Shown here: piece after piece, positions 1-64,000 of the stretch
Numbering within the stretch: the stretch's first letter is position 1
How the letters are laid out: the number at the start of each line of letters is the position of its first letter
Assembly: GCA_963768655.1 (NCBI GenBank)
Contig: CAVYIM010000003.1
Location: forward strand, 717,682-781,681
DNA: 64,000 nt
Direction: 5' to 3'
DNA from: an uncultured Chloroflexia bacterium
GTDB taxonomy: Bacteria > Chloroflexota > Limnocylindria > Limnocylindrales > CSP1-4
Notes under the pieces: generated by a model
Seen by the model: the letters and a program-made list of their open reading frames with translations, nothing else
Told to the model about the DNA's origin: nothing
Database searches by the model: none
Made by a program: the position numbers and the translations under genes

Positions 1-2
1 TG

Positions 3-251
3 CGCAGCTCGTTGCCCGCGTGGGTCCCAGTCGGCATTGGGGCAGGGCTCCTTGCCGAACTGGCAGCTGGGATGTCGGCCTCGACGCTTATGCGGTTCAC
101 CACGGCGGCCAGCATCTGCCTTCTTGTGGGTCTCGTCATTGCAGTGCCGGGCCCGGAATTCAGGTGGCCAATCTTGTCCGTCATCCAGCACCCACGTACA
201 TGGCTCGCCTCTCGCGGCCCGAAGCGGCGGCCTCGGGGCGAACAGGCCTAG
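3..251 (+). CDS. C-terminal fragment of a hydrophobic (membrane) protein; 5' end lies upstream of the window
   Basis: The frame is open from the window edge to TAG at 249-251. The translation 'VPVGIGAGLLAELAAGMSASTLMRFTTAASICLLVGLVIAV' looks like TM helices. Third positions are moderately GC-rich. No family recognised. Confidence 0.3.
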   Translation, partial: RSSLPAWVPVGIGAGLLAELAAGMSASTLMRFTTAASICLLVGLVIAVPGPEFRWPILSVIQHPRTWLASRGPKRRPRGEQA

Positions 252-732
252 CGCGGGTGCATAGGAGACTTGACTGGATCGTCCGTTCAGCCCCTATGAT
301 GCTCATCTGGTGGCTTGCGCGACTCAGTCGGAGACCCTGATCTCTGCGAATTGAAGCGTCGATGCGGACGAGGGAGCGTCGTCCGCGAGGAACTTCACTT
401 CGGGGCGGAATTGCCCGCAGCAAGGACGGAGGAAGTCCGCACTCTCTGTTCGACGGTTCCATGGAGGGCAAAGGAGTTACGGTGGAGAACTGGCTCCCGT
501 GTAGGCGCAGTTGACGACGTAGATGCGACACGACGTCGTCCACCTCGACCGGATTGGCATTGGCCATCGACTTCGGACCCGGTCTGTCCGCGCCATCCCA
601 ACGTCCACGCCTTCGCTACGCTCCGTCGGGGAACCATACGAAGGAACCGTCGCAAGCTCGGTCGTCGAGGCACCCGAAGGGGTCGCGTCTTCACCGATCG
701 AGAATCACGCCCGACCGGTGGAGGAGCGCTAG

Positions 733-1503
733 ATGGGCCCACCGACCATGCCTGCAGTTGTGCCCATCGCAGATCTCCTCATCCATGACGTCGATCCAGA
801 TGAAACCAATTCCTTGCTCTTGAGCTGGCTGTCCAATCCTGGCCCTGGCGCCTACTACGTGTGCACGCCGAACGTGGACTATGTCGTGAGGTCGCGTCGC
901 AATGAGCGTTTTCGCGACGCGATCAACGCGGCCGACTTGCGTGTACCCGACGGGATGTGGATCGTCTACGCGTCTCGACTCGCCGGGCGACCTCTACGCG
1001 CGAGTGTCACCGGCCGTATGTTGCTGCCCCGTCTCGCCGCCCACTGTCGCGACGATAGCCGCAGCGTTGGGATAGTCGGGGCGGCCGAAGGGGTCGCAGC
1101 CAGGGCCGCGGCGCGGCTTGTCGCCCAGTACCCTGGGCTGGTCGTTCGCCATGCCATATCTCCGCCGATGGGCTTCCAAGTGGGGTCCACTGCGGACAGC
1201 GAGATCCTGGCCGCGCTGAAGAAAGACCCTGTCGACCTGCTATTCGTTGCTCTGGGGGCCCCGAAGCAGGAGATCTGGATGCAGGAGCACCGGGACGACC
1301 TGCCCGGGACCGTACTGATCGGGGTGGGCGCAGGCGTCGACATCTTTGCCGGCCGGTTCCGTGAGGCTCCGCGCTGGATGACCAGGGTCGGGCTCGAATG
1401 GCTGTTCCGTCTCGCCCAGGAGCCCCGTCGCCTCGGGCGGCGGTATCTGGTCGACGACCCGTGGATCCTGCTCTGGGCTGTGAGGACGCGTTTCTCCAGG
1501 TAG
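733..1503 (+). CDS. WecG/TagA/CpsF-family (GT26) glycosyltransferase, ManNAc/ManNAcA-transferase type
   Basis: 256-aa ORF with the conserved GT26 blocks: 'YVCTPNVDYVV', 'LRVPDGMWIVYASRLAG', 'LFVALGAPKQEIWM', 'GVGAGVDIFAG' and 'APRWMTRVGLEWLFRLAQEPRRLGRRYL'. Confidence 0.85.
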   Translation: MGPPTMPAVVPIADLLIHDVDPDETNSLLLSWLSNPGPGAYYVCTPNVDYVVRSRRNERFRDAINAADLRVPDGMWIVYASRLAGRPLRASVTGRMLLPRLAAHCRDDSRSVGIVGAAEGVAARAAARLVAQYPGLVVRHAISPPMGFQVGSTADSEILAALKKDPVDLLFVALGAPKQEIWMQEHRDDLPGTVLIGVGAGVDIFAGRFREAPRWMTRVGLEWLFRLAQEPRRLGRRYLVDDPWILLWAVRTRFSR

Positions 1504-1551
1504 TGGGCAATCCGGCGGATGGGCTATCGCCCCGTTCCCCTGACCTTCGGC

Positions 1552-1596
1552 GGCATGGCATGGCGTGGCGTGGCGGGGCGGGGCGCGGTGCGGCGA
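1552..1596. repeat. G-rich pentanucleotide tract (GGCAT)2(GGCGT)2(GGCGG)2 GGCGC GGTGC GGCGA
   Basis: Read directly: nine consecutive 5-nt units, each starting with GG. The tract lies in the convergent gap between the GT26 gene (stop 1503) and the GT4 gene (stop 1665). Confidence 0.9.
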
Positions 1597-1664
1597 TGAC
1601 TCGGCGGCACCGCCAGGGCGCCCCTCGACGTGTGGCGACAGGCGGGTTCCTGCGGATCGACGCC

Positions 1665-2877
1665 CTACGCCGGCAGCTTATCCATCGGCTCGCGCAGTTT
1701 CGCGCGCGGCCTGACCCGCAGCTGGGAATATAGCTCGTCGATCTGGCCTCGGAGGCGCTCGATGTCGTAGTCGGCTGCCCGAGCGCGAAGCTTCGCGGTC
1801 AGTGCGTCGAGATCGCCTTTTCCAGCCTCGAGCAGTGCGCGGATTGAACCCGCCGCCGCATTCGCGTCGCCGAAGTCGACGAGCTGGCCGCTCAGGCCGC
1901 TGCCCAGCAGGAGCTCATGGGCCGGAATCCGGTTGGCAACGAGCGGCACGCCAGCGGCCATCGCCTCCAGAAGTGCCAGCCCGAAGCCTTCGCCCTTGCT
2001 CGGAAATGCCGCAACGGAGGCGGACTTCAGCAGATCCGGCAATTGCTTCTCTGGAAAGCTGAGGAGATACGTCATGCGATCCGGCACTCCCAGGTCGTCG
2101 ACAAAGGACTTGATCCGGGCCAACTCCTCGGAATCGGGCTCGCCCGCAAGCACGAGCGACCATTCCAGGTCGCAGAATCCGACTCAAAGCCCGAACCAGG
2201 TCAGTCAGGGCCTTGTTGGGAACCAACCTGCCGATGGACACGACTCGGCCCGGGATCGGGGTTCGCTCGAGGCTCAGCAGGTTCTTCAGCGGGAGGGCGT
2301 TCGGGTACGTTACGGTCAGGCCGGCAAGGTAGGGTGCGTCCCGCAGCAACAGAACGCGATCGGCGTCACTGCTGGCTACCGTCCGAACACGCCCCAGGCG
2401 CAACAGCGGCCCGAAGTAGAAGCGCATCGCCAGTCGCTTCCACCGGAGGCCGCCGCCCGAATGGAATATCAGGCCACGGGTATGGAAAATGCGCGGCCGG
2501 CGCGCCACGCTGGCGCCAATCGTGGTACTGGCTATGGCGAAGCGAAGATCGTGCATGTGCACGACATCGTTGCGCACTATCTCTCTCCATATTCGATCCG
2601 GCCGGAAGGTGAAAGCGAACTGCGTTGCGCCCCGGCCCGGGAGGCGAATGACCTCAAGACCATCCACGGTTTCGTGCCCTGGGAGGCCCCTGGTTGGTCC
2701 TGTGACATCCCGATCCAGCGTCACGATCGTCACACGACAACCCGCCTCGGCCTGCGCGACTGCCAGGTCGTGGACAGATTTCTCCGTCCCCCCAATCAAA
2801 GGGCGGAACCGCCGGCAGACGTGGAGGACGCGGAGTGGTACCTCGGATTTCGTGGACGGGCCCACAGGCGACGTCAC
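1665..2877 (-). pseudogene. GT4 (group 1) glycosyltransferase interrupted by one frameshift near 2160-2190
   Basis: ORF 1915..3003(-) carries the N-terminal half ('LRVLHVCRRFRPLIGGTEKSVHDLA', 'SIGRLVPNKALTDLVRAL') and then runs into Arg-rich nonsense. ORF 1665..2153(-), in another frame, carries the C-terminal half ('LEWSLVLAGEPDSEE', 'FPSKGEGFGLALLEAMAAGVPLVAN'). Removing one nt near 2186 joins them. The start is probably GTG 2877 or 2865. Confidence 0.75.
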
Positions 2878-3108
2878 GATTCCGAACCACCCGGGCTCGC
2901 TGCCGCCCGGCAGCGCGTCCGAGCTGTGACTGTGGCTGCCATCGACCGGAAGACTGGATCGTGACAGGGGCAACGGGACGCCCAACCGAGATCGTGCATC
3001 CACGTAGTGTATCGATTGACCTGCTCAGGGTGTCGGGCTGAGCTGTTCAACCGGCCACCGACAAGCCAGCGGCTTTGGTAGCATCCCGGGGTGCTGATAG
3101 GAGAGCCC

Positions 3109-4344
3109 ATGGATTCCCAAGCGCCCGCGCTGCCCGCTATCGATATGCCTGCCGACCCCCTCGATCTCGCGGTTGTCGGGGGCGGAGGGCACGTCGGGCT
3201 TCCGTTGAGCCTGGCATTTGCCCAAGCAGGGCTTCGAGTCGGCATCTACGACACGTCCCAGCCAACACTGGACACCATCGCCCAGGGGACGATGCCGTTT
3301 CGCGAGGTCGGCGCGCCCGAGCTGCTCGTGCAGATGCTTGCCGCGGGCCGGTTGGACCTGAGCTCGTCGCCGGCGATGTTGCAGCGAACAGCGAACGTGA
3401 TCCTCGTGGTTGGCACGCCAATCGACGAGTTCATGCATCCTTCCCTGGCCGTCTTCGACAAGGTGGCCGATCAGATTGCACCGCATCTCAACCCGGGGAC
3501 CCTGGTGATCCTTCGAAGCACCGTCTACCCCGGCACTTCACAGTACCTGAGCCAGGCCCTCGCGGTCCGCGGCGCGAAGGTGAGCGTGGCCTTCTGCCCG
3601 GAGAGGATTGCCGAGGGAAACGCCCTCGAAGAGCTGCGCCAGCTTCCGAACATCGTCGGTGCTGACGAAGTTGAGGCCGGCGACCGCACCGAGGCCCTGT
3701 TCGCGCATCTGGCGAGTGCGGTAATCAGAACCACAACTCAGGAAGCGGAGCTAGCCAAGCTGCTCACCAACGCCTGGCGCTATCTGAAGTTCGCCATCGC
3801 GAACCAGTTTCTCGTCATGTCGCACACTGCCGGCATCGACTATGGGCACGTCCTGGAGGCGATGAAGACAGGTTACCCACGCGCCGCCGACGTGCCGGCT
3901 CCTGGCTTCGCCGCAGGTCCGTGCCTTCTCAAGGACACCATGCAACTGGCCGCGCTCGCGACCGACCACTTCGCCCTTGGCCACGCCGCCGTTCAGGCCA
4001 ACGAGGGTCTGCCCGCGTTCGTCGTCGGTGCGCTCAAGAAGCGATACGGCGACCTTCAGGGAAGAACCGTAGGCGTCCTGGGGATGTCGTTCAAGCCGGA
4101 GTCGGACGATGTTCGATCGTCGCTCAGCTACAAGCTTCGCAAGCTCCTGATTTGGACGGGCGCCACCGTCCTCTGCACCGACCCATACGTCCACGACGTG
4201 CGGCTGGTGTCTTTGGAGCGAGTGATGGCAGAGGCCGAGATTCTCGTCCTGGGCGTTCCTCACCGCGCCTACCGAGAGCTCGACCTCACCGGGCGCGAGG
4301 TCGTGGACATCTGGGGGGCGCTGGGACAGGGCGTGCGAGTCTGA
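3109..4344 (+). CDS. nucleotide-sugar dehydrogenase (UDP-glucose/GDP-mannose dehydrogenase family), copy 1
   Basis: Rossmann motif 'AVVGGGGHVGLPLSLAFA', plus 'VVGTPIDE', 'FCPERIAEGNA' and 'GVLGMSFKPESDDVRSS'. AGGAG lies 5 nt upstream of ATG 3109. The ORF itself opens at GTG 3091. Confidence 0.85.
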   Translation: MDSQAPALPAIDMPADPLDLAVVGGGGHVGLPLSLAFAQAGLRVGIYDTSQPTLDTIAQGTMPFREVGAPELLVQMLAAGRLDLSSSPAMLQRTANVILVVGTPIDEFMHPSLAVFDKVADQIAPHLNPGTLVILRSTVYPGTSQYLSQALAVRGAKVSVAFCPERIAEGNALEELRQLPNIVGADEVEAGDRTEALFAHLASAVIRTTTQEAELAKLLTNAWRYLKFAIANQFLVMSHTAGIDYGHVLEAMKTGYPRAADVPAPGFAAGPCLLKDTMQLAALATDHFALGHAAVQANEGLPAFVVGALKKRYGDLQGRTVGVLGMSFKPESDDVRSSLSYKLRKLLIWTGATVLCTDPYVHDVRLVSLERVMAEAEILVLGVPHRAYRELDLTGREVVDIWGALGQGVRV

Positions 4345-4406
4345 CGCTCGCGACCGAGCTCTCGGGCTGTCCCGCTACATCGACCCATCGCAGCACGGCA
4401 GGCGGT

Positions 4407-5861
4407 TCACGACGGAGTGTCGGCGATCTCCCGTAGCCGGCTCCGGGCAGCGAGGGCATTGAGCAGATACGCGCCCTCGAGAATGAAATACACGACCCCG
4501 AAGACCGCGAGGGCGCCCGGGGCGGCAGCGGAGACGGGCAGAGCGGAGCGGGCGAAGAGCGCGGGCACAGTGGCAACGCCGGCCAGGAGCAGGGGCCTGA
4601 CAAGCAGTCGCCCCCTATCGACGTGGCCGATCGCGCGGCGCATGGCTCGCTCGTACAGCAGGAACAAGGCCAAGGAGCTACACAGGAGGCCAGCCACCGC
4701 GCCACCGATGCCCAGCGTCGGCAATGTGACGACATCGATGAGAATCAGGACGATGAGTGAGGCCACGAGCGCGACGAGCCTCGGCATCTGGGCATCGCCG
4801 CCCGTGAGCAGCGTCCCGTACAGATACCCAACAAACCGGAATGGCAACGCCAGCGCGATCCAGGCCATGATCCAGCCGAAGGATGTGACGTCGGGGCCGT
4901 AGGTAACCTGCAGCAGCCAGCTACCGCCCAGCATCATGGCAAACGGTACCGGCACGGACAGAGTGAGCAGGATCTCGATCGCAGGCGCCGTAACCCGCTG
5001 ATTCACGCTGGGGTCCCGGCTCCCTAAGGCCTTCGACACGTCCGGCAGAACGGCTCGGCCGACGGTTGAAGGGAAATACTCGAAGGCGGTGACGAGCCGG
5101 GTCGCGGCGTAGTAGGCGCCGGCGGCAGCCACCGCGCCCGTGGGCAGCAGGACGCCGATCAAGATGGTATCGATCCGTTGGGAAGCGGCCGATGCCATGC
5201 TGAATGCCTCGAAGACCGGCAGCTCGCGGAGTATGGCGCGCACGTCGTCTCGGCGGAACATTCGGAGCGGCCAGCCGAACGCCCACGCCAGCGCAACGAT
5301 GCCGGCCGAGGATATGCACATCACGGCCAGGCCGAGGTCGAACGCAACCGTCGTCGAGACGCCGCGATCGAGAGCGATCCAGATGACGGCGAGCCAAACA
5401 AGGTTCTCCACGGTGCCGTGGATGCCCGCGACCATCATTCGGTTGAACGCGATGAAGACACCGCGCCCCGTGTCGGCCACCTGTTGGACGGCTATGTTCA
5501 GGGCCACGATCATGATCTCCAGCCCTTGCCCCGGAAACGCGTAGGCGACGAAGAGAGCGGCCAACGCGGTCGTCAGGGGAAGCAGGATTGCGCGCAGAGC
5601 CAGCAGCGCTGCGAGGTAGCGGCCCGAACAGTCGGGAGCCCGAGCGATCTCCCGGACCAGCAAAAGGCCCATCGAGGCCTCTGACGCCGCCCCGAGGAGG
5701 GTGCCGACAGTAAGTCCGATCGCTACGGCGCCGAGCTCTTCTGCGCCCCTTTGACGCGCCACGACCGCGAGGACGACCAGGGTGGTGCCCGCGCCGGCGA
5801 GGCGAGCCACGAGAAGCGGCACCGTCTTGCGCGCGACGCCTGCACGCCCCGCGCTAGCCAA
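4407..5861 (-). CDS. Wzx-like polysaccharide flippase (MOP/PST superfamily), copy 1
   Basis: 484-aa ORF that is almost entirely hydrophobic helices. The N-terminus 'KTVPLLVARLAGAGTTLVVLAVVARQRGAEELG' is typical of polysaccharide biosynthesis (Wzx) proteins. TTG start at 5861, exact start uncertain. Confidence 0.75.
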   Translation of the reverse strand: MASAGRAGVARKTVPLLVARLAGAGTTLVVLAVVARQRGAEELGAVAIGLTVGTLLGAASEASMGLLLVREIARAPDCSGRYLAALLALRAILLPLTTALAALFVAYAFPGQGLEIMIVALNIAVQQVADTGRGVFIAFNRMMVAGIHGTVENLVWLAVIWIALDRGVSTTVAFDLGLAVMCISSAGIVALAWAFGWPLRMFRRDDVRAILRELPVFEAFSMASAASQRIDTILIGVLLPTGAVAAAGAYYAATRLVTAFEYFPSTVGRAVLPDVSKALGSRDPSVNQRVTAPAIEILLTLSVPVPFAMMLGGSWLLQVTYGPDVTSFGWIMAWIALALPFRFVGYLYGTLLTGGDAQMPRLVALVASLIVLILIDVVTLPTLGIGGAVAGLLCSSLALFLLYERAMRRAIGHVDRGRLLVRPLLLAGVATVPALFARSALPVSAAAPGALAVFGVVYFILEGAYLLNALAARSRLREIADTPS

Positions 5862-6128
5862 GGCTGATGTACCCGACCTTCGCGTTGCCTCTTCGTACTA
5901 ACACGGGCGACATGGTATCTCAGCTCGGCGAGGCGGATGTGCCTGCCGAGGTACCGGGCGGGTCGGCCAGGTTCGTGCCGACTGAAGCCGGCCGCCGGAC
6001 CGCCGGCCGGCAGCCACGATCGACCAGCTGACCTGGATGTGGCCTACGTCTTCGAGGGTCTTCAGGCTAGCCAGTCCCGGACTAAGGTGCCATTCCTCAG
6101 GAAGGGGCGTGGGGCGTAGATTCGGGTT

Positions 6129-9011
6129 ATGTCCCACATACACACTCGCCTGATTTCCCCCCTGGGTCTATTCGCCGCTCTGGCTCTGGCCGTCGCCTTC
6201 GGCGTGTCCGGTCCTCCCGCCCGGGCCGCAACCACCACCGGCCCAGTGATCTACGTCGACGGCAAACACGGCTCGGACTCCAACAGCGGCACGAGCCTGA
6301 GCAGCGCCCTCAAGACGGTCAGCGCCGGCATGGCTGCGATCCGGCATTCGGGCACGCTCGAGGTCGTCGGCTACACCGACTACGTCTACTACGAGAAGGC
6401 AACCGCCTCGTATTGGGTAGGCGCGAGCGCGGCCGACCCCGCCGTGATCGAAGGCTATGGCTATGGCACGTCGGGCTATGTGCGTCCCATCATCAGCGGC
6501 GCCACGGTCGTGAATGGCCCTGGTTCCACACGTTGGTATCGCCCGAACCCGACGAGCTACCCGGACGTCTGGGCGACTGCCTGGTCCACGGCCATCGAAG
6601 GCTATGAGAGCTCAGTCAACGGGTACATGCAGGAACGGATCTACATGGACACAAGCCAGCCGCTGGGGCGGCCGGCCGTGACGCCCACGCTGGCCCAGCT
6701 GCAGGCCACGCCTGCCTCGGAGTACTGGACCGGGCACATCCTGTACGTGCACCTTGGGCTCTGGGGCGCGACCCTCGCCGACACCAACCCCAATCACCAC
6801 ACCATTGAGATCCCGACCTACAACGGGCTCCTGATCGGGTCTGGCTCCTCTTATGTGACGATCCAGGGTATCGACGTACGCCACGCCCACATCGGGATGG
6901 GGGTAACTGGCACGGCCGACCACGTTACGTTCCAGGACGTCGACGCCAGCTACAACTATCCCATGGGCTTCTTCTCGGCGAGCGGCTACAACGATTTCAT
7001 CGACGTCAGCGGAACCCGCAACACGCTCCAGCTCATCAAGCTCGACGATGGCGCCAATCACAACCTCGTGAACGGCGCCAACGCGACCGAGAACATGGGT
7101 CAGGGGATAAAGCTGACCGGCGCATCGGACGCATACAACACCGTCGAGAACTCAGTCTTCTCGAACGGTCTCTCGATTCCAACCTGGACGCAAGCCTACG
7201 GCGGGAACGCTCAAGGCATTGACGTTGAAGACGGGGCGCATGACAACGTCATTACAAGCAATGTCATCGCGAACAACGAACGCGGTCTGATGCTCTACCA
7301 GACCGCGTCCTCTGAGAAACCGCTGAACAACAACACCATTTCCAGCAACAGGTTCACTGACAATCACTACGCCGTCCTGATATGGGATGGACGCGTGTCG
7401 GCAAGCAGTTCCACCGGACACGTGACTTTCGACAAGAATGTCTACTATGGAAACGTAGAAGCGGTGGAGTGCAATTCTGTAACCAGCTACAAGCTCTTCG
7501 ACCACGAGACGATCTACGACACCGGGCCCGCCAAGACCGTCGACGATAGCGCGTTCCATCTGAAGGCGGGCAGTCTGACTGTCACCAACTCCATCATCTC
7601 GGGGGTCGGCGGCTACGCTTTCTACGCAATCCCACCGGCCAGCGTGCAGGTTTCGACCACGACGGTGGTCGGGACGGGGCTCGGGATTCTGTCGGGCGAC
7701 GTCTCCTGGATCACTCCGCCGGTGAAGACGACTTATGTTCCTTTCGGGCCCGTCCGAGTCCTGGATACTCGATCGGATCTGGGCCTTGCGGGGCCGCTGT
7801 GGAACCGAAATCCGCAGTCGTTCAAGGTGGCCGGCGTGCTGGGTATCCCCTCAAACGCGTTGGCCGTAACAGGCAACCTCACGATAACTGGACCATCGCG
7901 GGGCGGGTACGTCTCGCTCACGGTTGGCAAGACCGCCAGCCCAACGACCTCGACGATCAACTTCCCGGCGGGGGACACCAGGGCGATTGGAGTGACCGTC
8001 CCGCTCGCTAGCAACGGCTCCATCTCCATCGTTTTCGTGAGTTCGACGGGCGCCCGTGTGGAGGCGGTCTTCGACGTCACTGGCTACTTCGTGACTGGAT
8101 CCGGCGCAACGTACCTGCCCGTACCACCGAGCCGCATCCTGGATACGCGAGTTGCGAACAGTCCGATCGGCCGGTTGACGAGCAAGACGCCCGAGACATT
8201 CCAGGTGACCGGTATGGGTGGCGTGCCCGCCGGCGCAGTCGCCGTGACGGGCAACGTGACGGTGACTGATCAGACCAAGGCCGGTTACCTGTCCCTGACG
8301 ACGACACCGGTGCAGACGCCTGGCACTTCGACCATCAACTTCCCTGTCGGCGATGCCCGGGCCAATGGTGTGACTATGCCGCTCGGGCCCGGCGGCACGC
8401 TGTCGGCGACCTACGTGTCCTCGCCGGGGGCGACCGTTGACCTCATCTTCGACGTCAACGGCTACTACACAGCTGGCGCCGGTGGCAACGACTACGTGCC
8501 GATTCCTCCGGGACGGTTGGTCGATACACGGATCGGGGTCGGCATCTCCGGAGCGCTCTCGAGCCGAAGCCCCGAGACTGCCACCATTGCGGGCCGCTAT
8601 CTGTTGCCGACGTCGGCCGGCGCCATCACGGGCAACGTCACCATCGTCGGCCAGACTTCCGGCGGCTACGTCTCGCTCACGGACGTACCCACGGCCAACC
8701 CGACGACTTCGACGATCAACTTCCCGAAGGGGGACATTCGGGCGAATGGTTTCTGTTCGCCACTCGCGAGCGGGACGGGGAAGCTCTCCGCGACGTTTGT
8801 CGGGGCCAAAGGATCGACCACGGCGGTGATCGTCGATGTCACCGGCTACTTCGTTGCGCCCGACGGCAGTCTCGGCCCATCGGACTACACACTCGACCCG
8901 GAGTTCCTGTCCACGGATCCCAATTCGAGCCAGTTCCTTGTGGTTGGGCCAAACTCGCCCGTCTACAACCTTGGCTCCAACGGCAGGGCAATAGGGGCGC
9001 TCTGGATCTAG
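6129..9011 (+). CDS. secreted right-handed beta-helix (PbH1/NosD-like) protein with three C-terminal tandem domains of unknown function
   Basis: Signal peptide 'LGLFAALALAVAFGVSGPPARA'. DUF1565-like entry 'VIYVDGKHGSDSNSGTSLSSALKTV'. Parallel beta-helix repeats ('NLVNGANATEN', 'NTVENSVFSNG', 'NVITSNVIANN', 'NNTISSNRFTDN'). Three ~126-aa repeats follow. Confidence 0.85.
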   Translation: MSHIHTRLISPLGLFAALALAVAFGVSGPPARAATTTGPVIYVDGKHGSDSNSGTSLSSALKTVSAGMAAIRHSGTLEVVGYTDYVYYEKATASYWVGASAADPAVIEGYGYGTSGYVRPIISGATVVNGPGSTRWYRPNPTSYPDVWATAWSTAIEGYESSVNGYMQERIYMDTSQPLGRPAVTPTLAQLQATPASEYWTGHILYVHLGLWGATLADTNPNHHTIEIPTYNGLLIGSGSSYVTIQGIDVRHAHIGMGVTGTADHVTFQDVDASYNYPMGFFSASGYNDFIDVSGTRNTLQLIKLDDGANHNLVNGANATENMGQGIKLTGASDAYNTVENSVFSNGLSIPTWTQAYGGNAQGIDVEDGAHDNVITSNVIANNERGLMLYQTASSEKPLNNNTISSNRFTDNHYAVLIWDGRVSASSSTGHVTFDKNVYYGNVEAVECNSVTSYKLFDHETIYDTGPAKTVDDSAFHLKAGSLTVTNSIISGVGGYAFYAIPPASVQVSTTTVVGTGLGILSGDVSWITPPVKTTYVPFGPVRVLDTRSDLGLAGPLWNRNPQSFKVAGVLGIPSNALAVTGNLTITGPSRGGYVSLTVGKTASPTTSTINFPAGDTRAIGVTVPLASNGSISIVFVSSTGARVEAVFDVTGYFVTGSGATYLPVPPSRILDTRVANSPIGRLTSKTPETFQVTGMGGVPAGAVAVTGNVTVTDQTKAGYLSLTTTPVQTPGTSTINFPVGDARANGVTMPLGPGGTLSATYVSSPGATVDLIFDVNGYYTAGAGGNDYVPIPPGRLVDTRIGVGISGALSSRSPETATIAGRYLLPTSAGAITGNVTIVGQTSGGYVSLTDVPTANPTTSTINFPKGDIRANGFCSPLASGTGKLSATFVGAKGSTTAVIVDVTGYFVAPDGSLGPSDYTLDPEFLSTDPNSSQFLVVGPNSPVYNLGSNGRAIGALWI
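7728..8867 (+). repeat. three in-frame tandem ~126-aa domain repeats (7728-8105, 8106-8486, 8487-8867) inside the beta-helix CDS
   Basis: Each unit has 'Y(V/L)P..P.R(V/I/L)(L/V)DTR', '(A/I)(V/I)TGN(L/V)T(I/V)', 'GGY(V/L)SLT', 'T(S/T)STINFP.GD.RA(N/I)G' and 'D(V)(T/N)GY(F/Y)'. Confidence 0.9.
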
Positions 9012-9040
9012 CTCGGGGCATGCTCGGCCGGCGCGCTCGC

Positions 9041-9057
9041 CCTGTGCATCGCACAGG
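9041..9057 (+). terminator. candidate hairpin downstream of the beta-helix gene
   Basis: CCTGTGC-ATC-GCACAGG, a perfect 7-bp stem, 30 nt after the stop. There is no U-tract, so the call is weak. Confidence 0.25.
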
Positions 9058-9283
9058 CAGCGCGCCATCTCGAGCAAGCCTTCGAGCGCCAAGGCCACAT
9101 ATCGGCTTGGGCGAACAACCCCAGCCAGACGAGTGATCCGCGAGCCCCGGTGCGTTCACGCAGGGCTCGCGGTTGGCCGACCGCATCGAGCCTATACTAC
9201 GGACCGGCCGGTCGGCCAGTTCGCCGGCGCGGCATCCCGTGTCAGGGACACGGTCCGCGTACCGGAAGCGCTGAGGAATCGTC

Positions 9284-11298
<2,015 letters not shown>

Positions 11299-11636
11299 GT
11301 AGAGCGGCGCCAGCCGCCCCACCGAACGGCGCCAACGGACAAGAGCTGCACCCGAGCCTCAGCGGCGAGATCCTGGAGTTGGTCTGCCGGCGTCCTTGCG
11401 ACCCTGAGAGGGCGAGCAACCTGCGAGATCGGCTCGGGGCGACTCGCCATCGTGCCCGGCGCGGCCGTATGGTTGCGGGCCGTCGCACATGTTGTCGCTG
11501 CCCCAATCCGTTCTCGAACCCGCACTTCCGCGTCGCGGCGTGAGATGAGATGGTCGTAGTCCGCTCCTGGGCGCTCAGCTTGGTCCGCCTGATACGCCAT
11601 GGAGGCGAAGACGCTGCCGGTGTCCAGGATCGGTCC

Positions 11637-13013
11637 ATGGACAGGTATCGACGGAGTGTCCTCACGTCGATCGTTGCGTTCGGAAGCCGTGGGATAACCA
11701 TCGTCACGACCCTCATCACCGTGCCCCTGGCCCTCAGGTACCTGGGGGCCGAACGCTACGGGATGTGGATGACGATCAGCTCCCTGCTGGCTCTGCTCAG
11801 TTTCAGCGACCTGGGGATCGGCAATGGTCTGCTGAACGCTGTCGCGGAAGCAAACGGCCGCGACGACGAAGCCGCCGCGGCGCGCTTCGTATCCAGTGCA
11901 CTGGTCATGCTGACCGCGCTGGCCGCCGCGTTGGGGATCGGGTTCATCATTCTGTACAGCCAGGTTTCCTGGGACAAGGTCTTCAACGTCCACTCCCCGC
12001 AAGCGGTCGCGGAAGCCGGTCCGGCCCTCGCGGTCTTCGCCGTATGCTTCATCGCGGCAATGCCTCTTGCCGTGGTCTCGCAGGTTCGGATTGGGTACCA
12101 GCAGGGGTACGCGAACAACTTCTTCCTGGGGATCGGCAACCTCATCGGCTTGATCCTGGTGCTGGTGGGGATCTGGGCGCGGGTGCCGCTGCCGCTCCTG
12201 GTGCTGGCCATGGCGGGCCCGCCGGTAGCTACCGCGGCGGTCCATTCCGTGGTGCTGTTCGGCTTCGAGCGGCCAAAGCTACGGCCGCGCCTCCATCTCG
12301 TGGACGTTCGGGATGCGCTCCAGGTGCTGAGAGTAGGTCTCTCGTTCCTGGTGCTCCAGATGGCCGGGGCCCTTGGTTACTGGTCCAACAGCATCATTGC
12401 CGCCCAGATCGTCGGCGCCACGAAGGTCACCGACTACTACATCGCCACGAAGCTTTTCTTGATCCCGACGATGATGGGATCGTTGTTGCTTGGACCTCTG
12501 TGGCCCGCATATCGCGAAGCCATAACGCGCGGTGACGCGCCGTGGGTTCGGGCCACTCTTCGCCGTTCATTTGCGCTGATCATCTTCGGGGTCTTGCCGG
12601 TCTCCGCAGTACTCACGGTGGCTGGCCCGTGGCTCATCAAAATCTGGGTTGGAACGTCTGTCGTGCCATCTATGTCACTGATCCTGGCGTGCGGCATCTG
12701 GAGCGTGCTCGCAGGCCTCGGAGTAGCGCTCGCGATGTTCCTGAACGGCGCCCAGATCCTCCGCTTTCAGGTCATCGTCGCCGTCGTGATGACGACAGTC
12801 AATCTCCTGCTGAGCATCTACCTGACGATCAACATCGGTGTCGCCGGCGTAATCTGGGGCAGCGTAATCGCGTACTCGATCTTCCTGCTTGTTCCGACGG
12901 GCCTGTACCTCCCTGTGGCGATCAGGCACGTGGAAGCCCGCGCCGCCGCGGCACGATCGGAGGCGGAGAGCGGTCTGGTCTACTCCGACCCACTGGCCGG
13001 TGCAGAGCTGTAG
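11637..13013 (+). CDS. Wzx-like polysaccharide flippase (MOP/PST superfamily), copy 2
   Basis: 'MDRYRRSVLTSIVAFGSRGITIVTTLITVPLALRYLGAERYGMWMTISSLLALLSFSDLGIGNGLLN' followed by a polytopic hydrophobic body. The ORF opens at 11550, but ATG 11637 gives the family-typical N-terminus. Confidence 0.75.
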   Translation: MDRYRRSVLTSIVAFGSRGITIVTTLITVPLALRYLGAERYGMWMTISSLLALLSFSDLGIGNGLLNAVAEANGRDDEAAAARFVSSALVMLTALAAALGIGFIILYSQVSWDKVFNVHSPQAVAEAGPALAVFAVCFIAAMPLAVVSQVRIGYQQGYANNFFLGIGNLIGLILVLVGIWARVPLPLLVLAMAGPPVATAAVHSVVLFGFERPKLRPRLHLVDVRDALQVLRVGLSFLVLQMAGALGYWSNSIIAAQIVGATKVTDYYIATKLFLIPTMMGSLLLGPLWPAYREAITRGDAPWVRATLRRSFALIIFGVLPVSAVLTVAGPWLIKIWVGTSVVPSMSLILACGIWSVLAGLGVALAMFLNGAQILRFQVIVAVVMTTVNLLLSIYLTINIGVAGVIWGSVIAYSIFLLVPTGLYLPVAIRHVEARAAAARSEAESGLVYSDPLAGAEL

Positions 13014-13088
13014 CTGGTGAAGGGCGTCGCGACCCGCCACAGCTGCACGGAGAACCGAGTCGGGTCTGGGGCGCGGACGAGAGAGCCT

Positions 13089-13955
13089 CTAGGAGTGCGG
13101 CCGCTGGAATACCCGTTTGGGCCTGAGCGCGGCCACGATGCGCCGGATCGGTCCGGGCAGCAGGTGATAGATGCGCGACTGGACCGGCTGAATGCGAACG
13201 TAGAGATGTTCCAGACCATGTGCGTGCTGCCGCTCCACCCTGTTCCGCTCGTCACCCATTGGCCAGCGGTCCTTGACTGTCTTGGCGTCCGGGTGGACGG
13301 TCTGGGCGGACAGCACTCGAGGGACGTACACAGGCGTTGAGTGCTCGGCAATTCGTAGGAACAAGTCCAGATCCATGACGTACCGAAGCTTCTCGTCCAG
13401 CTCTCCGACTCGTTCGATTGCCGCGCGCCGAATGAACGAGCTCGGCTGAGGGATCATGTCCCGAGACGTGATCATCGTTCGCCGCCGGAAGGGCTCTCCG
13501 GTGTACCCGAGAAGCTGCCCGGCTGCATCGACCAGCTGCATGCCCCCATACATCACCCATACCTCGGAGTGATCTCGCAGGTACTCGCCTGCGAACCTCA
13601 ACGTTCCGGGCAGGTAGAAGTCGTCGGAGTTGAGCCAGGCCAGGACCTCGCCCTGTCCCTTGCGCCAGCCGGCGTTGATGGCAGCGGTTTGTCCGTCATC
13701 CGGCTGGCTCTGCCAGTAGAAGAGCCGGTCGGCATAGCGCCTGATGATCTCGACGCTCCCGTCCGTGGAGCCTCCGTCCATCACGATGTATTCGAGCCGC
13801 GGGTACTGCTGGTCCAGCACCGAACGGATGGTTCGCTCCAGGAATGGCGCCTGCTGGAAGGACGGCGTCACGACCGTGATCGACGGCAGGCCAACGTCGC
13901 CCGCGTCGGCACTCTCCGTGTCCTGGGATGGCGGCCGAGGCTGTCCATCGGTCAT
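13089..13955 (-). CDS. GT2 glycosyltransferase
   Basis: 'ITVVTPSFQQAPFLERTIRSVLDQQYPRLEYIVMDGGSTDGS' and 'WLNSDDFYLPG' (DxD-type motif). Confidence 0.85.
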   Translation of the reverse strand: MTDGQPRPPSQDTESADAGDVGLPSITVVTPSFQQAPFLERTIRSVLDQQYPRLEYIVMDGGSTDGSVEIIRRYADRLFYWQSQPDDGQTAAINAGWRKGQGEVLAWLNSDDFYLPGTLRFAGEYLRDHSEVWVMYGGMQLVDAAGQLLGYTGEPFRRRTMITSRDMIPQPSSFIRRAAIERVGELDEKLRYVMDLDLFLRIAEHSTPVYVPRVLSAQTVHPDAKTVKDRWPMGDERNRVERQHAHGLEHLYVRIQPVQSRIYHLLPGPIRRIVAALRPKRVFQRPHS

Positions 13956-13984
13956 TGGCCGGTCCCTCTGGCAACCGCCAGCAT

Positions 13985-15064
13985 CTAGCGGAGCCCTTCG
14001 TACAGGTCCAACGAGACGCGGGCCACGACGTCCACATCGTGCGCCCGGGCGGCGTTCGATGCGGCGGTACGCATCTCAGCTGATGCCTTCGGGTCGGCGA
14101 GGACGGCGAGAGCCCGCTGGATTCCTTCCGCCAGCGAGGCCGCGTCTCCCGGCGTGGTCTGGAAGCCGGTCGAGCCCTCGGTGACTACGAACTCCAGACC
14201 GCCGGCTCGAGAGGCGACGACCAGCGCCCCCGAAGCCATTGCCTCGAGCGCCACCAACCCGAGACCCTCCTGGCATACCGACGGCACGACGACGATGGCC
14301 GCTCGTCGCATCAGCTCAGCCACCTGCGCCGGCGTCTGGGGACCGGTGAACGTGGCGGAGATGCCAAGATCACGGGCCTCGGACTCGAGGGCGCTGGCAA
14401 TCCGGCCTGCGCCCACGACCGTCAGAGTCGGCTCCCAGGCAGGCGGCGTGGTCATCTGCGAGAGAGCTTTGAGGAGGACGCTGACGCCCTTCTCCGGTAC
14501 GAGCCGGCCGACGAACAGGATCCCCCGGCGCTCGCCGGAATCGACCTCTCCGGCGGCGAACAGGTCGTAGTCGATCCCAGGCGAGACCACGTGCAGTCGC
14601 GTCGGGTCCGGGCTGAACCGACGGCTGATCTCGTCCGCCAGGAACGGGCTGTTGGCGAGGATGATGTCGGCCGCCCCAAAGACTCGCCGGGCAAGCGCGG
14701 CAGATGCGCGGCTCCGCCAGGGGATGACTATCACGTCTGAGCCGTGCGCGAAGAGCGCCAGAGGGCATCCCAGGATGCGCGCGATCGGCGCGGCGATGAG
14801 GCCTGTCGGGAAGGCTATGTGAGCCTCGACCACGTCGATCTTGCCGGTCCTGCGTGCGCGTGCAGACACGGCCGCGGCTGACGCTCGAAGAGCCAGGCCG
14901 ACGTACTTTCGGCCGCGATCCTTGTGGACGTTGGGACGCGTGATTGCCACGACCCGAACCTCAGCCCCGGCTCGCCTCATGGCCTCCACGCGGGCCGCGA
15001 TGAACGTGCCGAACTCGGGGTGCCTCTCGCTCGGGTACAGGTTGGAAATCACCAGGATGCGCAA
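13985..15064 (-). CDS. GT4 glycosyltransferase
   Basis: 'MRILVISNLYPS', 'LFVGRLVPEKG' and 'PSVCQEGLGLVALEAMASGALVVASRAGGL' (E-x7-E region). Confidence 0.85.
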   Translation of the reverse strand: MRILVISNLYPSERHPEFGTFIAARVEAMRRAGAEVRVVAITRPNVHKDRGRKYVGLALRASAAAVSARARRTGKIDVVEAHIAFPTGLIAAPIARILGCPLALFAHGSDVIVIPWRSRASAALARRVFGAADIILANSPFLADEISRRFSPDPTRLHVVSPGIDYDLFAAGEVDSGERRGILFVGRLVPEKGVSVLLKALSQMTTPPAWEPTLTVVGAGRIASALESEARDLGISATFTGPQTPAQVAELMRRAAIVVVPSVCQEGLGLVALEAMASGALVVASRAGGLEFVVTEGSTGFQTTPGDAASLAEGIQRALAVLADPKASAEMRTAASNAARAHDVDVVARVSLDLYEGLR

Positions 15065-15343
15065 CTTCAGCCTCTCACCGGTGGCACGTGCCGGCGGGTA
15101 CGAACAGGGGCGGGGTGCATCGGCGAATGATAGCGTCTGGTGCCGGCCTGCCGGTGCCCTCGTCTCGTAGCTGTCAGGCGTCGTACACGGGCGCCGACCT
15201 CAGCCAGCCGAGGCTGCATCCGCCTGTTGACGGCGCCGGTTCGTCGCCGAAGGCGCCCGGGACCAGTGACCGTCGACACTCGCGAGCCGATCCAGCTCGC
15301 CCAGGTCTCGCAACCTTCCGGACCGTGTCGGTACCCCCGCAGT

Positions 15344-16255
15344 CTAGAGAGTGGCCAGGAGATCCAGCAGCGTCTGGCCGAGTGGGATCCGGGGTTGCCA
15401 GCCCACGAGCTTGCGGATGAGACTGGCATCGCCTCTGATTTCGGCGGGATCCCCCGTCCGGACGAGCGATTGGTCGATCTCGATCACCGGCGTCACGCCG
15501 ACCATGGCGCACAGGCGCTCAATCACGGAGCGGACGGTGACGACCTTACCGGATGCGACGTTGACGATCGTGCAGCGATCGGAGAGGTCGCCGCGCGCCG
15601 CGGCCTCCAGCAGCAACCTGTAGGCCACGACGACGTCACGGACGTCCGTAAGGTCGCGGCGAACGTCGACGTTTCCCGCCGGGATCGAGGTAGTCAGCCC
15701 TCGCTTGACCGCCATCACACGTTGGGCCATGGCGGGAACCACGAAGACCGGCCGCTGACCGGGCCCCGTGTGATTGAACGACCGGGTGACGACGACCGTG
15801 AAACCATGTCTGGCAGAGGCCTCTACCGCCACGGCCTCCTGTGCGACCTTCGACAGGGCGTACGGATGACTTGGGGCGAGCGGCGCATCCTCGCGGAGCG
15901 GCAGATCCTGGGGCCGAGGCGTGCCGTATGCATCGGCGGAGCCGCTGACGAGGACGGGCGGCCGGATGCCAAGTTCGCGCAAGGCCTCGAAGAGCGCCAC
16001 GGTGCCACCGACGTTGACACGAAAGGCCTCGCCCGGATCCTGTCCGGCATCCGGCGCGAATGCCATCCCGGCCAGGTGGACGACCGTGTCGGGGCGTCCA
16101 CCCCGGTCATCCAGCCATCGGACGACAGACGGCCGATCCGCGATGTCGAGCACGTCCGGGCCCGGTGTCGCCATGACCTCGTGGCCGTGGTCGCTCAGCT
16201 CCCGTTCCAGCCACTGGCCGACAAAGCCATTTGCGCCAGTGATGAAGACCCTCAT
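15344..16255 (-). CDS. short extended-SDR NDP-sugar reductase, GDP-4-dehydro-6-deoxy-D-mannose reductase (Rmd)-like
   Basis: 'MRVFITGANGFVGQWL', 'YALSKVAQE' (YxxxK), 'SFNHTGPGQRPVFVVPAMAQRV' and 'RDLTDVRDVVVAYRLLL'. This layout resembles Rmd-type GDP-sugar reductases as I remember them. The subfamily call is an inference. Confidence 0.7.
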   Translation of the reverse strand: MRVFITGANGFVGQWLERELSDHGHEVMATPGPDVLDIADRPSVVRWLDDRGGRPDTVVHLAGMAFAPDAGQDPGEAFRVNVGGTVALFEALRELGIRPPVLVSGSADAYGTPRPQDLPLREDAPLAPSHPYALSKVAQEAVAVEASARHGFTVVVTRSFNHTGPGQRPVFVVPAMAQRVMAVKRGLTTSIPAGNVDVRRDLTDVRDVVVAYRLLLEAAARGDLSDRCTIVNVASGKVVTVRSVIERLCAMVGVTPVIEIDQSLVRTGDPAEIRGDASLIRKLVGWQPRIPLGQTLLDLLATL

Positions 16256-16260
16256 CGCAG

Positions 16261-16410
16261 TCAGCCGCAGCCTGTGGCCGGGGAAATGTCGAACTCCGGC
16301 CTGGAGTGCTCTTCGAGGCGCGCGACATCGGCATCCAACATCATCTGCACCAGTTCCTCGAAGATCGAGTCGCCGCGCAGCCCTGCCGACCCGCGATTCC
16401 AGTTATCCAT
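16261..16410 (-). CDS. possible 49-aa small protein (hypothetical)
   Basis: ATG 16410 to TGA 16261 gives 'MDNWNRGSAGLRGDSIFEELVQMMLDADVARLEEHSRPEFDISPATGCG'. Third positions are mostly G/C, like the neighbouring genes. It fills an otherwise empty 285-nt gap in a same-strand operon. No homolog recognised. Confidence 0.2.
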   Translation of the reverse strand: MDNWNRGSAGLRGDSIFEELVQMMLDADVARLEEHSRPEFDISPATGCG

Positions 16411-16540
16411 GCCGTCTGAGACATGTGCCTGAGTATAGGGAGGTCCAGATGGGCCAGCGAGGCGACAGCGCGGGCAACTTCGTGCCACTCGCGTCGATTG
16501 CGCTCGGATCGCCGCCAGAGGGCACTGGAGAGAACCTCGC

Positions 16541-17755
16541 TCAGTAGACGAGGCGGGAGTATGCGTCGATGAGTTTCTGGCCGGACGATTCCCACGAGTA
16601 GTCCAACTCACCCAGGCGGCTCGCGGCGGCGACAGTCAGCTCATTCAGCAGAGATCGATCGCCGGCAATGCGAGCCATTGTCCGAGCCAGGCCCTCGGCG
16701 CTTGGATCCTCCACGACCAGTCCGGCCGGGCCCAGGACTCTCCTTGTCTCGGCCAGGTCGAATATGAGCGCGGGACGGCCGATGGCAAGGTACTCAACGA
16801 CCTTCGTCATCGTCGACACGTTGTTGAACGGCGTGGGCGGGTCGGGGCACACGCAGACATGCGACGCGGCCAGCAAGGGCACGAACCGCTCCGCCTGCTG
16901 GTAGCCGTGGAAGACGAGTCGATCGGCGATGCCCAGCTCGGCGGCGAGCCGCACCAGTCGAGGCCGGGCTTCGCCGTCGCCGACGAGGTCGACGACAAAC
17001 TGCAGGTCCGGTTGTATCTGGCGCAGGATCGCGGCGGCCTCGACGAGTATCTCGACTCCGTCCTGGGAACCCATCACGCCGAGGTATCCAAATCTGAAGG
17101 GCGAGTCGCTCTCGGGGCCGTGACCTTCAGCCATCGTGCGGAAGTGAGCGGTCCGTGGGGCGTTGTGGACGACGACGAGCCGATCCGGCGGAACCTTGCC
17201 GCGCTCGGCGGCTATTCGAGCATACGTTTCGTTGGGCACGATGACCAGATCGGCCGTGCGGAAAGAGGCTTCCTCGAGCTTCTCGGTGAGCCACCGGAGC
17301 GGCCGACCGATGCGCCGGTCTCCCCACTTGGCGGCGCTTAGTTCCGGGTTTGCGTCGTGTTGGTCGAAGACGTAGCGGGCACCAAGGGCCCGCCCGCCAA
17401 GACCGAACAGGAAGAACAGATCCGGTGGGTTGCAGCCGTGCAGCGCGTCGATGCGGCGATGGCTGCGGAGCCACAGCAGCCACGCGGCCGTGAAGAGCAT
17501 CGATGGGGCGTACTCGACGAGATAGCCTCCCAATCCGGAGGCGGCACGCTGCGGATAGCGGAGGATCCTTACTCGATCCCGTGTCTCCCGCGTCGCGGTC
17601 ATGCCGTCGCGACCCTTCGGAGCGATCACAGTCACGTCGTAGCCCGCTTCCACCAGCGCCTGCGCCTCGAGCCAGACACGTCGATCGAGCGGAACCGGCA
17701 GGTTCTCGTCCAGGATCACGATGTGTCGCTGGCGCGACCTGGTGCGGGCCGGCAT
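16541..17755 (-). CDS. GT4 glycosyltransferase
   Basis: 'RHIVILDENLPVPLDRRVWLEAQALVEAGYDVTVI', 'FGYLGVMGSQDGV' and 'CPDPPTPFNNVSTMTKVVEYLAIGRPAL'. ATG 17755 is preceded by GGAG at 6 nt. The ORF opens at TTG 17767. Confidence 0.8.
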   Translation of the reverse strand: MPARTRSRQRHIVILDENLPVPLDRRVWLEAQALVEAGYDVTVIAPKGRDGMTATRETRDRVRILRYPQRAASGLGGYLVEYAPSMLFTAAWLLWLRSHRRIDALHGCNPPDLFFLFGLGGRALGARYVFDQHDANPELSAAKWGDRRIGRPLRWLTEKLEEASFRTADLVIVPNETYARIAAERGKVPPDRLVVVHNAPRTAHFRTMAEGHGPESDSPFRFGYLGVMGSQDGVEILVEAAAILRQIQPDLQFVVDLVGDGEARPRLVRLAAELGIADRLVFHGYQQAERFVPLLAASHVCVCPDPPTPFNNVSTMTKVVEYLAIGRPALIFDLAETRRVLGPAGLVVEDPSAEGLARTMARIAGDRSLLNELTVAAASRLGELDYSWESSGQKLIDAYSRLVY

Positions 17756-18118
17756 TCTAGTCTCCAAGGGCTGGCGGCCGTCCGCGCTCGCGTACGTCCA
17801 GCGAGCGACGACCGCGGGAGCTGGTCGATGACCACCGGGGCTCGGACGAAGACCTCATGACTACGTGGACCCCGACCCGCCACCGGCTCCGGAGCTGACG
17901 AACTGGTCAGGACAGTATCGTCGGAGCCCAAGACCTCTGCAAACGCCGCGGCTCCAGGCCTCCGCGGCGCTGCCGGCCCGGATGGCTGGCGGATCGGAAT
18001 CCTGAGGAGTGGCCCGGGCGGCGGCGTCATTGGGAGGTCTCTGCGGATGACGACGTCGCCCAGGTCCGACGTCCGTACCCTTGCCCGCGGTGGCCGCCGA
18101 CATATCCGGCTGCCGGTG

Positions 18119-19524
18119 CTACTTCTTGGCAAGCACGAAGCGCCGGGCAACGAGATGTGGGACCGAGACGGATGGTCCGTCGAGCACATAGCCGTGCCGC
18201 TTCAGGGTCGCGAGGAAAGATACGATGCTGGCATCTCCCGACGGATTACCGATGATCCACACCGCCGGCGGCCACGTCCGCTCTATCTGCGACTCGTTCA
18301 TCCTGGCGGGTGCGTTCCCGGCTAGTCCGAGCCGCTCTACGTAGTAATCATAGACGGGGTACACATATTCGGGATTGAACACGACCATGTCGCCCGCCTG
18401 TGCCCTCGACGTCAACGCAACAGTGGCGTCGCGCCAGTCCCCATTCGGGAGCAGCGCATACGACGAGGCCCCGGTCGTTGCAGAGATTGCCACCAGCCAG
18501 ACGGCGGCCAACACCGCTAGCCTGCGAGGCTTCACCGAGAATGCCGTGATCACGCAGACGGCGGCGAGGCCCGGCACCGCAAACAACAAGTAGCGCTCTA
18601 TGAGCATCGGGTGGAAGAGTGAGACCGCGATCGTGGCGGCGATAGGCACGACCCCTATCAGGAGGGGCAAGGAGTAGTCACGCCGACCACTTGCAACGAG
18701 CCAGGCGACGAAGAGGAGGGCCTCGCCGGCGACCACGAACAGTGGCCAGCTTGCGCCTGCCAGCGCGAACAACGTGGAGATGATCTGGCTTTGGCTGAGG
18801 GGGGGATCCAGGCAACCAGCCCCGAATGAAGCGTTGCAAACACGGCTATCGGCGTTGACAGCGCAGCCACGACGATGCCGGCGGCGACGGCGCGGCGAAG
18901 ATGGTCGCGCTCGTAGGTCACCAGCCATATCGCATGGGCCAACAGAACGAACGCCGTCCACAGGTGCGCGTAAATAGCCAGGACGGCCATCGCTGCGTAA
19001 AGCCACCACCAGCGCATCGATCGACGCTCCACCGCGATCTGCAGCGCCAGCGTTGCCGCGAGCACCAAGAACAGCGCCAAACTGTACATCCGCGCCTGCT
19101 GCGCATAGGTGATGAACATCTGCGACGTCGCGAACATCAGGCTGACGGCTATCGCCCCAACTGGATCCAGCCAGCGACGAGCGATCAGATACAGCAGCGG
19201 GACCGAGCCGGCGGCAAGGATGGCAGAGAAGGCGCGAACAGGGCCCTCATGTATCCCGACCAAGCCGACCCACCAATGCAGCAGAAAGTAGTAGAGCGCA
19301 CCGTTGGCGTCGCGCGAGACGTAATGGACGAGCCCAGGCAAGTCGGCCCGGGCGTACTGGATGCTCACGGCTTCATCGAACCAGACGCTCTTCGATCCGA
19401 TCCGATACAGCCCGAGCGCAAGCGCTACGCCGAACAGCCCCGCCAAGAGCAGCCAACGCGAGAAGACGACTCCAGGGACACGGTTCTTGACGGAGACAAC
19501 AACGGACAAGCCGGTTCCTTTCAT
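18119..19524 (-). pseudogene. GT-C fold membrane glycosyltransferase (GT39/PMT_2-like) split by a frameshift in a C7 homopolymer
   Basis: ORF 18658..19629(-) gives the N-terminal TM half ('YRIGSKSVWFDEAVSIQYA', 'LLYLIARRW'). ORF 18119..19009(-) gives the collinear C-terminal half ('LSQSQIISTLFALAGASWPLFVVAG...'). The frames switch exactly at the G7 run at 18799-18805 on the plus strand. A run of 8 would restore 'AWIPPLSQSQ'. Confidence 0.7.
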
Positions 19525-19962
19525 TCCGTCTCTGACGGGTCGACCCACTCCCGCTGAGTGAGGCCTCCCGCGGTTCTGGCTCCTCGAGCAGTTCGACAAC
19601 AGACTCAAACTGCTGAACGTCCTCCGCAATTCTCCAACAACTCCGCCCGCGGAAAGCGGCGCTTTCGCGGCCCCGACATCTTGACCCGATCAGCGGCGGC
19701 GTACCCGAGGTCGTGTAGGTCCCTGTTCGGCGAGAGTCGAATGAGGGCCTTCGTTTCCGCGCCTATTCCCAGCAACCCTGACGTCGAGAGACAGGGTCTT
19801 GGGCAAGCCCGATGAGTCGCCCAGATGGACGCTCCCGAACCGAGGGCCGCGTTACGCCCCTGACCCTGTAGGGCGAGTAGGAGGCGGCGTCGAGCCAGAA
19901 ACGCGAGCGGGACGGCGCCGCGACCGCAACTGCCGCTGTCGTGCTCCTGTATCGTTGCGGCC

Positions 19963-21300
19963 ATGTCTGACACTTACCACCTCACTGTCGTCGGGGCCGG
20001 CTACGTCGGCCTGGCCACCGCAATCGGACTCGCCTCGCGCGGGCACACCGTGGACCTCGTGGAAACCCGCCGGGACCGCCTGGAAGCCCTGGTCGGGGGC
20101 GAACTTCCAATCCACGAGCCGGGCATGGACGCGGCCTTTGCGGATCCGGCCGTGCGAGGCCGCATCAGTTCGGTGGGGCGGATCCCCGAGGGGCCTTCCG
20201 ACCTCGTCCTGATCTGCGTCGGGACGCCGCTTGACGAGAACGGGCGGAGCGATTTGCAGCAGCTCCGGAGCGCCCTGGAAGCGTCGCGTCAGCTGGTCCA
20301 ATCCGGCGTGCCCCTCGTCATCCGCAGCACTCTGCCGGTTGGTTCCAACGACCAGGTCATTCGCTGGGCTGGCGGCGACCGAACTCGGATCTTTACCAAC
20401 CCCGAGTTCCTGGCCCAGGGCAGGGCCCTGGAGGATTTCCTCGCGCCGAGCCGGGTGGTGATCGGCAGGTTTCCCGACGCAGACCCCAAGGCCCTGGCCG
20501 TTGTCGAAGCCGTCCTCGGAGTCGAAACGTGCCCGGTCATGGTCGTGAGCGTGGCCGAAGCCGACCTCATCAAGAACGGGGCCAACGCGTTCCTGGCCCT
20601 GAAGCTCTCCTATGCCAACGAGCTGGCGGTCTTGTGCGAGGAACTCGGCGCCGACGTCGTGACGGTTATCGACGGGATCGGGTTGGACCCACGCCTGGGC
20701 AAGAAGTACATGCAGCCCAGCTTCGGCTTCGGCGGCAGTTGTCTGCCCAAGGATCTCCGCTCGCTCACCAACGTGGGGCGCGACCTGGGGCTGGAGATGC
20801 ACGTCACGTCGGCGGCTTCCGAAGCCAACGAGTCGCACCAGCGGCGGTTCGCCCGACGCATATTGGGGTCACTCGAGCCGGGCGCCAGACGGGTTGCCAT
20901 GCTGGGCCTGGCCTTCAAGGCGGGCACGGACGACGTTCGGTCGTCGCCGGCGCTCCGTGTCGCGGAGTTGCTGATGGCGCGTGGCGTGGAAGTCGTGGGC
21001 TACGATCCTCACGCCGCTCTGAACGCGGCCGCGGTCCTGCCCGGTCTGCACCTGGCCGCCACGGCCGAAGAAGCGCTGGTGGGCGCCGGCGCCGCCGTGA
21101 TCGGCACTGAGTGGCCGGAGTTCCGCGACCTCGACTGGCGCGCGATAGCGCCGACGATGGCCGCTCCGGTCGTGATCGACGGCAGACGCCTGCTGGATGG
21201 GCCGGCGTTGCGGGCCATGGGATTCCGCTACGAGGCCGTGGGTGCCCCGGCATCGACCCAGCCCCCTCGAGTGCGGGACAAGGCAAGAGCCGCCGGCTAG
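19963..21300 (+). CDS. UDP-glucose 6-dehydrogenase-type nucleotide-sugar dehydrogenase, copy 2
   Basis: 'LTVVGAGYVGLATAIGLA', 'NPEFLAQGRALEDF', 'GFGGSCLPKD' (catalytic Cys) and 'GLAFKAGTDDVRSSPA'. Confidence 0.85.
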   Translation: MSDTYHLTVVGAGYVGLATAIGLASRGHTVDLVETRRDRLEALVGGELPIHEPGMDAAFADPAVRGRISSVGRIPEGPSDLVLICVGTPLDENGRSDLQQLRSALEASRQLVQSGVPLVIRSTLPVGSNDQVIRWAGGDRTRIFTNPEFLAQGRALEDFLAPSRVVIGRFPDADPKALAVVEAVLGVETCPVMVVSVAEADLIKNGANAFLALKLSYANELAVLCEELGADVVTVIDGIGLDPRLGKKYMQPSFGFGGSCLPKDLRSLTNVGRDLGLEMHVTSAASEANESHQRRFARRILGSLEPGARRVAMLGLAFKAGTDDVRSSPALRVAELLMARGVEVVGYDPHAALNAAAVLPGLHLAATAEEALVGAGAAVIGTEWPEFRDLDWRAIAPTMAAPVVIDGRRLLDGPALRAMGFRYEAVGAPASTQPPRVRDKARAAG

Positions 21301-21373
21301 AAGGCCAAGTGCAGCCGGCCGGCGCCGAGCCTTGTCAGGCGCCCACTCCTGTGTCCCGGCCGACAGCGATCTA

Positions 21374-22783
21374 TCAGCGCCCCGTCAGCATCGCCGGCAT
21401 GGTGCGGGCCATGATCTTGACGTCCAGCCAGAGGGACCAGCTGTCGATGTACTCGAGGTCCTTCTCGACCCACTGATCGAACTCGGGGCATCGGCGAGCG
21501 TCTATCTGCCACAGGCCCGTCATGCCGGGCTTCATCGACAGCCGCCGGCGGTGCCAGACGTCGTACTGCGCGACCTCGCTCGCGAGCGGCGGACGAGGTC
21601 CGACCAGGCTCATCTCGCCTCGCAAGACATTCCACAGCTGGGGCAACTCGTCCAGCGATGTCCGACGCAGGAACTGGCCCATGCGCGTGACCCTGGGGTC
21701 GCGCTCCAGCTTGAAAGCATGCCCCTGGATTTCGTTGCGGTCGCTCAACTCGGCGAGCCGTTGCTCGGCGTCGCTGCACATGCTGCGGAACTTGACCATT
21801 GTGAAGGTCCGGCCGTGGAGGCCGACTCGTTCCTGGCGGAACAGGACGGGTCCGCTGGAGTCGAGCTTGACCAGCACCGCAAGCAGTGCCATGACCGGCG
21901 ACAGGACCACCATGAGGACTACCGAAGCCACGATGTCCACGATGCGCTTGGCAACCAGTGCGAGGGCCCGGTCGGGACCGTTCGCAAGCGAGTAGACGCC
22001 CACTCCGTCGATGTTCTCCAGGCGACCGAGCGTCAACACCCGTTCTATTGGAGCCGCCGGCACCCGCACGACCTTGCCCTCCTGCTGGCACAGGTGGGCG
22101 GCCTGCTCGATGATGTCCTCCATGGCGAAGGGCAGGCAGATGGCCACCTCATCCACTATCCGACTGTGTAGCACTTTCTCGAGGTCTTCGACAGAACCGA
22201 GCAGCGGTCGACCCAGGTAGACGCCGTTGTCGGATGCTCCCGCCTTCAGGTGCCCGATGACCACCAAACCCAGCTCGGGATGGCCTTCGACCATGTTGGC
22301 GAACGCCTTTGCCCTCGCGTTGGCGCCCAGCACGAGCATGTGGCGGACGTTGCGGCCTTTATTGCGAAGATAGAAGAGCGCATACCGCATCCCCACTCGC
22401 AAGCCGAAGGCGGCCGCCACCAGCGACGGAAAGACGACCAACAGGAGAAGGCGGCTCACATCCGGGAGCTTGAAGAGGAACAGGGCGCTCAGCGTTATGG
22501 CCACCAGGGCGATCGCTGCCCCCAGAACCTCGCTGAACTCACCCCGCAGCGTCCAGTGCCAGCGACTCTGGTAGAGGCCGCGCATCCACAGCAGCCCTAT
22601 CCATGTGACGACGAACAGCCCCACAGCGAGTCTGGCGTCCGGGAGCGAGGCGTCGAGGGCCGTGTCCCACTCTGCAGCCGGCCCGAACCTGAGGCTGGCT
22701 GCGACGACGACGACCGCAACGGCAACCAGCGCATCAGCCATCATCAGGATGAGCTGGAACACGGTGGCGTGGCGACGGATCAT
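21374..22783 (-). CDS. polyprenyl-phosphate hexose-1-phosphate transferase (WbaP/WcaJ-type polyisoprenyl-phosphate glycosylphosphotransferase, PGT)
   Basis: N-terminal TM helices, then 'GPVLFRQERVGLHGRTFTMVKFRSM', 'DPRVTRMGQFLRRTSLDELPQLWNVLRGEMSLVGPRPP' and a C-terminal 'WSLWLDVKI' block. These are hallmarks of the bacterial sugar transferase domain. Confidence 0.9.
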   Translation of the reverse strand: MIRRHATVFQLILMMADALVAVAVVVVAASLRFGPAAEWDTALDASLPDARLAVGLFVVTWIGLLWMRGLYQSRWHWTLRGEFSEVLGAAIALVAITLSALFLFKLPDVSRLLLLVVFPSLVAAAFGLRVGMRYALFYLRNKGRNVRHMLVLGANARAKAFANMVEGHPELGLVVIGHLKAGASDNGVYLGRPLLGSVEDLEKVLHSRIVDEVAICLPFAMEDIIEQAAHLCQQEGKVVRVPAAPIERVLTLGRLENIDGVGVYSLANGPDRALALVAKRIVDIVASVVLMVVLSPVMALLAVLVKLDSSGPVLFRQERVGLHGRTFTMVKFRSMCSDAEQRLAELSDRNEIQGHAFKLERDPRVTRMGQFLRRTSLDELPQLWNVLRGEMSLVGPRPPLASEVAQYDVWHRRRLSMKPGMTGLWQIDARRCPEFDQWVEKDLEYIDSWSLWLDVKIMARTMPAMLTGR

Positions 22784-23093
22784 GTGCCGGTGCGCCTCCT
22801 ACCCGCCCAGGTCGAAACTCGCCGACGCTGGGTGACGTTGCGCATTGTACCCGGTCACCCTTGGGCGCGATACCTGCCGGCAAGGGCAGCACCGGAGCGC
22901 CCATCGGACGAAGGCGGCGGGATCGGGCGTCCGGCCGTCCGCGCGGCCGGGCACCGCGGGCCGCAAACGGGACCCCGCCTGGTGTGGGATACTCGACCCA
23001 ACTCCGCGAGTCACCGCGGACTCCACGTCGCGGCCTTCCGCTCCGGCACACGGCCTGAGCGGCCCGCCCCGCCAGGACGGCTTGTCGAGAAAC

Positions 23094-24413
23094 ATGTTGG
23101 TGGACTCTAAGAGCGAGCGTAAGGCCGTGAGCCCCGCTCCTGCGAAGCGTGTCTGCGTGATCGGGCTTGGCTTCGCCGGGCTCCCCACGGCAACCGCAAT
23201 CGCCGCCGCCGGGCACCGGACCACCGGCCTGGACATCGATGCCGCGAAAGTCGCCAGCATCAACGGCGGCCATGCCACGAGCGGCATCCCTGCCGCGGCG
23301 ATCGCCCCGCTCATCGAGGATGGGTCTCTCACCGCCACGACCGACGCCGCCGCCATTGCGCGGGCCGAGGTCGTGCTCATCACCGTGCCGACGCCGATCG
23401 ACAGCGAGGGTCGGCCGAACGAGGTCCCCGTCGAGCGGGCCTGCGAAACGGTTCTCGAACATGTCTCGGACGGGGCGCTGATCGTGATGCAGTGCACGGT
23501 CATCCCCGGGACCACCCGGCGCCTGCTGGTCGACCCGCTCAACGCCGCGGGCCGCAAGGTCGGAGAGGACATCTTCGTCGCCTTCAGCCCCGAGCGGATC
23601 AACCCGGGCGACCCGGTCTTCAACGTCAGCAACACCACCAAGCTCGTGGCCGGGGCCACGGATGCCTGCCTCGAGCGCGGACGCGAGTTCGTCGCCTCGT
23701 TCGTGTCCTCCGCGATGCCGGTGGCTTCACTCGAGACGGCGGAGCTGGCCAAGCTCGTCGAGAATACGTTCCGCTTCATCAACATCAGCTTCGTCAACGA
23801 GCTGGCCGTTCTGTGCGACCGTTTCGGGGTCAACGCCTGGGACGTGATCGCGGCCGCGGCCACGAAGCCGTTCGCGTTCATGGCTCATTTCCCCGGGCCC
23901 GGCATCGGCGGCGATTGCATCCCCGTCTCGCCGCGATACCTTCAGGCCGCGGCTGAGCGCAAAGGGCTCGTCTCCGACGTGATCGCGGCCTCGTTCCGCG
24001 CCACCGGCCGCATGCCCGGGCACGTCGCCGATCGCCTGGCGGCTCTCCTTGCCGAGCGCGGTCGGGTCATGACCGGCGCGCGGGTGATCGTCGTGGGGCT
24101 GGCGTACAAGCCGGATATCGCCGACGCCCGCCACTCCCCGGCAGTTGGCGTGATCCGCGAGCTCGAGTCTCGGGGGGCTGAGGTTCTGGTCCACGATCCG
24201 CTGGCTACCGGGATCATCGTCGACGGCGTGCTGCGACCTTCCGTCCCGCTCGATCGGGTCTGGCCGGCGGGTGCCGTCGGTGCCGACGCAGCTGTCGTGG
24301 TCACGCCCCATTCGAGCATCGACTATGCGGCTCTGGCCGGCCGGGTCGGAGTCGTTCTCGACACCCGCAATGCGCTCGGACGGGTCGGCTCCGAGCGGAT
24401 AGTCTCTCTCTGA
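23094..24413 (+). CDS. UDP-N-acetyl-D-mannosamine/glucosamine dehydrogenase-like (WecC/Cap5O type), copy 3
   Basis: 'VCVIGLGFAGLPTATAIA', 'ITVPTPID', 'FSPERINPGD', 'FPGPGIGGDCIP' and 'GLAYKPDIADARHSPA'. ATG 23094 is chosen because the 83 codons upstream in the ORF are Arg/Pro-rich filler. Confidence 0.8.
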   Translation: MLVDSKSERKAVSPAPAKRVCVIGLGFAGLPTATAIAAAGHRTTGLDIDAAKVASINGGHATSGIPAAAIAPLIEDGSLTATTDAAAIARAEVVLITVPTPIDSEGRPNEVPVERACETVLEHVSDGALIVMQCTVIPGTTRRLLVDPLNAAGRKVGEDIFVAFSPERINPGDPVFNVSNTTKLVAGATDACLERGREFVASFVSSAMPVASLETAELAKLVENTFRFINISFVNELAVLCDRFGVNAWDVIAAAATKPFAFMAHFPGPGIGGDCIPVSPRYLQAAAERKGLVSDVIAASFRATGRMPGHVADRLAALLAERGRVMTGARVIVVGLAYKPDIADARHSPAVGVIRELESRGAEVLVHDPLATGIIVDGVLRPSVPLDRVWPAGAVGADAAVVVTPHSSIDYAALAGRVGVVLDTRNALGRVGSERIVSL

Positions 24414-24627
24414 GCCCGATCGGTCCCGGACAGGTCCCGCGAAGGCCGCCCCGGCGGCCGCCAATCAGCTGAACTCTAGAACCACACCCGGCCTCAACCC
24501 GCACGGACGCGCGGCGGGGGCCGCCCCGGCGGGCGGACCGCGCAGCCGGCCGGCCGCGTCAGAGCGGATGGCGGACGACCTCGATAGCCTGGTATCGTCA
24601 CCTGCTAGCAGAACGAGGTGAGAAGTT

Positions 24628-25725
24628 GTGATCTTCGGTCCGCTGGCTGTTGGCGCGGCCGCCTTCGTGGTCGCGGTCCTGATGGTTCCGCTGACGAACA
24701 GGCTGGCCTTCCGCTTTGGAGCAGTCGTTCATCCCAGGGAGGATCGCTGGTCCCGTCAGGTCGTGCCGATCCTCGGCGGTCTGGCGGTGGCGATTGCCGT
24801 CGCGGCCGTGGCGTGGATGGCGGTCGACGAAGGAACGACGTTCTTCGCCTGGCTGGCGGGCCTGATCGGCCTGACCGTGCTTGGCCTGATGGACGACCTC
24901 TGGGACGTTCATCCACGCTACCGCCTAATCGCCGAGGCGCTGCTCGGCGCCGGCTTCCTGGTGGTCGTGTTCGACGATCTCGACACTCTGCCGCGGCTGG
25001 CGGTCGGCCTAGCCGGTGCGATCGCGATACCGATGATGACCAACGCCACGAACCTGGTCGATAACTCGGATGGGCTGGCGAGCTCTCTTTCTGCCGAGAC
25101 GGCGCTGACAATTGCCCTGACCGCGATCGTGGCCGGGATGAAGGGCAACGAGGTGGGCCTCGGTCTCGTAGTCACGGGCGCGTGCCTGGGCTTCCTGGTC
25201 CACAACCGCCCGCCGGCGCGGGTCTTCATGGGCGACGCGGGCAGCCTTGGCCTCGGCTTCGCGCTTGCCGGCGCCGGCGTGCTGCTGATCCACGATGCTG
25301 AGATACACCCCAGTGCCCAGGCGACGGCGGCAGCCCTGGCCATTCCGCTGGCGGCCTTCGTCCAGTTCGGGGACGTGGCGATGGTCTCGGTGACCCGCAT
25401 CCGGCGCGGCGTGTCGCCGTTCAAAGGCGGCACGGATCACACTTCTCACCGGCTTGTTCGGGCCGGGCTTCGCCCGTGGGAGATGCTGGGCGTCGTGGGG
25501 CTGGCCAGCGGCGTGTGCGGCGGCCTGGCGATGCTCCTGGCCTGGCTCGCCCCCGCCCCTCTCTTCGAAATCGTCGTGGTGGTGGTGGCCGGCATCCTGG
25601 TGCTCGGTTTCGAGACCGTCGTTGCCCTGCAGGTTCCATTCGAATCCCCGGTGCCGACCGCGGGCTCGGCCGCGCCGGTGGCGGGCGTGGTGGCTGCCCC
25701 GAAGACGGCGGGCGGATCCCGGTGA
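24628..25725 (+). CDS. WecA/MraY-family (glycosyl transferase family 4) polyprenyl-phosphate HexNAc-1-phosphate transferase
   Basis: 'LGLMDDLWDV', 'NATNLVDNSDGLA' and 'VFMGDAGSLGLGF' within a polytopic membrane protein. GTG start preceded by GAGGTGAG. Confidence 0.85.
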   Translation: MIFGPLAVGAAAFVVAVLMVPLTNRLAFRFGAVVHPREDRWSRQVVPILGGLAVAIAVAAVAWMAVDEGTTFFAWLAGLIGLTVLGLMDDLWDVHPRYRLIAEALLGAGFLVVVFDDLDTLPRLAVGLAGAIAIPMMTNATNLVDNSDGLASSLSAETALTIALTAIVAGMKGNEVGLGLVVTGACLGFLVHNRPPARVFMGDAGSLGLGFALAGAGVLLIHDAEIHPSAQATAAALAIPLAAFVQFGDVAMVSVTRIRRGVSPFKGGTDHTSHRLVRAGLRPWEMLGVVGLASGVCGGLAMLLAWLAPAPLFEIVVVVVAGILVLGFETVVALQVPFESPVPTAGSAAPVAGVVAAPKTAGGSR

Positions 25726-26687
25726 GGGTCCTGGTCACCGGCGGGGCCGGCTTCGTCGGCTCTCATCTGGTCGACGCGCACGTGGCCAGCGGCGATGACG
25801 TCGTCGTCGTGGACGATCTCTCGACCGGCCGCCGCGAGAACGTCGCGGCCCACGTCGCCGCGGGCCGGGTCCGCTTCCTGGAGGGCAAGGCGGAGGATTC
25901 GGCCATCATCGAGCCCGCCTTCGACGGCGTCGAGCTGGTCTACCACCTGGCCGCCGCGGTAGGCGTGTTCCAGATCCTGGCCCACCCCCTGGCGTCGATC
26001 CGGACGAACCTGGAGGCCTCTGCTGCCGTATTCGAGCGGGCTGCGGCTCGAGGAGTCCGGACGATCTTCACCTCGACCAGCGAGGTCTACGGCAAGAACG
26101 TTTCGCACGCCCTGAACGAGGACGACGACACGATCTACGGCGCCACCAAGGTCCACCGCTGGCTGTACGCGGTGTCGAAGGCCACCGACGAGTTCCTGGC
26201 CCTCGCTTACCAGCAGGAGCGCGGGCTGCCAGTCACGGTCGTGCGCCTCTTCAACACGACCGGTCCGCGCCAGACCGGCGCCTACGGAATGGTCGTGCCG
26301 CGTTTCGTCCGCCAGGCGATCGAAGGCCAGCCGCTGACCGTCTACGGCGACGGCAGCCAGCTGCGCTGCTTCACCAACGTCCACGACGTGGTGGCGGCGC
26401 TGATGACCCTGGCCGCGACGCCGGCCGCGATCGGCGAGGTGGTCAACGTCGGCAACCCGCGCGAGATCTCGATCCGCGACCTTGCCGCTCTCGTGTGCGA
26501 GATCGTCGGTTCGAGCTCGCCCGTCGAGCTGGTCGACTACGAGTCGGCGTACGGCCGGGGATTCGAGGACATGCGCCGCCGCGTCCCGGACGTGAGCCGG
26601 CTGCGGGGCCTGATCGGCTTCGTGCCCACGACCCCGCTCGAAGAGACGATCAGGGAAATCGCCCGCGACCTGGCTCCCGACCGATAA
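25722..26687 (+). CDS. extended-SDR NDP-sugar epimerase/dehydratase
   Basis: GTGA overlap with the upstream gene. 'VLVTGGAGFVGSHLV', 'STSEVYG', 'YAVSKATDE' (YxxxK) and 'RLFNTTGPRQ'. Confidence 0.8.
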   Translation: MRVLVTGGAGFVGSHLVDAHVASGDDVVVVDDLSTGRRENVAAHVAAGRVRFLEGKAEDSAIIEPAFDGVELVYHLAAAVGVFQILAHPLASIRTNLEASAAVFERAAARGVRTIFTSTSEVYGKNVSHALNEDDDTIYGATKVHRWLYAVSKATDEFLALAYQQERGLPVTVVRLFNTTGPRQTGAYGMVVPRFVRQAIEGQPLTVYGDGSQLRCFTNVHDVVAALMTLAATPAAIGEVVNVGNPREISIRDLAALVCEIVGSSSPVELVDYESAYGRGFEDMRRRVPDVSRLRGLIGFVPTTPLEETIREIARDLAPDR

Positions 26688-26814
26688 GCCGCCCGCTCGG
26701 GATCCGGCGCCCGTCGCCCAACCCCCGGCGCACGTCGCCCGACCGCCGGCGGCCGCCGGGTATGATCGCGGCTGCGCAACCGTGGGTCTGCGCCGAGCTG
26801 GCAGGAGGAGCGGT

Positions 26815-28488
26815 GTGAGCGAACGCGCCGGGGTTCCGACGGTCGATTCGGTCGGGGCGGGGGGACGCGGAACCTTCCGGCGGGCGGCAGGGTTCGTGCA
26901 GGATCCGGCGGGTCTGTCGGCGCTCGCCGCGGTGATCGCCGCGGTCGTCCTCTGGCTGGTGGTCCAACCGCTCACTCGCGCCACCGCCGACACTGATGCC
27001 GCTGCCTCGGTTATGTACTTCGAACGGATCGTCCAGGGCCACCGCCTCGAGGCCTTCTTTCCGACCACCCCCAAGCCTCTGCTGACGCTCGTCTACGGCG
27101 TGGCCTGGTCCCTGACACACGACTGGCACTCCCTCGCGGTCATGACTCTCCTCGTGGCCGCGCTGGCAGTGGGCATGGCGACGCGGCTGGCGGCCCGGCT
27201 GGGCGGCATCCCGGCCGCCGCATTCGTGGCCATCGCGCTGATCGTCTGGCCCAGCTTCTGGCTCGAGGTGGCCGATGCCAATTCGTTCGTGTGGGGCCTG
27301 GCCCTGTGGCTGCTGGCGGCACTGCTCATCACCGCGGATCGCCCGAGGCCCTGGCTGGCCGGTTTCGTGCTGGTGCTGGCCGGTCTTGCCCGAACCGAGA
27401 CGATCTGGTTGGTCGTTACGGCCGCCGGCTGCGCCGCGGTCGTTCTGATTCGAGCCAGGCGAACCGGCGATCGAAGCCAGCTGCGCCTGGCGCTGCCGCC
27501 GATTCTGGGTGCCCTGGCCGTGCCTCTGGCCTGTCTCCACGACTTCCTGCTGACTGGGAGGCCCTTCTACTGGCTGAACGTGCCCGCCGGCTATACGGCC
27601 CTGGCCTACCCGGGCCTGGCCCCGGCTTCGCCGCTGGCTACGCTCCACCGGGAGATGTATCACTACGTTCCGCTGGGGGCGCTGGCATTCCTCGCCGTGG
27701 TCGGCGTCGCCTGGCTGGCTCTGACCCGATGGCGGGCCGTTGCCTTCGCCCTGGTGGTGCTCGCCGGTGGCGTCCTGGGGACGCTCATCGTCCTGGCGTG
27801 GCGGGCCGTCTTCATCTCGGACCGCTACTACGAAGAGGCCGACGCGGCGATCCTGCTGGCCGCGGCCGTCGGTGGTGGCCTCCTCGTGGACAGGGCCGCG
27901 GCCTGGCTGGGCAAGCGACGTGCCGGCCGCGGCGCGCCGGGCACGGCGACCGCGCGCCCCTGGCCGCGCCAGGCCGCCCTCGGCGGAGTTGCCGCCCTGC
28001 TGGCCCTGGGCCTGGCCTGGGTGTCTTTCCCGCAGGGAGGCGTCCAGCCCGAGATTGCGCGGGCGGACCAGGAGGCCGCCGAGATCAAGGAGGCCGAGCC
28101 GCAACTTGCCGCGATCGTCGCCGGCGCGAACGGCGCCACGATGACCGTGAGCGGCGTCGCCTACCCGGTGGCCGATCCCAAGGGCTGTCGCGTATTCGTG
28201 CCACGCTGGGGGCTGCCGCTCATCTCCGTGGACACCGGCATTCCTATCACGGTGCTCGGCGATTCGTGGCTCGCCTTCCGGAACGGGGACTACTCGGTGC
28301 TCAGCCCCGGCCAGTGGATCCTGCACGTCGCCGCGGACGACGACGGATCCGGCGGCGTCTACGCTCCCTTCGAGCACTCGGTGCCGACGACCCTGACCCT
28401 GAAGAGCGGCGTGGCGCTGACGATCGTCCCGGTCTTCATCGACGAGCAGGCCGGGGTCTGGCTGCTTCGAGTCGACGCGGCGGGCTGA
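26815..28488 (+). CDS. polytopic membrane protein, probable GT-C-like glycosyltransferase/polymerase with a C-terminal extracytoplasmic domain
   Basis: GGAGGAG lies 5 nt before GTG 26815. There are ~10 or more hydrophobic helices with an acidic first loop ('TRATADTDAAASVMYFERI'). A ~170-aa non-hydrophobic C-terminal domain follows. Family not recognised with certainty. Confidence 0.5.
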   Translation: MSERAGVPTVDSVGAGGRGTFRRAAGFVQDPAGLSALAAVIAAVVLWLVVQPLTRATADTDAAASVMYFERIVQGHRLEAFFPTTPKPLLTLVYGVAWSLTHDWHSLAVMTLLVAALAVGMATRLAARLGGIPAAAFVAIALIVWPSFWLEVADANSFVWGLALWLLAALLITADRPRPWLAGFVLVLAGLARTETIWLVVTAAGCAAVVLIRARRTGDRSQLRLALPPILGALAVPLACLHDFLLTGRPFYWLNVPAGYTALAYPGLAPASPLATLHREMYHYVPLGALAFLAVVGVAWLALTRWRAVAFALVVLAGGVLGTLIVLAWRAVFISDRYYEEADAAILLAAAVGGGLLVDRAAAWLGKRRAGRGAPGTATARPWPRQAALGGVAALLALGLAWVSFPQGGVQPEIARADQEAAEIKEAEPQLAAIVAGANGATMTVSGVAYPVADPKGCRVFVPRWGLPLISVDTGIPITVLGDSWLAFRNGDYSVLSPGQWILHVAADDDGSGGVYAPFEHSVPTTLTLKSGVALTIVPVFIDEQAGVWLLRVDAAG

Positions 28489-28580
28489 CCGTCCTGTCGG
28501 CCAGCGCCGCCGATGCGCGACGCGGCGGCCCACTCCGCCGCGGCCGGGCCGCGCATCGCTTCCACTACAATCGCCGGGCC

Positions 28581-29720
28581 ATGCCCACCGAAGAGCCCCT
28601 CGACCTGGCCTTCCTCGGCGACCCGAACAGCGTGCACGTACGCCGCTGGATGGGATTCTTCTCGGACCGGGGTCATCGCGTGACGCTCATCGTGGCGGCC
28701 GACAAGGTCGTCGACCCGGGCATTCCGCCGGCCATCGTCGTGGAGCGGCTTCCACCTTTCGCGTCGAGTCGAGTCCGGCCCATGAGCGCCCTCGCGACCC
28801 GTCGATCGCTCGCCCGGCAGCTTCGCCGGCTCGACCCCGACGTGCTGCACGCTCACTACGTCACGGGCAATGCCTGGCGCGCCTGGCTATCCGCTTTCCA
28901 CCCCTACGTGGTGACGGTGTGGGGCTCCGACGTCCTGGGCATCGGCCGCCAGGGCTGGCGCCGTCGCCTCTACGCCAGGCTTGCGTTGCGCGCCGCCGAC
29001 ATCGTCACGGGCAGTTCGGCGGACCTGGTCCGGGCCGCAGTGGCCGCCGGGTCGCGGGCGGAGCGAACGCGATACATCCATTTCGGCGTGGATACCGAGC
29101 GCTTCTCGCCCGGGCCCGACCCGGCGGGCCTCCGGGCCCGCTTCGGCCTCGTCGGTTGCCGTGTTCTACTCTCGAACCGGATCATCGCGCCGCTGTATCG
29201 CCAGGACGTAGTGGTACGGGTCCTGGCGCAGCTCCCGTCCGACGTGGTGGCCGTGATGACGGCCTACCGGGCCCAGCCGGACGAGGTGGCGAAGATCCGG
29301 GAGCTGGCCGACCGGCTTGGCGTCGCGCCTCGCCTGCGCGTCGTCGACACTCTCGACGAGTCGGAGCTGCCCGACCTGTACCGCCTGGCCGATGTCGTCG
29401 TTTCGATCCCCGCCAGCGACGGTGGGCCCATAACCGTCGCCGAAGCTCTGGCAGTTGGTCGCCCGGTCGTCGCGACCGATTTGCCGAGCCTCCGGGAGTG
29501 GCTCGCCGATCTCGACCCGGCGGCGCTCGTCCCCGTCGACGACGTGGCGGCGACTGTGACGGCGGTCGAGACGGTGCTGTCCAGAGGTCCGGAGGAGCGG
29601 CAGGAGCGGGCGGCCCGAGGTCGGGCTGCGGTGACGGAGCGGGCCGACTGGCGGACGAACATGGAGCGCATGGAAACGCTCTATCGGGAGCTTGCGGCGG
29701 GCCGGCGCGGGACGGCCTGA
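28581..29720 (+). CDS. GT4 glycosyltransferase (paralog A)
   Basis: 'LDLAFLGDPNSVHVRRWMGFFSDRGHRVTLI', 'HAHYVTGNAWRAW', 'VWGSDV' and 'IPASDGGPITVAEALAVGRPVVATD'. It is collinear with the 32750..33931 product. Confidence 0.8.
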   Translation: MPTEEPLDLAFLGDPNSVHVRRWMGFFSDRGHRVTLIVAADKVVDPGIPPAIVVERLPPFASSRVRPMSALATRRSLARQLRRLDPDVLHAHYVTGNAWRAWLSAFHPYVVTVWGSDVLGIGRQGWRRRLYARLALRAADIVTGSSADLVRAAVAAGSRAERTRYIHFGVDTERFSPGPDPAGLRARFGLVGCRVLLSNRIIAPLYRQDVVVRVLAQLPSDVVAVMTAYRAQPDEVAKIRELADRLGVAPRLRVVDTLDESELPDLYRLADVVVSIPASDGGPITVAEALAVGRPVVATDLPSLREWLADLDPAALVPVDDVAATVTAVETVLSRGPEERQERAARGRAAVTERADWRTNMERMETLYRELAAGRRGTA

Positions 29721-29821
29721 CCGCCGAGGTCCGAGGGGGGCCGCCGCACGGCCACGACCCGGCGGCCGGTTCCTGCGCCGCGCCGGCGGTTCTACGGACC
29801 GCGGTTTCGCGCCCGCCGCGC

Positions 29822-30736
29822 TCAGCGGCCGGCTGTCATCAGCTCGACGCTGGACCGGAGATCGTGGACCGACTGCCAGCCGAGGACCTTCCGGGCCAGC
29901 GAGACATCGGCGACCTGCCACGGGACGTCGGACGATCGGGGCGACCCCGCCGCCGTCTCCGCGATCTCGCCCTCGAAACTGACCGCCCGAGCCAGCGCGT
30001 CGACCAACTCGCGGGCGGTGTGGCCGGTTCCCGAAGCCACGTTGACGAGGGGAGCGTCGAGGCTCGGTACGCGACAGGCGGCTACGACGGCGGCGGCTAT
30101 GTCCCGGACGTCGACGAAGTCCCGGACCGACCCGAGAGGCCCGAGCTCGATACGTTGCGTGCCCGTCGCAACGGCCTCGGCCAGGCGTCGCTGAGCCGCG
30201 CCGGGGAGGGAGTTCTCCGGCATCGAGGGCCCCAGGGCATTGAAGACCCGCAGGACGACCGCCTCGCGGCCCTGGTCCGCCGCCGCCAAAACGATCTGGG
30301 TGGCGGCCAGCTTGGCGATGCCGTACGGGCTGACCGGTCTGGCGCAGGCGGACTCGGTCACCGGCCGGCCGGCCGGCCCCGGTCCGTATTCGGCGGCTGA
30401 GCCGAAATGGACCAACCTCGTCCCAAGGTTGGATCGGGCCAGGGCCTCCACGACGCGCGCCGTTACCAGGACGTTGAGACGGACCAGGTCCGACGTCGAG
30501 CCGACGCTGGCCCCGGTGCAATTGACGACGGCGTCCGGCTTCAGGCCCCGCAGCTCGGCCTCGAGGCGAGTGTCGTCGCCGGCCAGCAGATCGAGGTCGA
30601 GCCAGCCACGTTCGAGGCCCGGCAGGGGAGTGCCCAGGCCCGCGCCCACGACTTCGACGTCCGGCTGGCTGGTCAGTGCAGTCGAAACGTGGCTCCCGAT
30701 GAAGCCATTGGCGCCCAGCACCAGGACGAGCGCCAC
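29822..30736 (-). CDS. SDR-family NDP-sugar epimerase/4-ketoreductase
   Basis: 'LVLGANGFIGSHV', 'SAAEYG', 'YGIAKLAAT' (YxxxK) and 'RVFNALGP'. Its start abuts the stop of the nucleotidyltransferase gene. Confidence 0.7.
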   Translation of the reverse strand: MALVLVLGANGFIGSHVSTALTSQPDVEVVGAGLGTPLPGLERGWLDLDLLAGDDTRLEAELRGLKPDAVVNCTGASVGSTSDLVRLNVLVTARVVEALARSNLGTRLVHFGSAAEYGPGPAGRPVTESACARPVSPYGIAKLAATQIVLAAADQGREAVVLRVFNALGPSMPENSLPGAAQRRLAEAVATGTQRIELGPLGSVRDFVDVRDIAAAVVAACRVPSLDAPLVNVASGTGHTARELVDALARAVSFEGEIAETAAGSPRSSDVPWQVADVSLARKVLGWQSVHDLRSSVELMTAGR

Positions 30737-31459
30737 TCAAGACCCCGGCAACAGGTGAGATCTGAGTCGAAGGAACTCGGAGTTGGCGCGGTCGTAGTCC
30801 TCCGGGCGTCCGATGTCGAGCCAGTAGCCTCCGAACGCATACGAGGCCGGGTTCCGCCCGGCGGCGAGGAGGTCGATCACGAGGCGATCGAAGCCGAGCG
30901 GCTCGCCGGCCCGATAGCCTGATAGGGCCGAACGGGAGACTGCGTACACGCCCATGCTGACCTCGTAGTCGAGCTTGGGCTTCTCGACGAACCCGACCAC
31001 ATGACCCGCCTCGACGGTCAGAACCCCGAAGTCGATGTCGACCTGGCGGTGGTACGTGGCTATGGTCAGCGGCGCATCGCCGGCGGCGTGGGCCTCCAGG
31101 AGCGAGGAGAAGCTGAGGTCGGTGAGGATGTCGCCGTTCAGCACCAGGAACTGCTCCGGGAGCTTGTCGAGAAGCGCGACCACCGGTCCCATGGTGCTGA
31201 GCGGCCTGTCCTCGGTGGCGTAGTCCACTTCGAGGCCCCACTGCTCGCCGGTGCCGACGTACGCCCTGATCAGCTCACCCAGGTGGCCGATCGCGATTGT
31301 GACCCGCCGGAAGTCGTCTCGGGCGAGCTGGCGCAGGACGATCTCGATGATGGCGCACTCGTCTCCGATCGGCACGAGAGGCTTGGGAATGCTGGTCGTG
31401 TACGGGCGCAGGCGGGTGCCTTTTCCGCCTGCCAGCAGGACGGCGTGTCGCGCGCTCAT
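30737..31459 (-). CDS. sugar-1-phosphate nucleotidylyltransferase
   Basis: '[25 protein letters not shown]', 'VLNGDILTD', 'GFVEKP' and '[12 protein letters not shown]'. Confidence 0.85.
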
Positions 31460-31466
31460 CGGGCGC

Positions 31467-32462
31467 TCATACCGTGTACGCGTTCCACTTGTAGCGGGCC
31501 AGGTTGTCCGGCTGCGAGAACCAGGCGGCGGTCCTGGCCAGCCCCTCGGCGAGGTCCACGGTCGGCTTCCAGCCGGTCGCCGCCGTCAGCCGGGAGCTGT
31601 CGCACACGAGGCGCATCACCTCGGACCCGCTCGGCCTCAGACGCTCGGCTTCTTCGGTGACCGTGACCTCGCGGCCGGCTGCGGCGGCGATCGTCTTCAC
31701 GAGATCGCCGATTGAGATCTCGACGCCGGTGCCGGCATTCAGGGTTCGGCCGACGACGGAGTCGGCCGGCGCGTCGGCGACCGCCATGAATGCCCGAGCC
31801 GTGTCCTCGACGTAGGTGAAGTCGCGCGTCGGCCGCAGATCGCCGAGTCGGATCTCGCGCTGCCCCGCGGCCAGTTGAGACAGGATCGTCGGAATGACAG
31901 CGCGGCTGGACTGGCGCGGACCGTATGTGTTGAACGGCCGCAGAGTTGCCACAGGCACGCCGAACGAGAGGTGGTAGCTCTCCGTCATTTTGTCCGCGCC
32001 GATCTTGGATGCCGAGTATGGCGACTGTCCCTGGAGCGGGTGATCCTCAGATATGGGAACGCTCCGCGCCGTGCCGTAGACCTCGCTCGTGGAGGTGTGG
32101 ACGACACGCGGCGTCGCCAGCTGGCGGGCTGCCTCCAGCACGTTGAGCGTGCCGAGAACGTTCGTCTCGACGTAGGAGCGGGGCGAGCGATACGAGTACG
32201 GGATCGCGATCAGGGCGGCCAGGTGGTAGATGACGTCCGCGCCCTCGACCACCTCGCGCACCGAGGCGATGTCGCGGACGTCCCCCAGGTGAACCTCAAC
32301 CGAACCGAGGACGTCGGGCGGCAGCGACTCCAGCCAGCCCCAGGAGTTGAATGAGTTGTAGAGGACCATGGCCCGGACGCGAGTGCCTCGCCTGACGAGC
32401 GCCTCGACCAGGTGGGACCCGATGAAGCCTTCGCTTCCGGTGACGGCCGCGACCGCTGACAG
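31467..32462 (-). CDS. NDP-sugar 4,6-dehydratase-like extended SDR (start problem: CTG start or frameshift)
   Basis: The body has '[11 protein letters not shown]', 'STSEVYG', '[10 protein letters not shown]' and '[10 protein letters not shown]'. The Rossmann motif '[19 protein letters not shown]' lies in-frame upstream of the first ATG (32369). It is reachable only from CTG 32462, which has GGAAGGAG 7 nt upstream. Confidence 0.75.
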
Positions 32463-32749
32463 CGTCTGGCTCCTTCCTGCTCATCGAAAGACGCCCCGAA
32501 TGGTACCTGATTGGAGACGGCGGCTGGCTCGGCCGCAGGACGGCCGGACCGCGCCGTCGCCTCGTCGACGCCATGGGCGGGGGCGCTGCGCATCCTGGAG
32601 ATGAGGCCCGCGCGGGGCGTGGCCGGAGTTGATCTTCTGTACAATCGCCCGCGATGCCCGTCCCAGATCGAGGCCGCCGAGCGTGATGGCCCGAGCCCGA
32701 GTCGTCCGCGCCCGGCGGTGCGGACCGCCAGCTGCGTGAGGTCGAGCCG

Positions 32750-33931
32750 ATGAGCGCCGTCACTGCCTCGGCTGCGACGACCACCGAGCCGCTGAGCCTC
32801 GCCTTCCTCGGCGATCCCAACAGCGTTCACCTGCGGCGCTGGGTGAGCTACTTCGCCGCTCGCGGCCACACGGTGACCATGCTCGTCCGGGAGGAGAAGG
32901 ACGTTGAGCCGGGCCTGCCGCCGGACGTCTCCGTCGAGCGGTTCAGTCATTTCGCCGCCCGAGGCCGCGTGACTCCCGCCGGCCTGCTCAAGGGCCGCCG
33001 ATCCCTGCGACGCGCCGTGGCGCGGATCGAGCCCGACGTCCTCAACGCCCACTTCCTGACGGTCCACGGCTGGAACGCCTGGATGTCCGGGTTCCATCCG
33101 TATGTCGTGACGCTGTGGGGATCCGACGTCTTCATCCACCCGCGGCAGTCGCGTGCCGGTGCCCTCCTGGCACGGCTGGCGCTCCGGTCGGCCGACATGG
33201 TGATGGTCAACTCCGCGACGTTGATGCAGGGGGCGCTCGCGGTGGGGGCGCCGCCCGCAAGGACCAGGATGGTTCAGTTCGGAGTGGACCTCACGAGATT
33301 CACGCCCGGCCCGGCCCCGGCCGCTCTCCGGGCCCGCCTTGGATTGGACGGCCGGAGAGTCATCCTCTCCCCGCGTGCCATCACACCCCTGTATCGCCAT
33401 GGGATCATCGTGGAGGCCCTGACCCGGCTACCCTCCGACGTGGTCGTTCTGATGTCGCGCTATCGCGCCCAGGCCGACGAGGTGGAGAAGCTGGAACGCC
33501 TGGCCCGGGGCCTGGGCCTGGCCGATCGTGTCGTGCTGATGCCGGAGTTCGAGGAATCCGACATACCCGACCTGTACCGCATGTCCGACGTGGTCGCCTC
33601 CCTCCCCGCGTCCGACTCGACCGCGGCGACGATCCTCGAGGCCCTTGCCTGTGAGAAGCAGATCGTGGCCGGCGATCTGCCAAGCGTGCGCGAATGGCTG
33701 TGGGAGCTGGACAGCTCGGCCCTGGTCCCGATCGACGACGTTCCCGCCACCGCCGCCGCCCTGGCCCGCGCCCTGGACCGCGATCCCTCCGAGCGGGCGG
33801 ATCTCGGCCGTCGAGCTCGGGCAATCGTCGAAGCCCGGGCCGACCAGGCCGCAAGTCTCGCCAGAGTCGAGTCGCTCTACCGCGAACTGGCCCGGGCCGG
33901 CCGCGGCGGCGCCGCCGGGAGCCGACCCTGA
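32750..33931 (+). CDS. GT4 glycosyltransferase (paralog B)
   Basis: 'LSLAFLGDPNSVHLRRWVSYFAARGHTVTML', 'NAHFLTVHGWNAW', 'LWGSDV' and 'LPASDSTAATILEALACEKQIVAGD'. It is collinear with 28581..29720. Confidence 0.8.
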   Translation: MSAVTASAATTTEPLSLAFLGDPNSVHLRRWVSYFAARGHTVTMLVREEKDVEPGLPPDVSVERFSHFAARGRVTPAGLLKGRRSLRRAVARIEPDVLNAHFLTVHGWNAWMSGFHPYVVTLWGSDVFIHPRQSRAGALLARLALRSADMVMVNSATLMQGALAVGAPPARTRMVQFGVDLTRFTPGPAPAALRARLGLDGRRVILSPRAITPLYRHGIIVEALTRLPSDVVVLMSRYRAQADEVEKLERLARGLGLADRVVLMPEFEESDIPDLYRMSDVVASLPASDSTAATILEALACEKQIVAGDLPSVREWLWELDSSALVPIDDVPATAAALARALDRDPSERADLGRRARAIVEARADQAASLARVESLYRELARAGRGGAAGSRP

Positions 33932-33986
33932 GCAGCTTCGCCGCGCTGGTATCGTCTGCCGTGTCAATCACCTGGCCGGAGGCTAG

Positions 33987-35432
33987 ATGACAGCGTCGTC
34001 CGCGAGGAGCGGCTCTTTCACCCGGCGAGTGAGCGCCGTCTTCTCGACCAAGGTCGTCGCCTTCGCGATCTCGCTGGCGACGACGCTGGTGATCTCGCGC
34101 GTCCTGGGCCCCGCGGGCAAGGGCGAGTACGTCGCGGTTCTCGCCGTGCCCGGCTTGCTCGGTGCCATCGGCGTCTTCGGCCTTCCGAGCGCGGTCAACT
34201 ACTTCAGCGCCCGGGGCACGTCCGTGCGGGGGCTCCTCGAGGTCGGCCTGATCCTCACCGCGATCCTGTCGGCAATCCTGATCGCCCTGGTCTGGATCTC
34301 GATGCCGTGGCTCGAACAGGTCCTGCACTGGGTCTACCCGACCGCGATCCACGTCTGGTATGTGCCCGGCGGGGGCAAGGTCATCGGCTCCACCCTGGAT
34401 CGGTCGACGGCGGACATGGTGGAGGTCGTCCTGATCGTGATTCCCGCCGCGCTTCTGACCACCTTTGCCGCGTCCGTGCTCTACGGGCGACAGCAGGTCA
34501 GGACGTACAGCGCCATCCTGATCGGCCAGGGCGCGATCACGCTCGTCCTCTCCACTTTGCTGGTCGCGGTCTTCCGGTTCGGCGTCCCCGGCGCCGTCGC
34601 CTCGAGCATCGTCGTCACATGGCTGGCGGCCGCCGCCGACGTCGTCGCCGTCGGCCTCCTGGCGCGGCGAATGCCCCCCGGCTCGCGCGTTTCCTACCGT
34701 GGCCTGGCCGGCTACGGCTTCAAGGTCTACCCGGCCAGCATCACCAGCTACTTCAACTACCGGATCGACACCTACATCATCCAGGCAGTCATGCTCTCGC
34801 CGGAAGCTCCTCTGGGGCTCTACAGCATGGCCGTGACGATGGCGGAGTTGATCTTCTACGTCCCGGACTCGGTGACGATGATCTTCCTGCCCCGTGTCGC
34901 CGGTCTGCCGCAGGCGGAAGCCGACGCGCTGCTCCCGCGCGTGTCGAGGCTCACCGTTCTGATGACCGTCCTCGCGGCGCTGGCGCTGGTCCCGACGGCG
35001 TGGCTCGGGATCCATCTGGTCCTGCCCAGATTCAACGACTGTCTCCCCGCGTTCTACGTGCTGCTTCCGGCCGTGATCTCGCTGAGCGTGTCCAAGGTGA
35101 TGTCGTCCTACGTCGCCGGCCGCGGCCGGCCCGGGCCCATCTCGGTCGGGTCGGTCATCGCGGTCTGCGTCAACATCGCGGCCAACCTGATTCTCATCCC
35201 CATCTACGGCATAGTCGGCGCGTCCCTGGCGTCGCTGATCTCGTACACGGCGTCGGCCGCGATCCTGCTCGCCGTGGCGTGCCGTCTTTCGCGTCATTCG
35301 CTCTGGCAGCTGATCGTGCCGCGCGGAGAGGAAGTCCGGATCCTGGTGGCGGGCGCCCGCCGTGGCCTCGCTCGGGCACGGCAGGTGGCCGGCGGCCTCC
35401 GGGCCGGCACCAGCACAGGCGGCGCGTCGTGA
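33987..35432 (+). CDS. Wzx-like polysaccharide flippase (MOP/PST superfamily), copy 3
   Basis: 'VFSTKVVAFAISLATTLVISRVLGPAGKGEY' followed by a polytopic hydrophobic body of 481 aa. Confidence 0.75.
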   Translation: MTASSARSGSFTRRVSAVFSTKVVAFAISLATTLVISRVLGPAGKGEYVAVLAVPGLLGAIGVFGLPSAVNYFSARGTSVRGLLEVGLILTAILSAILIALVWISMPWLEQVLHWVYPTAIHVWYVPGGGKVIGSTLDRSTADMVEVVLIVIPAALLTTFAASVLYGRQQVRTYSAILIGQGAITLVLSTLLVAVFRFGVPGAVASSIVVTWLAAAADVVAVGLLARRMPPGSRVSYRGLAGYGFKVYPASITSYFNYRIDTYIIQAVMLSPEAPLGLYSMAVTMAELIFYVPDSVTMIFLPRVAGLPQAEADALLPRVSRLTVLMTVLAALALVPTAWLGIHLVLPRFNDCLPAFYVLLPAVISLSVSKVMSSYVAGRGRPGPISVGSVIAVCVNIAANLILIPIYGIVGASLASLISYTASAAILLAVACRLSRHSLWQLIVPRGEEVRILVAGARRGLARARQVAGGLRAGTSTGGAS

Positions 35433-36787
35433 GTGGTCGCGTCCTGGTGGTCACCTACTTCTTTCCGCCCGTCGGCGGCGTGGGCGTGCAGCGGACTCTG
35501 AAATACGTCACCTACCTGCCGCGCTGGGGTTGGGAACCGGTCGTGGTCGCGCCCGGCGACCCCGCCTTCCCGGTCCGCGACCCCTCGCTCGTCCCGACGC
35601 TCGCACCGGGTCTCGAGGTCCACCGAACCACCAGCCTGGAGCCCGGCCGCCTGCCGACCGCGGCCGTCCGCGTGCTGAGCCGCCGATCCAGTTCGGCAGG
35701 GGGCGTGTCGGCCGATCTGACGGCGAGCTCGGCCCAGGGCAGCCTTCCGCTCAAGGTGCTGCGCAAGATCTCAGTCGTGTGGAACCGGATCTGGGCGGTG
35801 CTGCTCTTTCCGGAGGGCGCGATCGCCTGGGTCCCGTTCGCCGTCCGGGCGGGGCGCAAGGCCAATCGGCGACGTTCGGTCGACGTCATCTACTCGAGCT
35901 CATCGCCGATCTCCGCGCACGTGGCGGCGGGTCTGTTGAAGGGCCGTATCCACCGGCCCTGGGTGGCCGACTTCCGCGATCCGTGGATCGGCAATCCCTT
36001 CGCTGCCCCGATATCGCGTCCCAAGCGCTGGATGCAGCGACGCATGGAGCGCTGGATCGTTACCCGGGCGGATCGGGTGATCGTGGCTGTGGACGCGATG
36101 CGAGTCCAGTTCGAGGAGCGTTACCCAGGGCTGGCCGGCAAGTTCGTGCACATTCCCAACGGCTACGACCGCGCGGACCTGGCCGGCATCGAGCCCGCGC
36201 CGCCCCCGACCCCCGGAGGCTTCCACCTCCTCTACGCCGGCAGCCTGTACCGACCCGGGGAGCTCGAGGCGTTCCTGCTCGGGGTCGAACGACTGCTTGC
36301 GCGCCGGCCCGAGCTCCGCCACCGCCTGAAGATCGATTTCCTGGGCCGGGTCAACGATCCCAACGCGAAGGCTGCGGCCGAGTTCGACAAGCCGGGACGA
36401 CTGGCCGGCGTGGTCGGCTTCGAGGGCTTCGTGCCGCGGCCGACGGCCCTGGCCCGGATGGCCGGCGCCGACGCGCTCCTGCAGCTCATGCCCGACATGC
36501 CCGGGGCGGAGATCTTCGTCGGCGGCAAGCTGGCCGAATACCTCGCCTTCGACCGGCCGATCCTGGCGGTGATGCCGCGCGGCGAGGGGCGGGCTCTGGT
36601 CGAAGGGCTCTCGACCGGGATCGTCGCGGATGTGGAGCCCGGCAGCGTCGCCGATGCGCTCGAGCGGCTGCTGGACCACACCCCGGCTCCGGCGCCGGCC
36701 GACCCGACCGGCCGCTTCGATCGGGTCAACCTGGCCGGCGAGCTGGCGCGCGAACTCGATCGAGTGGTCGCCGGCGCGGCGAGCTGA
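35429..36787 (+). CDS. GT-B fold glycosyltransferase (GT4-like)
   Basis: GTGA overlap with the flippase gene. 'RVLVVTYFFPPVGGVGVQRTLKYVTYLPRWGWEPVVV', 'IYSSSSPISAHVAA', 'LLYAGSLY' and 'KLAEYLAFDRPILAV'. Confidence 0.7.
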   Translation: MSGRVLVVTYFFPPVGGVGVQRTLKYVTYLPRWGWEPVVVAPGDPAFPVRDPSLVPTLAPGLEVHRTTSLEPGRLPTAAVRVLSRRSSSAGGVSADLTASSAQGSLPLKVLRKISVVWNRIWAVLLFPEGAIAWVPFAVRAGRKANRRRSVDVIYSSSSPISAHVAAGLLKGRIHRPWVADFRDPWIGNPFAAPISRPKRWMQRRMERWIVTRADRVIVAVDAMRVQFEERYPGLAGKFVHIPNGYDRADLAGIEPAPPPTPGGFHLLYAGSLYRPGELEAFLLGVERLLARRPELRHRLKIDFLGRVNDPNAKAAAEFDKPGRLAGVVGFEGFVPRPTALARMAGADALLQLMPDMPGAEIFVGGKLAEYLAFDRPILAVMPRGEGRALVEGLSTGIVADVEPGSVADALERLLDHTPAPAPADPTGRFDRVNLAGELARELDRVVAGAAS

Positions 36788-36840
36788 GCGCCGGGCGACT
36801 GGCTCTACGCCGGGGCGCGGGCCGCGCCGCTCGTCAGCCC

Positions 36841-38124
36841 TCACACCGCGACGAACGACGTCACCAGGAGTACCAGCGACAACACGACGAGCAGGCCGGT
36901 GCCGATCCAGCCGATTGCCGACAGCACTCGCCCGCTCGCGAGCGGTCCCATCAGTTCTCGGTTCGATGCCAGGCGCATGACGAAGACCAGCACGAACGGC
37001 AGCAGCAGGCAGTTGATGACCTGAGCCGTGAACATCACCTGCACGAGCAGGCGCGGCGGCACGAGCAGGATGAACAGCCCGGCGAAGGCAACGAAGAAGA
37101 TCATCAGACCGTAGAAGGCCGGTGCCTCGCGCAGGCGCCAGTCGACGCCGGTCTCCCAGCCGAAGGCCTCGCAGGCGGAGTAGGCGCTCGTCAGCGGCAC
37201 GGTACCGAGGCCCAGGAACGACGCGGCGAGCAGGCCCACGGCAAAGAGGACTGTGGTCTCGCCACCAGCAAGCGGCTGCAGGGCGCGCGCGATCTGCTGG
37301 ATCGCATCGGGAGAGGTCGTGTCGATGTGGATGCCAGCCGTGTACACGGCTGCGGCGCAGGCGATGATGATGAATGCGCTGATGAGGTTCGTGAGGAGCG
37401 CGCCCAGCCCAACATCCAGCCGCTCGCCGACGAGATCCTCCGGACCGAGCCGCTTGTCCGCCACGTAGGACTGGATGAACGCCTGGCCCCAGGGCGTGAT
37501 CGTGGTCCCGACCGTGGCCACCACTGTGAGCCAGTACAGGCTCGAAGAGTCCAGGGCAGGTACGACCATGGAGTGAACCGCGTGGCCCCAGTCCGGATGG
37601 GCCAGGAGCGCAGAAACGAAATACGAGAGAGAGACTCCGGCGCCTACGGCAACGAACAGGTATTGGACCTTGATGTAGCTGCCGCGGGTCAGCAGCAGGA
37701 CTACGACCGTCGCGGCGAGAAGCGCGCTGATCCAGTTGGGCACGCCGAAGAGGCCGAGAGCCGCGCCGCAGCCGGCAAACTCGGACACGATTGTGCCCAC
37801 GTTGGCGATGAGCATGGTCATGATCAGGAACGCTGCCCAGCGAACGCCGTACTTCTCGCGGACGATGCCGGCCAGGCCCTGGCCCGTAGCCAGTCCGAGC
37901 CGGGCGCCCACCTCCTGTGTGAAGAACAGCACGATCTGGCTGGCGAGAATGACCCACAGCAGCTCGTAGCCATATCGCACACCCGCCACGGAATAGGTGG
38001 AGATGCCGCCGGCGTCGTTGTCGGCGAAGCCGCTCACGAGCCCCGGGCCAAGGACACCCAGGATCGCGGCCAGGCGGACCCGGTTTACCGCGCGAGGGGT
38101 CAGAGACAGGACCGGAGCCCTCAC
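36841..38124 (-). CDS. NRAMP/SLC11-family transporter with non-canonical metal site (NRMT-like)
   Basis: 427-aa polytopic protein. TM1 reads 'GFADNDAGGIS' where canonical NRAMPs have DPGN. TM6 reads 'GTTITPWGQ' where canonical NRAMPs have A-x-x-M-P-H. The overall NRAMP layout is present ('GYELLWVILASQ', 'QEVGARLGLATG'). Confidence 0.85.
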   Translation of the reverse strand: MRAPVLSLTPRAVNRVRLAAILGVLGPGLVSGFADNDAGGISTYSVAGVRYGYELLWVILASQIVLFFTQEVGARLGLATGQGLAGIVREKYGVRWAAFLIMTMLIANVGTIVSEFAGCGAALGLFGVPNWISALLAATVVVLLLTRGSYIKVQYLFVAVGAGVSLSYFVSALLAHPDWGHAVHSMVVPALDSSSLYWLTVVATVGTTITPWGQAFIQSYVADKRLGPEDLVGERLDVGLGALLTNLISAFIIIACAAAVYTAGIHIDTTSPDAIQQIARALQPLAGGETTVLFAVGLLAASFLGLGTVPLTSAYSACEAFGWETGVDWRLREAPAFYGLMIFFVAFAGLFILLVPPRLLVQVMFTAQVINCLLLPFVLVFVMRLASNRELMGPLASGRVLSAIGWIGTGLLVVLSLVLLVTSFVAV

Positions 38125-39398
38125 CGGTCCGGAGTCCCCGAGGTCCGCCCGAAGATGCGCGGAATCCTGATCCTGGCGGGCCGGGGCAGCAGCGTGTCGA
38201 TGGCGTCGTCGACGGTCACGATGCCTTCGAGGTGGCCATCGTCGTCAACGACCGGCACCGCCAAAAGGTTGTAGCGGGCCACGACCTCGGTGACCTCTTC
38301 CTGACCGGCGTCGGTCTTGACCGCGACAGGCTCGGCGTACATGAAGGTGGAGATGCGCGTGCTCGGCTTGGCGACGATCAGGTCTCGCAACGACAGGACG
38401 CCGACCAGCTTGCCGGCCTCGTCGGTCACGTACACGTAGTAGATCGTCTCGGCGTTGGGCTCGAGCTCTCGCAGGCGGTCGATCGTCTGGGCCGCCGTCA
38501 GGCTGGCCGGCACGGCCACGAACTCGGTCGTCATGATGCCGCCGGCCGTGTCCTCCGCGTAGGTCATGAGCTCCTGGACTTCCTGCGCCTCGTCCTTCTC
38601 CATCAGGCCGAGGATCTCCTCGCGGCTCTCGTCCGACAGGTCGGCCACGAGGTCCGCCGCCTCGTCCGGATCCATCTCCTCCAGGATGTCGGCGGCGCGG
38701 GCGGGCTCCAGGTCCTCCAGGATGTCCACCTGAGTCTCGGGTTCCATCTCGCCGATGGCATCGGCTGCCGCCTCGTCGTCCAGGGACGAGATCACGCCGA
38801 CTCGGTCGTTGCGGCTGAGCTGGTCGATGATCGTCGCCAGGTCCGCCGGGTGGAGCTCCGCCAGGCCCTTGTGGGGGACTCGCAGCTTGACGCTGGCGAT
38901 CGTTCGCTCCACCGGATCGACGTCCTCCCAGTCGATGTACCGCTCGGGGACTTCGCGGTGTAGACCGCGGGCGAGCGTCCGCCATGGCCCCTCGATGCCG
39001 AGCCGGCGAAGCAGGCCGGACGCGCCGACGTCCACGGCGACCAGATGCAGCGCGCCTTCGACCTCGTCGAGCCGGAGGTCGTTGACGCGGACTACCTTGC
39101 GGCCGTCGATGTCGACGATCTGGCGGTCCATCAGATCACGCTTGAGGCGAATCTCGTTGGGCCGCTGGTGGAACTTGCTGATGTCGATCGCGGTCGTCTG
39201 CAACGTGGCGCCGGTTGAGTCCAGCGACGCCACCGACTGCCACGCAAGGAAGATCTCCCGGCCGTTGGTCCTGACGACTATGCCGGTCACGGGCGGATAC
39301 CGATCGCCGATGGCGACGATGAGGTCGGCGACGGTTCCGATCGGCTCGCCCAGCTTGTCACGCACAGGCCGGCCGATCGCCTGGCTCAGATAGAGCAT
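38121..39398 (-). CDS. soluble PRC-barrel x2 / MgtE N-domain / CBS-pair protein (MgtE cytosolic sensor module with no pore domain)
   Basis: PRC-like 'IGRPVRDKLGEPIGTVADLIV' and 'LMDRQIVDIDGRKVVRVNDLRLDEV'. MgtE_N acidic helices 'LDDEAAADAIGEMEPETQVDILEDLEPARAADILEEMDPDEAADLVADL'. CBS pair 'GIMTTEFVAVPASLTAAQ...GVLSLRDLI...LLAVPVVDDDGHLEGIVTVDDAID'. There are no TM helices. ATG 39398 is preceded by GAGGTGG. The stop overlaps the NRAMP GTG as GTGA. Confidence 0.8.
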   Translation of the reverse strand: MLYLSQAIGRPVRDKLGEPIGTVADLIVAIGDRYPPVTGIVVRTNGREIFLAWQSVASLDSTGATLQTTAIDISKFHQRPNEIRLKRDLMDRQIVDIDGRKVVRVNDLRLDEVEGALHLVAVDVGASGLLRRLGIEGPWRTLARGLHREVPERYIDWEDVDPVERTIASVKLRVPHKGLAELHPADLATIIDQLSRNDRVGVISSLDDEAAADAIGEMEPETQVDILEDLEPARAADILEEMDPDEAADLVADLSDESREEILGLMEKDEAQEVQELMTYAEDTAGGIMTTEFVAVPASLTAAQTIDRLRELEPNAETIYYVYVTDEAGKLVGVLSLRDLIVAKPSTRISTFMYAEPVAVKTDAGQEEVTEVVARYNLLAVPVVDDDGHLEGIVTVDDAIDTLLPRPARIRIPRIFGRTSGTPDR

Positions 39399-39703
39399 GT
39401 GCCACCTCGACGGCGGGTCTGCGGACGGGGCCCGACCCGCCCGAGGTGGCGCGCGCCGCAATGGGCGCGAACCGCTTAGAGGGCGAAGCGGACCAGAGAG
39501 CGAATGTCGGCGCCCCGGGCGCCGCAGGTACTGGGTCCGGTCTCCACTGAGGGAGAGATCCTCCGAAAGCGTGTTGGAACGGGCCGTAAGGCGCGGTTAC
39601 ATGCGCCTTCGACCACGTCGGAGTTTAGCCCCGGGTATGGGCGAGGGTCAACGCGAACCGCGTCCGGAGATGGTGAACGTAAGTACGATTGCCGCGGGCC
39701 CGG

Positions 39704-41185
39704 ATGTACCCGCACCATGAGAGGGTGCGAGACGTCCGTTTACGCGACGCTTTCAATGTGGGCTCGTGGCTCCGCTTTCGGGGGGACGGCAGTTCGCCCG
39801 GATTCGACACGCAATCGATCTCGCTGACGTGGACGTTGCTCTCCGTCGCGATAGCGCTCCTTCTCGGGCAGGCGTTGGTCGGTTTCGTGGTGGGCCGAAA
39901 CAGCCTCGCCGATCTCGCCCTGGCGATCGCGACCGCGCTGCTGGTGGCCTCGGCCGTTCTGAATGCCCGCGCCTCGGGCATTCGCGCGGAGAGACGCCAC
40001 TCCGAGTCCGAGAGCTTCGGCCGGCTCCTCCAGGCTCTGTCGCGATCCGTGTCGCCGAACGCGGTCATCGAGGCCATCGTGCATGAGCTCGGCACGGCGA
40101 CGCGGGCGGACCACGTGGCGGTCGTGCAGAAGCGGCCCGGCGGCACCGTCCTCGACGTGAGTTTCGTGTCGATGCTGCCGGGATCGCCGGCCTCGAACAC
40201 CGTCATGCCCGTTGGGCAGCTGGCGCCCGTCGAGACGCGAAAGCTGCGCATCGCGCCGCGGCCGGCGAGCGGTTCGGCTCCCGACGCCGGCGGATCGGGC
40301 GGTTGGAACGAAGAGGCGGACGACGCGTCGGCGCGCGGGCGCTCTCTGCACTGGCAGTCCCAGGCCGAGCGGCGTCCGACCGACGACGGCCTCCGGAGAC
40401 GCGGCTGGCGGCCGCCGGAGTTCATCGCTCCCGTCCAGGAGGATGGAGTGAACGCCCGCGACGTGGCCAACCAGATCGCCCACCGATTGCGGGATGCGTA
40501 CGGCCTTCGGAATACTCTGGCCGCGCCTCTGCTGGAAGGCGATTCGATCGTCGGGGCGATCGTCCTTTCGCGCCGCACCAGCGAGCCGTGGACGGACTCT
40601 TCGGTCCGGCTGCTGAACAGCGCGGCCGGCGAGACGACGGCGGCGCTGGCCAGGGTCTACTCGCACCAGGCCGCCGAGGCGGAGGCGCGCACCGACCAGC
40701 TGACGCAGCTGCCGAACCGGCGCTACTTCGACGAGTACTGCACGCTCGTAGCCAGCCGCCGGCGGGCCACCGACCGGGTCGCGATTCTGGCCGTCGACGT
40801 CGACCACTTCAAGCGCGTCAACGACATGTACGGGCACCAGATCGGCGACCAGGTCCTGCGAGCCATCGGCGACGCGATTCAGGCGTCGGTCCGCGGCGAG
40901 GATCTGCCGGCCCGCTATGGCGGCGAGGAGTTCATGGTCCTGCTGCGGAACCCGAGCGCCGGCGTGGCCCTGGAGATCGGCGAGCGGATACGCACCACGG
41001 TACGGGAGCTGGACCTCGTCGACGCGGGCGTGACGGATCGCGTAACGGTTTCGCTGGGAGTGGCGTCCGGGCTCGCCAGCGACGAGTCGATCTCGGAGAT
41101 CGTGGAGCGGGCGGACCGGGCGCTCTACGCGGCCAAGCGCACGGGCCGCGACCGGGTTGTGGAGGCCTGGCCTTCGGAGGGGTGA
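39704..41185 (+). CDS. membrane-anchored diguanylate cyclase (GGDEF) with a GAF-like sensor region
   Basis: 'DQLTQLPNRRYFDEY', 'LAVDVDHFKRVNDMYGHQIGDQVL', 'ARYGGEEFMVLL' (GGEEF) and 'ADRALYAAKRTGRDRV'. Two N-terminal TM helices. The start is uncertain (ATG 39704 or GTG 39758). Confidence 0.85.
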   Translation: MYPHHERVRDVRLRDAFNVGSWLRFRGDGSSPGFDTQSISLTWTLLSVAIALLLGQALVGFVVGRNSLADLALAIATALLVASAVLNARASGIRAERRHSESESFGRLLQALSRSVSPNAVIEAIVHELGTATRADHVAVVQKRPGGTVLDVSFVSMLPGSPASNTVMPVGQLAPVETRKLRIAPRPASGSAPDAGGSGGWNEEADDASARGRSLHWQSQAERRPTDDGLRRRGWRPPEFIAPVQEDGVNARDVANQIAHRLRDAYGLRNTLAAPLLEGDSIVGAIVLSRRTSEPWTDSSVRLLNSAAGETTAALARVYSHQAAEAEARTDQLTQLPNRRYFDEYCTLVASRRRATDRVAILAVDVDHFKRVNDMYGHQIGDQVLRAIGDAIQASVRGEDLPARYGGEEFMVLLRNPSAGVALEIGERIRTTVRELDLVDAGVTDRVTVSLGVASGLASDESISEIVERADRALYAAKRTGRDRVVEAWPSEG

Positions 41186-41213
41186 CGCCGCCGGCTGGGG
41201 CTACCATTCGGGC

Positions 41214-43107
41214 GTGGAGCCTTCGCCCTCAGCCGAGCCTTCGCCCTCAGCCGAGCCTTCGGCCAGGGTCGAGCTTTCGCCGGCCGCCCTTTCGAACGGC
41301 GAGCTGGCGCGCATCTTCCATGAGATCGGCGACATGCTCGAAGTCAAGGGCGAGCTCGTCTTCAAGACCGTGGCCTACCACAAGGCAGCCGACGCGATCG
41401 CGCATTCGCCCGTGGAGGTTTCGCGCGCCTACCTGGACGGCCGGCCGCCGCGGATCCCGGGCGTCGGTGAGGCGATCGCGAAGAAGATCGAAGAGCTGGC
41501 CCGAACCGGCCACCTGGCTTTCTACGAGCGGTTGCGCGAGGAGGTGCCGCCCAGTCTGGTGGCGTTGCTGGAGATCCCCGGTGTCGGGCCGCGGACGGTC
41601 AAGCAGCTGCACGAGGAGCTGGCCGTCGAGACGCTGGACGATCTCCGGCGGGCGGCGGAGGCAGGCGCCCTGCGGTCGCTCAAGGGCATGTCGGCCAAGA
41701 CGGAGGAACAGATCCTGGCCGGCATCGCGGCCCTGGAGACGCGCCAGGAACGGATGCGTCTGGGCCAGGCCGAGGCAATAGTCGAGACTCTTCTGGCCGA
41801 GCTCTCCGATGTACCGGGGTTGCGCTCGCTGACGCCGGCGGGGTCCTTCCGCCGCCGCCGCGAGACGATCGGCGACCTCGACCTACTGGCGGAGACCGAT
41901 CGACCGGCCGAGCTGGTGGAGCGGTTCACCACTCTCGGATCGGTCGAGTCGGTGCTGGCCAAGGGGCCGCACAAGGCCGCCGTTCGTCTGCTGCGTGGGC
42001 CCCAGGTGGATCTGATGATCATGCCGCCCGGGGAGGCGGGCACGTACCTGATCCACTTCACCGGGTCGAAGGAACACAACGTCCGGCTGCGCGGGATGGC
42101 CCGCGACCGCGGCTGGAGCCTCTCAGAGAAAGGCTATCTGCGGCTCAATGAGGAGGGCGAGCCGGCGCTGGGGGAGTCCGGCGAGGCGGCCGAGCTCCGA
42201 ACCTTCCCGACCGAGGCGGACGCCTACGGCTTCCTCGGCCTGCCTTTCATCGAGCCCGAACTGCGCGAGGATCGAGGCGAGATCGAGGCGGCGATCGCGG
42301 GGACGCTGCCCGTGCTCGTGGCCCGTACCGACCTGCGCGGCGATTGCCACAGCCACTCCGACTGGTCGGACGGAGTGCACTCGATAGAGCAGATGGCGCT
42401 GGCGGCGCGGCGGCGCGGCTACTCCTACCTGGCCCTCACCGACCACACCGTCAGCCTGGCGATCGCCCGCGGGCTGGATCTCGAGCGGGTGGAGCGGCAG
42501 CGCCGGATCGTGGCGGCCCTGAACGAGCGGTTCGCCCGCGAGGAGGCCGACGGCACGGCTCCACCGGAGACGTCGACTGAGGGCTTCCGGCTGCTGCACG
42601 GCTGCGAGCTCGAGGTCCGCGCCGACGCCACGCTCGACTACCCGGACGAGCTGCTGGCTCGCTACGACCTGGTCGTCGCCTCGGTCCACGTCGCCCGGCG
42701 TCAGACGCGCCAGCAACTGACGGCTCGAACCCTCGCCGCCATCGGCAACCCCAACGTCGACATCATCGCCCACCCGGCCGGGCGCTACATCGGCAGCCGC
42801 GACGACCTCGATCTCGACTGGGACGCCGTCTTCGCCGAGGCCGCCCGGACCGGCACCGCACTCGAGCTGAACGGCTCGGACGAACGGCTGGATCTCTCGG
42901 ACGTTCGAGCCCGGCGAGCTGCCGAGTTCGGGTGCGTCTTCGTGGTCGAATTCAGACGCTCACCGCACCGAGGAGCTGGACAACCTTCGTTGGGGCACCG
43001 CCATGGCCCGCCGAGCCTGGCTCGGGCCCGATCGGGTGATGAACACCCGCTCCCGCGCTGAGCTTCTGGACTGGGCCGCCGCGAAGCCGGGGCGGCTGCA
43101 TCCATGA
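41214..43107 (+). CDS. polX: family X DNA polymerase with C-terminal PHP domain; apparent +1 frameshift at ~42949
   Basis: HhH 'NGELARIFHEIGDMLEVKGE..FKTVAYHKAA' and 'IPGVGPRTVKQL'. Palm 'GSFRRRRETIGDLDLL'. PHP 'DCHSHSDWSDG' and 'LTDH'. The annotated frame ends in nonsense ('EFRRSPHRGAG'). Deleting one A at 42949/42950 gives 'VVDSDAHRTEELDNLRWGTAMARRAWL' and a stop at 43105-43107. Confidence 0.85.
41217..41288 (+). repeat. 18-bp in-frame tandem repeat (2 perfect + 2 degenerate units) encoding EPSPSA
   Basis: gagccttcgccctcagcc occurs twice, followed by gagccttcggccagggtc and gagctttcgccggccgcc. The repeat begins right after the proposed polX GTG start. Confidence 0.9.
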
Positions 43108-43994
43108 CCGCGGCGACGGCCCGTCCTGGGCTCGGCTCGGAGACCCGCTCCGCGCCGCTGATCCAGTCGGTCACGTACCATGCCCAGATGCAGCAACGCA
43201 ACGGAGCCCGCGAGCTCGGGCTGGTCGTGGCCATGCTGGCGGCCTTCAGCCGGTTCGTCACGGATGCGCCGCTGTGGCTGGCGACCGGTCTGGTGGCGCT
43301 CGCGGCAGCCGCCGGTACTGCGAGCCTCCTCGGCGAGGTGCGGCCGTGGCGCTGGCCGCTGGATCGCATCTCGCTCCCGGCCACGGCAGCGTTCGTGTCG
43401 GTGGGGGCGGCCCGCCTCGGCGACCCTGTGCCGTGGCTGGCCGTCGCCTTCGCCGGCTCGTGGGCGCTCACGTGGTGGGTCGTCTCGATCGAGACGGCAT
43501 CGGGCACGGCAGGCGGAGAGCCCGGTTCGGTCGCGCCCGACGGCACTCACGCTCGGCCGACTGCCGCGCGTCTCGGTGCCTTCGGGCTGGCGTTTCTTGG
43601 TTACGCCGCCATCGGCGGCATCGTCCCTGGGGCCGTAGCCGAGCACGGACACCCGCTCTCGATCGCTGCGTTCCTGGCCACCATCGTGCTGGACGTGGCG
43701 ATCGGAGGTCTCGCCGGCTACCGTATCGCGGCCGTGCGGCCCCACACGCCGGGCGAAGTCGCCGTGGCCTTCTACCAGTACTCGATGGTCGTGGCTCCGG
43801 TCGGCGTCCTGGTCCGGGTGCTCGCGCTGCCGCGGCTCTTCGGCCCCGCGGTGCTGACGCTGGCCACGTATGTCGTGACGTCGCTGCGCGAGTCGGACGA
43901 GCCCGTCCGCTTCAATGCCCGACTCCTCGAGGAGACGGGAGTGCTCATCCTCGCCGGCGCGGCGGTGGTGGCCCTCGGCCTGCTCGTGAAGTAG
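43104..43994 (+). CDS. integral membrane protein, unknown function
   Basis: 296-aa ORF with ~7 hydrophobic helices. ATG 43104 overlaps (ATGA) the stop of the frame-corrected polX. No family recognised. Confidence 0.55.
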   Translation: MTAATARPGLGSETRSAPLIQSVTYHAQMQQRNGARELGLVVAMLAAFSRFVTDAPLWLATGLVALAAAAGTASLLGEVRPWRWPLDRISLPATAAFVSVGAARLGDPVPWLAVAFAGSWALTWWVVSIETASGTAGGEPGSVAPDGTHARPTAARLGAFGLAFLGYAAIGGIVPGAVAEHGHPLSIAAFLATIVLDVAIGGLAGYRIAAVRPHTPGEVAVAFYQYSMVVAPVGVLVRVLALPRLFGPAVLTLATYVVTSLRESDEPVRFNARLLEETGVLILAGAAVVALGLLVK

Positions 43995-44094
43995 GAGCGC
44001 GGGCAGGCGGGCGAGTGGCCGCCGGGGGCGGACGGTGTATCGGCGACCCGGCCGGCAACGTCACGCCAGGGGACGGCGAGCAGAGTGTCGGAAC

Positions 44095-45360
44095 CTACGG
44101 CTGGAAGATCTCGGCGGAGGCAACTGCCCAGGGGTCCTCGTTGGGGCCACCTCCGGCGATCAGGATCCGGCCATCGGCCAGAGTGGTGGCAGTGTGGCCC
44201 TGGCGGGCTGTGAACATTGGGCCAATGGCCGCAAAGGTTCCCGTGGCCGGGCTGAACAGCTCGGCCGAGCTGAGCGCCGCAGATGCGTCCATTCCACCCG
44301 CAACGAGGACCAGGCCGGTGGCCAGGAGGTTGGCCGTGTGGCCGATGCGGGCGCTCGTCATCGCACCTGTGGGGCTGAAAGTACCAGTGCGTGGGTCGTA
44401 CAACTCCGCGCTGGAGAATGGATTACCAAAATCCGAGCCGCCGGCAATCAGAACGCGGCCGTCGGCGAGCAGAGTTGCCGTATGGGCGTAGCGACCCCTG
44501 CTCATCGAGCCGGTCGGAGAGAACCTGCCAGTTCGAGGGTCGTACAACTCGGCAGTAGACGTGACCGACAGCCCGCCCTCGTCGCCTCCAGCAATCAGGA
44601 CGCGGCTGTCGGCCAGAAGAGTGGCGGTTTGACCCTCGCGCGCCAGATTCATTGATCCCGTGCGGGTGAACCTGCCGCTCGTCGGGTCATAGATCTCGGC
44701 GGAGGCGACTGGAACCCCGCCATTCTGGCCACCCGTTATGAGGACGCGGCCGTCTGCAAGCAGAGTGGCCGTTTGGTTGTCTCGAGACTCGTGCATAGAT
44801 CCGGTCCTGGTGAACCTGCCGGTCTGGGGGTCATACAGTTCAGCCGTGGCGATCTCCGCCAGACCCGTGCAGACGCCGCAGCTCCCAGAGTAGGTCGCGA
44901 AGCCAACTCCGCCTGTGACGAGCACGCGACCGTCGAGGAGCAGGGTCGCTGTGTGGTTCTCGCGAGCGTCGTGGAGCGAACCGGTCGAGGTGAAGGTGCC
45001 TGTCTTTGGGTCGTACAGCTCGGCGGAGGCGAGGGGCTGCGGGTAACTGTCACCTCCTGCGCCGCCGCCGACTATGAGCACGCGGCCGTCGGACAGCAGT
45101 GTGGCGGTTTGCTCGACCCTGGCCGTCGTCATCGAGCCTGTCGCCGTGAATGTGGGTGGCGGAGTCTGTATGGCGCTCGGAGAGGGCGTCAGGGTCGGGG
45201 CGGGCGTCGGACTCGAACTCGGACGCGGCGATTGAATAGGAGTGGCGCTCTGTGTCGGCGATCCAGTGGCTGAGCCTGCTGAACAGCCGGCCATCAGGAG
45301 GATCAGTAGCACGGCTAGCCCCGAACCGACACGTGGCCTACCCTGCACCACCGAGGTCAT
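44095..45360 (-). CDS. seven-bladed Kelch-repeat beta-propeller lipoprotein
   Basis: Lipobox 'LLILLMAGCSAG' and a Pro/Ser/Thr linker. Then seven units of 'TGSM..AR..HTATLL.DGRVLI.GG....(A/S)SAELYDP.TG.F'. Confidence 0.8.
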   Translation of the reverse strand: MTSVVQGRPRVGSGLAVLLILLMAGCSAGSATGSPTQSATPIQSPRPSSSPTPAPTLTPSPSAIQTPPPTFTATGSMTTARVEQTATLLSDGRVLIVGGGAGGDSYPQPLASAELYDPKTGTFTSTGSLHDARENHTATLLLDGRVLVTGGVGFATYSGSCGVCTGLAEIATAELYDPQTGRFTRTGSMHESRDNQTATLLADGRVLITGGQNGGVPVASAEIYDPTSGRFTRTGSMNLAREGQTATLLADSRVLIAGGDEGGLSVTSTAELYDPRTGRFSPTGSMSRGRYAHTATLLADGRVLIAGGSDFGNPFSSAELYDPRTGTFSPTGAMTSARIGHTANLLATGLVLVAGGMDASAALSSAELFSPATGTFAAIGPMFTARQGHTATTLADGRILIAGGGPNEDPWAVASAEIFQP

Positions 45361-45556
45361 CCGCGACTCCCCGTCAGATGCGACGGCGCCAAGCGTCGCC
45401 CTGGCGCTCAGTATGGCCCTTGCTCGCAATGCGACTGTGGCGCCAAACGTACGGAGATCGCGGCCGACCGGCTGGCAGTATCGGCGGTGGCGGGGGCGTC
45501 ACTCCCCTGCGCTACTCCCCGTGCGGGGCGGGCCCGCGGCGTCGATACTGCTCGCC

Positions 45557-46342
45557 ATGATCCGACGCGTGACCGCCACCCGCTACGTGACGCCGCTGCG
45601 CGAGGGTGGCTCTCTGCCCGCGATCGTCGAGGCCGACGACGACGGCCTGTACGTGGCCAAGTTCCGTGGCGCCGGCCATGGTGAGAAGGCGCTCGTCGCG
45701 GAGCTGGTCGCGGGCGAGATCGGACGCGCCTTGGGCCTGCTCGTGCCGGAGATCGTGCTCGTGGACTTTGACGCCCGCCTGGCGGCCGCCGAGCCCGACG
45801 CGGAGATCCGGGAACTGCTCCAGCGGAGCAGCGGCCTCAACGTAGGGTTGGACTTCCTCCCGGGCGCGCTGGGGTTCGATCCGGCCGCCGGCTTCCGGCC
45901 CCCGCCCGACCTTTCCGCAGACGTCGTCTGGTTCGACGCTTTCGTAACCAACGTCGACCGCGACGCCCGGAACACGAACATGCTCGTGTGGCACAAGCGG
46001 CTGTGGTTGATCGACCATGGCTCGGCGCTGTACATCCACCACAGCTGGCGCGATCCGGCCGGCCACGCCCGCCGGCCGATGGCCGAGATCGCGAGGAACG
46101 TGCTCCTGCCGTATTCGAGCTCGATCCTCGAGGCAGACGAACGGCTGGCGTCGAAGCTCACGCCCGAGCTTCTGGCCGAGATAGTCGCGGCGGTGCCCGA
46201 CGACTGGCTGCCGCCCGATCCCGCCAGGCCCGAGCTGGCCACCGCGGCGGCACATCGGGCCGCGTACCGAGACTATCTGGAGCGTCGGATCGCCGCGCCG
46301 CGGGCGTTCGCGCAGGAGGCGGAACGTGCCCGCGTCGCGTAG
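45557..46342 (+). CDS. HipA-like / PI3-4-kinase-fold protein kinase family protein (uncharacterised)
   Basis: 'VTPLREGGSLPAIVEADDDGLYVAKFRGAGHGEKALVAELVAGEIGRALGL' and 'FDAFVTNVDRDARNTNMLVWHKRLWLIDHGSAL' (catalytic-loop D..N and DHG/DFG-like). The family is recalled from memory, not searched. Confidence 0.65.
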   Translation: MIRRVTATRYVTPLREGGSLPAIVEADDDGLYVAKFRGAGHGEKALVAELVAGEIGRALGLLVPEIVLVDFDARLAAAEPDAEIRELLQRSSGLNVGLDFLPGALGFDPAAGFRPPPDLSADVVWFDAFVTNVDRDARNTNMLVWHKRLWLIDHGSALYIHHSWRDPAGHARRPMAEIARNVLLPYSSSILEADERLASKLTPELLAEIVAAVPDDWLPPDPARPELATAAAHRAAYRDYLERRIAAPRAFAQEAERARVA

Positions 46343-46727
46343 TCCCTTCGCGTACACCGTGCTTCGGGCCGTGCCGCACGTGGACCGGGGCGAGTTCATC
46401 AACGTCGGCGTCGTCCTGTTCTGTCGAGAGAAGAGGTTCCTGGGGGCGCGGATCGGGCTGGATCAGGCGCGCCTCGCGGCGCTCGAGCCCGACTGCGACG
46501 CGGCCGCGATCCGGACCCAGCTCGAAGCCGTCGTTCGAGTGGCCGAAGGCGACGCGGACGCCGGCCCGATCGCCCGCCTCTCCCAGTCCCAGCGATTCCA
46601 CTGGATCTCCTCACCGCACAGTACGGTCGTCCAGCGTTCGGAAGCCCACACGGGCTTGACCGACGATCCGGCGGCCACGCTCGAACACCTCTTCCGGACC
46701 CTGGTCGCTGCACCGGGATCGACCTGA
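46326..46727 (+). CDS. DUF3037-like protein
   Basis: 'FAYTVLRAVPHVDRGEFINVGVVLFC' matches the DUF3037 N-terminal signature as I remember it. The GTG start overlaps the kinase gene by 17 nt. Confidence 0.65.
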   Translation: MPASRSPFAYTVLRAVPHVDRGEFINVGVVLFCREKRFLGARIGLDQARLAALEPDCDAAAIRTQLEAVVRVAEGDADAGPIARLSQSQRFHWISSPHSTVVQRSEAHTGLTDDPAATLEHLFRTLVAAPGST

Positions 46728-46911
46728 TCGCGGGCGCCCCCGGCCGGGGCCTGGCGCACCGCGCCGCTTCTTGCCGATTTCACATCACGACGACATCGGG
46801 CCGCCGACCACGGCCTTGCCGCATGTCGCCCTGGAGCTTGAATCAGGGAACCCTCGACGCGAACCCTGCCGCCGCGAACCTGCCCCGCCTCACGTTCGCG
46901 CTCGCCCCGCG

Positions 46912-46940
46912 TTGACAGTGTTCGCGGGGGATGCTAGAAA
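46912..46940 (+). promoter_or_regulatory. candidate sigma-70-type promoter (TTGACA-17 nt-TAGAAA)
   Basis: Perfect TTGACA at 46912-46917 in an intergenic region. The -10 candidate at 46935-46940 is weak. Confidence 0.2.
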
Positions 46941-47077
46941 GCATGGTCCGGGCGGGTTCGCTCCCGTCGGAATTGGCGTGCCTCCAGCGAGGCGGCAACC
47001 CGTCGTCTCGCAGCCCATCGCAGCACGGCTCATCGCCGCGCGTCGGTCCGGCGCAGTTGACGAAAGGAACCTCATCC

Positions 47078-47929
47078 TTGGTTTTCCCCGAGATCGAAAA
47101 GGGCACCGGCGGCAACGCCGTTCGGATCAAGCGTCAGCTGTCTGAATTGGCGATAGCTCATGCCTCGGACGGGCACTGGGCGGAGGCCGCGGACACCAAC
47201 CGCAAGATCCTGGAGATGGGACCCGACGCCGAGGCCGAGAACCGCCTGGCCAAATCCCTGTGGGAGCTGGGCGAGCTGGGCGAAGCGCGCGAGCACTACC
47301 AGATCGCACTCGCCCTGGATCCGACGAATCGCATCGCCGAGCGCAACATCGAGCGCCTGAGGGTGCTGATGAGCGAGGCCGGCGACAAGACCGTGGCCGC
47401 GGAGAAGGCCGGCAAGGCGCCCGTCGCCATCTTCGTCGAAGAGACCGGCAAGACCGGCTTCGCGATGCTCACGGACCTGGCCGCGCCCCGAACCCTCGCC
47501 CACGTCAACCCGGGCGACGCGGTCGAGTTGCTTCCCGAAGGCAATCGGCTCTTCGCCGTGGCCAACGGAACTCGCATCGGGATCGTCGAGCCACGCGTCG
47601 CGGCCCGGCTGCTCAAGCTGGTAGCCGACGGCAACAAGTACTCGGCCGGGATCACCTCGCTGGGCGACCGCGATGTCCGCATCGTGATCCGCGAGATCTT
47701 CCAGGACCCCCGCAACTACGGCAAGGTCAGCTTCCCCACCGCCGCCCGATCGTCGGACCTGCGCCCCTACACGAAGGGCACGCTCCTGCGCGAGGAGGAG
47801 CTGATGGAGGAGGAGCTCGAGGACGACGAGGAAGACGAGGAGATCGAGGACCTCGACCGCGTCCTTCCGGCCGAAGTCACCGGCGACGAGGCCTTCGAAG
47901 AGGAGCCCGACGAGCTCGAGGAGCCATAG
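47078..47929 (+). CDS. TPR protein with a HIRAN-like beta domain and a poly-acidic C-terminal tail
   Basis: TPR-like helices 'GHWAEAADTNRKILEMGPDAEAENRLAKSLWELGELGEAREHYQIALALDPTN'. Then 'VNPGDAVELLPEGNRLFAVANGTRIGIVEPRVAARLLKLVADGNKYSAGITSLGDRDVRIVIRE'. Tail 'EEELMEEELEDDEEDEEIEDLD'. The start is uncertain: TTG 47078 follows GAAAGGA, and the ORF opens at ATG 46931. Confidence 0.6.
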   Translation: MVFPEIEKGTGGNAVRIKRQLSELAIAHASDGHWAEAADTNRKILEMGPDAEAENRLAKSLWELGELGEAREHYQIALALDPTNRIAERNIERLRVLMSEAGDKTVAAEKAGKAPVAIFVEETGKTGFAMLTDLAAPRTLAHVNPGDAVELLPEGNRLFAVANGTRIGIVEPRVAARLLKLVADGNKYSAGITSLGDRDVRIVIREIFQDPRNYGKVSFPTAARSSDLRPYTKGTLLREEELMEEELEDDEEDEEIEDLDRVLPAEVTGDEAFEEEPDELEEP

Positions 47930-48189
47930 GCCGGACTTCGCCCCGTAGAAGGTGCGGGTCGGCCGTAGCACCGACCGCCGAAAGGGCGTCGGCCCGCGTT
48001 GGATCGACCGCCCGCGATTGTCGTGGCCGCCAACGCGCGCTCGCGTCTCGCGCGTCGCTGATGATCGCGCGCTCGCGTCTCACGCGCTCGCGTCGCGCGC
48101 GCTCGCCGGGCGGGCCGCTCGACATCCATCGACGCCATGACTTCGCGCGCGGCCGATCCGGCCCGGCACGCGTCTGTCACAATTGGCGC

Positions 48190-51100
48190 ATGGTCGGGCG
48201 CGCCGTCACCAACCGCGCCGAACGGCGCAGCGAAGGCAGCTCTTTGCTGCCCATCTTCGATCGACTCGCTCCGCCGGCTCCGATCGCGGACATCACCGCC
48301 CAGATCGAGGCGTGGACCAAGCCGGGCGAGGTCGTCCTCGACCTGAGCGGCCGTGGCGGCTGGGTCGCTCGGGCTGCGATAGCCGGCCAGCGTCGTGCCG
48401 CGGACCTCGAATCCCTGTCGCTGACGCGCCTCCTGGCCGATGTGGTGGTGCGCTCGCCCGACGTCCGCCATCTCGAAGCTGCGGCCCAGGCCATCTCGAT
48501 CAGGCCGCTCCTGGACGCCACGGTCAAGAAGACCATCGAGCAACTCTTCGCCAGCACGTGCCCGGTCTGCGGACGATCCGTCGTCCTCGAGTCCCTCGTT
48601 TGGGGGCCCGGCGATGGGCGCGGCGGGACCGGCGCCGGGCGCGGCACCGCAAAGTCGGGCGGCGCGGCGAAGCCGGGCACGACGGCGTCGGTCGCGGCCA
48701 GGCCGGGCGGCGCGGCCGCTGCGGGCAAAGCCCGGGAACGTGCCACCCGGCGTGAGTTCCGGTGCGCAACCTGCCAGCAGCCAGACGGCGGGGAGTTGCG
48801 TCACGCCGAACCCACTCCGGACGACCTGACTCGCGCGGCCTTTGTGGACCTTCCGGATACGGTGCGCGAAAGCCTGCGCAAACGGTTCCCGGCGCCGCCC
48901 GGGCCGCCGGACGTTGGTCTCCCCGACCAGCTCGTGGACCTGCATACGGCGCGGCAGCTGCTCGGCCTCAACGCGATCCTCGAGGGCATCGAGCTCGAGA
49001 CGCGTTCGGCACCGATGACGGCCGCCCTGCGGCTGGCATTCCTTCACGCCGTGGCGTCCGCCAGCAGGCTCAACTCGTACCGTGGCCGCCCCCAGGCGCT
49101 TCGAATCTCGAGGGGCGCGGTCCGCCTGCCGGCGGCTCACGCCTGGCGCGAGAGGAACCCGTGGCTCGCGTTCGAGGAAGGGCTGGCGATGGTGCGAAGC
49201 TTCGTCGTGCGCCTGGAATCGGACGAGAAACGGTCGGTGGCGGCCCGCCTCGCCTCGGATCTGATGGAGCTCCAGGAGGGGACTTCCAACGTGGTGCTGG
49301 GCGAGGCGACGCCGGGATCGCTGAGGCGGATCGGTCTTGCGGGCGAGCGCATCGCGCACTCCGGCACGCCCTCGCGGGTCCGGCTCGTCGTCGGCCAGGT
49401 CCCGCTGCGACTGACCCACGGCCGGCTCGCGGAGGCATACCACGAGACGGCCTGGGCCCTGGGGGCCGGCGCGGCCTCGCTGCTGCCCTTCGAGGAGCTG
49501 TTCCGGCCGGTGCCGCGCGCCGGCCGCCGGAGCGCGGCCGAGGATCTGGCCCGCTCGCTGGGGCGGTCGCTCGCAATCGCCACTCCGGCGCTCGCCCAGA
49601 ACGGCCGCGCCGTGGTGCTCCTCGACGATGCCGAGCCGCGAACATTGGTCGCGGCGGCAATCGGCGGAGCGGCGGCTGGATGCCGCCTGATCGACGCTCG
49701 CCTGCACCGCAGCGACGAAGACAGCCCGGCCGTGGCCGTCTTCGTGCCGTCAACCGGAGTCGTCGCGCCGGGGCCTCGCACCCGTGCCAATCGGCCACTC
49801 CCGCCGCTCGAAGGAGGCGCGGGCGATCCGGGCACGGTCACCGGGCCAGGCGTCTTCGCCGCTCCGGAGAAGCTCGGCGAGGGGCCGTTTCGCCATCCGG
49901 CTGCGGCGCAGGCCGTCAACGACACAGCCATCGAGCTGCTCAAGGCCCGGGGCGAGCCGGCCTGCTTCGAACACATGCTGGGCGATCTGCTGGTTGGGCT
50001 GGATCGCTCGGGGCAGCTGGCCCGCTTCGCCCGCCAGTTCCGGCCGCCCCGCGCCGACCAGGGCTGGGACGCGTGGGTCGACATCGATGGCGATCCGTCG
50101 GCGGCCCCCGGCGCGTCGGCCGCCCCAGGCGCGTCGGCCGCTCCCGGCGCGTCGGCCGCCCCAGGCGCGTCGGCCGCTCCCGGCGCGTCGGCCGCCCCAG
50201 GCGCGTCGGCCGCTCCCGGCGCGTCGGCCACAACCGGGTCGGCCGCCGGGCAGCCGCCGGCCGGCGCGGCATCAGCCGTTCCCGGCAGGTCGGCCGCCTC
50301 GAAGGAACCCGCCGGTGACGAGACGGCCGAGGACGAGGAGCCCTCCGAGCCGGCGGGCCCCGTCGACGAGCTCTTGGCGCTAATCCGAAACGAGCTCGAC
50401 CGCGGCACGAACCGCCGCGTTCGCCAGATCGAGCCCGGTCAGTACTGGCTCGGTTCGGAGGAGGACCGCTCCGGGGCCGCTCAACCCCTGGCGGATCGGA
50501 CGGAGTGGGCCGTCTTCAGCCTCCTCTCGTCATCGCGCCAGATGTCGGAGGCGGCCGTCTTCGAGCGGACGATGGGCCTCTTCCAGGATCGCGACGTTCC
50601 GGATGGCGAGCTGATGCGAGCCTGCCTGATGAGCTACAGCGCGCCGGGCAGCACGCCTGAGGCGGTCGCGACCGCCGATCAGCTGGAGCGACGCTCGGCC
50701 GAGCACGACGCCATGATCGCTGCCATAGCGGATCTGGGCCATCGCCTCGGGACGCGCGTCTGGATCGGGCGCCGCCAGCAGGCCCGCCGCTTCGACGGCC
50801 GCCCGCTGGCCGATCGGCTCGACATGGAGGAGCGCGACATCGTGCCGACCGTGATCGCCTGGGGTCCGGAGGCCGAGCTCGAGCGCGTCGACTGCGCCTG
50901 GTACGTCCGCCACAAGGCGACCTTCTTGTTCGAGGTCGAATGGACGGCAATGCTCGGCGATCCGGTCCTGGTGCGCCACAGTCGCTTCCCGAGCGACGAC
51001 AAGGTCGTTCGCTTCCTCGTCATCCCGCCCGAGCGCGCGGAGCTGGTGCGCTACAAGCTCGCCCGTTCGCCGTTGCTCCGCCGGGCCTTCGCGGATCGGA

Positions 51101-51237
51101 ACTGGCACGTCCTCAAGTGGGACCAGCTGGCCGCCTTCGCGGCCCGTACGGAGGTGTCCCTGGCCGACCTCGAGCCCTACCTGGGACTCGACGCCGACGC
51201 GGCCGGCGGCGAGCAGCTGCCGTTGTTCGAGGGTTGA
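48190..51237 (+). CDS. 1015-aa multidomain protein: class-I methyltransferase-like fold with a Zn-ribbon insertion, long helical middle, repeat linker, PD-(D/E)xK-like C-terminal domain
   Basis: The ATG at 48190 is in frame with ORF 47260..51237. Motif-I-like 'GEVVLDLSGRGGWVARAAIAGQRRAADLE'. Cys pairs 'CPVCGRS' and 'CATCQQ'. No DPPY/NPPY motif seen. C-terminus 'VWIGRRQQ...ERVDCAWYVRHKATFLFEVEWTAMLGDPVLVRHSR...VVRFLVIPPERAELVRYKL'. Confidence 0.7.
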   Translation: MVGRAVTNRAERRSEGSSLLPIFDRLAPPAPIADITAQIEAWTKPGEVVLDLSGRGGWVARAAIAGQRRAADLESLSLTRLLADVVVRSPDVRHLEAAAQAISIRPLLDATVKKTIEQLFASTCPVCGRSVVLESLVWGPGDGRGGTGAGRGTAKSGGAAKPGTTASVAARPGGAAAAGKARERATRREFRCATCQQPDGGELRHAEPTPDDLTRAAFVDLPDTVRESLRKRFPAPPGPPDVGLPDQLVDLHTARQLLGLNAILEGIELETRSAPMTAALRLAFLHAVASASRLNSYRGRPQALRISRGAVRLPAAHAWRERNPWLAFEEGLAMVRSFVVRLESDEKRSVAARLASDLMELQEGTSNVVLGEATPGSLRRIGLAGERIAHSGTPSRVRLVVGQVPLRLTHGRLAEAYHETAWALGAGAASLLPFEELFRPVPRAGRRSAAEDLARSLGRSLAIATPALAQNGRAVVLLDDAEPRTLVAAAIGGAAAGCRLIDARLHRSDEDSPAVAVFVPSTGVVAPGPRTRANRPLPPLEGGAGDPGTVTGPGVFAAPEKLGEGPFRHPAAAQAVNDTAIELLKARGEPACFEHMLGDLLVGLDRSGQLARFARQFRPPRADQGWDAWVDIDGDPSAAPGASAAPGASAAPGASAAPGASAAPGASAAPGASAAPGASATTGSAAGQPPAGAASAVPGRSAASKEPAGDETAEDEEPSEPAGPVDELLALIRNELDRGTNRRVRQIEPGQYWLGSEEDRSGAAQPLADRTEWAVFSLLSSSRQMSEAAVFERTMGLFQDRDVPDGELMRACLMSYSAPGSTPEAVATADQLERRSAEHDAMIAAIADLGHRLGTRVWIGRRQQARRFDGRPLADRLDMEERDIVPTVIAWGPEAELERVDCAWYVRHKATFLFEVEWTAMLGDPVLVRHSRFPSDDKVVRFLVIPPERAELVRYKLARSPLLRRAFADRNWHVLKWDQLAAFAARTEVSLADLEPYLGLDADAAGGEQLPLFEG
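50104..50229 (+). repeat. seven tandem 18-bp in-frame units (APGASA)7; units 2-7 form a 36-bp unit repeated three times
   Basis: gcccccggcgcgtcggcc is followed by (gccccaggcgcgtcggcc gctcccggcgcgtcggcc) three times. The repeat lies inside the 1015-aa CDS linker. Confidence 0.95.
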
Positions 51238-51359
51238 GCGGCGCCCGACGGTCGGCCGCGGTAATCTCGCGACGATCTCGCTGGGGGGTACGCTAACGCC
51301 CGAGATCCGGCCGGCTCAACGTCTTTGTCCCGGAGGAGTCAGATCGCCAGGAGGTTCCG

Positions 51360-53096
51360 GTGAGCGAGGTCCGCAACCCAGCCGCCGCCGTCAACGAGCT
51401 GGCCGAAGGGTTCTGGAACGGCCTGCTCGAACTGTCGCCCATCACGGCCACGGTTCTTGGCTACGACCAGTACGACGATCGCCTGGACGACCCGGGCCCC
51501 GAGGGGCGAGACCGGGCGCGGACTCTCTTCCGCGAGACGCTGCACGCGACCGACGCGATCGAAGCGCAGGTCGCCGCCGGTGTGGCCGGGTCGGACGGCG
51601 GCGCAGGCCTCCCGGGTACCGGCCTCCCGGTCGAGGAGTCGATCACGCTCGACATCCTGACGGTCGTCTGCCGATCCGAGCTGGAGCAGCAGATTCAGCG
51701 TATCGACCGGCTGAAGGTGGTCGATCAGATGGAAGGGCCGCAGACGGTGATGCCGCTTCTGGCGACCTTCCAGCGCACCGACACGCCCGAGCGTTTCGGC
51801 CGCTTCCTGGCGCGCATCGACGACTACCCACGCTACATGGCGGCCGTCGCGGAACTCACTCGGGAGGGTCTGGCGAGCGGGCTCACCGCGGCCCGGATCG
51901 TGACCGAGCGCGTCATCGGCCAGCTGGAGAGGCTGCTCGCCGTTCCGGACGAAGAGTCGCCGATCGCAGTCGCCGCTATGCTGCCGAGGCCCTCGGACAG
52001 GGACAGGTTGGTCGCCGCCATCCGCCGCTCGATAAGGCCCGCCGACGAGGCGTTTCTCGAGGCCCTCCGAGGTGCGTACCGTGACGCCTCGCGCGAGGAG
52101 CCGGGGCTATGGTCGGCGCCGGACGGCGAGCAGCTGTACAGGACCCAGGTTCGGGCCTGGACGTCACTGGACCTGGATCCCGGGGATCTGCACCGGATCG
52201 GCCTCGAAGAGCTGGAGTCGATCGAGGCGGAGCGGCGTGAGATCAGCCGCTCGCTCGGTCTGGGCGACGACACGAAGGCCGCTCGCGCGGCAATCGAGAA
52301 GAGCCCCGGAGCGATTCCGGCGACGGCCGACGAGTTGCTGGACCACGCCCGCGGCCAGATCGAGCGCGCCCTGGCCCGATCGCCGGAGTTCTTCGGCCGC
52401 CTGCCCAGGTCTCCCGTCACGGTTCGAGCGGTGGAGCCATTCAAGGAAGCCGACGCTCCATCCGCCTTCTACTACGCGCCCGCGGTCGACGGCAGCCGCC
52501 CGGGCATCTACTACGTCAACACCTACGACCTGCCGAGCCGCAGCTACTTGAGCCTGGCCAGCACGAGCTTCCACGAGGCCGTACCCGGGCATCACTTCCA
52601 GATCGCGCTCCAGACCGAGATGGCGGACCTGAGCGCCTTCCGCCGCATGGGCGCCCGAATGGCCGGCATGGCCTACGTCGAGGGCTGGGGTCTGTACGCC
52701 GAACGCCTGGCGGACGAGATGGGGCTCTACCTCAATCCGACCGAACGATTTGGCATGCTCGACGGGCAGGCCCATCGCGCCGCGCGCCTGGTAGTCGACA
52801 CCGGGATCCACGCCTTCCGCTGGTCGCGCGAACGCGCGATCGCGCAGCTGCTCGACGCGGGCCTGTCGGAGACCGACGCCGCGATCGAGACCGACCGCTA
52901 CATCTGCTGGCCGGCCCAGGCCCTGACCTACAAGGTCGGTCAGCGCGAGATCGAACGGCTCAGGAAGGAGGCTGCGGTGCGCCTCGGTTCCGCGTTCGAT
53001 CTGCGGGCATTCCACGACGCCGTGCTGGGCCACGGCACACTGCCACTCACCACTCTCGCCCGGGAGCTGCCGGGGTGGCTGGCGAAGCCGAGTTAG
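51360..53096 (+). CDS. DUF885-family protein (metallopeptidase-like HExxxGHH motif)
   Basis: 578 aa. 'FHEAVPGHHFQIAL', 'EGWGLYAERLADEMG', 'RLVVDTGIH' and 'RYICWPAQALTYKVG'. GTG start preceded by CAGGAGG. Confidence 0.8.
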   Translation: MSEVRNPAAAVNELAEGFWNGLLELSPITATVLGYDQYDDRLDDPGPEGRDRARTLFRETLHATDAIEAQVAAGVAGSDGGAGLPGTGLPVEESITLDILTVVCRSELEQQIQRIDRLKVVDQMEGPQTVMPLLATFQRTDTPERFGRFLARIDDYPRYMAAVAELTREGLASGLTAARIVTERVIGQLERLLAVPDEESPIAVAAMLPRPSDRDRLVAAIRRSIRPADEAFLEALRGAYRDASREEPGLWSAPDGEQLYRTQVRAWTSLDLDPGDLHRIGLEELESIEAERREISRSLGLGDDTKAARAAIEKSPGAIPATADELLDHARGQIERALARSPEFFGRLPRSPVTVRAVEPFKEADAPSAFYYAPAVDGSRPGIYYVNTYDLPSRSYLSLASTSFHEAVPGHHFQIALQTEMADLSAFRRMGARMAGMAYVEGWGLYAERLADEMGLYLNPTERFGMLDGQAHRAARLVVDTGIHAFRWSRERAIAQLLDAGLSETDAAIETDRYICWPAQALTYKVGQREIERLRKEAAVRLGSAFDLRAFHDAVLGHGTLPLTTLARELPGWLAKPS

Positions 53097-53132
53097 CCCT
53101 GGTTTCGGACGCCCGCCCCGGCGTCGGTGAAT

Positions 53133-53795
53133 TCAGGGCTTCGAGGCTTCGCGGAGCATATCGGCCAGGGCGGCGTGCCCGCCCGCGTCGGCCAGGTCGG
53201 GCGGCGTGCAGCCATCGTCGGCGGGTCGAGTCGGATCGGCGCCGCGAAGGAGCAGCAGGTCGACGATCGCCTCGTCGCCGTTGTGCGCGGCCGTGTGCAG
53301 CGGGGTCCAGCCGCCCTTCTGGACGGCGTTCGCCGAAGCGCCAAGGGCGAGCAGCAGGCCCGCCAGGTCACGCCGGCGCGCCGCCACAGCGCTGTGGAGG
53401 GGCGTGACGCGTGAGTCGTTGGCGGCGACTGCGTTGGGATCGGCGCCGCGCTCCAGGAGCAGCCGTGCCACCTCCAGCTGCCCGAAGTAGGCGGCCAGAT
53501 GGAGCGGTGCAAAGCCGTCTTCGCCACGCTCGTCGGTCTCCCAGCCCTCGGCCAGCCTGCGGCGGACCACCGCCACGTCGCCGACGACGGCGGCCTCGAA
53601 GAGGCTCAGCCCGTCCGGCCCGACTCTCTCGGCCAGGTGTTCGGCCAGTCGGGGATGACCGCCGTAGGCGGCGGCGAGCACCGGCGAGAGACCGGCCTTG
53701 TCCCGGGCCTTCAGCAGGCCTGCGTCGCCCGCGACCGCCTCGTCAGCCGCCCTCTCGTCCCCGTTGCGGATCGTCTCGAAGAAGTCGGCCGTCAT
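53133..53795 (-). CDS. ankyrin-repeat protein
   Basis: 'GFAPLHLAAYFGQLEVARLLLERGADPNA', 'TPLHSAVAARRRDLAGLLLALGASANA' and 'GWTPLHTAAHNGDEAIVDLLLLRGADP'. ATG 53795 is preceded by GGAGGGG and overlaps (ATGA) the stop of the upstream gene. Confidence 0.85.
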   Translation of the reverse strand: MTADFFETIRNGDERAADEAVAGDAGLLKARDKAGLSPVLAAAYGGHPRLAEHLAERVGPDGLSLFEAAVVGDVAVVRRRLAEGWETDERGEDGFAPLHLAAYFGQLEVARLLLERGADPNAVAANDSRVTPLHSAVAARRRDLAGLLLALGASANAVQKGGWTPLHTAAHNGDEAIVDLLLLRGADPTRPADDGCTPPDLADAGGHAALADMLREASKP

Positions 53796-55213
53796 GCGCT
53801 GCCCCTCCTGGTGTGCTGGGCGATGTCGCCGAGCGCCTCGACCAGCCGGTCGATCTCGGCCGCAGTGTTGTAGTGGACGAAGCCTGCGCGCACCATGCCG
53901 CCCGATTCGGCCAGTCCGAGGGCGCGGATCAGCTCGTACGCATAGTAGTCGCCGTCCCACACGGCGATGCCGCGCCGGCCGAGCTCCGTGGCGACCCGGC
54001 GCGGCGAGTGGCCTGCCAGCGTGAAGGCGAAGGTCGGGACGCGCTCGGCCAGACGGTTCGGGTCGACGACGCCGCGCAGCCTCAAGCCCGGCACATCGCC
54101 CAACGCCGTCAGCGCGCGCCGGGCCAGAGCTCGCTCCGTGGCGCCGATGACCGCCATGGCCGCGCGGAGTCGGGCGCGCCGCGTCGCGGCCGCGCCACTT
54201 CCCGCGCCGCTCCCACCGCTCTCACCGGCTCCGCCACCGGGCGCGGCGCCGCCACTTGCCGCGCCACCCGTGCCGTACGTCTTGCCCAGCCACTCCAGAT
54301 ACTCGAACGTGGCAAGCAACCCGGCCAGCGACTCGCCCGGGAGAGTGCCTGTCTCCCATTTGCCCGGCGACTCGTTCGGGGCCGGTCGGACCTTGTATGC
54401 GGCCAGGCTCTCGAGCAGATCGCGCCGCCCGTAGAGGAGCCCCAGATGTGGCCCGAAGAACTTGTAGGGGGAGCAGACCAGGAAGTCGGCCCCCAATGCC
54501 GCCACGTCAAGCGGCACGTGCGGCGCCGCATGAACGGCGTCCACGTACGTGAGTGCGCCGGCGGCGTGGGCCATCTCCACGATCCGGGGGATCGGATTGA
54601 GAGTGCCCACGGCGTTCGAGGCGAGCCCGACGGCGACCAGGCGCGTGCGCGGCCCAAGCGCTCGCTCGAGGCCGTCCACATCGAGCGTGCAATCTTCCGG
54701 ATGGATGCCGATCCATCGGACCCGGACGCCGCGTTCGCCTTCGAGTGCCAGCCAGGGCGCGACGTTGGCGTCGTGGTCCAAGTGCGTGACCACGACCTCG
54801 TCGCCTGCTTCGAGCGTCCGCCCGATCGCCCGGCTCAGCGCGAAGGTGAGCGTGGTCATGTTCTGCCCGAAGACGATTTCGCCGGCATCGGCCGCCCCGA
54901 CGTAGTCCGCCGCGGCGGCATGAACCTCGGCCAGCATGGCGTCGCTTTCCTCGCTCGTCGGGAATGCGCCGTCGTGGTTGGCGTTGAAGCGCTCCAGGTA
55001 TTGCGCCATGGCGTCGATCGTGCGGCGCGGTACCTGCGTACCGCCGGGGCCGTCCAGGTACACATACGGCCGGCCGTCGTGCTCGCGCGAGAGGGCGGGG
55101 AACTGCGCTCGGATCGCCTTGAGTCCCGCCTCCGTCAGTGGCGTGGCTGCTGCACCCGCGAGCGTAGCTGGCGTCGTGGACGAGGCATGGGAGTCGATAC
55201 GATCGGCCGGCAT
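53792..55213 (-). CDS. class-V aminotransferase / cysteine-desulfurase-like PLP enzyme with a Gly-rich insertion
   Basis: 'VYLDGPGGTQVP', 'THLDHDANVAPW', 'YVDAVHAAPH', 'FLVCSPYKFFGPHLG' (PLP Lys) and 'FVHYNTAAEIDRL'. ~30-aa insertion 'GTGGAASGGAAPGGGAGESGGSGAGSGAAA'. ATG 55213 is chosen as the start; the ORF opens at 55357. Confidence 0.8.
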   Translation of the reverse strand: MPADRIDSHASSTTPATLAGAAATPLTEAGLKAIRAQFPALSREHDGRPYVYLDGPGGTQVPRRTIDAMAQYLERFNANHDGAFPTSEESDAMLAEVHAAAADYVGAADAGEIVFGQNMTTLTFALSRAIGRTLEAGDEVVVTHLDHDANVAPWLALEGERGVRVRWIGIHPEDCTLDVDGLERALGPRTRLVAVGLASNAVGTLNPIPRIVEMAHAAGALTYVDAVHAAPHVPLDVAALGADFLVCSPYKFFGPHLGLLYGRRDLLESLAAYKVRPAPNESPGKWETGTLPGESLAGLLATFEYLEWLGKTYGTGGAASGGAAPGGGAGESGGSGAGSGAAATRRARLRAAMAVIGATERALARRALTALGDVPGLRLRGVVDPNRLAERVPTFAFTLAGHSPRRVATELGRRGIAVWDGDYYAYELIRALGLAESGGMVRAGFVHYNTAAEIDRLVEALGDIAQHTRRGSA

Positions 55214-55492
55214 GGTGCTCCGCGATAGAGCGGTGAGAAACCCGTTGATGGTACGACGCGTCGGCCGCCCGCGGCTCGCCCGCGGCCCAGTGAGATCCGC
55301 CTCGCCCCGATCGGGCCGCCGCCGCAGGCGCGTCAGATGAACATCATGCAACCTCACCGGACGCCCTCAAGCTGCAACGAAATCGCAGGGTCCTGGGCCG
55401 GCTTGAGACGCCAGATTGACGGTCTCTGGCGTTCCATCCCACAAGTAAGGGTAGTGGTAGGAGGACCATTTGGCAGGCGCCGGACGGGCCAC

Positions 55493-55521
55493 TTGACTAA
55501 TCCTGAGTAACTGTGTATACA
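55493..55521 (+). promoter_or_regulatory. candidate promoter TTGACT-17 nt-TATACA overlapping the palindrome TGTATACA
   Basis: It lies in the lowest-GC patch I noticed in the window ('ttgactaatcctgagtaactgtgtatacattagg'). This is the divergent region between the aminotransferase gene and the IclR gene. Confidence 0.3.
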
Positions 55522-55717
55522 TTAGGACGTTCCGCTGGGCGAGACGAAAGCAGCGGCCGGGACCTCACCGGCAGGCTCGGATCGGCCGGTCAGCGGATCT
55601 CCTGACAGACGCAGATAGCCTCGCTCCGGTTCGGGCGCGGAGCGACGAAACCAACGGGCCAAGTCTGCCGACAGGCAGATCGGCGGCCCACCAGGTGGCA
55701 GCCCGCAAGGAGTAACA

Positions 55718-56488
55718 GTGGTGCTCGACGGGAACGCGGTTCGGTCCGTTGACCGAGCGGCCTCACTCCTGATCGCTTTGGGGGAATCGCCAGGCGAGGC
55801 GGGCGTAACGGAACTCGCCCGGCGCCTGGGACTCCACAAGTCCACCGCGTCGCGCTTGCTGGCGACGCTTCAGAAGCGGGGCCTGGTGGAGCAGGACGAC
55901 GACTCGGGCAAGTACCGGCTCGGACTCGCCGTCGTTCGGCTCGGCGGTCATGCCGAGCGGACACTCGATCTGCGGTCGATCGCGATGCCGGAGCTCGAAG
56001 GACTCGCGCGTGGTATCAAGGAAACCACGACGCTGGAGATCCTCGAGGGCGACACCGCACTGACGATCGCCTATTCGGACGCCTCGGGAATGGGCCGCGA
56101 CCGGTCGGGCCGAAGCTCACCGCTCCACGCCACGGCCCCGGGCAAGATCCTGCTCGCAAATCAGCCCGAACGTGAGGTCATCCGACTCTCGAAGGTCGGC
56201 TTCACGCCGTACACCTCCCACACCATCGTTCGCGTCGATCTGCTGCTCGAAGAGCTGGCTCGCGTTCGCAAGCGCGGCTTCGCCACTGCCTTCGGCGAGT
56301 TCGAACCGTCGGTCAACGCCATCTCCGTGCCCGTCTACGATCAGCGGACCTCGGTCGTGGCGGCGCTCGAGGTCAGAGCCTCGGGCAATCGCATCCTGCC
56401 CAGCCGTGTGCCCGAGCTGGTGGAGCGGGCCCGCGACGCTGCCGCCGTGATCACGGAGCGCATCGGCGGGGTCGCCGCCGCGGTCTAG
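55718..56488 (+). CDS. IclR-family transcriptional regulator
   Basis: wHTH 'SVDRAASLLIALGESPGEAGVTELARRLGLHKSTASRLLATLQKRGLVEQD'. IclR effector domain 'PLHATAPGKILLA', 'YTSHTI' and 'GFATAFGEFEPSVNAISVPV'. Confidence 0.9.
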   Translation: MVLDGNAVRSVDRAASLLIALGESPGEAGVTELARRLGLHKSTASRLLATLQKRGLVEQDDDSGKYRLGLAVVRLGGHAERTLDLRSIAMPELEGLARGIKETTTLEILEGDTALTIAYSDASGMGRDRSGRSSPLHATAPGKILLANQPEREVIRLSKVGFTPYTSHTIVRVDLLLEELARVRKRGFATAFGEFEPSVNAISVPVYDQRTSVVAALEVRASGNRILPSRVPELVERARDAAAVITERIGGVAAAV

Positions 56489-56626
56489 GCTCCGGCCTCC
56501 TCGGCTGGCCTACGCGCCGGGCCAGGAGCGACAACCACACAAGTCCACCTTTCGCGGCCCCTCGGTCCCCCTCCCGAGGGGCCGCGCCATATCTGCCAGC
56601 CGCGCGGCCCGAGCCCGCGCTAGGCT

Positions 56627-57562
56627 ATGGGGATGCCAGCCCTCGCGATCAACGTGACTCCGCCCTGGGGCGGTTCGCAGCAGGATCTGGGTCCGTACCT
56701 CGGTCCCGCCGCGGCGTTCATCGGCATCCTGATCGCGGCCGCGATCATCATCAGGCTGACTCATGTCTTCGTCCGCGGCATCGTACGGACACTCCTCAAC
56801 CGCGAGAACGTGGAGGGGACCGCCCACGAGCTGACGGCCGCCGAGCTCAGGAAACGCCAGGACACGATCGAGACCCTGGTCGTCAACGTGGTCCGATTCT
56901 TCGTCGTCGTGATCGCGGCCCTGATGGTCCTCGAGACGGCCTTCAGCCTCGATGTCGGTCCCGCCATTGCCGGCCTGGGGATCATCGGCATCGCGGTCGG
57001 CCTGGGCACGCAGAGCCTGGTCCGCGACTACCTCAACGGGGCCCTGGTCTTGATCGAGAACCAGTACTCGATCGGCGACGTGGTCAAGATTGCCGGCGTC
57101 TCGGGCAAAGTCGAGGACTTCACGCTTCGGAGGACGACGCTGCGCGACCAGGATGGCGCGGTGCACACGGTGCCCAACGGCCTCATCACGGTGGCCACGA
57201 ATCTCACGCGCGAGTGGGCGCGCGTGAACGAAGACGTTCGCGTGGTCTACGGCACGGACATCGAGAAGGCCACCGCCGTGGTGGACCGCGTCGGGCGACA
57301 GCTGGCGTCGGAATTGGATTGGGGCCCCCGGATCCTGGAGGCGCCGCGGGTCGAGCGGGTGTCACAGCTGGGCGAATTCGGGGTGACGCTCAAGGTCCTG
57401 GGGACCGTAAGGGCGTCGGAGCAGTGGGCCGTCAGCGGTGAGCTTCGCAAACGGATCCTGGCCGCGTTCGCGGAGTCCGGCATCGAGATGCCGCAGCCGC
57501 AGCGAATCGTCCTGGCCGGGCCGAAAGCACGCGGCGCCAGGCCCCGGCCGAAAGCGGAGTAG
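56627..57562 (+). CDS. MscS-family mechanosensitive channel
   Basis: Three TM helices, then 'LIENQYSIGDVVKIAGVSGKVEDFTLRRTTLRDQDGAVHTVPNG'. Confidence 0.85.
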   Translation: MGMPALAINVTPPWGGSQQDLGPYLGPAAAFIGILIAAAIIIRLTHVFVRGIVRTLLNRENVEGTAHELTAAELRKRQDTIETLVVNVVRFFVVVIAALMVLETAFSLDVGPAIAGLGIIGIAVGLGTQSLVRDYLNGALVLIENQYSIGDVVKIAGVSGKVEDFTLRRTTLRDQDGAVHTVPNGLITVATNLTREWARVNEDVRVVYGTDIEKATAVVDRVGRQLASELDWGPRILEAPRVERVSQLGEFGVTLKVLGTVRASEQWAVSGELRKRILAAFAESGIEMPQPQRIVLAGPKARGARPRPKAE

Positions 57563-57629
57563 GCAGAAGCAGGCCGGGGCGAGGGGACGAGAAGCAGGAG
57601 AGACGCCCGGCGTCGGCCGGGGCGATGAC

Positions 57630-58886
57630 CTACGAGGCGCGAACCGATGGGTTGGTGTTCCGCCCGCCGCCGAAGATTCCGAGGAAGCCGCTGCCGACCT
57701 TGGCCACGCCGGGCTCGGCCGTGGCGATCATGCGGTCCGCGAGCGCTTCGATGTCCTCGATGACCTTCTCCTTGGGGAAACGCTCGACGGCGGAGCGGCC
57801 CTCGTTGGCGGCTCGAACGAAGAGCATGCCGGCAGACCGAATCTCCGCCAGGGCGGGCATGCCGACGGTCCGTTCCATGTCACCAACCGACACGCCGCTG
57901 TTGGCACGGTTCACGACCATGGCCAGGCGCTCGCGGATCTCGAGCTCGACTGCCACCTCGCGGAGCTGGACCGCGGCCCGGATGGCCGGCACGTCGGGCG
58001 TTACCGGCACCAGAATCTTGTCGGCCCGCTCGAAGATGACCTGGTTGAGGGGCCCGTAGTCCGGGTGCATGTCGACGACGACCCAGTCGAAGGCCTGACG
58101 AGCGGCGGTGATCGCCTCGGCCACCCGCTTCGGCTCGAGGATCTCAGTGTGCAGCGGTGACTCCGCCATCACCAGCACCGCGACGCCGTTGTGATGGGCG
58201 GACGCGATCTCGGCGAAGGACTCGGCCGCGCCCGTTGTGAGGTCTTCCGTCCACGCATCCGCGACGGTGCGGACGTTCTCCATGCCCAGCGACGAGGCCA
58301 CGTGCCCCGTCACGGTATCGCAGTCAACCAGCAGCACGCGCTGCCCCTTGCGGAGCTGCAGCATCGCCGCAACGTTGACCGCAATCGTCGTCTTGCCAAC
58401 GCCGCCCTTGGGGTTGAACACGATGACGATCTGGCCGCGGCGGGAGTCTCCGGCGTCAACCGACGGAACGTCGTCTGTGTGGATCACGCCGCCGGTGGAC
58501 TCGTCCGTGGGAATCTCGGCGCGGATGAGCATCGCCTCGACGCGCCAGCGCAGCGACTCCGCAGAGTAGGGGCGAGTGAAGTACTCGTCACTGACACGGG
58601 CTCGTCCCGCCATCCCCATCCGGTCCAGCGCCCGGGCCGCAACGACCATCAGCGCCGGGATGTTGCGATCCTCTTCGTGGAGGAGGGCGTACATCTCGAT
58701 CGTTCGATCGAAGTCGTTCTCCGCGTCCAGGATGGCCACGCCGATGTCGTTGCGCAGGCTCAGGAGAGTCTCGAGCTCATCGGCAGTGTTGACGGCGATG
58801 GCGTCGTAGCCGGCCTCGATCAGCTGTGCGGCGACAGCGGCCAGCTCCGCGGGCGGTAGGGCGATTGCGACTGCTGACCGGGGCAC
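57630..58886 (-). CDS. TadZ/CpaE-like protein: pseudo-receiver domain fused to a ParA/MinD-type ATPase
   Basis: The N-terminal ~125 aa have a receiver-like fold ('GVAILDAEND', 'FTRPYS') but lack the N-terminal acidic pair. Deviant Walker A 'VFNPKGGVGKTTIAVNVAA'. Also 'LLVDCD' and 'VVVDMHPD'. Confidence 0.8.
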   Translation of the reverse strand: MPRSAVAIALPPAELAAVAAQLIEAGYDAIAVNTADELETLLSLRNDIGVAILDAENDFDRTIEMYALLHEEDRNIPALMVVAARALDRMGMAGRARVSDEYFTRPYSAESLRWRVEAMLIRAEIPTDESTGGVIHTDDVPSVDAGDSRRGQIVIVFNPKGGVGKTTIAVNVAAMLQLRKGQRVLLVDCDTVTGHVASSLGMENVRTVADAWTEDLTTGAAESFAEIASAHHNGVAVLVMAESPLHTEILEPKRVAEAITAARQAFDWVVVDMHPDYGPLNQVIFERADKILVPVTPDVPAIRAAVQLREVAVELEIRERLAMVVNRANSGVSVGDMERTVGMPALAEIRSAGMLFVRAANEGRSAVERFPKEKVIEDIEALADRMIATAEPGVAKVGSGFLGIFGGGRNTNPSVRAS

Positions 58887-58930
58887 TGTGACGGGGTCTC
58901 CCTTGGGTGCGCGGGCGGGACTCGGTAAGT

Positions 58931-59866
58931 CTAGCCTTCCGCCTCCGGGTCATGTGCGGAGACGTTGAGCACGCCATCGCGCTCAGAGACGACTCTGGCC
59001 TGGAAGTTGGGCAGCGTGGGGATGAGCGAACCCAACGAGATCTCCGGGCCGTGACCCACGGTAAAGATGAACTCGCCGTCCGGGCCGGACGAGACGCCGA
59101 CGTTCTTGACGCCTGGCAGGCGCCCGAGTTGGCGCTTGAACGTGGCAATGCTGGCCACGCTGACGAGCCCGACGACGACGACCTGAGTGGACTCGGGCAC
59201 CTCTGGCTTGGGCACGGCAGCGGCACGGGCGGCCCTGGCGGCCTCCTCTTCGGCGGCTGCAGCAGCTGCTTCATCTTCGGCGGATGGCCCCGGGGGAGGA
59301 GCCACCGGCGCCTCCGCTTCGCTGCCGAGCAGGTCCTCGGTGCGCATGATCTTCTCGCGCCGGGCCTTGATCTCGGTCGCGAGAGTGCCCCGTTCGGATT
59401 CCGCAAAGGTCGGCGGATCCGGCATCTGCGCGGCCATGCTGGCGAAGACCGTTGGGTCGGCTTCCTGGAGAAGCTGCTCGAAGAATTGGGCGACTTCTTC
59501 CTCGAACCCCGATACGCGCTTCTGGACGCGCTCGATCTCGAACTCGATGGCGGAGTTGTACTCCTGGAGCTCCTGCTCGAGCAGCTCGCGACGCCGGGCG
59601 ATCCGCTGCTCCGTCTCGACACGGATGCGCTCTACTTCTGCCTTGGACCAATCACGGATGGCGCTGACATCGGCTTCGGCGCCCTTGCGCAGGGACGCCG
59701 CCTCGTCGTCCGTGCGGGCGTGGAGCTTCTCGACGTAAACCTTCGCATCTGCCTGGCACTGATCAATCGTCGCCTGCCGCGCCGTCTCGGCGGTCGAACG
59801 CATGGCCTGCGTGAGGTCCGCCAGGAATTGGTTCGGATGACGCGCGGCCGTGTCGTTCACGCTCAT
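58931..59866 (-). CDS. coiled-coil protein, long paralog (N-terminal ~155-aa helical domain + linker + ~85-aa C-terminal alpha/beta domain)
   Basis: 'LADLTQAMRSTAETARQA', 'RIRVETEQRIARRRELLEQELQEY' and 'FFEQLLQEADPTVFASMAAQMPDPP'. C-terminus 'VVVVGLVSVASIATFKRQLGRLPGVKNVGVSSGPDGEFIFTVGH'. GGGGAG precedes the ATG. No family recognised. Confidence 0.7.
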   Translation of the reverse strand: MSVNDTAARHPNQFLADLTQAMRSTAETARQATIDQCQADAKVYVEKLHARTDDEAASLRKGAEADVSAIRDWSKAEVERIRVETEQRIARRRELLEQELQEYNSAIEFEIERVQKRVSGFEEEVAQFFEQLLQEADPTVFASMAAQMPDPPTFAESERGTLATEIKARREKIMRTEDLLGSEAEAPVAPPPGPSAEDEAAAAAAEEEAARAARAAAVPKPEVPESTQVVVVGLVSVASIATFKRQLGRLPGVKNVGVSSGPDGEFIFTVGHGPEISLGSLIPTLPNFQARVVSERDGVLNVSAHDPEAEG

Positions 59867-60031
59867 CTCCCCGTTCGTTTCTCCGGGCCCCGGCCGGGCG
59901 CCGGAGTCTACCCGATTTCGTATGCTACCCCGCGCTTGACCCCAGGAACGTTACCGCAACGGGCCCGCGGCTCCAAGCGTAATTATCGCGGGTCCAAGGG
60001 TTCGCATCCGGAGACTTTCGCTCTGTTGGAT

Positions 60032-60099
60032 CATGGGCCGGGTGTTGCCGCCGGGCACTCCGCTGGAGGTACCAGGACTAACCGCCCTTCCGTACCGCC
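60032..60099. promoter_or_regulatory. conserved 68-nt element, copy A (166 nt upstream of the long coiled-coil gene)
   Basis: An ungapped alignment with 61079-61146 gives 57/68 identical positions, counted by hand. The core is gctggaggtaccaggac.aac.gccctt.cgtaccgcc. Confidence 0.6.
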
Positions 60100-60217
60100 T
60101 TACAGCCGCCCGCCTCCGCACGCGTGGCCACCGGAGACCCGGATGACGAGCTGTCGCGACGGGCCGGGGCGGTTCAGAGGCGGGCGACGCCCAGGCGCGA
60201 TGGGCCCGAGATCGCCT

Positions 60218-60925
60218 CTACCGGTGCTCTTCCGCCTGGGTTCGGGCCGCGCCGGTGGCGGATTCCCTCCACCAGCGGCCCCGAGGCTCCTCCGGCTTCT
60301 GGCCGTTGGAGCCGGCCGTCGGCGGGGCCTCCATCGGCGGGGCCTCCGGAGCCGGAGCGGCGGCCGTTTCGAGGGGTTCGCCGCGTGCAGCTCGTTCAGC
60401 CCGCTCGCGTCTCTCTCGGAGCTCGGCGGCGAACGACTCTCGGTCCAGATCGGCGAAGACGGGCGGATCGGGCATCTTGGATGCCATGGTGGCGAAGACG
60501 GTGGGATCCGCGCTGCCCTGGAGGAGCTGCTCGAAGAACTGAGATACCTCGGTCTGGAAGCTCTCGATCCGTTCCTGAACGCTGCCGATCTCCGCCTCGA
60601 CGTCGGCGTGGAACTCCGTCAGCTCCTGCTCGAGCAGCTGGCGGCGTCGCAGGATACGTTGCTCCGTTTCCTGGCGAACTCGTTCCACCCTGGCCCTCGC
60701 TCGCTCGCGGATGGTGGCCACGTCGGCCTCCGATGCCTGCCGCAGCACCTCGGAATCTTCCAGCGTTCGCGCGCGGAGCTGTTCGATGTATGTTTTGGCG
60801 TCGTTCTGGCACTTTTCGAAGTCAGCCTGCCGCGAGGCATCAGCGGCCGAGCGCATAGCCTGAGTCAGATCCGCCATCAAACGGTTCTGGTGCTGCGCCG
60901 CCGAGTCGTTCACGCTGATCTCCAT
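60218..60925 (-). CDS. coiled-coil protein, short paralog (helical domain only)
   Basis: 'MADLTQAMRSAADASRQA', 'RVRQETEQRILRRRQLLEQELTEF' and 'FFEQLLQGSADPTVFATMASKMPDPP'. It is collinear with the N-terminal domain of 58931..59866. Confidence 0.7.
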   Translation of the reverse strand: MEISVNDSAAQHQNRLMADLTQAMRSAADASRQADFEKCQNDAKTYIEQLRARTLEDSEVLRQASEADVATIRERARARVERVRQETEQRILRRRQLLEQELTEFHADVEAEIGSVQERIESFQTEVSQFFEQLLQGSADPTVFATMASKMPDPPVFADLDRESFAAELRERRERAERAARGEPLETAAAPAPEAPPMEAPPTAGSNGQKPEEPRGRWWRESATGAARTQAEEHR

Positions 60926-61078
60926 GGTCCCAGCCCCCGCATCCTCGAAGAGCGGGGGCTAGAGGCCCACGATACTACCCCGCGTCCCGCCCGCGCCCAA
61001 CCATGACACACCAGGCACCTCGAGACGCCAGCCCATTGTTGCCAGTCCCAGGCCGGGCGGCGAGGGACTTTTCCCAAG

Positions 61079-61146
61079 CATGGGCGGGGTGCTGCCCGCC
61101 AGCACCCGGCTGGAGGTACCAGGACCAACGGCCCTTACGTACCGCC
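61079..61146. promoter_or_regulatory. conserved 68-nt element, copy B (154 nt upstream of the short coiled-coil gene)
   Basis: See copy A. A second shared block, CGCGGGGTAG(C/T)AT on the minus strand (59924-59934 and 60974-60984), lies ~50-60 nt upstream of each start and could hold the -10 box. Confidence 0.6.
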
Positions 61147-61187
61147 GCACGCGGCATGTCAGGCCCGCGAAGTTGGCCGACGCAGCC

Positions 61188-61976
61188 TCAAGTCTCGGGC
61201 GGCCCCGGAGGATCCGAGCGAGCCCTCGTTGCTCTGTCGGCCCAGGCCGCCAGGACCCGGTCCTTGTGCGGGCGGATGGGGCAATGCTCGTCGCGGTTGG
61301 CGGCCTCGTCACAGTAGCCGAGAGGCACGCACTTGGGGGCGAGGAAACTGCCCAGGAACGGGCTGACGGCGAAGACCTCGTGGCGGACGAGCTGAAAGAG
61401 CCGCCGGATCTCCCACTGGGCCATCGTGCACAGCCGCAGGCCGGACATGTGGATCAGAGCGCGGAGGTTCGCCGTCATGACCAGGTTCGTGCGCGTGGCG
61501 TTGGGAAAGACGAAGCGGGCGTCCTCGCCTGGTATGCCGGCATCGAGGAGCTCCGAGTACACCTCGAGCGCCCCTTCGAGCTGATCCTCGTAGCGGCGCA
61601 GCAGCTCTGGATCGGCCTCGGCGATGGTCGCCGGCAGCATTGTGGAAGCGCCCTTCTTGTACGAGACGTACCGCTGGCTCTGCTGGTCGAAGGCGACGCC
61701 GGCTCGATGTCGGACGAGCTGGTGGCTGAGGGTTCGGCTGACCCCGGTGATCGCAAACGTGAAGACGACATGCTCGATGGTCGAGCCGTGCCCGGATTCG
61801 ATCACCCGGCCGATCAGCTCGCGCTGTTTCTCCGGTGTGATCCGCCCGTCGACCGCGCGCTCGAAGATGTCGTCCGGGGCGAGCTCCGAGTAGCAGGTGC
61901 GGCACGCCGTGTAGATGAGCGGTACGTAGTAGCGCTCGACGATCTCACGACTGGGGAAGATGAGCGTGGCTCTCAT
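61188..61976 (-). CDS. thyX: FAD-dependent thymidylate synthase
   Basis: ThyX signature 'LVRHRAGVAFDQQSQRYV', plus 'GHGSTIEHVVFTF' and 'TNLVMTANLRALIHM'. The start is ambiguous: ATG 61976, ATG 62009 or GTG 62072. Confidence 0.9.
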   Translation of the reverse strand: MRATLIFPSREIVERYYVPLIYTACRTCYSELAPDDIFERAVDGRITPEKQRELIGRVIESGHGSTIEHVVFTFAITGVSRTLSHQLVRHRAGVAFDQQSQRYVSYKKGASTMLPATIAEADPELLRRYEDQLEGALEVYSELLDAGIPGEDARFVFPNATRTNLVMTANLRALIHMSGLRLCTMAQWEIRRLFQLVRHEVFAVSPFLGSFLAPKCVPLGYCDEAANRDEHCPIRPHKDRVLAAWADRATRARSDPPGPPET

Positions 61977-62232
61977 GCCAAGGTCGTGGCGACCCGGGTT
62001 GCGCGGCATCGCGGAGCTGGCTGTGCTGACTGGAGCGCCGGGGGAACTCGCGGCGCCGGGATCGACGGTCACCGCGTCAGGATAGCGACTCCGATCGGCT
62101 CCCGACCGCTCGTGCCCGGATTACCCGCATGCTGCGACGGGCCCCTGAGTCTGTCTCGCATGTAGTCGTCATCGACTGTTGAGAGACAAAGTAGCCGTTG
62201 ACGGCTATCAGATCCTTTGTTAGCCTGATGGC

Positions 62233-62901
62233 GTGGATGAGGCGCGAGGACTGGTGCTGTTCGGCGACGTGGTCGGGTCGCGGCGCGACCCTTCCGGGGC
62301 CGCCGAATGGCTGCGCCGCCTCGTCGACGAGCTGGACCAGGCCTATGGCGAGCAACGGCTGGCCCCTTTCGGGTTCACCCAGGGCGATGAGTTGCAGGGG
62401 CTGCTGGTTGCCGATGCGGATCCACTGGTGGCGGTCCTGCACGCGGATCTCAATCCATCGGCGCGACCGATGCGCTGGGTGTGCGTGAAAGGCGGAGTGG
62501 ATCCGGGAGAGGGGCCGGCCACGCAGCGTACGGGCCCGGCCTTCCTGGCGGCTCGAGACGCGATCGAGGCGGCTCGAGCGGGGCACGATCGCCTGGTCAT
62601 ACAGACCGGCCAGACGGAGGTAGATGAGCTTCTTGCCGGCATGACGCCGGCCCTGGCCGACATGCTGGAGGGCTTGACGCCGCGCCAGCGCGCCGTCGGC
62701 CGCCTGGCTTTGATCGAAGGCCTGCGCCAGTCGGAAGTCGCGGACCGGCTGGGCGTGCGCCGGGCCACGATCTCGGTTTCGTTCGGACGGGCCAGGGTCC
62801 AAACCCTGCAGCGGCTCGTGGCCGCGATCCGCAAGGTCTACTCCAGTGCCGGCGCCAGCGCCGGCGCTCAGGCGAGTGGCGCCACCGGAACCGGCGCCTA
62901 A
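62233..62901 (+). CDS. SatD-like protein (cyclase-like N-domain + C-terminal HTH)
   Basis: 'LVLFGDVVGSRRD', 'FGFTQGDELQGLL', 'RWVCVKGGVD' and 'GPAFLAARDAIEAAR'. HTH 'LTPRQRAVGRLALIEGLRQSEVADRLGVRRATISVSF'. The family is recalled from memory. Confidence 0.65.
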   Translation: MDEARGLVLFGDVVGSRRDPSGAAEWLRRLVDELDQAYGEQRLAPFGFTQGDELQGLLVADADPLVAVLHADLNPSARPMRWVCVKGGVDPGEGPATQRTGPAFLAARDAIEAARAGHDRLVIQTGQTEVDELLAGMTPALADMLEGLTPRQRAVGRLALIEGLRQSEVADRLGVRRATISVSFGRARVQTLQRLVAAIRKVYSSAGASAGAQASGATGTGA

Positions 62902-62912
62902 GGGAGAACGTC

Positions 62913-63824
62913 GTGACCGAACCGCTGCTCCTGCTCGGCTGGCTCCTGGTGAGCCACCTCACGGCCGATTTCGTTCTCCAGACGGACGCGAGCGTCGCCG
63001 ACCGGAACGAGTCGGGGCCACGGGCGCGGCGCGCCCTCGGGTTTCATGCCCTGGTTGTCGCCGCCGCCATGGCGCCTTTCTGGCTCGCCTTCGGGACGCC
63101 GGGTTTTCTCGCCCTGCTCGTGGCCGCCATACCTCATCCGTTCATCGATGCCGTCAAGACGCGCGTCACCGAGACGCGCCGCGGTGCTTCCGCCCAGACG
63201 GAATGGTCCCCCTGGCCGGCCGGCCTCTTCCTGGCGGACCAGGCGGCCCACCTGGGGCTCTTGCTGGGGGCGTGGTGGGTCTTCCTGCGTGACGCCGCCT
63301 TGAACCCGTGGTTTGCCGACCGTGTGGCGGGGGCGACGTCGGGAATTGCCGCGTCGGACGTCCACAGCGCGGCCCTCATTCTTATCGTCGGCTGGTCCCT
63401 GGCGGTGATCAACGGGCGGGCGGCCCGGTTCTTCGTGCCGCTCCTGCTCCCGCCGGAGGCTGGATCGGGCGTGGCCACGGCGGCATCGGGCGGCGCGCCG
63501 GGGGTCACACTCCAACGGGCGGGCGGCTACAGCGTCAAGCTTGGCCCCGTGTCGGGCCGTATCGAGCCGGACCATCCTCCCGTTGTCGAGACCCCGGACA
63601 ACGTCGGCGCCGTCGTAGGTGTACTCGAGCGGCTGCTGGTGGTCATCCTGGTCCTCGACCACGCGGAGCTCGCCATCGGGCTCGTCGTGGCGGCCAAGAC
63701 GCTGGCGCGGTTCAAGCAGCTCGACGAGCGGCCGTTCGCGGAGAAATACCTGGTCGGGACGCTGGCGAGCGTGACCGTGGCGGTGGCGAGCGGTCTGGCG
63801 GCTCGAGCCGTGCTGGGCGTCTAG
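62913..63824 (+). CDS. DUF3307-like membrane protein with an extended C-terminal half
   Basis: 'LLVSHLTADFVLQTD' (H-x3-DF-x2-Q) and 'IPHPFIDAVK'. Several TM helices, a Gly/Ala linker and a further hydrophobic C-terminal region. Confidence 0.65.
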   Translation: MTEPLLLLGWLLVSHLTADFVLQTDASVADRNESGPRARRALGFHALVVAAAMAPFWLAFGTPGFLALLVAAIPHPFIDAVKTRVTETRRGASAQTEWSPWPAGLFLADQAAHLGLLLGAWWVFLRDAALNPWFADRVAGATSGIAASDVHSAALILIVGWSLAVINGRAARFFVPLLLPPEAGSGVATAASGGAPGVTLQRAGGYSVKLGPVSGRIEPDHPPVVETPDNVGAVVGVLERLLVVILVLDHAELAIGLVVAAKTLARFKQLDERPFAEKYLVGTLASVTVAVASGLAARAVLGV

Positions 63825-63860
63825 TTCGGCCGGTCCCGCGCGGGCCGCGGTCGTGCCACC

Positions 63861-64000
63861 TCAGCCGATGACGTGGGCCAGGCGCAGGCACAGCGCGCCG
63901 ATCCCGGCCAGCGACCACGACACCCACAAGACGGCGATGAGCGTTGGCACGCGATTCTCGATCAGCCGGCGGGTGGCGCTGAACGGCTCGATCAACCTGT
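63861..64000 (-). CDS. 3' end of a membrane protein gene whose start lies beyond the window
   Basis: The minus-strand frame is open from the window edge to TGA (complement of 63861-63863). It translates as '...IENRVPTLIAVLWVSWSLAGIGALCLRLAHVIG'. Confidence 0.3.
   Translation of the reverse strand, partial: RLIEPFSATRRLIENRVPTLIAVLWVSWSLAGIGALCLRLAHVIG

Follow-up and report, generated by a model that had tools for sequence, protein, structure and literature searches.

As Mg2+ importers of bacteria, NRMTs make up a fourth family. The one biochemical study of them describes uncoupled carriers; in it the protein of Eggerthella lenta, EleNRMT (PDB 7QIA/7QIC), was characterised alone, with no partner discussed (Ramanadane et al. 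2022, eLife 11:e74589). Shin et al. (2014, PLoS Genet 10:e1004429; PMC4072509) reported that most NrmT genes adjoin a gene for the MgtE cytoplasmic domain; they speculated on "cytoplasmic feedback regulation of transport" and listed "metal chaperone activity" as an alternative, with no mention of PRC, barrel or CBS. NrmT proteins complement B. subtilis transport mutants without the partner, and adding the partner brings no gain (PMC4072509), which fits an inhibitor and fits equally well a partner with no effect. In the same work the M-box riboswitch marked the high-affinity Mg2+ subset of NrmT operons and was not obligatory for the clade; the riboswitch-less A. capsulatum pair fully rescued a Mn2+-uptake mutant, and a Mg2+-uptake mutant only at millimolar Mg2+ (PMC4072509).

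The window (the whole stretch of DNA analysed, 64,000 nucleotides) carries the same two families as the operons of Shin et al. (C. acetobutylicum Ca_c0685, A. capsulatum Acp2976/Acp2977), side by side in one transcription unit that begins with the MgtE-like gene, and the same feedback hypothesis applies; like the A. capsulatum pair, it has no M-box. A first-pass annotation had proposed this pair as one without a described example. The gene pairing itself is not new, having been published in 2014, and the feedback role is a proposal. The window pair differs from the operons of Shin et al. in its occurrence in Chloroflexota (Limnocylindria), in the overlap of stop and start codons, and in a clade-specific leader at the place of the M-box, and it differs from their account in the probable tandem PRC start of the partner, found here and in the 14 lineages sampled. 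Both genes lie on the minus strand, with the partner gene (hereafter the sensor) upstream and the NRMT gene downstream:

39622–39651, minus strand: sigma-70-like promoter, TTGACC-N18-TAAACT, from a sequence alignment of relatives
39399–39615, minus strand: conserved structured operon 5' leader of ~215 nt, from alignments, RNAalifold and covariance model R1
38121–39398, minus strand: sensor gene, ATG start, encoding a soluble PRC-PRC-MgtE_N-CBS-CBS protein of 425 aa with no pore domain, from Pfam, NCBIfam, a PDB search, hydropathy and AlphaFold2 (AF2)/Foldseek
38121–38124, minus strand: GTGA, the sensor stop TGA overlapping the transporter start GTG
36841–38124, minus strand: NRMT-type SLC11 outgroup transporter of 427 aa, GTG start (Pfam Nramp PF01566, E 1.4e-83)

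Both promoter hexamers are conserved in 9 of 10 aligned relatives. The overlap, already read in the first-pass annotation, is real by a frame check; the overlapping codons are kept among close relatives, and the identical 4-nt overlap recurs in loci L001–L006 and L008. An in-frame stop lies two codons 5' of the NRMT GTG, and in relatives with 92% identity in the sensor protein, NRMT residues 2–18 are kept despite many synonymous changes; the GTG start with its 4-nt overlap is therefore the sole reading that retains TM1. The downstream NRMT start chosen by the gene caller in relatives (406 aa) was rejected, as the window has no ATG there and residues 2–18 are under purifying selection. A longer TTG start for the sensor at 39461 was rejected as well, since homologues measure 424–425 aa and GAGGTGG stands directly 5' of the ATG. 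Judged by its sequence, the GTGA overlap is a translational coupling of sensor and transporter.

The NRMT-type transporter

The transporter matches EleNRMT (7qia; E 3.6e-88, 299 bits) far better than DraNramp (~1e-26, ~96 bits) or ScaDMT (~60 bits). Two stretches of its metal site were compared by HMMER alignment:

38005–38016, minus strand: TM1 site D37-A38-G39-G40 (canonical D-P-G-N)
37489–37506, minus strand: TM6 site T207-T208-I209-T210-P211-W212 (canonical A-x-x-M-P-H)

These stretches align with D-P-G-N and A-T-V-M-P-H of DraNramp and with D-A-G-G and T-T-I-A-P-W of EleNRMT, which bears out the substitutions, and the NRMT-like site with Thr210 in place of Met, that had been read from the letters alone. 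Across 18 diverse NRMTs, G39 and G40 never vary, and N36 and D37 hardly do. T207 is invariant in the NRMT family alignment and is the counterpart of EleNRMT T224; Mg2+ transport by EleNRMT depends on that threonine and is abolished when it is lost, whereas Mn2+ transport persists (Ramanadane et al. 2022, eLife 11:e74589). The proton-pathway residues are replaced, the TM6b histidine pair by W212 and I217 and D131 of DraNramp by I112, while the α-3 Glu (E115) and the α-10 Gln (Q368) are retained. On these alignments, the transporter is an NRMT with an EleNRMT-type widened hard-ligand site (Asp37, Gly40, Thr207, Gln368), from which the Met ligand and these proton-pathway residues are gone. The likeness to EleNRMT extends over aligned residues 17–424 and includes the TM1 D-A-G-G, a Thr in TM6 where canonical transporters have Ala, a Trp replacing the first TM6b His, the α-10 Gln, the α-3 Glu and the hydrophobic proton-path replacements. 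The two differ at the former Met position, where the window protein has Thr210 and EleNRMT has Ala (TPWG versus APWM), and selectivity could differ with it; a Thr at the Met position is also found in plant NRATs.

The MgtE-like partner

In Pfam searches, the sensor contains a PRC domain (PF05239; residues 2–57, 35.5 bits), MgtE_N (PF03448; 182–283, E 1.3e-27) and two CBS stretches (PF00571):

39174–39398, minus strand: PRC-barrel 1, ~residues 1–75 (Pfam PRC, E 9.9e-9, 35.5 bits against a cut-off of 21.2)
38913–39155, minus strand: PRC-barrel-like segment 2, ~residues 82–162 (sub-threshold Pfam PRC, hhalign, AF2/Foldseek)
38550–38855, minus strand: MgtE N-domain, residues 182–283 (Pfam MgtE_N; residue mapping to TtMgtE)
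38190–38531, minus strand: CBS pair, ~residues 290–403 (two Pfam CBS stretches; TtMgtE alignment)
38124–38189, minus strand: basic C-terminal tail LPRPARIRIPRIFGRTSGTPDR (translation; alignment of 14 diverse partners)

The best NCBIfam match is TIGR00400 (mgtE), at 200 bits against a cut-off of 232.75, covering only the cytosolic part (profile positions 25–251 of 450). The best solved relative is the cytosolic domain of T. thermophilus MgtE (2yvy, E 5.5e-50), whose residues 19–253 are 44% identical to the sensor (225 residues aligned), and MgtE cytosolic domains fill all ten top ranks in a Foldseek search with the AF2 model. A single-sequence AF2 run gave pLDDT of ~30 over the N-terminal 180 residues and was unusable, so that an alignment of 71 sequences was used instead. 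The chain ends 22 residues past the CBS pair; no transmembrane helix was found (maximum 19-residue Kyte-Doolittle hydropathy 1.16), and Pfam gave no match to the PF01769 pore domain. The architecture drawn in the first-pass annotation (two PRC-like segments, an MgtE N-domain and a CBS pair, without any TM helix) thus holds, with the second PRC segment weaker than the first. By its domain content, the sensor is not an MgtE channel, having neither a TM pore domain nor a plug helix, and it is the MgtE-like ancillary protein of NrmT operons as Shin et al. defined it. In the homologue search, 7976 proteins passed E ≤ 1e-10; the 120 listed are 85–96% identical, all of 421–425 aa and of the same architecture, PF01769 is absent from all matches listed, and the 14 diverse partners aligned stop at the same point. 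An exact-sequence look-up found no record of the window protein.

The sensor starts with a probable tandem PRC module. Pfam PRC is detected in 13 of 14 diverse homologues, and PRC-barrel 1 is modelled with pLDDT of ~90 and β-strands at residues 11–66. Segment 2 falls under the Pfam cut-off in the window (E 1.8e-3, 18.7 bits) and reaches 35.8 bits in a Patescibacteria homologue; hhalign relates the two segments with 73% probability (E 3e-5), and in the alignment-based AF2 model segment 2 is β-rich and β-barrel-like, with an inserted helical hairpin. This segment carries the most conserved motif of the protein, L-D-K/R-Q-I-V-D-x-D-G-x-K-V-V-R-V-N-D ... G-L-L-R-R-L-G, in which Q93, R104, N106 and R131 are invariant across phyla. 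In Foldseek, the predicted module superposes on the PRC heterodimer of the archaeal cell-division proteins CdpB1/CdpB2 (PDB 8QZO; 8qzo_A, E 3e-5, 139 columns), which suggests that the two barrels would pack like a PRC dimer acting as a protein-binding platform; the resemblance is one of fold only, between two chains there and a single chain here, with 16% identity and unrelated biology. In the literature searched, no text combined "PRC-barrel" with "MgtE". As aligned here, the probable tandem PRC module, including the most conserved stretch, is new and is present in partners from all 14 lineages sampled; it is the obvious candidate docking surface.

The Mg2+ sites of TtMgtE, as defined in PMC5882242, were mapped onto the sensor. 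The Mg4 ligands D91 and D247 correspond to D245 and D398, the Mg6 ligand D95 to D249, the Mg7 ligand E59 to D213, and D250 to D401; site Mg5 is half retained, with N377 at the position of D226. Ligands of Mg4, Mg6 and Mg7 are conserved in 12–14 of 14 partners from different phyla. The sensor resembles the MgtE channel (T. thermophilus; PDB 2YVX/2YVY) in its N-domain, its CBS pair and these ligands, and differs in lacking the C-terminal five-helix TM pore, the plug helix and sites Mg1 to Mg3 (the Mg1 Asp being D432); it is also a polypeptide of its own, extended at the N-terminus by the probable tandem PRC module, its gene neighbouring that of an unrelated LeuT-fold carrier. Where the plug helix with its acidic Mg2 and Mg3 ligands would stand, the basic tail is found, with the motif W-[KR]-[KR]-R-L-P-R-[LI]-[FY] in 14 diverse partners; in the AF2 model (pLDDT <50) it is probably disordered on its own. 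A new observation from this mapping is that the sensor retains the Mg2+ ligands at the N/CBS interface of MgtE and has a basic tail instead of the plug-helix sites. The retained ligands support, by inference, the MgtE-derived sensor suggested in the first-pass annotation.

Conservation of the pair and proposed mechanism

Of 77 informative genome loci, drawn from ~ten phyla, 73 have NRMT and sensor genes side by side in the same orientation; the phyla include Chloroflexota, Actinomycetota, Acidobacteriota, Nitrospirota, Myxococcota, Armatimonadota, Pseudomonadota and Patescibacteria. With Collinsella/Coriobacteriaceae loci set aside, the pairing stands at 26 of 30, the other four having no partner nearby. 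In the reciprocal direction, two of two distant proteins found by the PRC profile alone adjoin Nramp genes and lie upstream of them. The pair is thus conserved, and the functional link between the genes proposed at first reading is supported, by inference, by their neighbourhoods; Shin et al. had arrived at the association independently. The Collinsella partner has a hydrophobic C-terminal extension of its own (~190 aa), a membrane anchor; taking this extension for an MgtE pore was rejected, as it has no PF01769 match. A natural sensor-NRMT fusion, which would hint at physical contact, was sought in ten long representatives, which hold the Nramp domain only.

On balance, we lean with slightly better than even confidence towards reading the operon of this Candidatus Limnocylindrales genome as a two-gene, translationally coupled NrmT/NRMT unit for divalent-cation uptake, in which the MgtE-like partner serves as a negative-feedback brake in trans. 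The substrate is most likely Mg2+, though not certainly so, and no M-box lies upstream. Driven by the membrane potential and not coupled to H+, the transporter would carry Mg2+ in its hydrated form as well as Mn2+; an uncoupled, electrogenic carrier of this kind would require a brake. The partner would attach to the transporter from the cytosolic side, by way of the invariant surface of PRC segment 2, the basic C-terminal tail, or both; it would bind Mg2+ at the conserved N-domain/CBS interface sites and close as in MgtE, and the closed form would slow or block transport once cytosolic Mg2+ is sufficient. Expression would be controlled separately, by sequestration of the Shine-Dalgarno (SD) sequence in the last hairpin of the leader, which in Limnocylindria would replace the M-box found 5' of some NrmT operons elsewhere. 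Several observations count against this reading: the absence of a fusion in the ten representatives, NrmT function in B. subtilis without the partner, the stronger Mn2+ rescue by a transporter that, like this one, has no M-box, the half-retained Mg5 and absent Mg2 and Mg3 sites, the Thr in TM6 at the former Met position, and the four loci with no partner.

An unlikely alternative is that the same two-protein unit is tuned to Mn2+ or another divalent metal, with the NRMT mainly importing Mn2+ and the partner sensing Mn2+ or the divalent load. The A. capsulatum pair rescued the Mn2+ defect better than the Mg2+ defect (PMC4072509), EleNRMT transports Mn2+ too (eLife 11:e74589), the M-box is missing here and in 14 related loci, and TM6 reads TPWG rather than APWM; however, Thr207, the equivalent of EleNRMT T224, is invariant, the site lacks the soft Met ligand that gives preference to transition metals, and the residues retained in the partner are Mg2+ binders in TtMgtE. 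Clearly less probable is a positive role, with the partner receiving the ion from the carrier as a metallochaperone, or serving as an assembly or stability subunit that the native membrane would require. The chaperone activity listed by Shin et al. (PMC4072509) would be of this kind, the overlapping codons suggest near-equal, co-ordinated output as in subunits of a complex, and the Collinsella partner sits permanently at the membrane; against this, NrmT complements mutants without the partner and gains nothing from it (PMC4072509), and the conserved sites belong to a gating module, where they bind Mg2+ with low affinity for regulation, and are not of the chaperone type. A decayed or split mgtE, its TM domain lost by frameshift or assembly error beside a coincidental Nramp neighbour, is refuted: MgtE_N with CBS alone does resemble a truncated mgtE, as does the TIGR00400 match, but the three frames past the sensor stop encode nothing but the NRMT (which disposes of the frameshifted TM domain that the first-pass annotation had allowed for), the homologues listed share length and architecture and the diverse ones end alike, MgtE channels are not reported to carry such an N-terminal PRC module, PF01769 occurs in none of the matches listed, and the pairing persists in ~ten phyla.

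For the preferred reading, a brake on the carrier, the locus sharpens an existing question about the uncoupled NRMT rather than opening it. It does so through a near-universal partner, the probable tandem PRC module, surviving Mg2+ ligands that offer targets for mutation, and a conserved basic tail in place of the plug helix. Such a mechanism, if confirmed, would plainly show a sensor module transferred from one transporter fold to another, unrelated one.

The structured 5' leader

The leader RNA is the most novel lead of the locus. Its covariance-model core spans 39396–39568 on the minus strand and comprises helices H1 (39564–39559/39554–39550), H2 (39547–39544/39486–39483), H3 (39539–39534/39494–39489), H4 (39524–39518/39514–39508), H5 (39468–39465/39454–39451) and H7-8 (39441–39436/39417–39412), together with helix 6, which closes the last hairpin:

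39401–39450, minus strand: Shine-Dalgarno-sequestering hairpin, from pair counts and the minimum-free-energy fold

Here the anti-SD GCCACC (39450–39445) pairs with GGUGGC (39406–39401), within the SD GAGGUGG just 5' of the ATG; 97.5% of the cells of helix 6 are paired, three of its pairs are changed on both sides, and it appears in the minimum-free-energy fold. Covariance model R1 has 78 matches, the folding z-score of the leader is -4.59, and 92.5% of cells are paired against 36–55% in slid controls. Twenty pairs have both partners changed, compared with 9.0 ± 1.9 for shuffles, a count from a single clade and an alignment fitted to the model, in which the search pattern had already set helix 3 and a part of helix 6. 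MAFFT with RNAalifold on 71 leaders recovered only 11 pairs because hairpin lengths vary, and the covariance-model alignment was used instead.

No Rfam family, M-box included, matched at E ≤ 1 in 36000–41000, and neither the M-box nor another Rfam family was found in 14 related loci at the gathering threshold. A terminator-like site was looked for too, and none turned up. The M-box (ykoK, RF00380) lies at the corresponding place in Mg2+-transporter operons, their 5' leader, and does so in some NrmT operons, whereas the window leader is of another architecture and would act on the SD rather than on a terminator. As modelled from the alignments, a structured, SD-sequestering leader without an Rfam match is new and is confined to Limnocylindria. 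Conserved structure, covariation and an expression platform are as expected of a riboswitch and make it a candidate for one. We would propose only tentatively that the leader is a new metal-responsive riboswitch class or a binding site for the sensor protein, toggling the SD hairpin; Limnocylindria would then control an uncoupled NRMT carrier at two levels, by RNA-borne control of synthesis and by gating through an MgtE-type sensor docked via its tandem PRC module. Either way, the leader is a candidate cis-regulatory RNA in its own right, belonging to a single operon of a freshwater and soil lineage that is abundant and uncultured. Matches to the search pattern with no sensor downstream were set aside as chance matches without a model match or as contig ends. 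Three loci (L087, L105 and L124) carry deletion remnants of the leader.

The NRMT gene and its overlapping start codon

The promoter and the two genes of the operon lie on the minus strand of the window, as follows.

39651-39622, minus strand: conserved sigma-70-like promoter, TTGACC-N18-TAAACT
39398 down to 38121, minus strand: gene A, encoding the MgtE-like sensor or partner protein; ATG start, 425 aa, with GAGGTGG directly upstream of the ATG
38124 down to 36841, minus strand: gene B, encoding the Nramp-fold transporter; GTG start, 427 aa

In phmmer comparisons with the PDB, the gene B product matched the Eggerthella lenta transporter EleNRMT (7qia) with an E value of 3.6e-88, DraNramp with about 1e-26, a plant NRAT with 6e-18, and ScaDMT with 1e-15, and by sequence it is an NRMT. 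The first-pass annotation had read DAGG in place of DPGN and T-T-I-T-P-W in place of A-x-x-M-P-H, and alignment with DraNramp and EleNRMT confirmed both substitutions: D37-A38-G39-G40 is aligned to D-P-G-N, and T207-T208-I209-T210-P211-W212 corresponds to A-T-V-M-P-H of DraNramp and T-T-I-A-P-W of EleNRMT. E115 (α3) and Q368 (α10) are retained, the TM6b histidines are replaced by W212 and I217, and DraNramp D131 is replaced by I112. Such features have been tied to the transport of hydrated Mg2+ without proton coupling, and EleNRMT T224, the equivalent of T207, is required for transport of Mg2+ but not of Mn2+ (Ramanadane et al. 2022, eLife 11:e74589). The former Met position is occupied by Thr210 in the window NRMT (37489-37506), whereas EleNRMT has Ala; the same Met-to-Thr change occurs in the plant Al3+ transporters (NRATs, A-x-x-T), in which the Thr is interpreted as a hard oxygen ligand. 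A search of 1.84 billion cluster representatives yielded 485 matches to the NRMT at an E value of ≤1e-30; the TPWG variant, a subset of them, may represent a sub-clade of distinct selectivity. Loci with this variant are found in Chloroflexota, Dormibacterota, Actinomycetota, Armatimonadota, Patescibacteria, and Pseudomonadota.

The sequence GTGA (38121-38124, minus strand) contains both the GTG start of gene B and the TGA stop of gene A, an overlap that proved real and is also present in relatives with a 92% identical sensor. Three observations show the GTG start to be real: the overlap is kept, the reading frame is closed by a stop codon two codons before the GTG, and residues 2 to 18 are conserved in these relatives through about a dozen synonymous changes. 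Gene callers gave three related loci (L001-L003, 7338-8558 in their own coordinates, against window 38062-38124) a shorter NRMT of 406 aa, which begins at an internal ATG 60 nt past the sensor stop. This downstream start was rejected for the window; the 21 upstream codons are conserved and the window has no ATG at this position, which favors the overlapping GTG, and public annotations of this gene are probably N-terminally truncated.

A soluble MgtE-type partner with a probable tandem PRC-barrel module

As the first-pass annotation had described, gene A encodes PRC-like segments, an MgtE N-domain, and a CBS pair without any transmembrane helix. Pfam places a PRC domain at residues 2 to 57, MgtE_N at residues 182 to 283 (E value of 1.3e-27), and two CBS stretches, and the C terminus lies 22 residues past the second CBS domain; hydropathy reaches a maximum of 1.16, below transmembrane level throughout the protein. 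The NCBIfam mgtE model covers gene A with its cytosolic positions 25 to 251 of 450 only, at a score below the cutoff, and the nearest solved structures are MgtE cytosolic domains (2yvy, E value of 5.5e-50).

The N-terminal 170 residues of the sensor appear to form a tandem PRC-barrel module. Barrel 1 exceeds the Pfam threshold, and barrel 2 (PRC-2) is below it in the window sensor but above it in one homologue; the two barrels match each other in hhalign at 73% (E value of 3e-5). An AlphaFold2 model built from an alignment of 71 sequences gave pLDDT values of about 90 for barrel 1 and 65 to 89 for barrel 2, and a Foldseek search with this model retrieved the CdpB1/CdpB2 PRC heterodimer besides MgtE cytosolic domains. 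The most conserved sensor stretch (LDKQIVDxDGxKVVRVND...GLLRRLG) falls in PRC-2, where Q93, R104, N106, and R131 are invariant across phyla, the pattern expected of an interaction surface.

The Mg2+ sites of T. thermophilus MgtE (TtMgtE), as defined by mutagenesis and NMR (PMC5882242), were mapped onto the sensor. Mg4 (TtMgtE D91/D247) corresponds to D245/D398, Mg6 (D95) to D249, and Mg7 (E59) to D213, each kept in 12 to 14 of 14 lineages, and Mg5 is half retained (N377/D401). These interface sites Mg4, Mg6, and Mg7 are common to both proteins, whereas the plug-helix sites Mg2 and Mg3 belong to MgtE only; the sensor carries instead a basic tail, W-[KR]-[KR]-R-L-P-R-[LI]-[FY]. By this mapping, the regulatory Mg2+ sites of MgtE are partly retained.

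Conservation of the pair and the proposed Mg2+ feedback

A scan of one genome per species, using a pattern derived from a diverse NRMT alignment, returned 80 loci, and the pair is indeed conserved in other genomes: a same-strand, adjoining, full-length homologue of gene A (residues 1 to about 405, including the PRC region) was found in 73, three loci stop at a contig edge, and four (L014, L015, L020, and L021) have no partner. These four, from Dormibacterota, Chloroflexota, and unclassified MAGs, encode a DNDAGGI/GTTITP NRMT with no sensor gene within the flanks examined (up to 5 kb on each side; about 1.6 kb upstream for L014). When some 50 Collinsella/Coriobacteriaceae loci are excluded, the partner stands beside the NRMT in 26 of 30 loci, which are labeled Chloroflexota, Actinomycetota, Armatimonadota, Patescibacteria, Pseudomonadota, Acidobacteriota, Nitrospirota, Myxococcota, and a “Nanoarchaeota” MAG. 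It is mostly located upstream, with a gap of –35 to +171 nt, and downstream in L016, L017, and L030. In a reciprocal check, the genes for two distant proteins found with the PRC-module profile only each proved to be followed by a CBS gene and an Nramp gene, the sensor being split into two genes in both cases. Some MAGs labeled Patescibacteria and Nanoarchaeota, lineages whose genomes are very small, also carry a sensor-NRMT pair or an NRMT gene (L019, L029, and L032), which may reflect true horizontal transfer or binning errors.

The architecture of the partner varies among lineages. In Collinsella and related Coriobacteriaceae it has 614 to 618 aa (L042:3109-4962 and about 50 other loci, L031-L083), the CBS pair being followed by about 190 aa of hydrophobic, multihelix sequence; this extension was rejected as an MgtE pore, matching neither that pore nor any Pfam family. 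This membrane-anchored variant of the partner thus occurs in the taxonomic class to which Eggerthella lenta, the organism of the EleNRMT structure, belongs. Two loci (L200:4001-6853 and L201:4001-6660) have the sensor in two genes (PRC plus MgtE_N, then MgtE_N/CBS) before the Nramp gene, similar to the split MgtE-like gene reported in the NrmT operon of C. acetobutylicum (Shin et al. 2014, PMC4072509); L201 also has a divided Nramp gene, perhaps through faulty assembly. Ten long representatives were checked for a sensor-NRMT fusion, and none had one.

An NRMT-type carrier, a soluble MgtE-type module that retains its Mg2+ ligands, a tightly conserved, translationally coupled operon, and a structured leader sequestering the Shine-Dalgarno (SD) sequence are all evident from the sequence of this locus. 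In the mechanism that we propose, the membrane potential would drive import of hydrated Mg2+, as well as Mn2+, through the carrier; the partner would dock on the carrier via PRC-2 and/or the basic tail; and, when cytosolic Mg2+ is sufficient, the N and CBS domains would clamp as in MgtE and transport would stop. We lean toward this feedback mechanism as a whole. A version of the unit tuned to Mn2+ seems doubtful, and a positive (chaperone or assembly) role for the partner is quite improbable. That gene A is an artefact of a decayed mgtE is refuted.

The two-polypeptide reading of the first-pass annotation stands for the pair and its domains but not for its novelty: Shin et al. (2014, PMC4072509), who named the NrmT clade, published the same association and speculated that the MgtE-like neighbor serves “cytoplasmic feedback regulation of transport” or has metal chaperone activity. 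Regulation in trans is thus a hypothesis of 2014. The A. capsulatum pair that they assayed, which lacks a riboswitch, restored a Mn2+-uptake mutant fully but a Mg2+-uptake mutant at millimolar Mg2+ only. Their paper does not mention PRC or a barrel, and our literature search found no paper joining “PRC-barrel” with “MgtE.” The partner is not taken up in the EleNRMT paper, Cellier's SLC11 phylogeny, a 2026 Nramp preprint, a 2025 MgtE architecture survey (restricted to genes with a TM domain), or a 2026 Mg2+ transporter review. The pairing has been known since 2014, and the window locus adds some undescribed features.

A candidate regulatory leader RNA

The feature most worth following up at this locus is the structured leader. 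The operon is separated by 290 nt from a divergent GAF-GGDEF diguanylate cyclase gene (39689-41185, plus strand), and a leader of about 215 nt, conserved in Limnocylindria relatives, follows the promoter. No M-box or other Rfam family was detected in window 36000-41000 at an E value of ≤1, nor any Rfam family in 14 related loci at the gathering threshold. A pattern of the invariant blocks matched 116 metagenome stretches, with the sensor gene starting a few codons downstream in 96; the covariance model rejected most of the others as chance but recognized three, which are contig ends.

The covariance model, built from ten leaders, found 78 instances, all upstream of the sensor-NRMT operon in Limnocylindria-type loci and none in NRMT loci of other phyla. 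In their alignment, which is fitted to the model, represents a single clade, and has helix 3 and part of helix 6 fixed by the search pattern, paired cells amount to 92.5%, against 36 to 55% with the partners slid; 20 of 38 pairs have both positions changed (shuffled alignments, 9.0 ± 1.9, 0 of 500; slid partners, 5 to 8), and the covariation score is 0.151, against ≤0.052. The window leader has a folding z score of –4.59, and in helix 6, the last hairpin, an invariant CCACC pairs with GGUGG of the Shine-Dalgarno sequence. These features mark the leader (39399-39615, minus strand; 39399-39651 with the promoter) as a candidate for a new riboswitch or other cis-regulatory RNA.

Neighboring gene order is the same in the relatives with a 92% identical sensor. 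In the window, the GAF-GGDEF gene is followed by a PolX/PHP DNA polymerase gene (41157-43061, plus strand; the listed ORFs overlap at 41157-41185), and the 3′ end of the NRMT gene faces a convergent glycosyltransferase/flippase cluster (32750-36787, plus strand). Within the 96 matches, three loci (L087:4057-4212, L105, and L124) have a weak leader copy (40.6 bits) and about the first 43 sensor codons followed by unrelated genes, and look like remnants of a deleted sensor-NRMT operon.

Follow-up and report, generated by a model that had tools for sequence, protein, structure and literature searches.

A single-copy core protein of Limnocylindria with a methylase-derived core and a predicted clamp-binding tail looks like a replication/repair factor rather than a phage-defence gene

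A 1015-residue protein encoded in the window, the 64,000-nucleotide stretch of Limnocylindria DNA that was analysed, looks like an uncharacterised replication/repair factor rather than a phage-defence gene. Its gene is a single-copy, syntenic and vertically inherited core gene of the class Limnocylindria, an abundant, uncultured class of soil and freshwater, and the product is probably a domesticated relative of the DUF1156/COG1743-type methylases that acts as a clamp-recruited factor in replication-coupled DNA repair or processing. In the proposed mechanism, the QLPLF tail would attach the protein to the DnaN clamp that remains on newly replicated DNA or on repair intermediates, the module that came from the methylase would have lost methyl transfer and would recognise DNA by binding it, possibly with base flipping, and the C-terminal nuclease-like domain would nick or cleave DNA, possibly in cooperation with the TPR/acidic-tail protein encoded upstream. 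Clamp docking, recognition by a dead methylase and DNA cleavage, all three inferred, would together amount to replication-coupled DNA repair or processing.

The gene (48190..51237, forward strand) has an ATG start and a TGA stop, and its translation contains all the motif strings quoted in the initial annotation of this DNA. The mechanical open reading frame begins upstream, at GTG 47260. GC at third codon positions (GC3), 0.50 in 47260-48189 and 0.86 within the gene, shows 47260-48189 not to be coding in that frame; the ATG start 'MVGRA.TN' is kept among homologs, with M1 invariant. The homolog search returned more than 800 sequences. Invariance was judged over 27 homologs with 48-88% identity, in which G46, D51, R55, G56, G57, W58, E74, C124, C127, C192, C195, D901, E915, E917 and K956 do not vary. 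Searches with the protein in Pfam (E<=1) and NCBIfam matched no family, PHROGs gave low-complexity noise only, and phmmer matches in the PDB were confined to the low-complexity linker. The full-length AF2 model reached a pLDDT of 83.9 and a pTM of 0.83, and full-length Foldseek against the PDB returned generic Rossmann methylases only (E >= 0.03), probably because the alignment is disrupted by the long inserts. The features of the locus are collected in Table 1.

Table 1. Positions of the features discussed, numbered along the window
Feature	Residues	Position	Strand	Basis
TPR protein (upstream neighbour)		47078..47929	+	conserved upstream neighbour; Pfam TPR
Methyltransferase-fold N-lobe	~20-119	48247..48546	+	helix X, beta1 with motif I, beta2; profile vs PDB, Pfam, hhalign
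Cys4 zinc ribbon insert	C124, C127, C192, C195	48550..48807	+	invariant Cys, AF2, collinearity
Helical domain with 'DLHTARQL' and 'ERNPW'	~210-345	48817..49224	+	hhalign
Methyltransferase-fold C-lobe	~366-520	49285..49749	+	beta4 strand and degenerate motif IV
Degenerate motif IV 'RVRLVVGQVPL'	396-406	49375-49407	+	occupies DPPY site
Extended loop and three-helix module		49747..50088	+	nearly invariant columns; pLDDT 78-97 (AF2)
Disordered linker, Ala/Pro/Gly/Ser-rich and acidic	635-718	50092..50343	+	pLDDT <50
Winged-helix-like domain	~724-816	50359..50637	+	AF2 C-terminal model, Foldseek
Restriction-endonuclease-like (PD-(D/E)xK-type) domain	~832-1000	50683..51189	+	DSSP order, weak Foldseek matches
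Candidate active-site residues	D901; E915; E917	50890-50892; 50932-50934; 50938-50940	+	conservation
Beta-sliding-clamp-binding consensus QLPLF	1009-1013	51214..51228	+	conservation, disordered tail

The distribution of the gene separates it from its accessory relatives. It is present in exactly one copy in each of the 41 Limnocylindria genomes (41/41), whereas intact DUF1156 methylases are patchy, occurring in 47 of 201 genomes and not in the source genome. About 70 of 80 loci share the order PolX ... TPR protein, 1015-aa gene, DUF885. The genes around it are housekeeping genes, no defence genes lie nearby, and the orthologs diverge in step with these adjacent genes. The single copy and the fixed synteny point to a clamp-recruited DNA-processing factor and not to a defence gene. 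In this regard, the initial annotation had offered a stand-alone defence or repair factor, of which the repair half is favoured by the clamp motif and the defence half is not borne out: the survey of homologs found fixed housekeeping synteny in place of a linkage to defence islands, and the sole PADLOC match was MTase_II (E 0.0086), over 45 residues at motif I. An anti-phage enzyme, restriction-modification-derived or a type IV-like nuclease directed against foreign DNA, would agree with descent from DUF1156-type methylases, which are typically accessory or defence-associated, with the presence of a restriction-endonuclease-like domain and with that weak MTase_II match. However, PADLOC and PHROG gave no significant match and clamp-binding tails are characteristic of replication/repair proteins, which together with the copy number, the synteny and the divergence pattern makes a defence role very improbable.

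The protein ends in QLPLF, two residues short of the C-terminus, within a tail (residues 1005-1015) of pLDDT <50 in the AF2 model. QLxLF is the bacterial beta-clamp-binding consensus and is typically C-terminal (PMC4549789). Of 121 homologs, 117 have a Q[LM]x[LM]F pentapeptide within their last 12 residues. Among relatives with 25-35% identity the endings are QLQLF, QLSLF, QLRMF, QMMMF, QLMMF and QMRMF, the last three belonging to the remotest clades, f9 and f33. The same kind of ending was found in only 1 other of the 2395 ORFs of the genome, a uracil-DNA glycosylase (UDG). As far as sequence can tell, the protein has what is expected of a beta-clamp (DnaN) binding protein, namely a QLxLF-type pentapeptide on an exposed, flexible terminal segment, and we infer that it binds the clamp. 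The tail had been overlooked in the initial annotation.

Profile-profile comparison showed that the first ~500 residues are, at the sequence level, homologous to the Zn-ribbon DUF1156/COG1743-type N6/N4 DNA methylases and run collinearly with them. The hhalign probability was 97.9% (E 5.3e-13) against Zn-ribbon DUF1156-like methylases that have DPPY, with collinearity over residues 48-503, and 95.5% (E 1.5e-8) against the classical DUF1156 methylases, in agreement with the likeness pointed out in the initial annotation. These two groups (Zn-ribbon, intact and from other Chloroflexota, for example L115-L117 and L120; classical, L105-L114) are the closest known relatives, sharing over ~450 residues helix X, motifs I and II, the Cys4 ribbon insert, the 'TPRQL' helical domain, 'NPW/NPF', the motif IV strand and the strands after motif IV. 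Unlike them, the 1015-aa protein begins ~30 residues ahead of helix X and lacks the N-terminal DUF1156 domain (PF06634, 'HxWWARR') matched by the intact relatives, reads GRGG instead of GGG and GQxPL instead of DPPY, and carries a C-terminal winged helix, a nuclease-like domain and a clamp motif that they do not have. The zinc ribbon proposed earlier stands on its four invariant Cys, in CPVCGRS (residues 124-130) and CATCQQ (residues 192-197), which are collinear with the CxxC pairs of the intact Zn-ribbon DUF1156-like methylases in hhalign; AF2 models it as beta-hairpins 121-140 and 183-206 around a Gly/Ala-rich loop (residues 145-179) that is disordered (pLDDT <50). The helical domain follows, with 'DLHTARQL' and 'ERNPW' paired by hhalign with 'DLFTPRQL' and 'EGNPF' of the DUF1156 methylases. 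After the C-lobe come a strongly conserved extended loop, 'PGPRTRANRPLPP..GGAGDPGT' (residues 527-549), and a three-helix module, 'ELLKARGEP...GLDRSGQLARF' (residues 569-617).

The methyltransferase-like module is supported by sequence comparison as real and catalytically degenerate, as the earlier reading had it. The segment VVLDLSGRGGWVARAAIAGQRRAADLE (residues 48-74) includes the degenerate motif I, 'LDLSGRGGW' (residues 50-58), on beta1, and beta2 terminates in the invariant E74, the motif II acid. hhalign aligns 'VLDPFMGGGTT' of DUF1156-like methylases with 'VLDLSGRGGWV'; in place of the SAM motif I, (D)PFxGxG, the family has D51-L-S-G-R55-G-G, in which an invariant Arg takes the place of the first conserved Gly. 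The family profile matched M.RsrI in the PDB (E 1.7e-6, motif X/I only), a TTHA0409-type methylase (E 1e-4), M.MboIIA, M.PvuII and CcrM, all of these matches being restricted to profile positions 20-76. Positions 160-215 of the Pfam family N6_N4_Mtase (PF01555) match distant homologs, of which two only pass the gathering score (30.0 and 33.6 bits, over the last 55 profile positions), and the protein itself falls below every Pfam threshold, with 0 families including PF01555. The similarity to the beta-class amino-methyltransferases (PF01555: M.RsrI, M.MboIIA, M.PvuII, CcrM) is significant in the motif X/I/II segment only, and unlike their IV...X-I arrangement the motif order is X-I-II...IV, with DPPY missing. 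At motif IV, 'LVlGQpPl' of the family profile aligns with 'IICDPPY' of M.RsrI below threshold, and hhalign pairs the motif, GQVPL in this protein, with 'LVSTDPPYYDN' and 'VITDPPY' of DUF1156-type methylases. L399 is invariant there and R396, V397, G402, Q403, P405 and L406 nearly so. The regular expression [DNS]PP[YFWH] matched neither this protein nor any of 23 further members of the family, which agrees with the earlier failure to find a (D/N)PP(Y/F/W) motif, whereas DPP[YF] is present in 10/10 classical and 6/6 Zn-ribbon-type or related DUF1156 relatives.

A clamp-tethered and still active methyltransferase with unorthodox motifs, methylating newly replicated DNA, would have a eukaryotic parallel in PCNA-bound maintenance methylation. 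The invariant D51 and E74, the entire Rossmann core modelled by AF2 with high confidence and the conservation of the motif IV substitute itself (Q403, P405), which is unlike random decay, agree with it. Nevertheless, no family member keeps (D/N/S)PP(Y/F/W), Leu stands in place of the stacking aromatic residue, the Gly position of the SAM loop is an invariant Arg and the protein has no match among the methylase models of Pfam and NCBIfam, so that we regard this reading as extremely improbable. D51 and E74 are equivalent to SAM-contacting residues, and SAM binding or even unusual catalysis may be possible.

The C-terminal part of the proposed factor, modelled by AF2 with a pLDDT of 89, consists of two domains behind the disordered linker. 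The winged-helix-like domain resembles cullin WHB domains in Foldseek (probability 0.9-0.98, target TM 0.6-0.7). In the domain that follows, which the initial annotation had taken for a restriction-endonuclease-like D...ExE fold, the topology is alpha(832-852)-beta(856-859)-beta(902-906)-beta(910-916)-alpha(923-932)-beta(939-945) according to DSSP of the AF2 models, and the quoted segments are VWIGRRQQ (residues 857-864), VDCAWYVRHKATFLFEVEWTAMLGDPVLVRHSR (residues 900-932) and RFLVIPPERAELVRYKL (residues 941-957). D901 lies just ahead of beta2 and E915-V-E917 on beta3, and the canonical Lys position of (D/E)xK is therefore a Glu. Foldseek returned weak but recurrent matches to AF2093 (E 0.037), Card1, NucS/EndoMS, FokI and YaeQ, as well as to an MmcB-like repair protein (probability 0.94), a restriction endonuclease and VRR-NUC; all belong to the PD-(D/E)xK superfamily, with E 0.017-0.7 and none significant (best 0.017-0.04). 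The evidence for a restriction-endonuclease-like fold is weak but consistent, and the proposed nuclease residues hold up in the alignment: D901, E915 and E917, invariant in the 27 homologs, show a conservation of at least 90% in a set of 46 sequences whose identity falls as low as 23%. R835, H839, H851, W904, Y905, R941, E948, R949 and K956 are also conserved. Some homologs bear a weak precomputed Pfam label, PF27126 NmeDI_C; a domain analysis was not found in the NmeDI paper. Like type IIG/IIL-style fusions and R.NmeDI, the protein combines an amino-methylase fold and a restriction-endonuclease-like domain in one polypeptide; unlike them, it has dead methylase motifs, a C-terminal nuclease-like domain that a long disordered linker sets apart, and a clamp motif, and it is inherited as a core gene.

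The conservation of the nuclease-like domain also bears on whether it cuts. The protein could be a non-nucleolytic, clamp-associated DNA-binding or scaffold protein that uses its methylase-like and nuclease-like modules for binding only. It might then act behind the fork as the reader of a mark or structure in the DNA, or it might regulate clamp traffic. In agreement with this, the scaffold and the clamp motif are conserved furthest: clades f9 and f33 (740-765 aa) have neither DPPY nor equivalents of D901, E915 and E917 and keep the clamp motif, two members from outside the class have FVVQWTA and FQVEWTA, respectively, and the nuclease motif is without the canonical Lys. Since f9 and f33 lost the acids and kept the clamp motif, cleavage may not be the conserved core activity. 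On the other hand, in Limnocylindria and sister lineages D901, E915, E917 and many residues around them vary little or not at all, as one would expect if the active site works, and we hold a purely binding role to be unlikely. We also considered f9 and f33 as an intact-motif ancestor of the family and rejected this, as DPPY is absent from them and the nuclease acids are additionally lost.

The genomic context of the favoured clamp-recruited factor is one in which no known mismatch-repair route was found: MutS1 (MutS domain I) and MutL (C-terminal domain) were each detected in 0/41 Limnocylindria genomes, no convincing NucS was found in these 41, and PF01939 (NucS_C) had no match anywhere in the source genome. 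NucS/EndoMS is the clamp-binding mismatch endonuclease of Actinobacteria and Archaea, and on paper the 1015-aa protein is like it in having a putative PD-(D/E)xK-type nuclease domain and then a predicted C-terminal clamp-binding peptide. It differs in being four times larger, in its methylase-derived recognition module and in the lack of a NucS_C Pfam match, and Foldseek against 2vld and 5gke aligned 67-68 columns with a probability of 0.16-0.21, which is not significant. A replacement of MutL by the family was rejected by phyletic complementarity, as MutL also occurs in every one of the seven lineages outside the class that have the family (f5, f9, f14, f18, f21, f33, f34; 7/7). With the TPR protein adjacent and PolX nearby, the 1015-aa protein and the TPR protein could carry out incision in a third pathway of post-replicative mismatch/lesion repair, so far unrecognised, in which bases flipped out of nascent DNA marked by the clamp would be checked in the dead methylase pocket; we consider this specific version quite unlikely. 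If the general mechanism is true, a restriction-modification-type enzyme has been tamed into a chromosomal replication/repair factor, its methylase fold re-used as a reader and its nuclease brought by the sliding clamp. A new family would thereby join the short list of clamp-tethered nucleases, MutL and NucS/EndoMS, and would be a concrete candidate for replication fidelity in Limnocylindria without MutS/MutL or NucS.

Lastly, two minor features of the locus deserve mention. The (APGASA)n stretch of the linker is encoded by a 36-bp tandem repeat (50096-50229; 3.7 copies, 97% matches in TRF), a block missing in 26/26 aligned homologs. The TPR protein lies upstream in 72 of 80 Limnocylindria loci with 70-97% identity, directly adjacent in most, and is a candidate physical partner of the 1015-aa protein. 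A search for RNA-seq runs in which co-transcription of the two genes might be seen returned none. Searched in Pfam (E<=10) and by profile against the PDB, the TPR protein matched TPR only, which gives no support to a HIRAN-like reading of its beta domain. It combines a beta-rich middle domain with a conserved poly-acidic tail, 'DLDRVLP..DEAFEEE', and is also present in the reduced-genome family f2.

Translation of the gene gave an open frame without stops that encodes 1015 residues, and each of the peptides quoted in the initial annotation was found in it. A mechanical ORF listing begins a longer frame with a GTG at 47260; the GC content at codon positions 1/2/3 upstream of 48190 is 0.85/0.74/0.50 (0.76/0.57/0.86 inside the gene), a pattern that is wrong for coding in this genome, and this additional stretch overlaps the TPR gene in another frame. 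The N-terminus that follows from the start at 48190, MVGRA.TN, is kept in the aligned homologs. No Pfam or NCBIfam family matched the protein. It belongs to a real, conserved and uncharacterised family: among the scored candidates of a word-indexed search, 809 proteins reached E ≤ 0.001, and those with a name are all annotated as "hypothetical protein" in MAGs of Candidatus Limnocylindrales/Limnocylindria (Chloroflexota). An exhaustive phmmer search matched 829 cluster representatives, some of them full-length relatives with 28-40% identity. Additionally, a profile search detected exactly one copy of the C-terminal module in 41/41 genomes of the class Limnocylindria, and full-length relatives were present in seven further Chloroflexota families. 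Invariant columns, as used below, were taken from 27 sequences with 48-88% identity.

Coordinates of the gene, its parts and the other features discussed (window positions unless a contig is named; C7 is another contig of the same genome)
Feature	Position	Strand	Remark
HipA_2 kinase + DUF3037 pair	45242-46727		between PolX and TPR gene
TPR protein	47078-47929		upstream of the 1015-aa protein gene; beta-rich middle domain, poly-acidic tail
15-bp tandem repeat	48034-48106		between TPR gene and 1015-aa protein gene
Gene of the 1015-aa protein	48190-51237	+	
Extended loop	49768-49836		residues 527-549
36-bp tandem repeat	50096-50229		in disordered linker
Winged-helix domain (predicted)	residues ~724-816		Foldseek cullin WHB, probability 0.9-0.98
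Uracil-DNA glycosylase, 252 aa	C7:166978-167737	+	Pfam UDG E 1.7e-33; ends ...TAQLGLF
MutS2-type gene	C7:231442-234091	-	frameshift inside ATPase domain splits gene in assembly

The neighbourhood of the gene is also conserved. The order PolX ... TPR protein, 1015-aa protein, DUF885 is kept in about 70 of the 80 related loci, with variable insertions upstream, and the reduced-genome family f2 retains the last three genes. In contrast, true DUF1156 methylases are patchy (47/201 genomes, often in multiple copies) and none was found in this genome. The single copy in 41/41 class genomes together with the fixed synteny is the distribution of a core gene and not of a defence gene, and the role in defence, guessed at in the initial annotation beside one in repair, is very unlikely. 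The HipA_2/DUF3037 pair occurs in only nine of the 80 loci (L003, L012, L013, L015, L016, L023, L026, L027 and L031), and is thus a variable insertion in an otherwise fixed neighbourhood. The adjacent TPR protein is better conserved across loci (70-97% identity) than the 1015-aa protein (43-87%), and a conserved DLDRVLP..DEAF stands in its acidic tail. Throughout the class this tail contains an invariant block, DLDR.LP....T..EAF. The two genes are separated by 260 nt, in which region no sigma-70-like promoter was detected; this gap contains 4.7 tandem copies of a GC-rich 15-bp unit (CGCGCGCTCGCGTCT).

Several searches connected the N-terminal 500 residues of the protein with DNA methylases. 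PADLOC gave a match to MTase_II over 45 residues (E 0.0086), and distant homologs, two of them exceeding the gathering threshold, matched Pfam N6_N4_Mtase over its last ~55 positions only (helix X and motif I). A profile built from 46 family members and searched against known structures matched M.RsrI (E 1.7e-6), a Thermus methylase (E 1e-4), M.MboIIA, M.PvuII and CcrM, all of these matches being confined to profile positions 20-76; a sub-threshold alignment with the same profile pairs RVRLVlGQpPL of the family with VQLIICDPPY of RsrI. The kinship to DUF1156 methylases, suggested in the initial annotation, was borne out by hhalign. Compared with a set of DUF1156 proteins taken from other genomes of Chloroflexota (ten sequences, all with DPPY), the family scored 95.5% (E 1.5e-8), pairing DLHTPRQL with DLFTPRQL, NPW with NPF and LVlGQpPl with LVSTDPPYYDN. 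Four DUF1156-positive methylases that bear a Zn ribbon (L115-L117 and L120), with LDPFMGGGTT and DPPY intact, aligned even better (97.9%, E 5.3e-13) and collinearly across residues 48-503, both CxxC pairs of the ribbon included. The N-terminal module is thus a true homolog of DUF1156-type methylases.

The module differs from these enzymes in lacking their N-terminal DUF1156 domain and in both functional loops. In the SAM loop, G-R-G-G, an invariant Arg replaces the first conserved Gly of DUF1156-type enzymes, and the catalytic loop reads G-Q-x-P-L instead of DPPY; in agreement with the initial annotation, no [DNS]PP[YFWH] occurs anywhere in the protein. Methyl transfer is therefore very unlikely, whereas SAM might still be bound, since D51 and E74, the acidic residue of motif II, stay invariant in the family. 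The further invariant residues of this part include G46, R55, G56, G57, W58, R68, L399 and the ribbon Cys 124, 127, 192 and 195, and G402, Q403, P405 and L406 are nearly so. After the last methylase strand lies an extended loop (PGPRTRANRPLPP..GGAGDPGT) that is almost invariant across the family and has no assignable counterpart.

The AlphaFold2 model of the whole protein, computed on a 46-sequence alignment (pLDDT 83.9, pTM 0.83), is disordered at residues 1-16, the ribbon loop 145-179, the linker 635-718 and the last 11 residues, and Foldseek matched it only to Rossmann methylases, weakly. In the linker, (APGASA)n is encoded by 3.7 copies of a 36-bp unit repeated nearly perfectly in tandem (97% matches); this block is missing from 26/26 aligned homologs and is thus a recent, slippage-prone, lineage-specific expansion. 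Residues 722-1015 were modelled separately (pLDDT 89), and C-terminal to the winged helix an alpha-beta-beta-beta-alpha-beta unit was predicted, with D901 immediately preceding the second strand and E915-V-E917 on the third. D901, E915 and E917, as well as W918, K956 and Q1009, are invariant. For this unit, Foldseek returned AF2093 (E 0.037), Card1, NucS/EndoMS, FokI and YaeQ from the PDB, and an MmcB-like repair protein (probability 0.94, E 0.036), "restriction endonuclease", VRR-NUC and endonuclease I from BFVD. Each match is non-significant alone, yet they repeatedly fall in the restriction-endonuclease-like superfamily; furthermore, some homologs bear a weak precomputed Pfam match to PF27126 (NmeDI_C), named for a type II restriction enzyme. 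A restriction-endonuclease-like fold is thus likely but not proven for the modelled unit. D...ExE instead of D...ExK also occurs in BamHI. The fusion of degenerate methylase, Zn ribbon and nuclease-like domain had been described correctly in the initial annotation.

The protein ends in ...GGEQLPLFEG. Q[LM]x[LM]F was found inside the last 12 residues of 117/121 close homologs, mostly as QLPLF two residues from the end, and relatives at 28-35% identity end in QLQLF, QLSLF, QLRMF, QLTLF or QLSMF. QLxLF is an established consensus for binding the beta sliding clamp (DnaN), typically C-terminal (PMC4549789). As a within-genome control we scanned 2395 GC3-filtered ORFs, a filter outside which the extended ORF of the gene itself fell, and only one, the repair enzyme uracil-DNA glycosylase, ends in the motif. 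Remote members of the Chloroflexota families f9 and f33 (L085-L088; about 737-765 aa), beside which no TPR neighbour was found, no longer carry acids equivalent to D901, E915 and E917 and retain the clamp-type tail (QMMMF, QLMMF, QLALL or QMRMF). This combination keeps alive the alternative of a non-nucleolytic, scaffold-type protein, which we consider improbable. Most likely the protein acts on DNA at clamp-marked sites, as a variant of methylase-nuclease fusions and of clamp-tethered nucleases, both kinds already known.

Lastly, the class appears to be devoid of all known mismatch-repair systems: MutL_C and MutS domain I were found in 0/41 class genomes, and NucS_C gave only short partial matches in these genomes and none in the family of the window. 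MutL_C is present in 256/301 Chloroflexota genomes, and all lineages outside the class that have the protein family also have MutL, so the family did not arise to replace MutL. With a low probability, it may still have gained further tasks once MutS and MutL had been lost. The single MutS_V match in this genome is of MutS2 type with an Smr C-terminus, and its frameshifted gene may be either a pseudogene or the product of an error in the MAG.

Follow-up and report, generated by a model that had tools for sequence, protein, structure and literature searches.

A candidate spatial-organisation module of Limnocylindria: a family of helical proteins co-inherited with a ParA/MinD-type ATPase

The ATPases of the ParA/MinD type organise the bacterial interior, where chromosomes, division rings, carboxysomes, chemoreceptor arrays and pili are among the structures that they handle. 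To our knowledge, every new pair of such an ATPase and its partner has so far revealed either a new cargo or a new mode of reading cell geometry. In PomXYZ of Myxococcus xanthus and in McdA/McdB, a ParA-type ATPase stands beside coiled-coil or disordered partners, and a short basic peptide at the N terminus of the partner stimulates the ATPase. In the Min system of E. coli, MinD carries the membrane-targeting sequence KGFLKRLFGG.

The locus considered here lies in a window of 64,000 nucleotides (C3:717682-781681, the whole stretch of DNA that was analysed) from a genome of the class Limnocylindria in the Chloroflexota. An earlier note, made from the letters of the window, had read on the minus strand a short coiled-coil gene, a long coiled-coil gene and, 44 nt further on, an ATPase gene, and this order is confirmed by a check of the open reading frames. 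The features are, in window positions:

61045-61163, minus strand: GTAC-box promoter/operator-like element, copy 2, upstream of the short paralog
60218-60925, minus strand: short helical gene, 235 aa; helical domain and MPDPP motif, without the C-terminal globular domain
59998-60116, minus strand: GTAC-box promoter/operator-like element, copy 1, upstream of the long helical gene
58931-59866, minus strand: long helical gene, 311 aa; helix, linker and HMA-like C-terminal domain
58887-58930, minus strand: spacer of 44 nt that separates the long helical gene from the ATPase gene, with an AAGGGAG Shine-Dalgarno-like run
57630-58886, minus strand: ATPase gene, 418 aa; degenerate receiver-like domain and MinD/ParA-type P-loop ATPase

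A terminator scan of this strand predicts none in the spacer, and from this follows that the long helical gene and the ATPase gene are probably co-transcribed. An Rfam scan of positions 55000-64000 gave no match at E<=1. Our reading, to which we assign a probability of about 0.5, is that the helical protein and the ATPase belong to one functional unit of two genes, which would be an orphan ParA/MinD-type module for spatial organisation that is specific to Limnocylindria.

Consider first the helical proteins. The long and the short paralog align by BLASTP with 95/163 identities (58%, E=5e-59), and the domain that they have in common contains in both cases the motifs ADLTQAMRS, ETEQRI.RRR.LLEQEL and FFEQLLQ..DPTVFA.MA..MPDPP that the earlier note had picked out. 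In the AlphaFold2 model of the long protein, residues 11-134 form a single helix of ~124 residues, residues 178-223 form a disordered linker of variable sequence, rich in Ala, Pro and Glu, and residues ~224-305 form a ferredoxin-like domain with the order b-a-b-b-a-b-b, so that the extra alpha/beta domain claimed for the long paralog only is present in the model. The motif DPTVFA..A..MPDPP.F lies between helix and linker. The hydrophobic periodicity of the helix is that of a hendecad, i.e., 11 residues with a period of 3.7 residues. According to the alignment, purifying selection is strong on both structured domains while the linker is free; across the family the length varies from about 300 to 560 aa, and identity is 75-90% throughout an order-level clade. 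Most Limnocylindria partners begin with an invariant peptide, M-A-[ST]-T-[ED]-x-[RK]-x-GFRLPW, which is followed by an acidic disordered stretch. The clade of the window lacks this peptide, and in distant clades GFRLP-type peptides occur on the helical protein and on the ATPase alike. The short paralog occurs in roughly half of the close clade; it terminates in a Trp-rich motif, which reads PRGRWW here and LPDHWW[LM]DSP in most relatives (24 orthologues compared); it is a clade-specific extra and not a core part of the module.

No curated family in Pfam, NCBIfam or the PDB is matched by the helical proteins, the PDB search with a helical-protein profile returned matches at chance level, and Foldseek found nothing at E<=0.001 for either the entire model of the long protein or its C-terminal domain alone. 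The earlier note had not recognised the family and had named an ATP synthase stalk and DivIVA as examples of what it might turn out to be; relationships to these or to another known family were looked for and none was found, so that its statement holds. Nor did a search of the literature find a paper that deals with the family or with how Limnocylindria divide. The top Foldseek matches of the C-terminal domain are HMA domains (TM~0.5-0.55, E~0.01), and its match to Pfam HMA (PF00403) has E=0.05. HMA domains have the fold b-a-b-b-a-b and a metal-binding loop GMTCxxC. In the alignments the corresponding loop reads GLVSVAS, with Ser in place of Cys; assignment to the HMA domains proper was therefore rejected in spite of the similar fold, and the modelled domain is best described as resembling a Cys-less HMA domain. 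When compared by hhalign with the C terminus of a 224-aa neighbour protein in the sister lineage, it gives E=8e-4 at 25% probability, which is a hint only, and E=0.35 with the C-terminal domain of a DivIVA-type protein from that lineage.

The period of 3.7 residues is typical of amphipathic helices that lie on a surface, and it raises the alternative that the helical protein coats a membrane or lipid surface, as an apolipoprotein-, phasin- or PspA-like stress or storage-body protein, and that the ATPase distributes such bodies or patches to the daughter cells, as McdA does with carboxysomes. There are weak, sub-threshold Pfam matches to Apolipoprotein (E=3e-6 and 2e-4) and to Phasin (E=0.014), and a gene for an MscS channel is a frequent neighbour of the pair. 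These matches are, however, far under the curated cut-offs (27.5 versus 90 bits), the MscS gene is absent from the G009-type arrangement, and no storage-body or microcompartment genes occur in any of the examined neighbourhoods. A PhaC_N search, whose reach excludes class III/IV synthases, was negative in all 41 genomes of the class. We consider such a surface coat improbable.

The proposal that helical protein and ATPase form a functional unit is carried by their joint inheritance. Of 81 loci, 78 have the two genes linked, and three gene orders occur among them. The gap between the genes is 9-52 nt in most of these linked loci. In the close clade the entire region is syntenic (thyX, MscS, IclR, aminotransferase, ankyrin), so that adjacency there provides no independent evidence. 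Linked pairs are found also among relatives with 38-45% identity and other flanks, MoaA upstream and acetyl-CoA synthetase downstream, and in a second family-level lineage, where the order is either ATPase gene followed by helical gene (genomes G009, G058 and G097) or helical gene, ValS, a further gene, ATPase gene. The helical family occurs in 25 of 41 Limnocylindria genomes, all of which belong to one or other of two family-level lineages, f1 and f3, and in 0/268 other Chloroflexota genomes. Both genes are present in 24 of the 41, neither is present in 16, and the only genome with the helical gene alone has it at a contig end; presence and absence are in this way concordant in 40/41. One genome, G187, has lost the pair within a family that otherwise carries both genes. 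These comparisons of sequences show that the two genes are co-inherited, that rearrangements leave their linkage intact and that they are lost jointly. The co-occurrence check that had been proposed, of the helical domain with CpaE-like ATPases across genomes, has accordingly a positive outcome, in that 24 of the 25 genomes with the helical family have an orthologue of the ATPase, and the suggestion that the coiled-coil proteins are partners of the ATPase is supported by comparative genomics as far as linkage and concordance go.

It could still be argued that synteny is all that has been conserved and that the functions are unrelated, the helical protein serving, for example, in cell structure or stress and the ATPase in signalling, as a pseudo-response regulator. 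The non-independence of adjacency in the close clade is in favour of this, as is a solitary paralog of the ATPase (C5:301254-302453, 66% identical to the window ATPase), which shows that the ATPase need not have a partner gene beside it. Conversely, at locus L081, in a complete genome, no ATPase gene adjoins the helical gene. Against mere synteny stand the persistence of linkage through complete turnover of the flanks, the occurrence of three gene orders and the joint loss of the genes, also within a family, and we regard this alternative as distinctly improbable.

The ATPase has two parts. Residues ~1-125 form a degenerate receiver-like domain, with weak alignments to PhoB/OmpR receivers over residues 18-125; it retains Asp54, with L-P-x-x-E in the place of the acidic pair and Arg-Pro in that of Lys-Pro. 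Residues ~150-390 form a MinD/ParA-type P-loop domain with NPKGGVGKTT, LLVDCD and VVVDMHPD, all of them invariant or almost invariant among 67 orthologues. The signature lysine and the Walker A' and Walker B aspartates of the ParA/MinD (SIMIBI, deviant Walker A) superfamily are all in place, the Pfam matches over cut-off are AAA_31 (1.4e-20), CbiA, ParA and MipZ, and the top sequence matches in the PDB are ParA, MinD, Soj and FleN. From the intact deviant Walker A with its signature lysine follows that the ATPase should form ATP-dependent sandwich dimers like those of MinD and ParA. Its C-terminal tail, GSGFLGIFGGGRNTNPSVRAS, is conserved as well; its consensus is GSGF[LM]GIFGGGRN..RAS, and in the 67 orthologues Phe405 and Arg416-Ala417 are nearly invariant.

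The protein had been called TadZ/CpaE-like, and the part of this label that stands is the two-domain architecture. In common with TadZ, CpaE and Ssd it has a receiver domain without the acidic Mg2+ pair in front of a ParA/MinD ATPase and a match to AAA_31, and TIGR03815 (CpaE_hom_Actino, Ssd), the model of the actinobacterial CpaE homologue, is its second-best NCBIfam match. The part that does not stand is the family assignment, since the P-loop is the canonical KGGVGKT of MinD/ParA and the scores are below the cut-offs for Ssd/CpaE (75.5 versus 154.45 bits), MinD and ParA. The window ATPase could nevertheless be an orphan TadZ/CpaE that places a Tad (type IVc) pilus machine encoded elsewhere, with the helical proteins as unrelated neighbours or pilus accessories. 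The note had reported that no Tad/Flp genes occur in the window, and a search for T2SSE (CpaF-type) genes agrees, with none in C3:717682-781681; the same genome has two such genes, at C3:184391 and C3:269818, about 450-590 kb away. The CpaF gene at C3:184391, about 590 kb from the window, adjoins its own gene for a receiver and KGGVGR protein, at C3:186072, and the window ATPase has only 29% identity to that protein. In addition, the window ATPase lies outside a Tad locus and in every lineage its linkage is to the novel helical gene, while no pilus gene is seen in the annotated neighbourhoods of related loci. On these grounds the ATPase was rejected as the pilus TadZ; it is shown to be a paralog of the pilus-linked receiver-ParA (TadZ-type) gene and not that gene, and a role in pilus placement is very improbable.

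That the pair segregates the DNA of the chromosome or of a mobile element, as a ParA with a new type of partner that binds a centromere or acts as adaptor, is scarcely credible: the top NCBIfam match by E-value is the ParA partition model NF041546 (1.9e-21) and ParA partners are frequently small, fast-evolving and encoded next door, but the score is 76.6 bits against a cut-off of 180, Pfam, NCBIfam and AlphaFold2 reveal no HTH, RHH or ParB-like domain in the helical protein, two canonical ParA/Soj genes of 255-285 aa are already in the genome, the locus is chromosomal with class-wide synteny and without mobile-element genes, and the receiver domain and hydrophobic tail of the ATPase are foreign to ParA.

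We return to the spatial-organisation module and consider how it might work. As in the Min system, there is an ATPase with a deviant Walker A, KGGxxGK[ST], which should dimerise with ATP, and a partner gene next door, and the tail GFLGIFGG..R resembles KGFLKRLFGG of MinD. The differences from Min are the extra degenerate receiver at the N terminus, a score of 58.4 bits against the 212.9-bit cut-off of minD_bact (TIGR01968), and a partner that is a hendecad coiled-coil with an HMA-like domain and unrelated to MinE or MinC. With PomXYZ and McdA/McdB the locus has in common the ATPase gene beside that of the partner and, in most Limnocylindria, an N-terminal [RK]-x-GFRLPW on the partner. It differs from them by the receiver domain and the hydrophobic tail of the ATPase, which has no evident DNA-binding signature, and by the lack of the N-terminal peptide in the clade of the window; no library revealed sequence similarity between the helical protein and PomX, PomY or McdB.

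In the mechanism that we propose, the ATP-bound dimer of the ATPase would dock on a surface, most likely the membrane, by its C-terminal GF[LM]GIF..R tail. This tail resembles the membrane anchor of MinD, but it is short and ends in R-A(-S), which would fit a protein-binding peptide as well. The helical protein would be an elongated hendecad coiled-coil scaffold that recruits the ATPase or is recruited by it, and that regulates its ATP cycle. A candidate contact or activating peptide, for most of the class, is the N-terminal GFRLPW of the scaffold. Any activation mechanism must be different in the clade of the window, since the peptide is absent there; this clade would have lost GFRLPW, and about half of it would have gained the short paralog with its C-terminal LPDHWW instead. 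The Cys-less HMA-like domain would bind the client. The pair probably has an organising role at the membrane or at the division site.

The GTAC-box elements upstream of the helical genes consist of two invariant GTAC boxes 23 nt apart, followed by T..C and a cAnnAT hexamer, with fixed spacing. The element is ~200 nt upstream of the start of the long gene in the close clade and ~100 nt in distant clades. An RNA structure was considered and rejected: single-sequence folds are no better than those of shuffled sequences (z = -1.4 and +0.8), and RNAalifold on 50 loci across the class gives only the invariant GTAC/GTAC pairing, without compensatory changes. As RNA structure has no support, the element is read as a putative promoter or operator at the DNA level. 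A scan with the sigma-70 consensus found no promoter. Transcripts of relatives are present in peat and wetland metatranscriptomes, as short contigs with 85-95% identity, and such contigs run through the element, which may therefore be a transcribed leader. As both helical genes are behind the same element, a single dedicated factor probably controls the two together. A genome-wide search for pairs of GTAC boxes returned the two known sites and one doubtful site. The latter, at C7:115806, is upstream of a gene for a 157-aa protein and topA.

What the pair might place is suggested by the distribution of division genes. MinD over the curated cut-off is found in 0/41 genomes of the class. DivIVA is found in 0/26 genomes of the two lineages with the helical family, where FtsZ is present, and in 9/15 genomes of sister lineages without it; this complementarity with MinD and DivIVA is at clade level and corresponds to very few evolutionary events. 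Cells with the streamlined f2 genomes still divide, although MinD, DivIVA and the pair are all absent from these genomes. Like DivIVA, the helical protein is an elongated coiled-coil, and a DivIVA-domain protein of the sister lineage (L095:7926-9863) has at its C terminus a small alpha/beta domain whose pattern is similar. The helical protein is different in that it lacks the N-terminal lipid-binding domain of DivIVA; neither helical protein has a Pfam match to DivIVA (PF05103) at E<=0.1, and hhalign of the helical family against the DivIVA family of the sister lineage is not significant (E=0.1-0.35, with E=0.1 for a DivIVA protein of that lineage). The most likely role, although with low certainty, would be to mark a site on the membrane for division or polarity of the cell. 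The full version of this idea, in which Limnocylindria without MinD and DivIVA would use the pair as their division-site or polarity system, with a receiver-gated, membrane-binding ATPase that patterns the scaffold, an HMA-like head that binds a division or cell-wall client, and dedicated operator control through the GTAC boxes, is speculative and on the whole unlikely.

The partner family has no database annotation, is strongly conserved and is co-inherited with the ATPase in an abundant uncultured class of soil and freshwater. The domain boundaries are clear, the conserved peptides are short (GFRLPW, LPDHWW and GFLGIF..RA) and the operon is small, which makes the pair amenable to heterologous expression. 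If it positions something other than the division site or the pole, a new class of cargo would be defined. If it is true that the pair places the division site or the pole, a missing piece of cell division in Chloroflexota would be supplied; for the division site, this would amount to a way of controlling FtsZ placement that is specific to the class and has not been described before.

The window derives from a MAG of 3.37 Mb in nine contigs, which belongs to the Chloroflexota class Candidatus Limnocylindria. The six-frame ORF list places three genes of the window in this order:

60218-60925, minus strand, short helical gene (235 aa)
58931-59866, minus strand, long helical gene (311 aa)
57630-58886, minus strand, ATPase gene (418 aa, GTG start)

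The ATPase frame starts 44 nt past the stop codon of the long gene. The two helical products are paralogs (95/163 identities, E = 5e-59, pairwise protein comparison), and every motif quoted in the earlier note for their common coiled-coil domain lies inside the shared stretch. The 418-aa product carries the deviant Walker A P-loop NPKGGVGKTT and exceeds the Pfam cut-offs of AAA_31, CbiA, ParA and MipZ. Since reading frames, paralogy, motifs and ATPase matches all agree, the arrangement described earlier, two tandem coiled-coil paralogs followed by a ParA-type ATPase, is confirmed in all respects. Elsewhere in the window, the plus-strand segment 62233-63824 encodes a SatD-like protein that bears a sigma-70 region 4 HTH and then a DUF3307 membrane protein, a pair kept beside thyX in the close clade.

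Adjacency of the helical gene and the ATPase within the close clade proves little, because the whole neighbourhood (thyX, MscS, IclR, aminotransferase and ankyrin genes) is syntenic throughout. In relatives at 38-45% identity, the pair is flanked by other genes, which lie on the opposite strand (MoaA upstream, acetyl-CoA synthetase downstream), and here too the ATPase comes 9-62 nt after the helical gene. Two further orders occur in f3, a family-level lineage of the class: ATPase then helical gene (genomes G009, G058, G097), and helical gene, ValS, an uncharacterised gene and ATPase in a cluster beside fhaA/fhaB, as in

L088 1055-5980, genome G070, helical gene-ValS-ATPase cluster

where the uncharacterised gene encodes 298 aa and the ATPase orthologue adjoins zinc-ribbon proteins directly upstream of the fhaA/fhaB-type FHA genes. 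In one complete genome (L081), the synthetase gene follows the helical gene directly, with no ATPase between. When co-occurrence was checked in a class sample of 41 Limnocylindria genomes, 24 had both genes, 16 had neither, and one had the helical gene, there at a contig end, without the ATPase. Genomes without the pair include one from the window's own family (G187, a loss) and the streamlined genomes of lineage f2, of 1.1-1.2 Mb. Of the partnership proposed in the earlier note, the functional coupling is thus well supported by genomic linkage across gene orders and by joint presence and absence, while a physical interaction of the two proteins is something we infer.

An exhaustive profile search returned 1123 cluster representatives of the helical family at 50% identity, and a scan of GTDB species genomes 465 loci. 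Titles among the matches listed (80 of the 465 loci) are mostly Chloroflexi/Chloroflexota, Limnocylindria/-ales or Chloroflexia, with Anaerolineaceae (n = 5), Thermomicrobiales, Sulfotelmatobacter and Sulfomarinibacteraceae (n = 1 each) as exceptions. In a phylum-wide sample, the family is present in 30 of 33 Limnocylindria genomes and in 0 of 268 other Chloroflexota. Members usually have 390-680 aa and open with an N-terminal peptide, invariant in most members, that reads M-A-[ST]-T-[ED]-x-[RK]-x-GFRLPW; it leads into an acidic disordered region, after which come the helical domain, another disordered region and the C-domain. In the window's clade (at least 62% identity to the window's helical protein) the protein begins at the helical domain and lacks this peptide. 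The short paralog, present in about half of the clade, has no C-domain; its conserved C-terminal motif is LPDHWW[LM]DSP, which is PRGRWW in the window. A literature search found no publication on the family, which is undescribed.

The earlier note had named a match to a known unrelated family, with no linkage to ParA-like genes elsewhere, as evidence against its proposal; neither helical protein reaches the thresholds of Pfam, NCBIfam or PDB sequences, and the best matches, to Apolipoprotein, score 22-27 bits where the cut-off is 90. In an AlphaFold2 model of the long protein, built on a 25-sequence alignment, residues 11-134 form a single unbroken helix (pLDDT >90), short helices surround the DPTVFA..A..MPDPP.F motif, residues 178-223 are a disordered linker, and the C-terminal domain, correctly foreseen as alpha/beta and peculiar to the long paralog, has the order b-a-b-b-a-b-b. 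Modelled alone from 37 diverse sequences, this domain reaches pLDDT 91.5 and pTM 0.82. Its nearest PDB structures are HMA metal-binding domains (TM ~0.5, E ~0.01, below significance), as is its top Pfam match (E = 0.05, sub-threshold). It may be read as an HMA-like fold that lacks the metal ligands, since an invariant GLVSVAS replaces GMTCxxC in the family alignments. Strong purifying selection acts on both structured domains, with 75-90% identity among the top 120 matches in the database, and the linker varies freely.

In both paralogs, 3.7 residues is the period at which the long helix has its strongest hydrophobic moment; out of 500 shuffles, only 1 and 2 attain the same power. The periodicity is a hendecad, not a heptad, which probably accounts for the weak Apolipoprotein and Phasin matches. 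The hendecad repeat favours a role at a lipid surface or storage body, but PhaC_N occurs in 0 of 41 class genomes, and we rank this role second.

The N-terminal 125 residues of the ATPase align weakly to PhoB/OmpR receivers. They are a degenerate receiver, because the phospho-acceptor Asp54 is retained in 65 of 67 orthologues while the acidic pair is lost to an invariant L-P-x-x-E, and Arg-Pro stands for Lys-Pro. Invariant or nearly so in the 67 orthologues are the P-loop, LLVD.D..TGH, D.HPD and a VPVTPDVPAIRAA block. The last 20 residues are conserved, with Phe405 and Arg416-Ala417 almost invariant: the tail is GSGF[LM]GIFGGGRNTNPSVRAS in the close clade and GFRLPTR, SLLGGIFG or GFLGNLL in distant clades. 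In some lineages the ATPase tail has the same GFRLP core as the N-terminal peptide of the partner. The tail resembles the short membrane-targeting sequence of MinD, which is KGFLKRLFGG in Escherichia coli. Among solved sequences, those of ParA, MinD, Soj and FleN are nearest. The ATPase is TadZ/CpaE-like in domain architecture and MinD-like in P-loop and tail; its scores lie below the curated cut-offs for partition ParA, Ssd/CpaE and MinD, and by the criteria tested it belongs to none of these classes.

The genome has two T2SSE-family ATPase genes, both distant from the window (one is the CpaF-type gene listed here), two ordinary ParA/Soj genes, one Mrp/ApbC gene, and further receiver-ParA genes outside the window:

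C3:184391-186377, CpaF-type T2SSE ATPase with adjoining receiver-ParA gene
C7:4143 and C7:33551, two further receiver-ParA genes
C5:301254-302453 (locus L086 6147-7472), solitary ATPase paralog, 441 aa, 66% identical to the window ATPase

In the 409-aa neighbour of the CpaF-type gene, the receiver is canonical (DD...D) and the P-loop reads KGGVGR; the CpaF-type gene therefore has its own TadZ-type neighbour, likely the organism's genuine TadZ, which shares only 29% identity with the window ATPase. The label "TadZ/CpaE-like" accordingly holds for domain architecture and fails for a pilus TadZ. Roles in DNA segregation and pilus localisation are ranked last. The solitary paralog, with orthologues in sampled same-genus genomes, has a different tail (..RWFVRPVRDLLNRL..); its neighbours are TerB and ABC-transporter genes, with no helical partner gene among them.

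A conserved element with two GTAC boxes precedes each helical gene:

59998-60116, minus strand, GTAC-box element of the long gene
61045-61163, minus strand, GTAC-box element of the short paralog

These are the only copies in the genome, apart from a possible third pair at C7:115806 (GGTACCGGCGG..N..AGTACGTCAGG), which may be chance and is followed, ~100 nt downstream, by a 157-aa gene and then topA. Across 50 aligned loci spanning the whole class, the two boxes, their spacing of exactly 23 nt, a T..C ~12 nt beyond them and a cAnnAT hexamer at fixed distance are invariant. Because the spaced boxes are invariant and these loci display no compensatory variation, a promoter with two putative sites for a dedicated factor fits better than a structured RNA. 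In relatives, contigs from peat and wetland metatranscriptomes cover the element as well as the long gene and the ATPase. The genes are thus expressed in nature, and transcription may run through the element.

We class the pair as a ParA/MinD ATPase and its dedicated partner, with an operon logic that recalls MinDE, PomXYZ or McdAB. The DivIVA Pfam domain occurs in 0 of 26 genomes of the two lineages with the helical family (f1 and f3). The sister lineages f69 and f70, which have neither the helical family nor an ATPase orthologue, carry it in 9 of 15 genomes; this complementarity is suggestive but rests on very few evolutionary events. Two divergently oriented genes of an f69 genome (G306) bear on the comparison:

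L095:7926-9863, DivIVA-domain protein, 645 aa
L095:6840-7514, 224-aa protein with a similar C-terminal domain

The former combines a long coiled coil rich in Ala, Glu and Arg with a small alpha/beta domain at its C-terminus, patterned like the window's C-domain, and its profile comparison with the helical family is not significant; the latter matches the C-domain weakly (hhalign, E = 8e-4, 25% probability). The same locus encodes, at 1195-5190 on the minus strand, a ribonucleotide-reductase-like ORF of 1331 aa with an apparent intein-like insertion (..NPCFPGDARVHT..VVANCSEY..). Because FtsZ is present, no MinD gene above the curated cut-off occurs in the 41 class genomes, and DivIVA and the helical family are complementary, we rank first a role in which the pair would act at a membrane site, in division or polarity.
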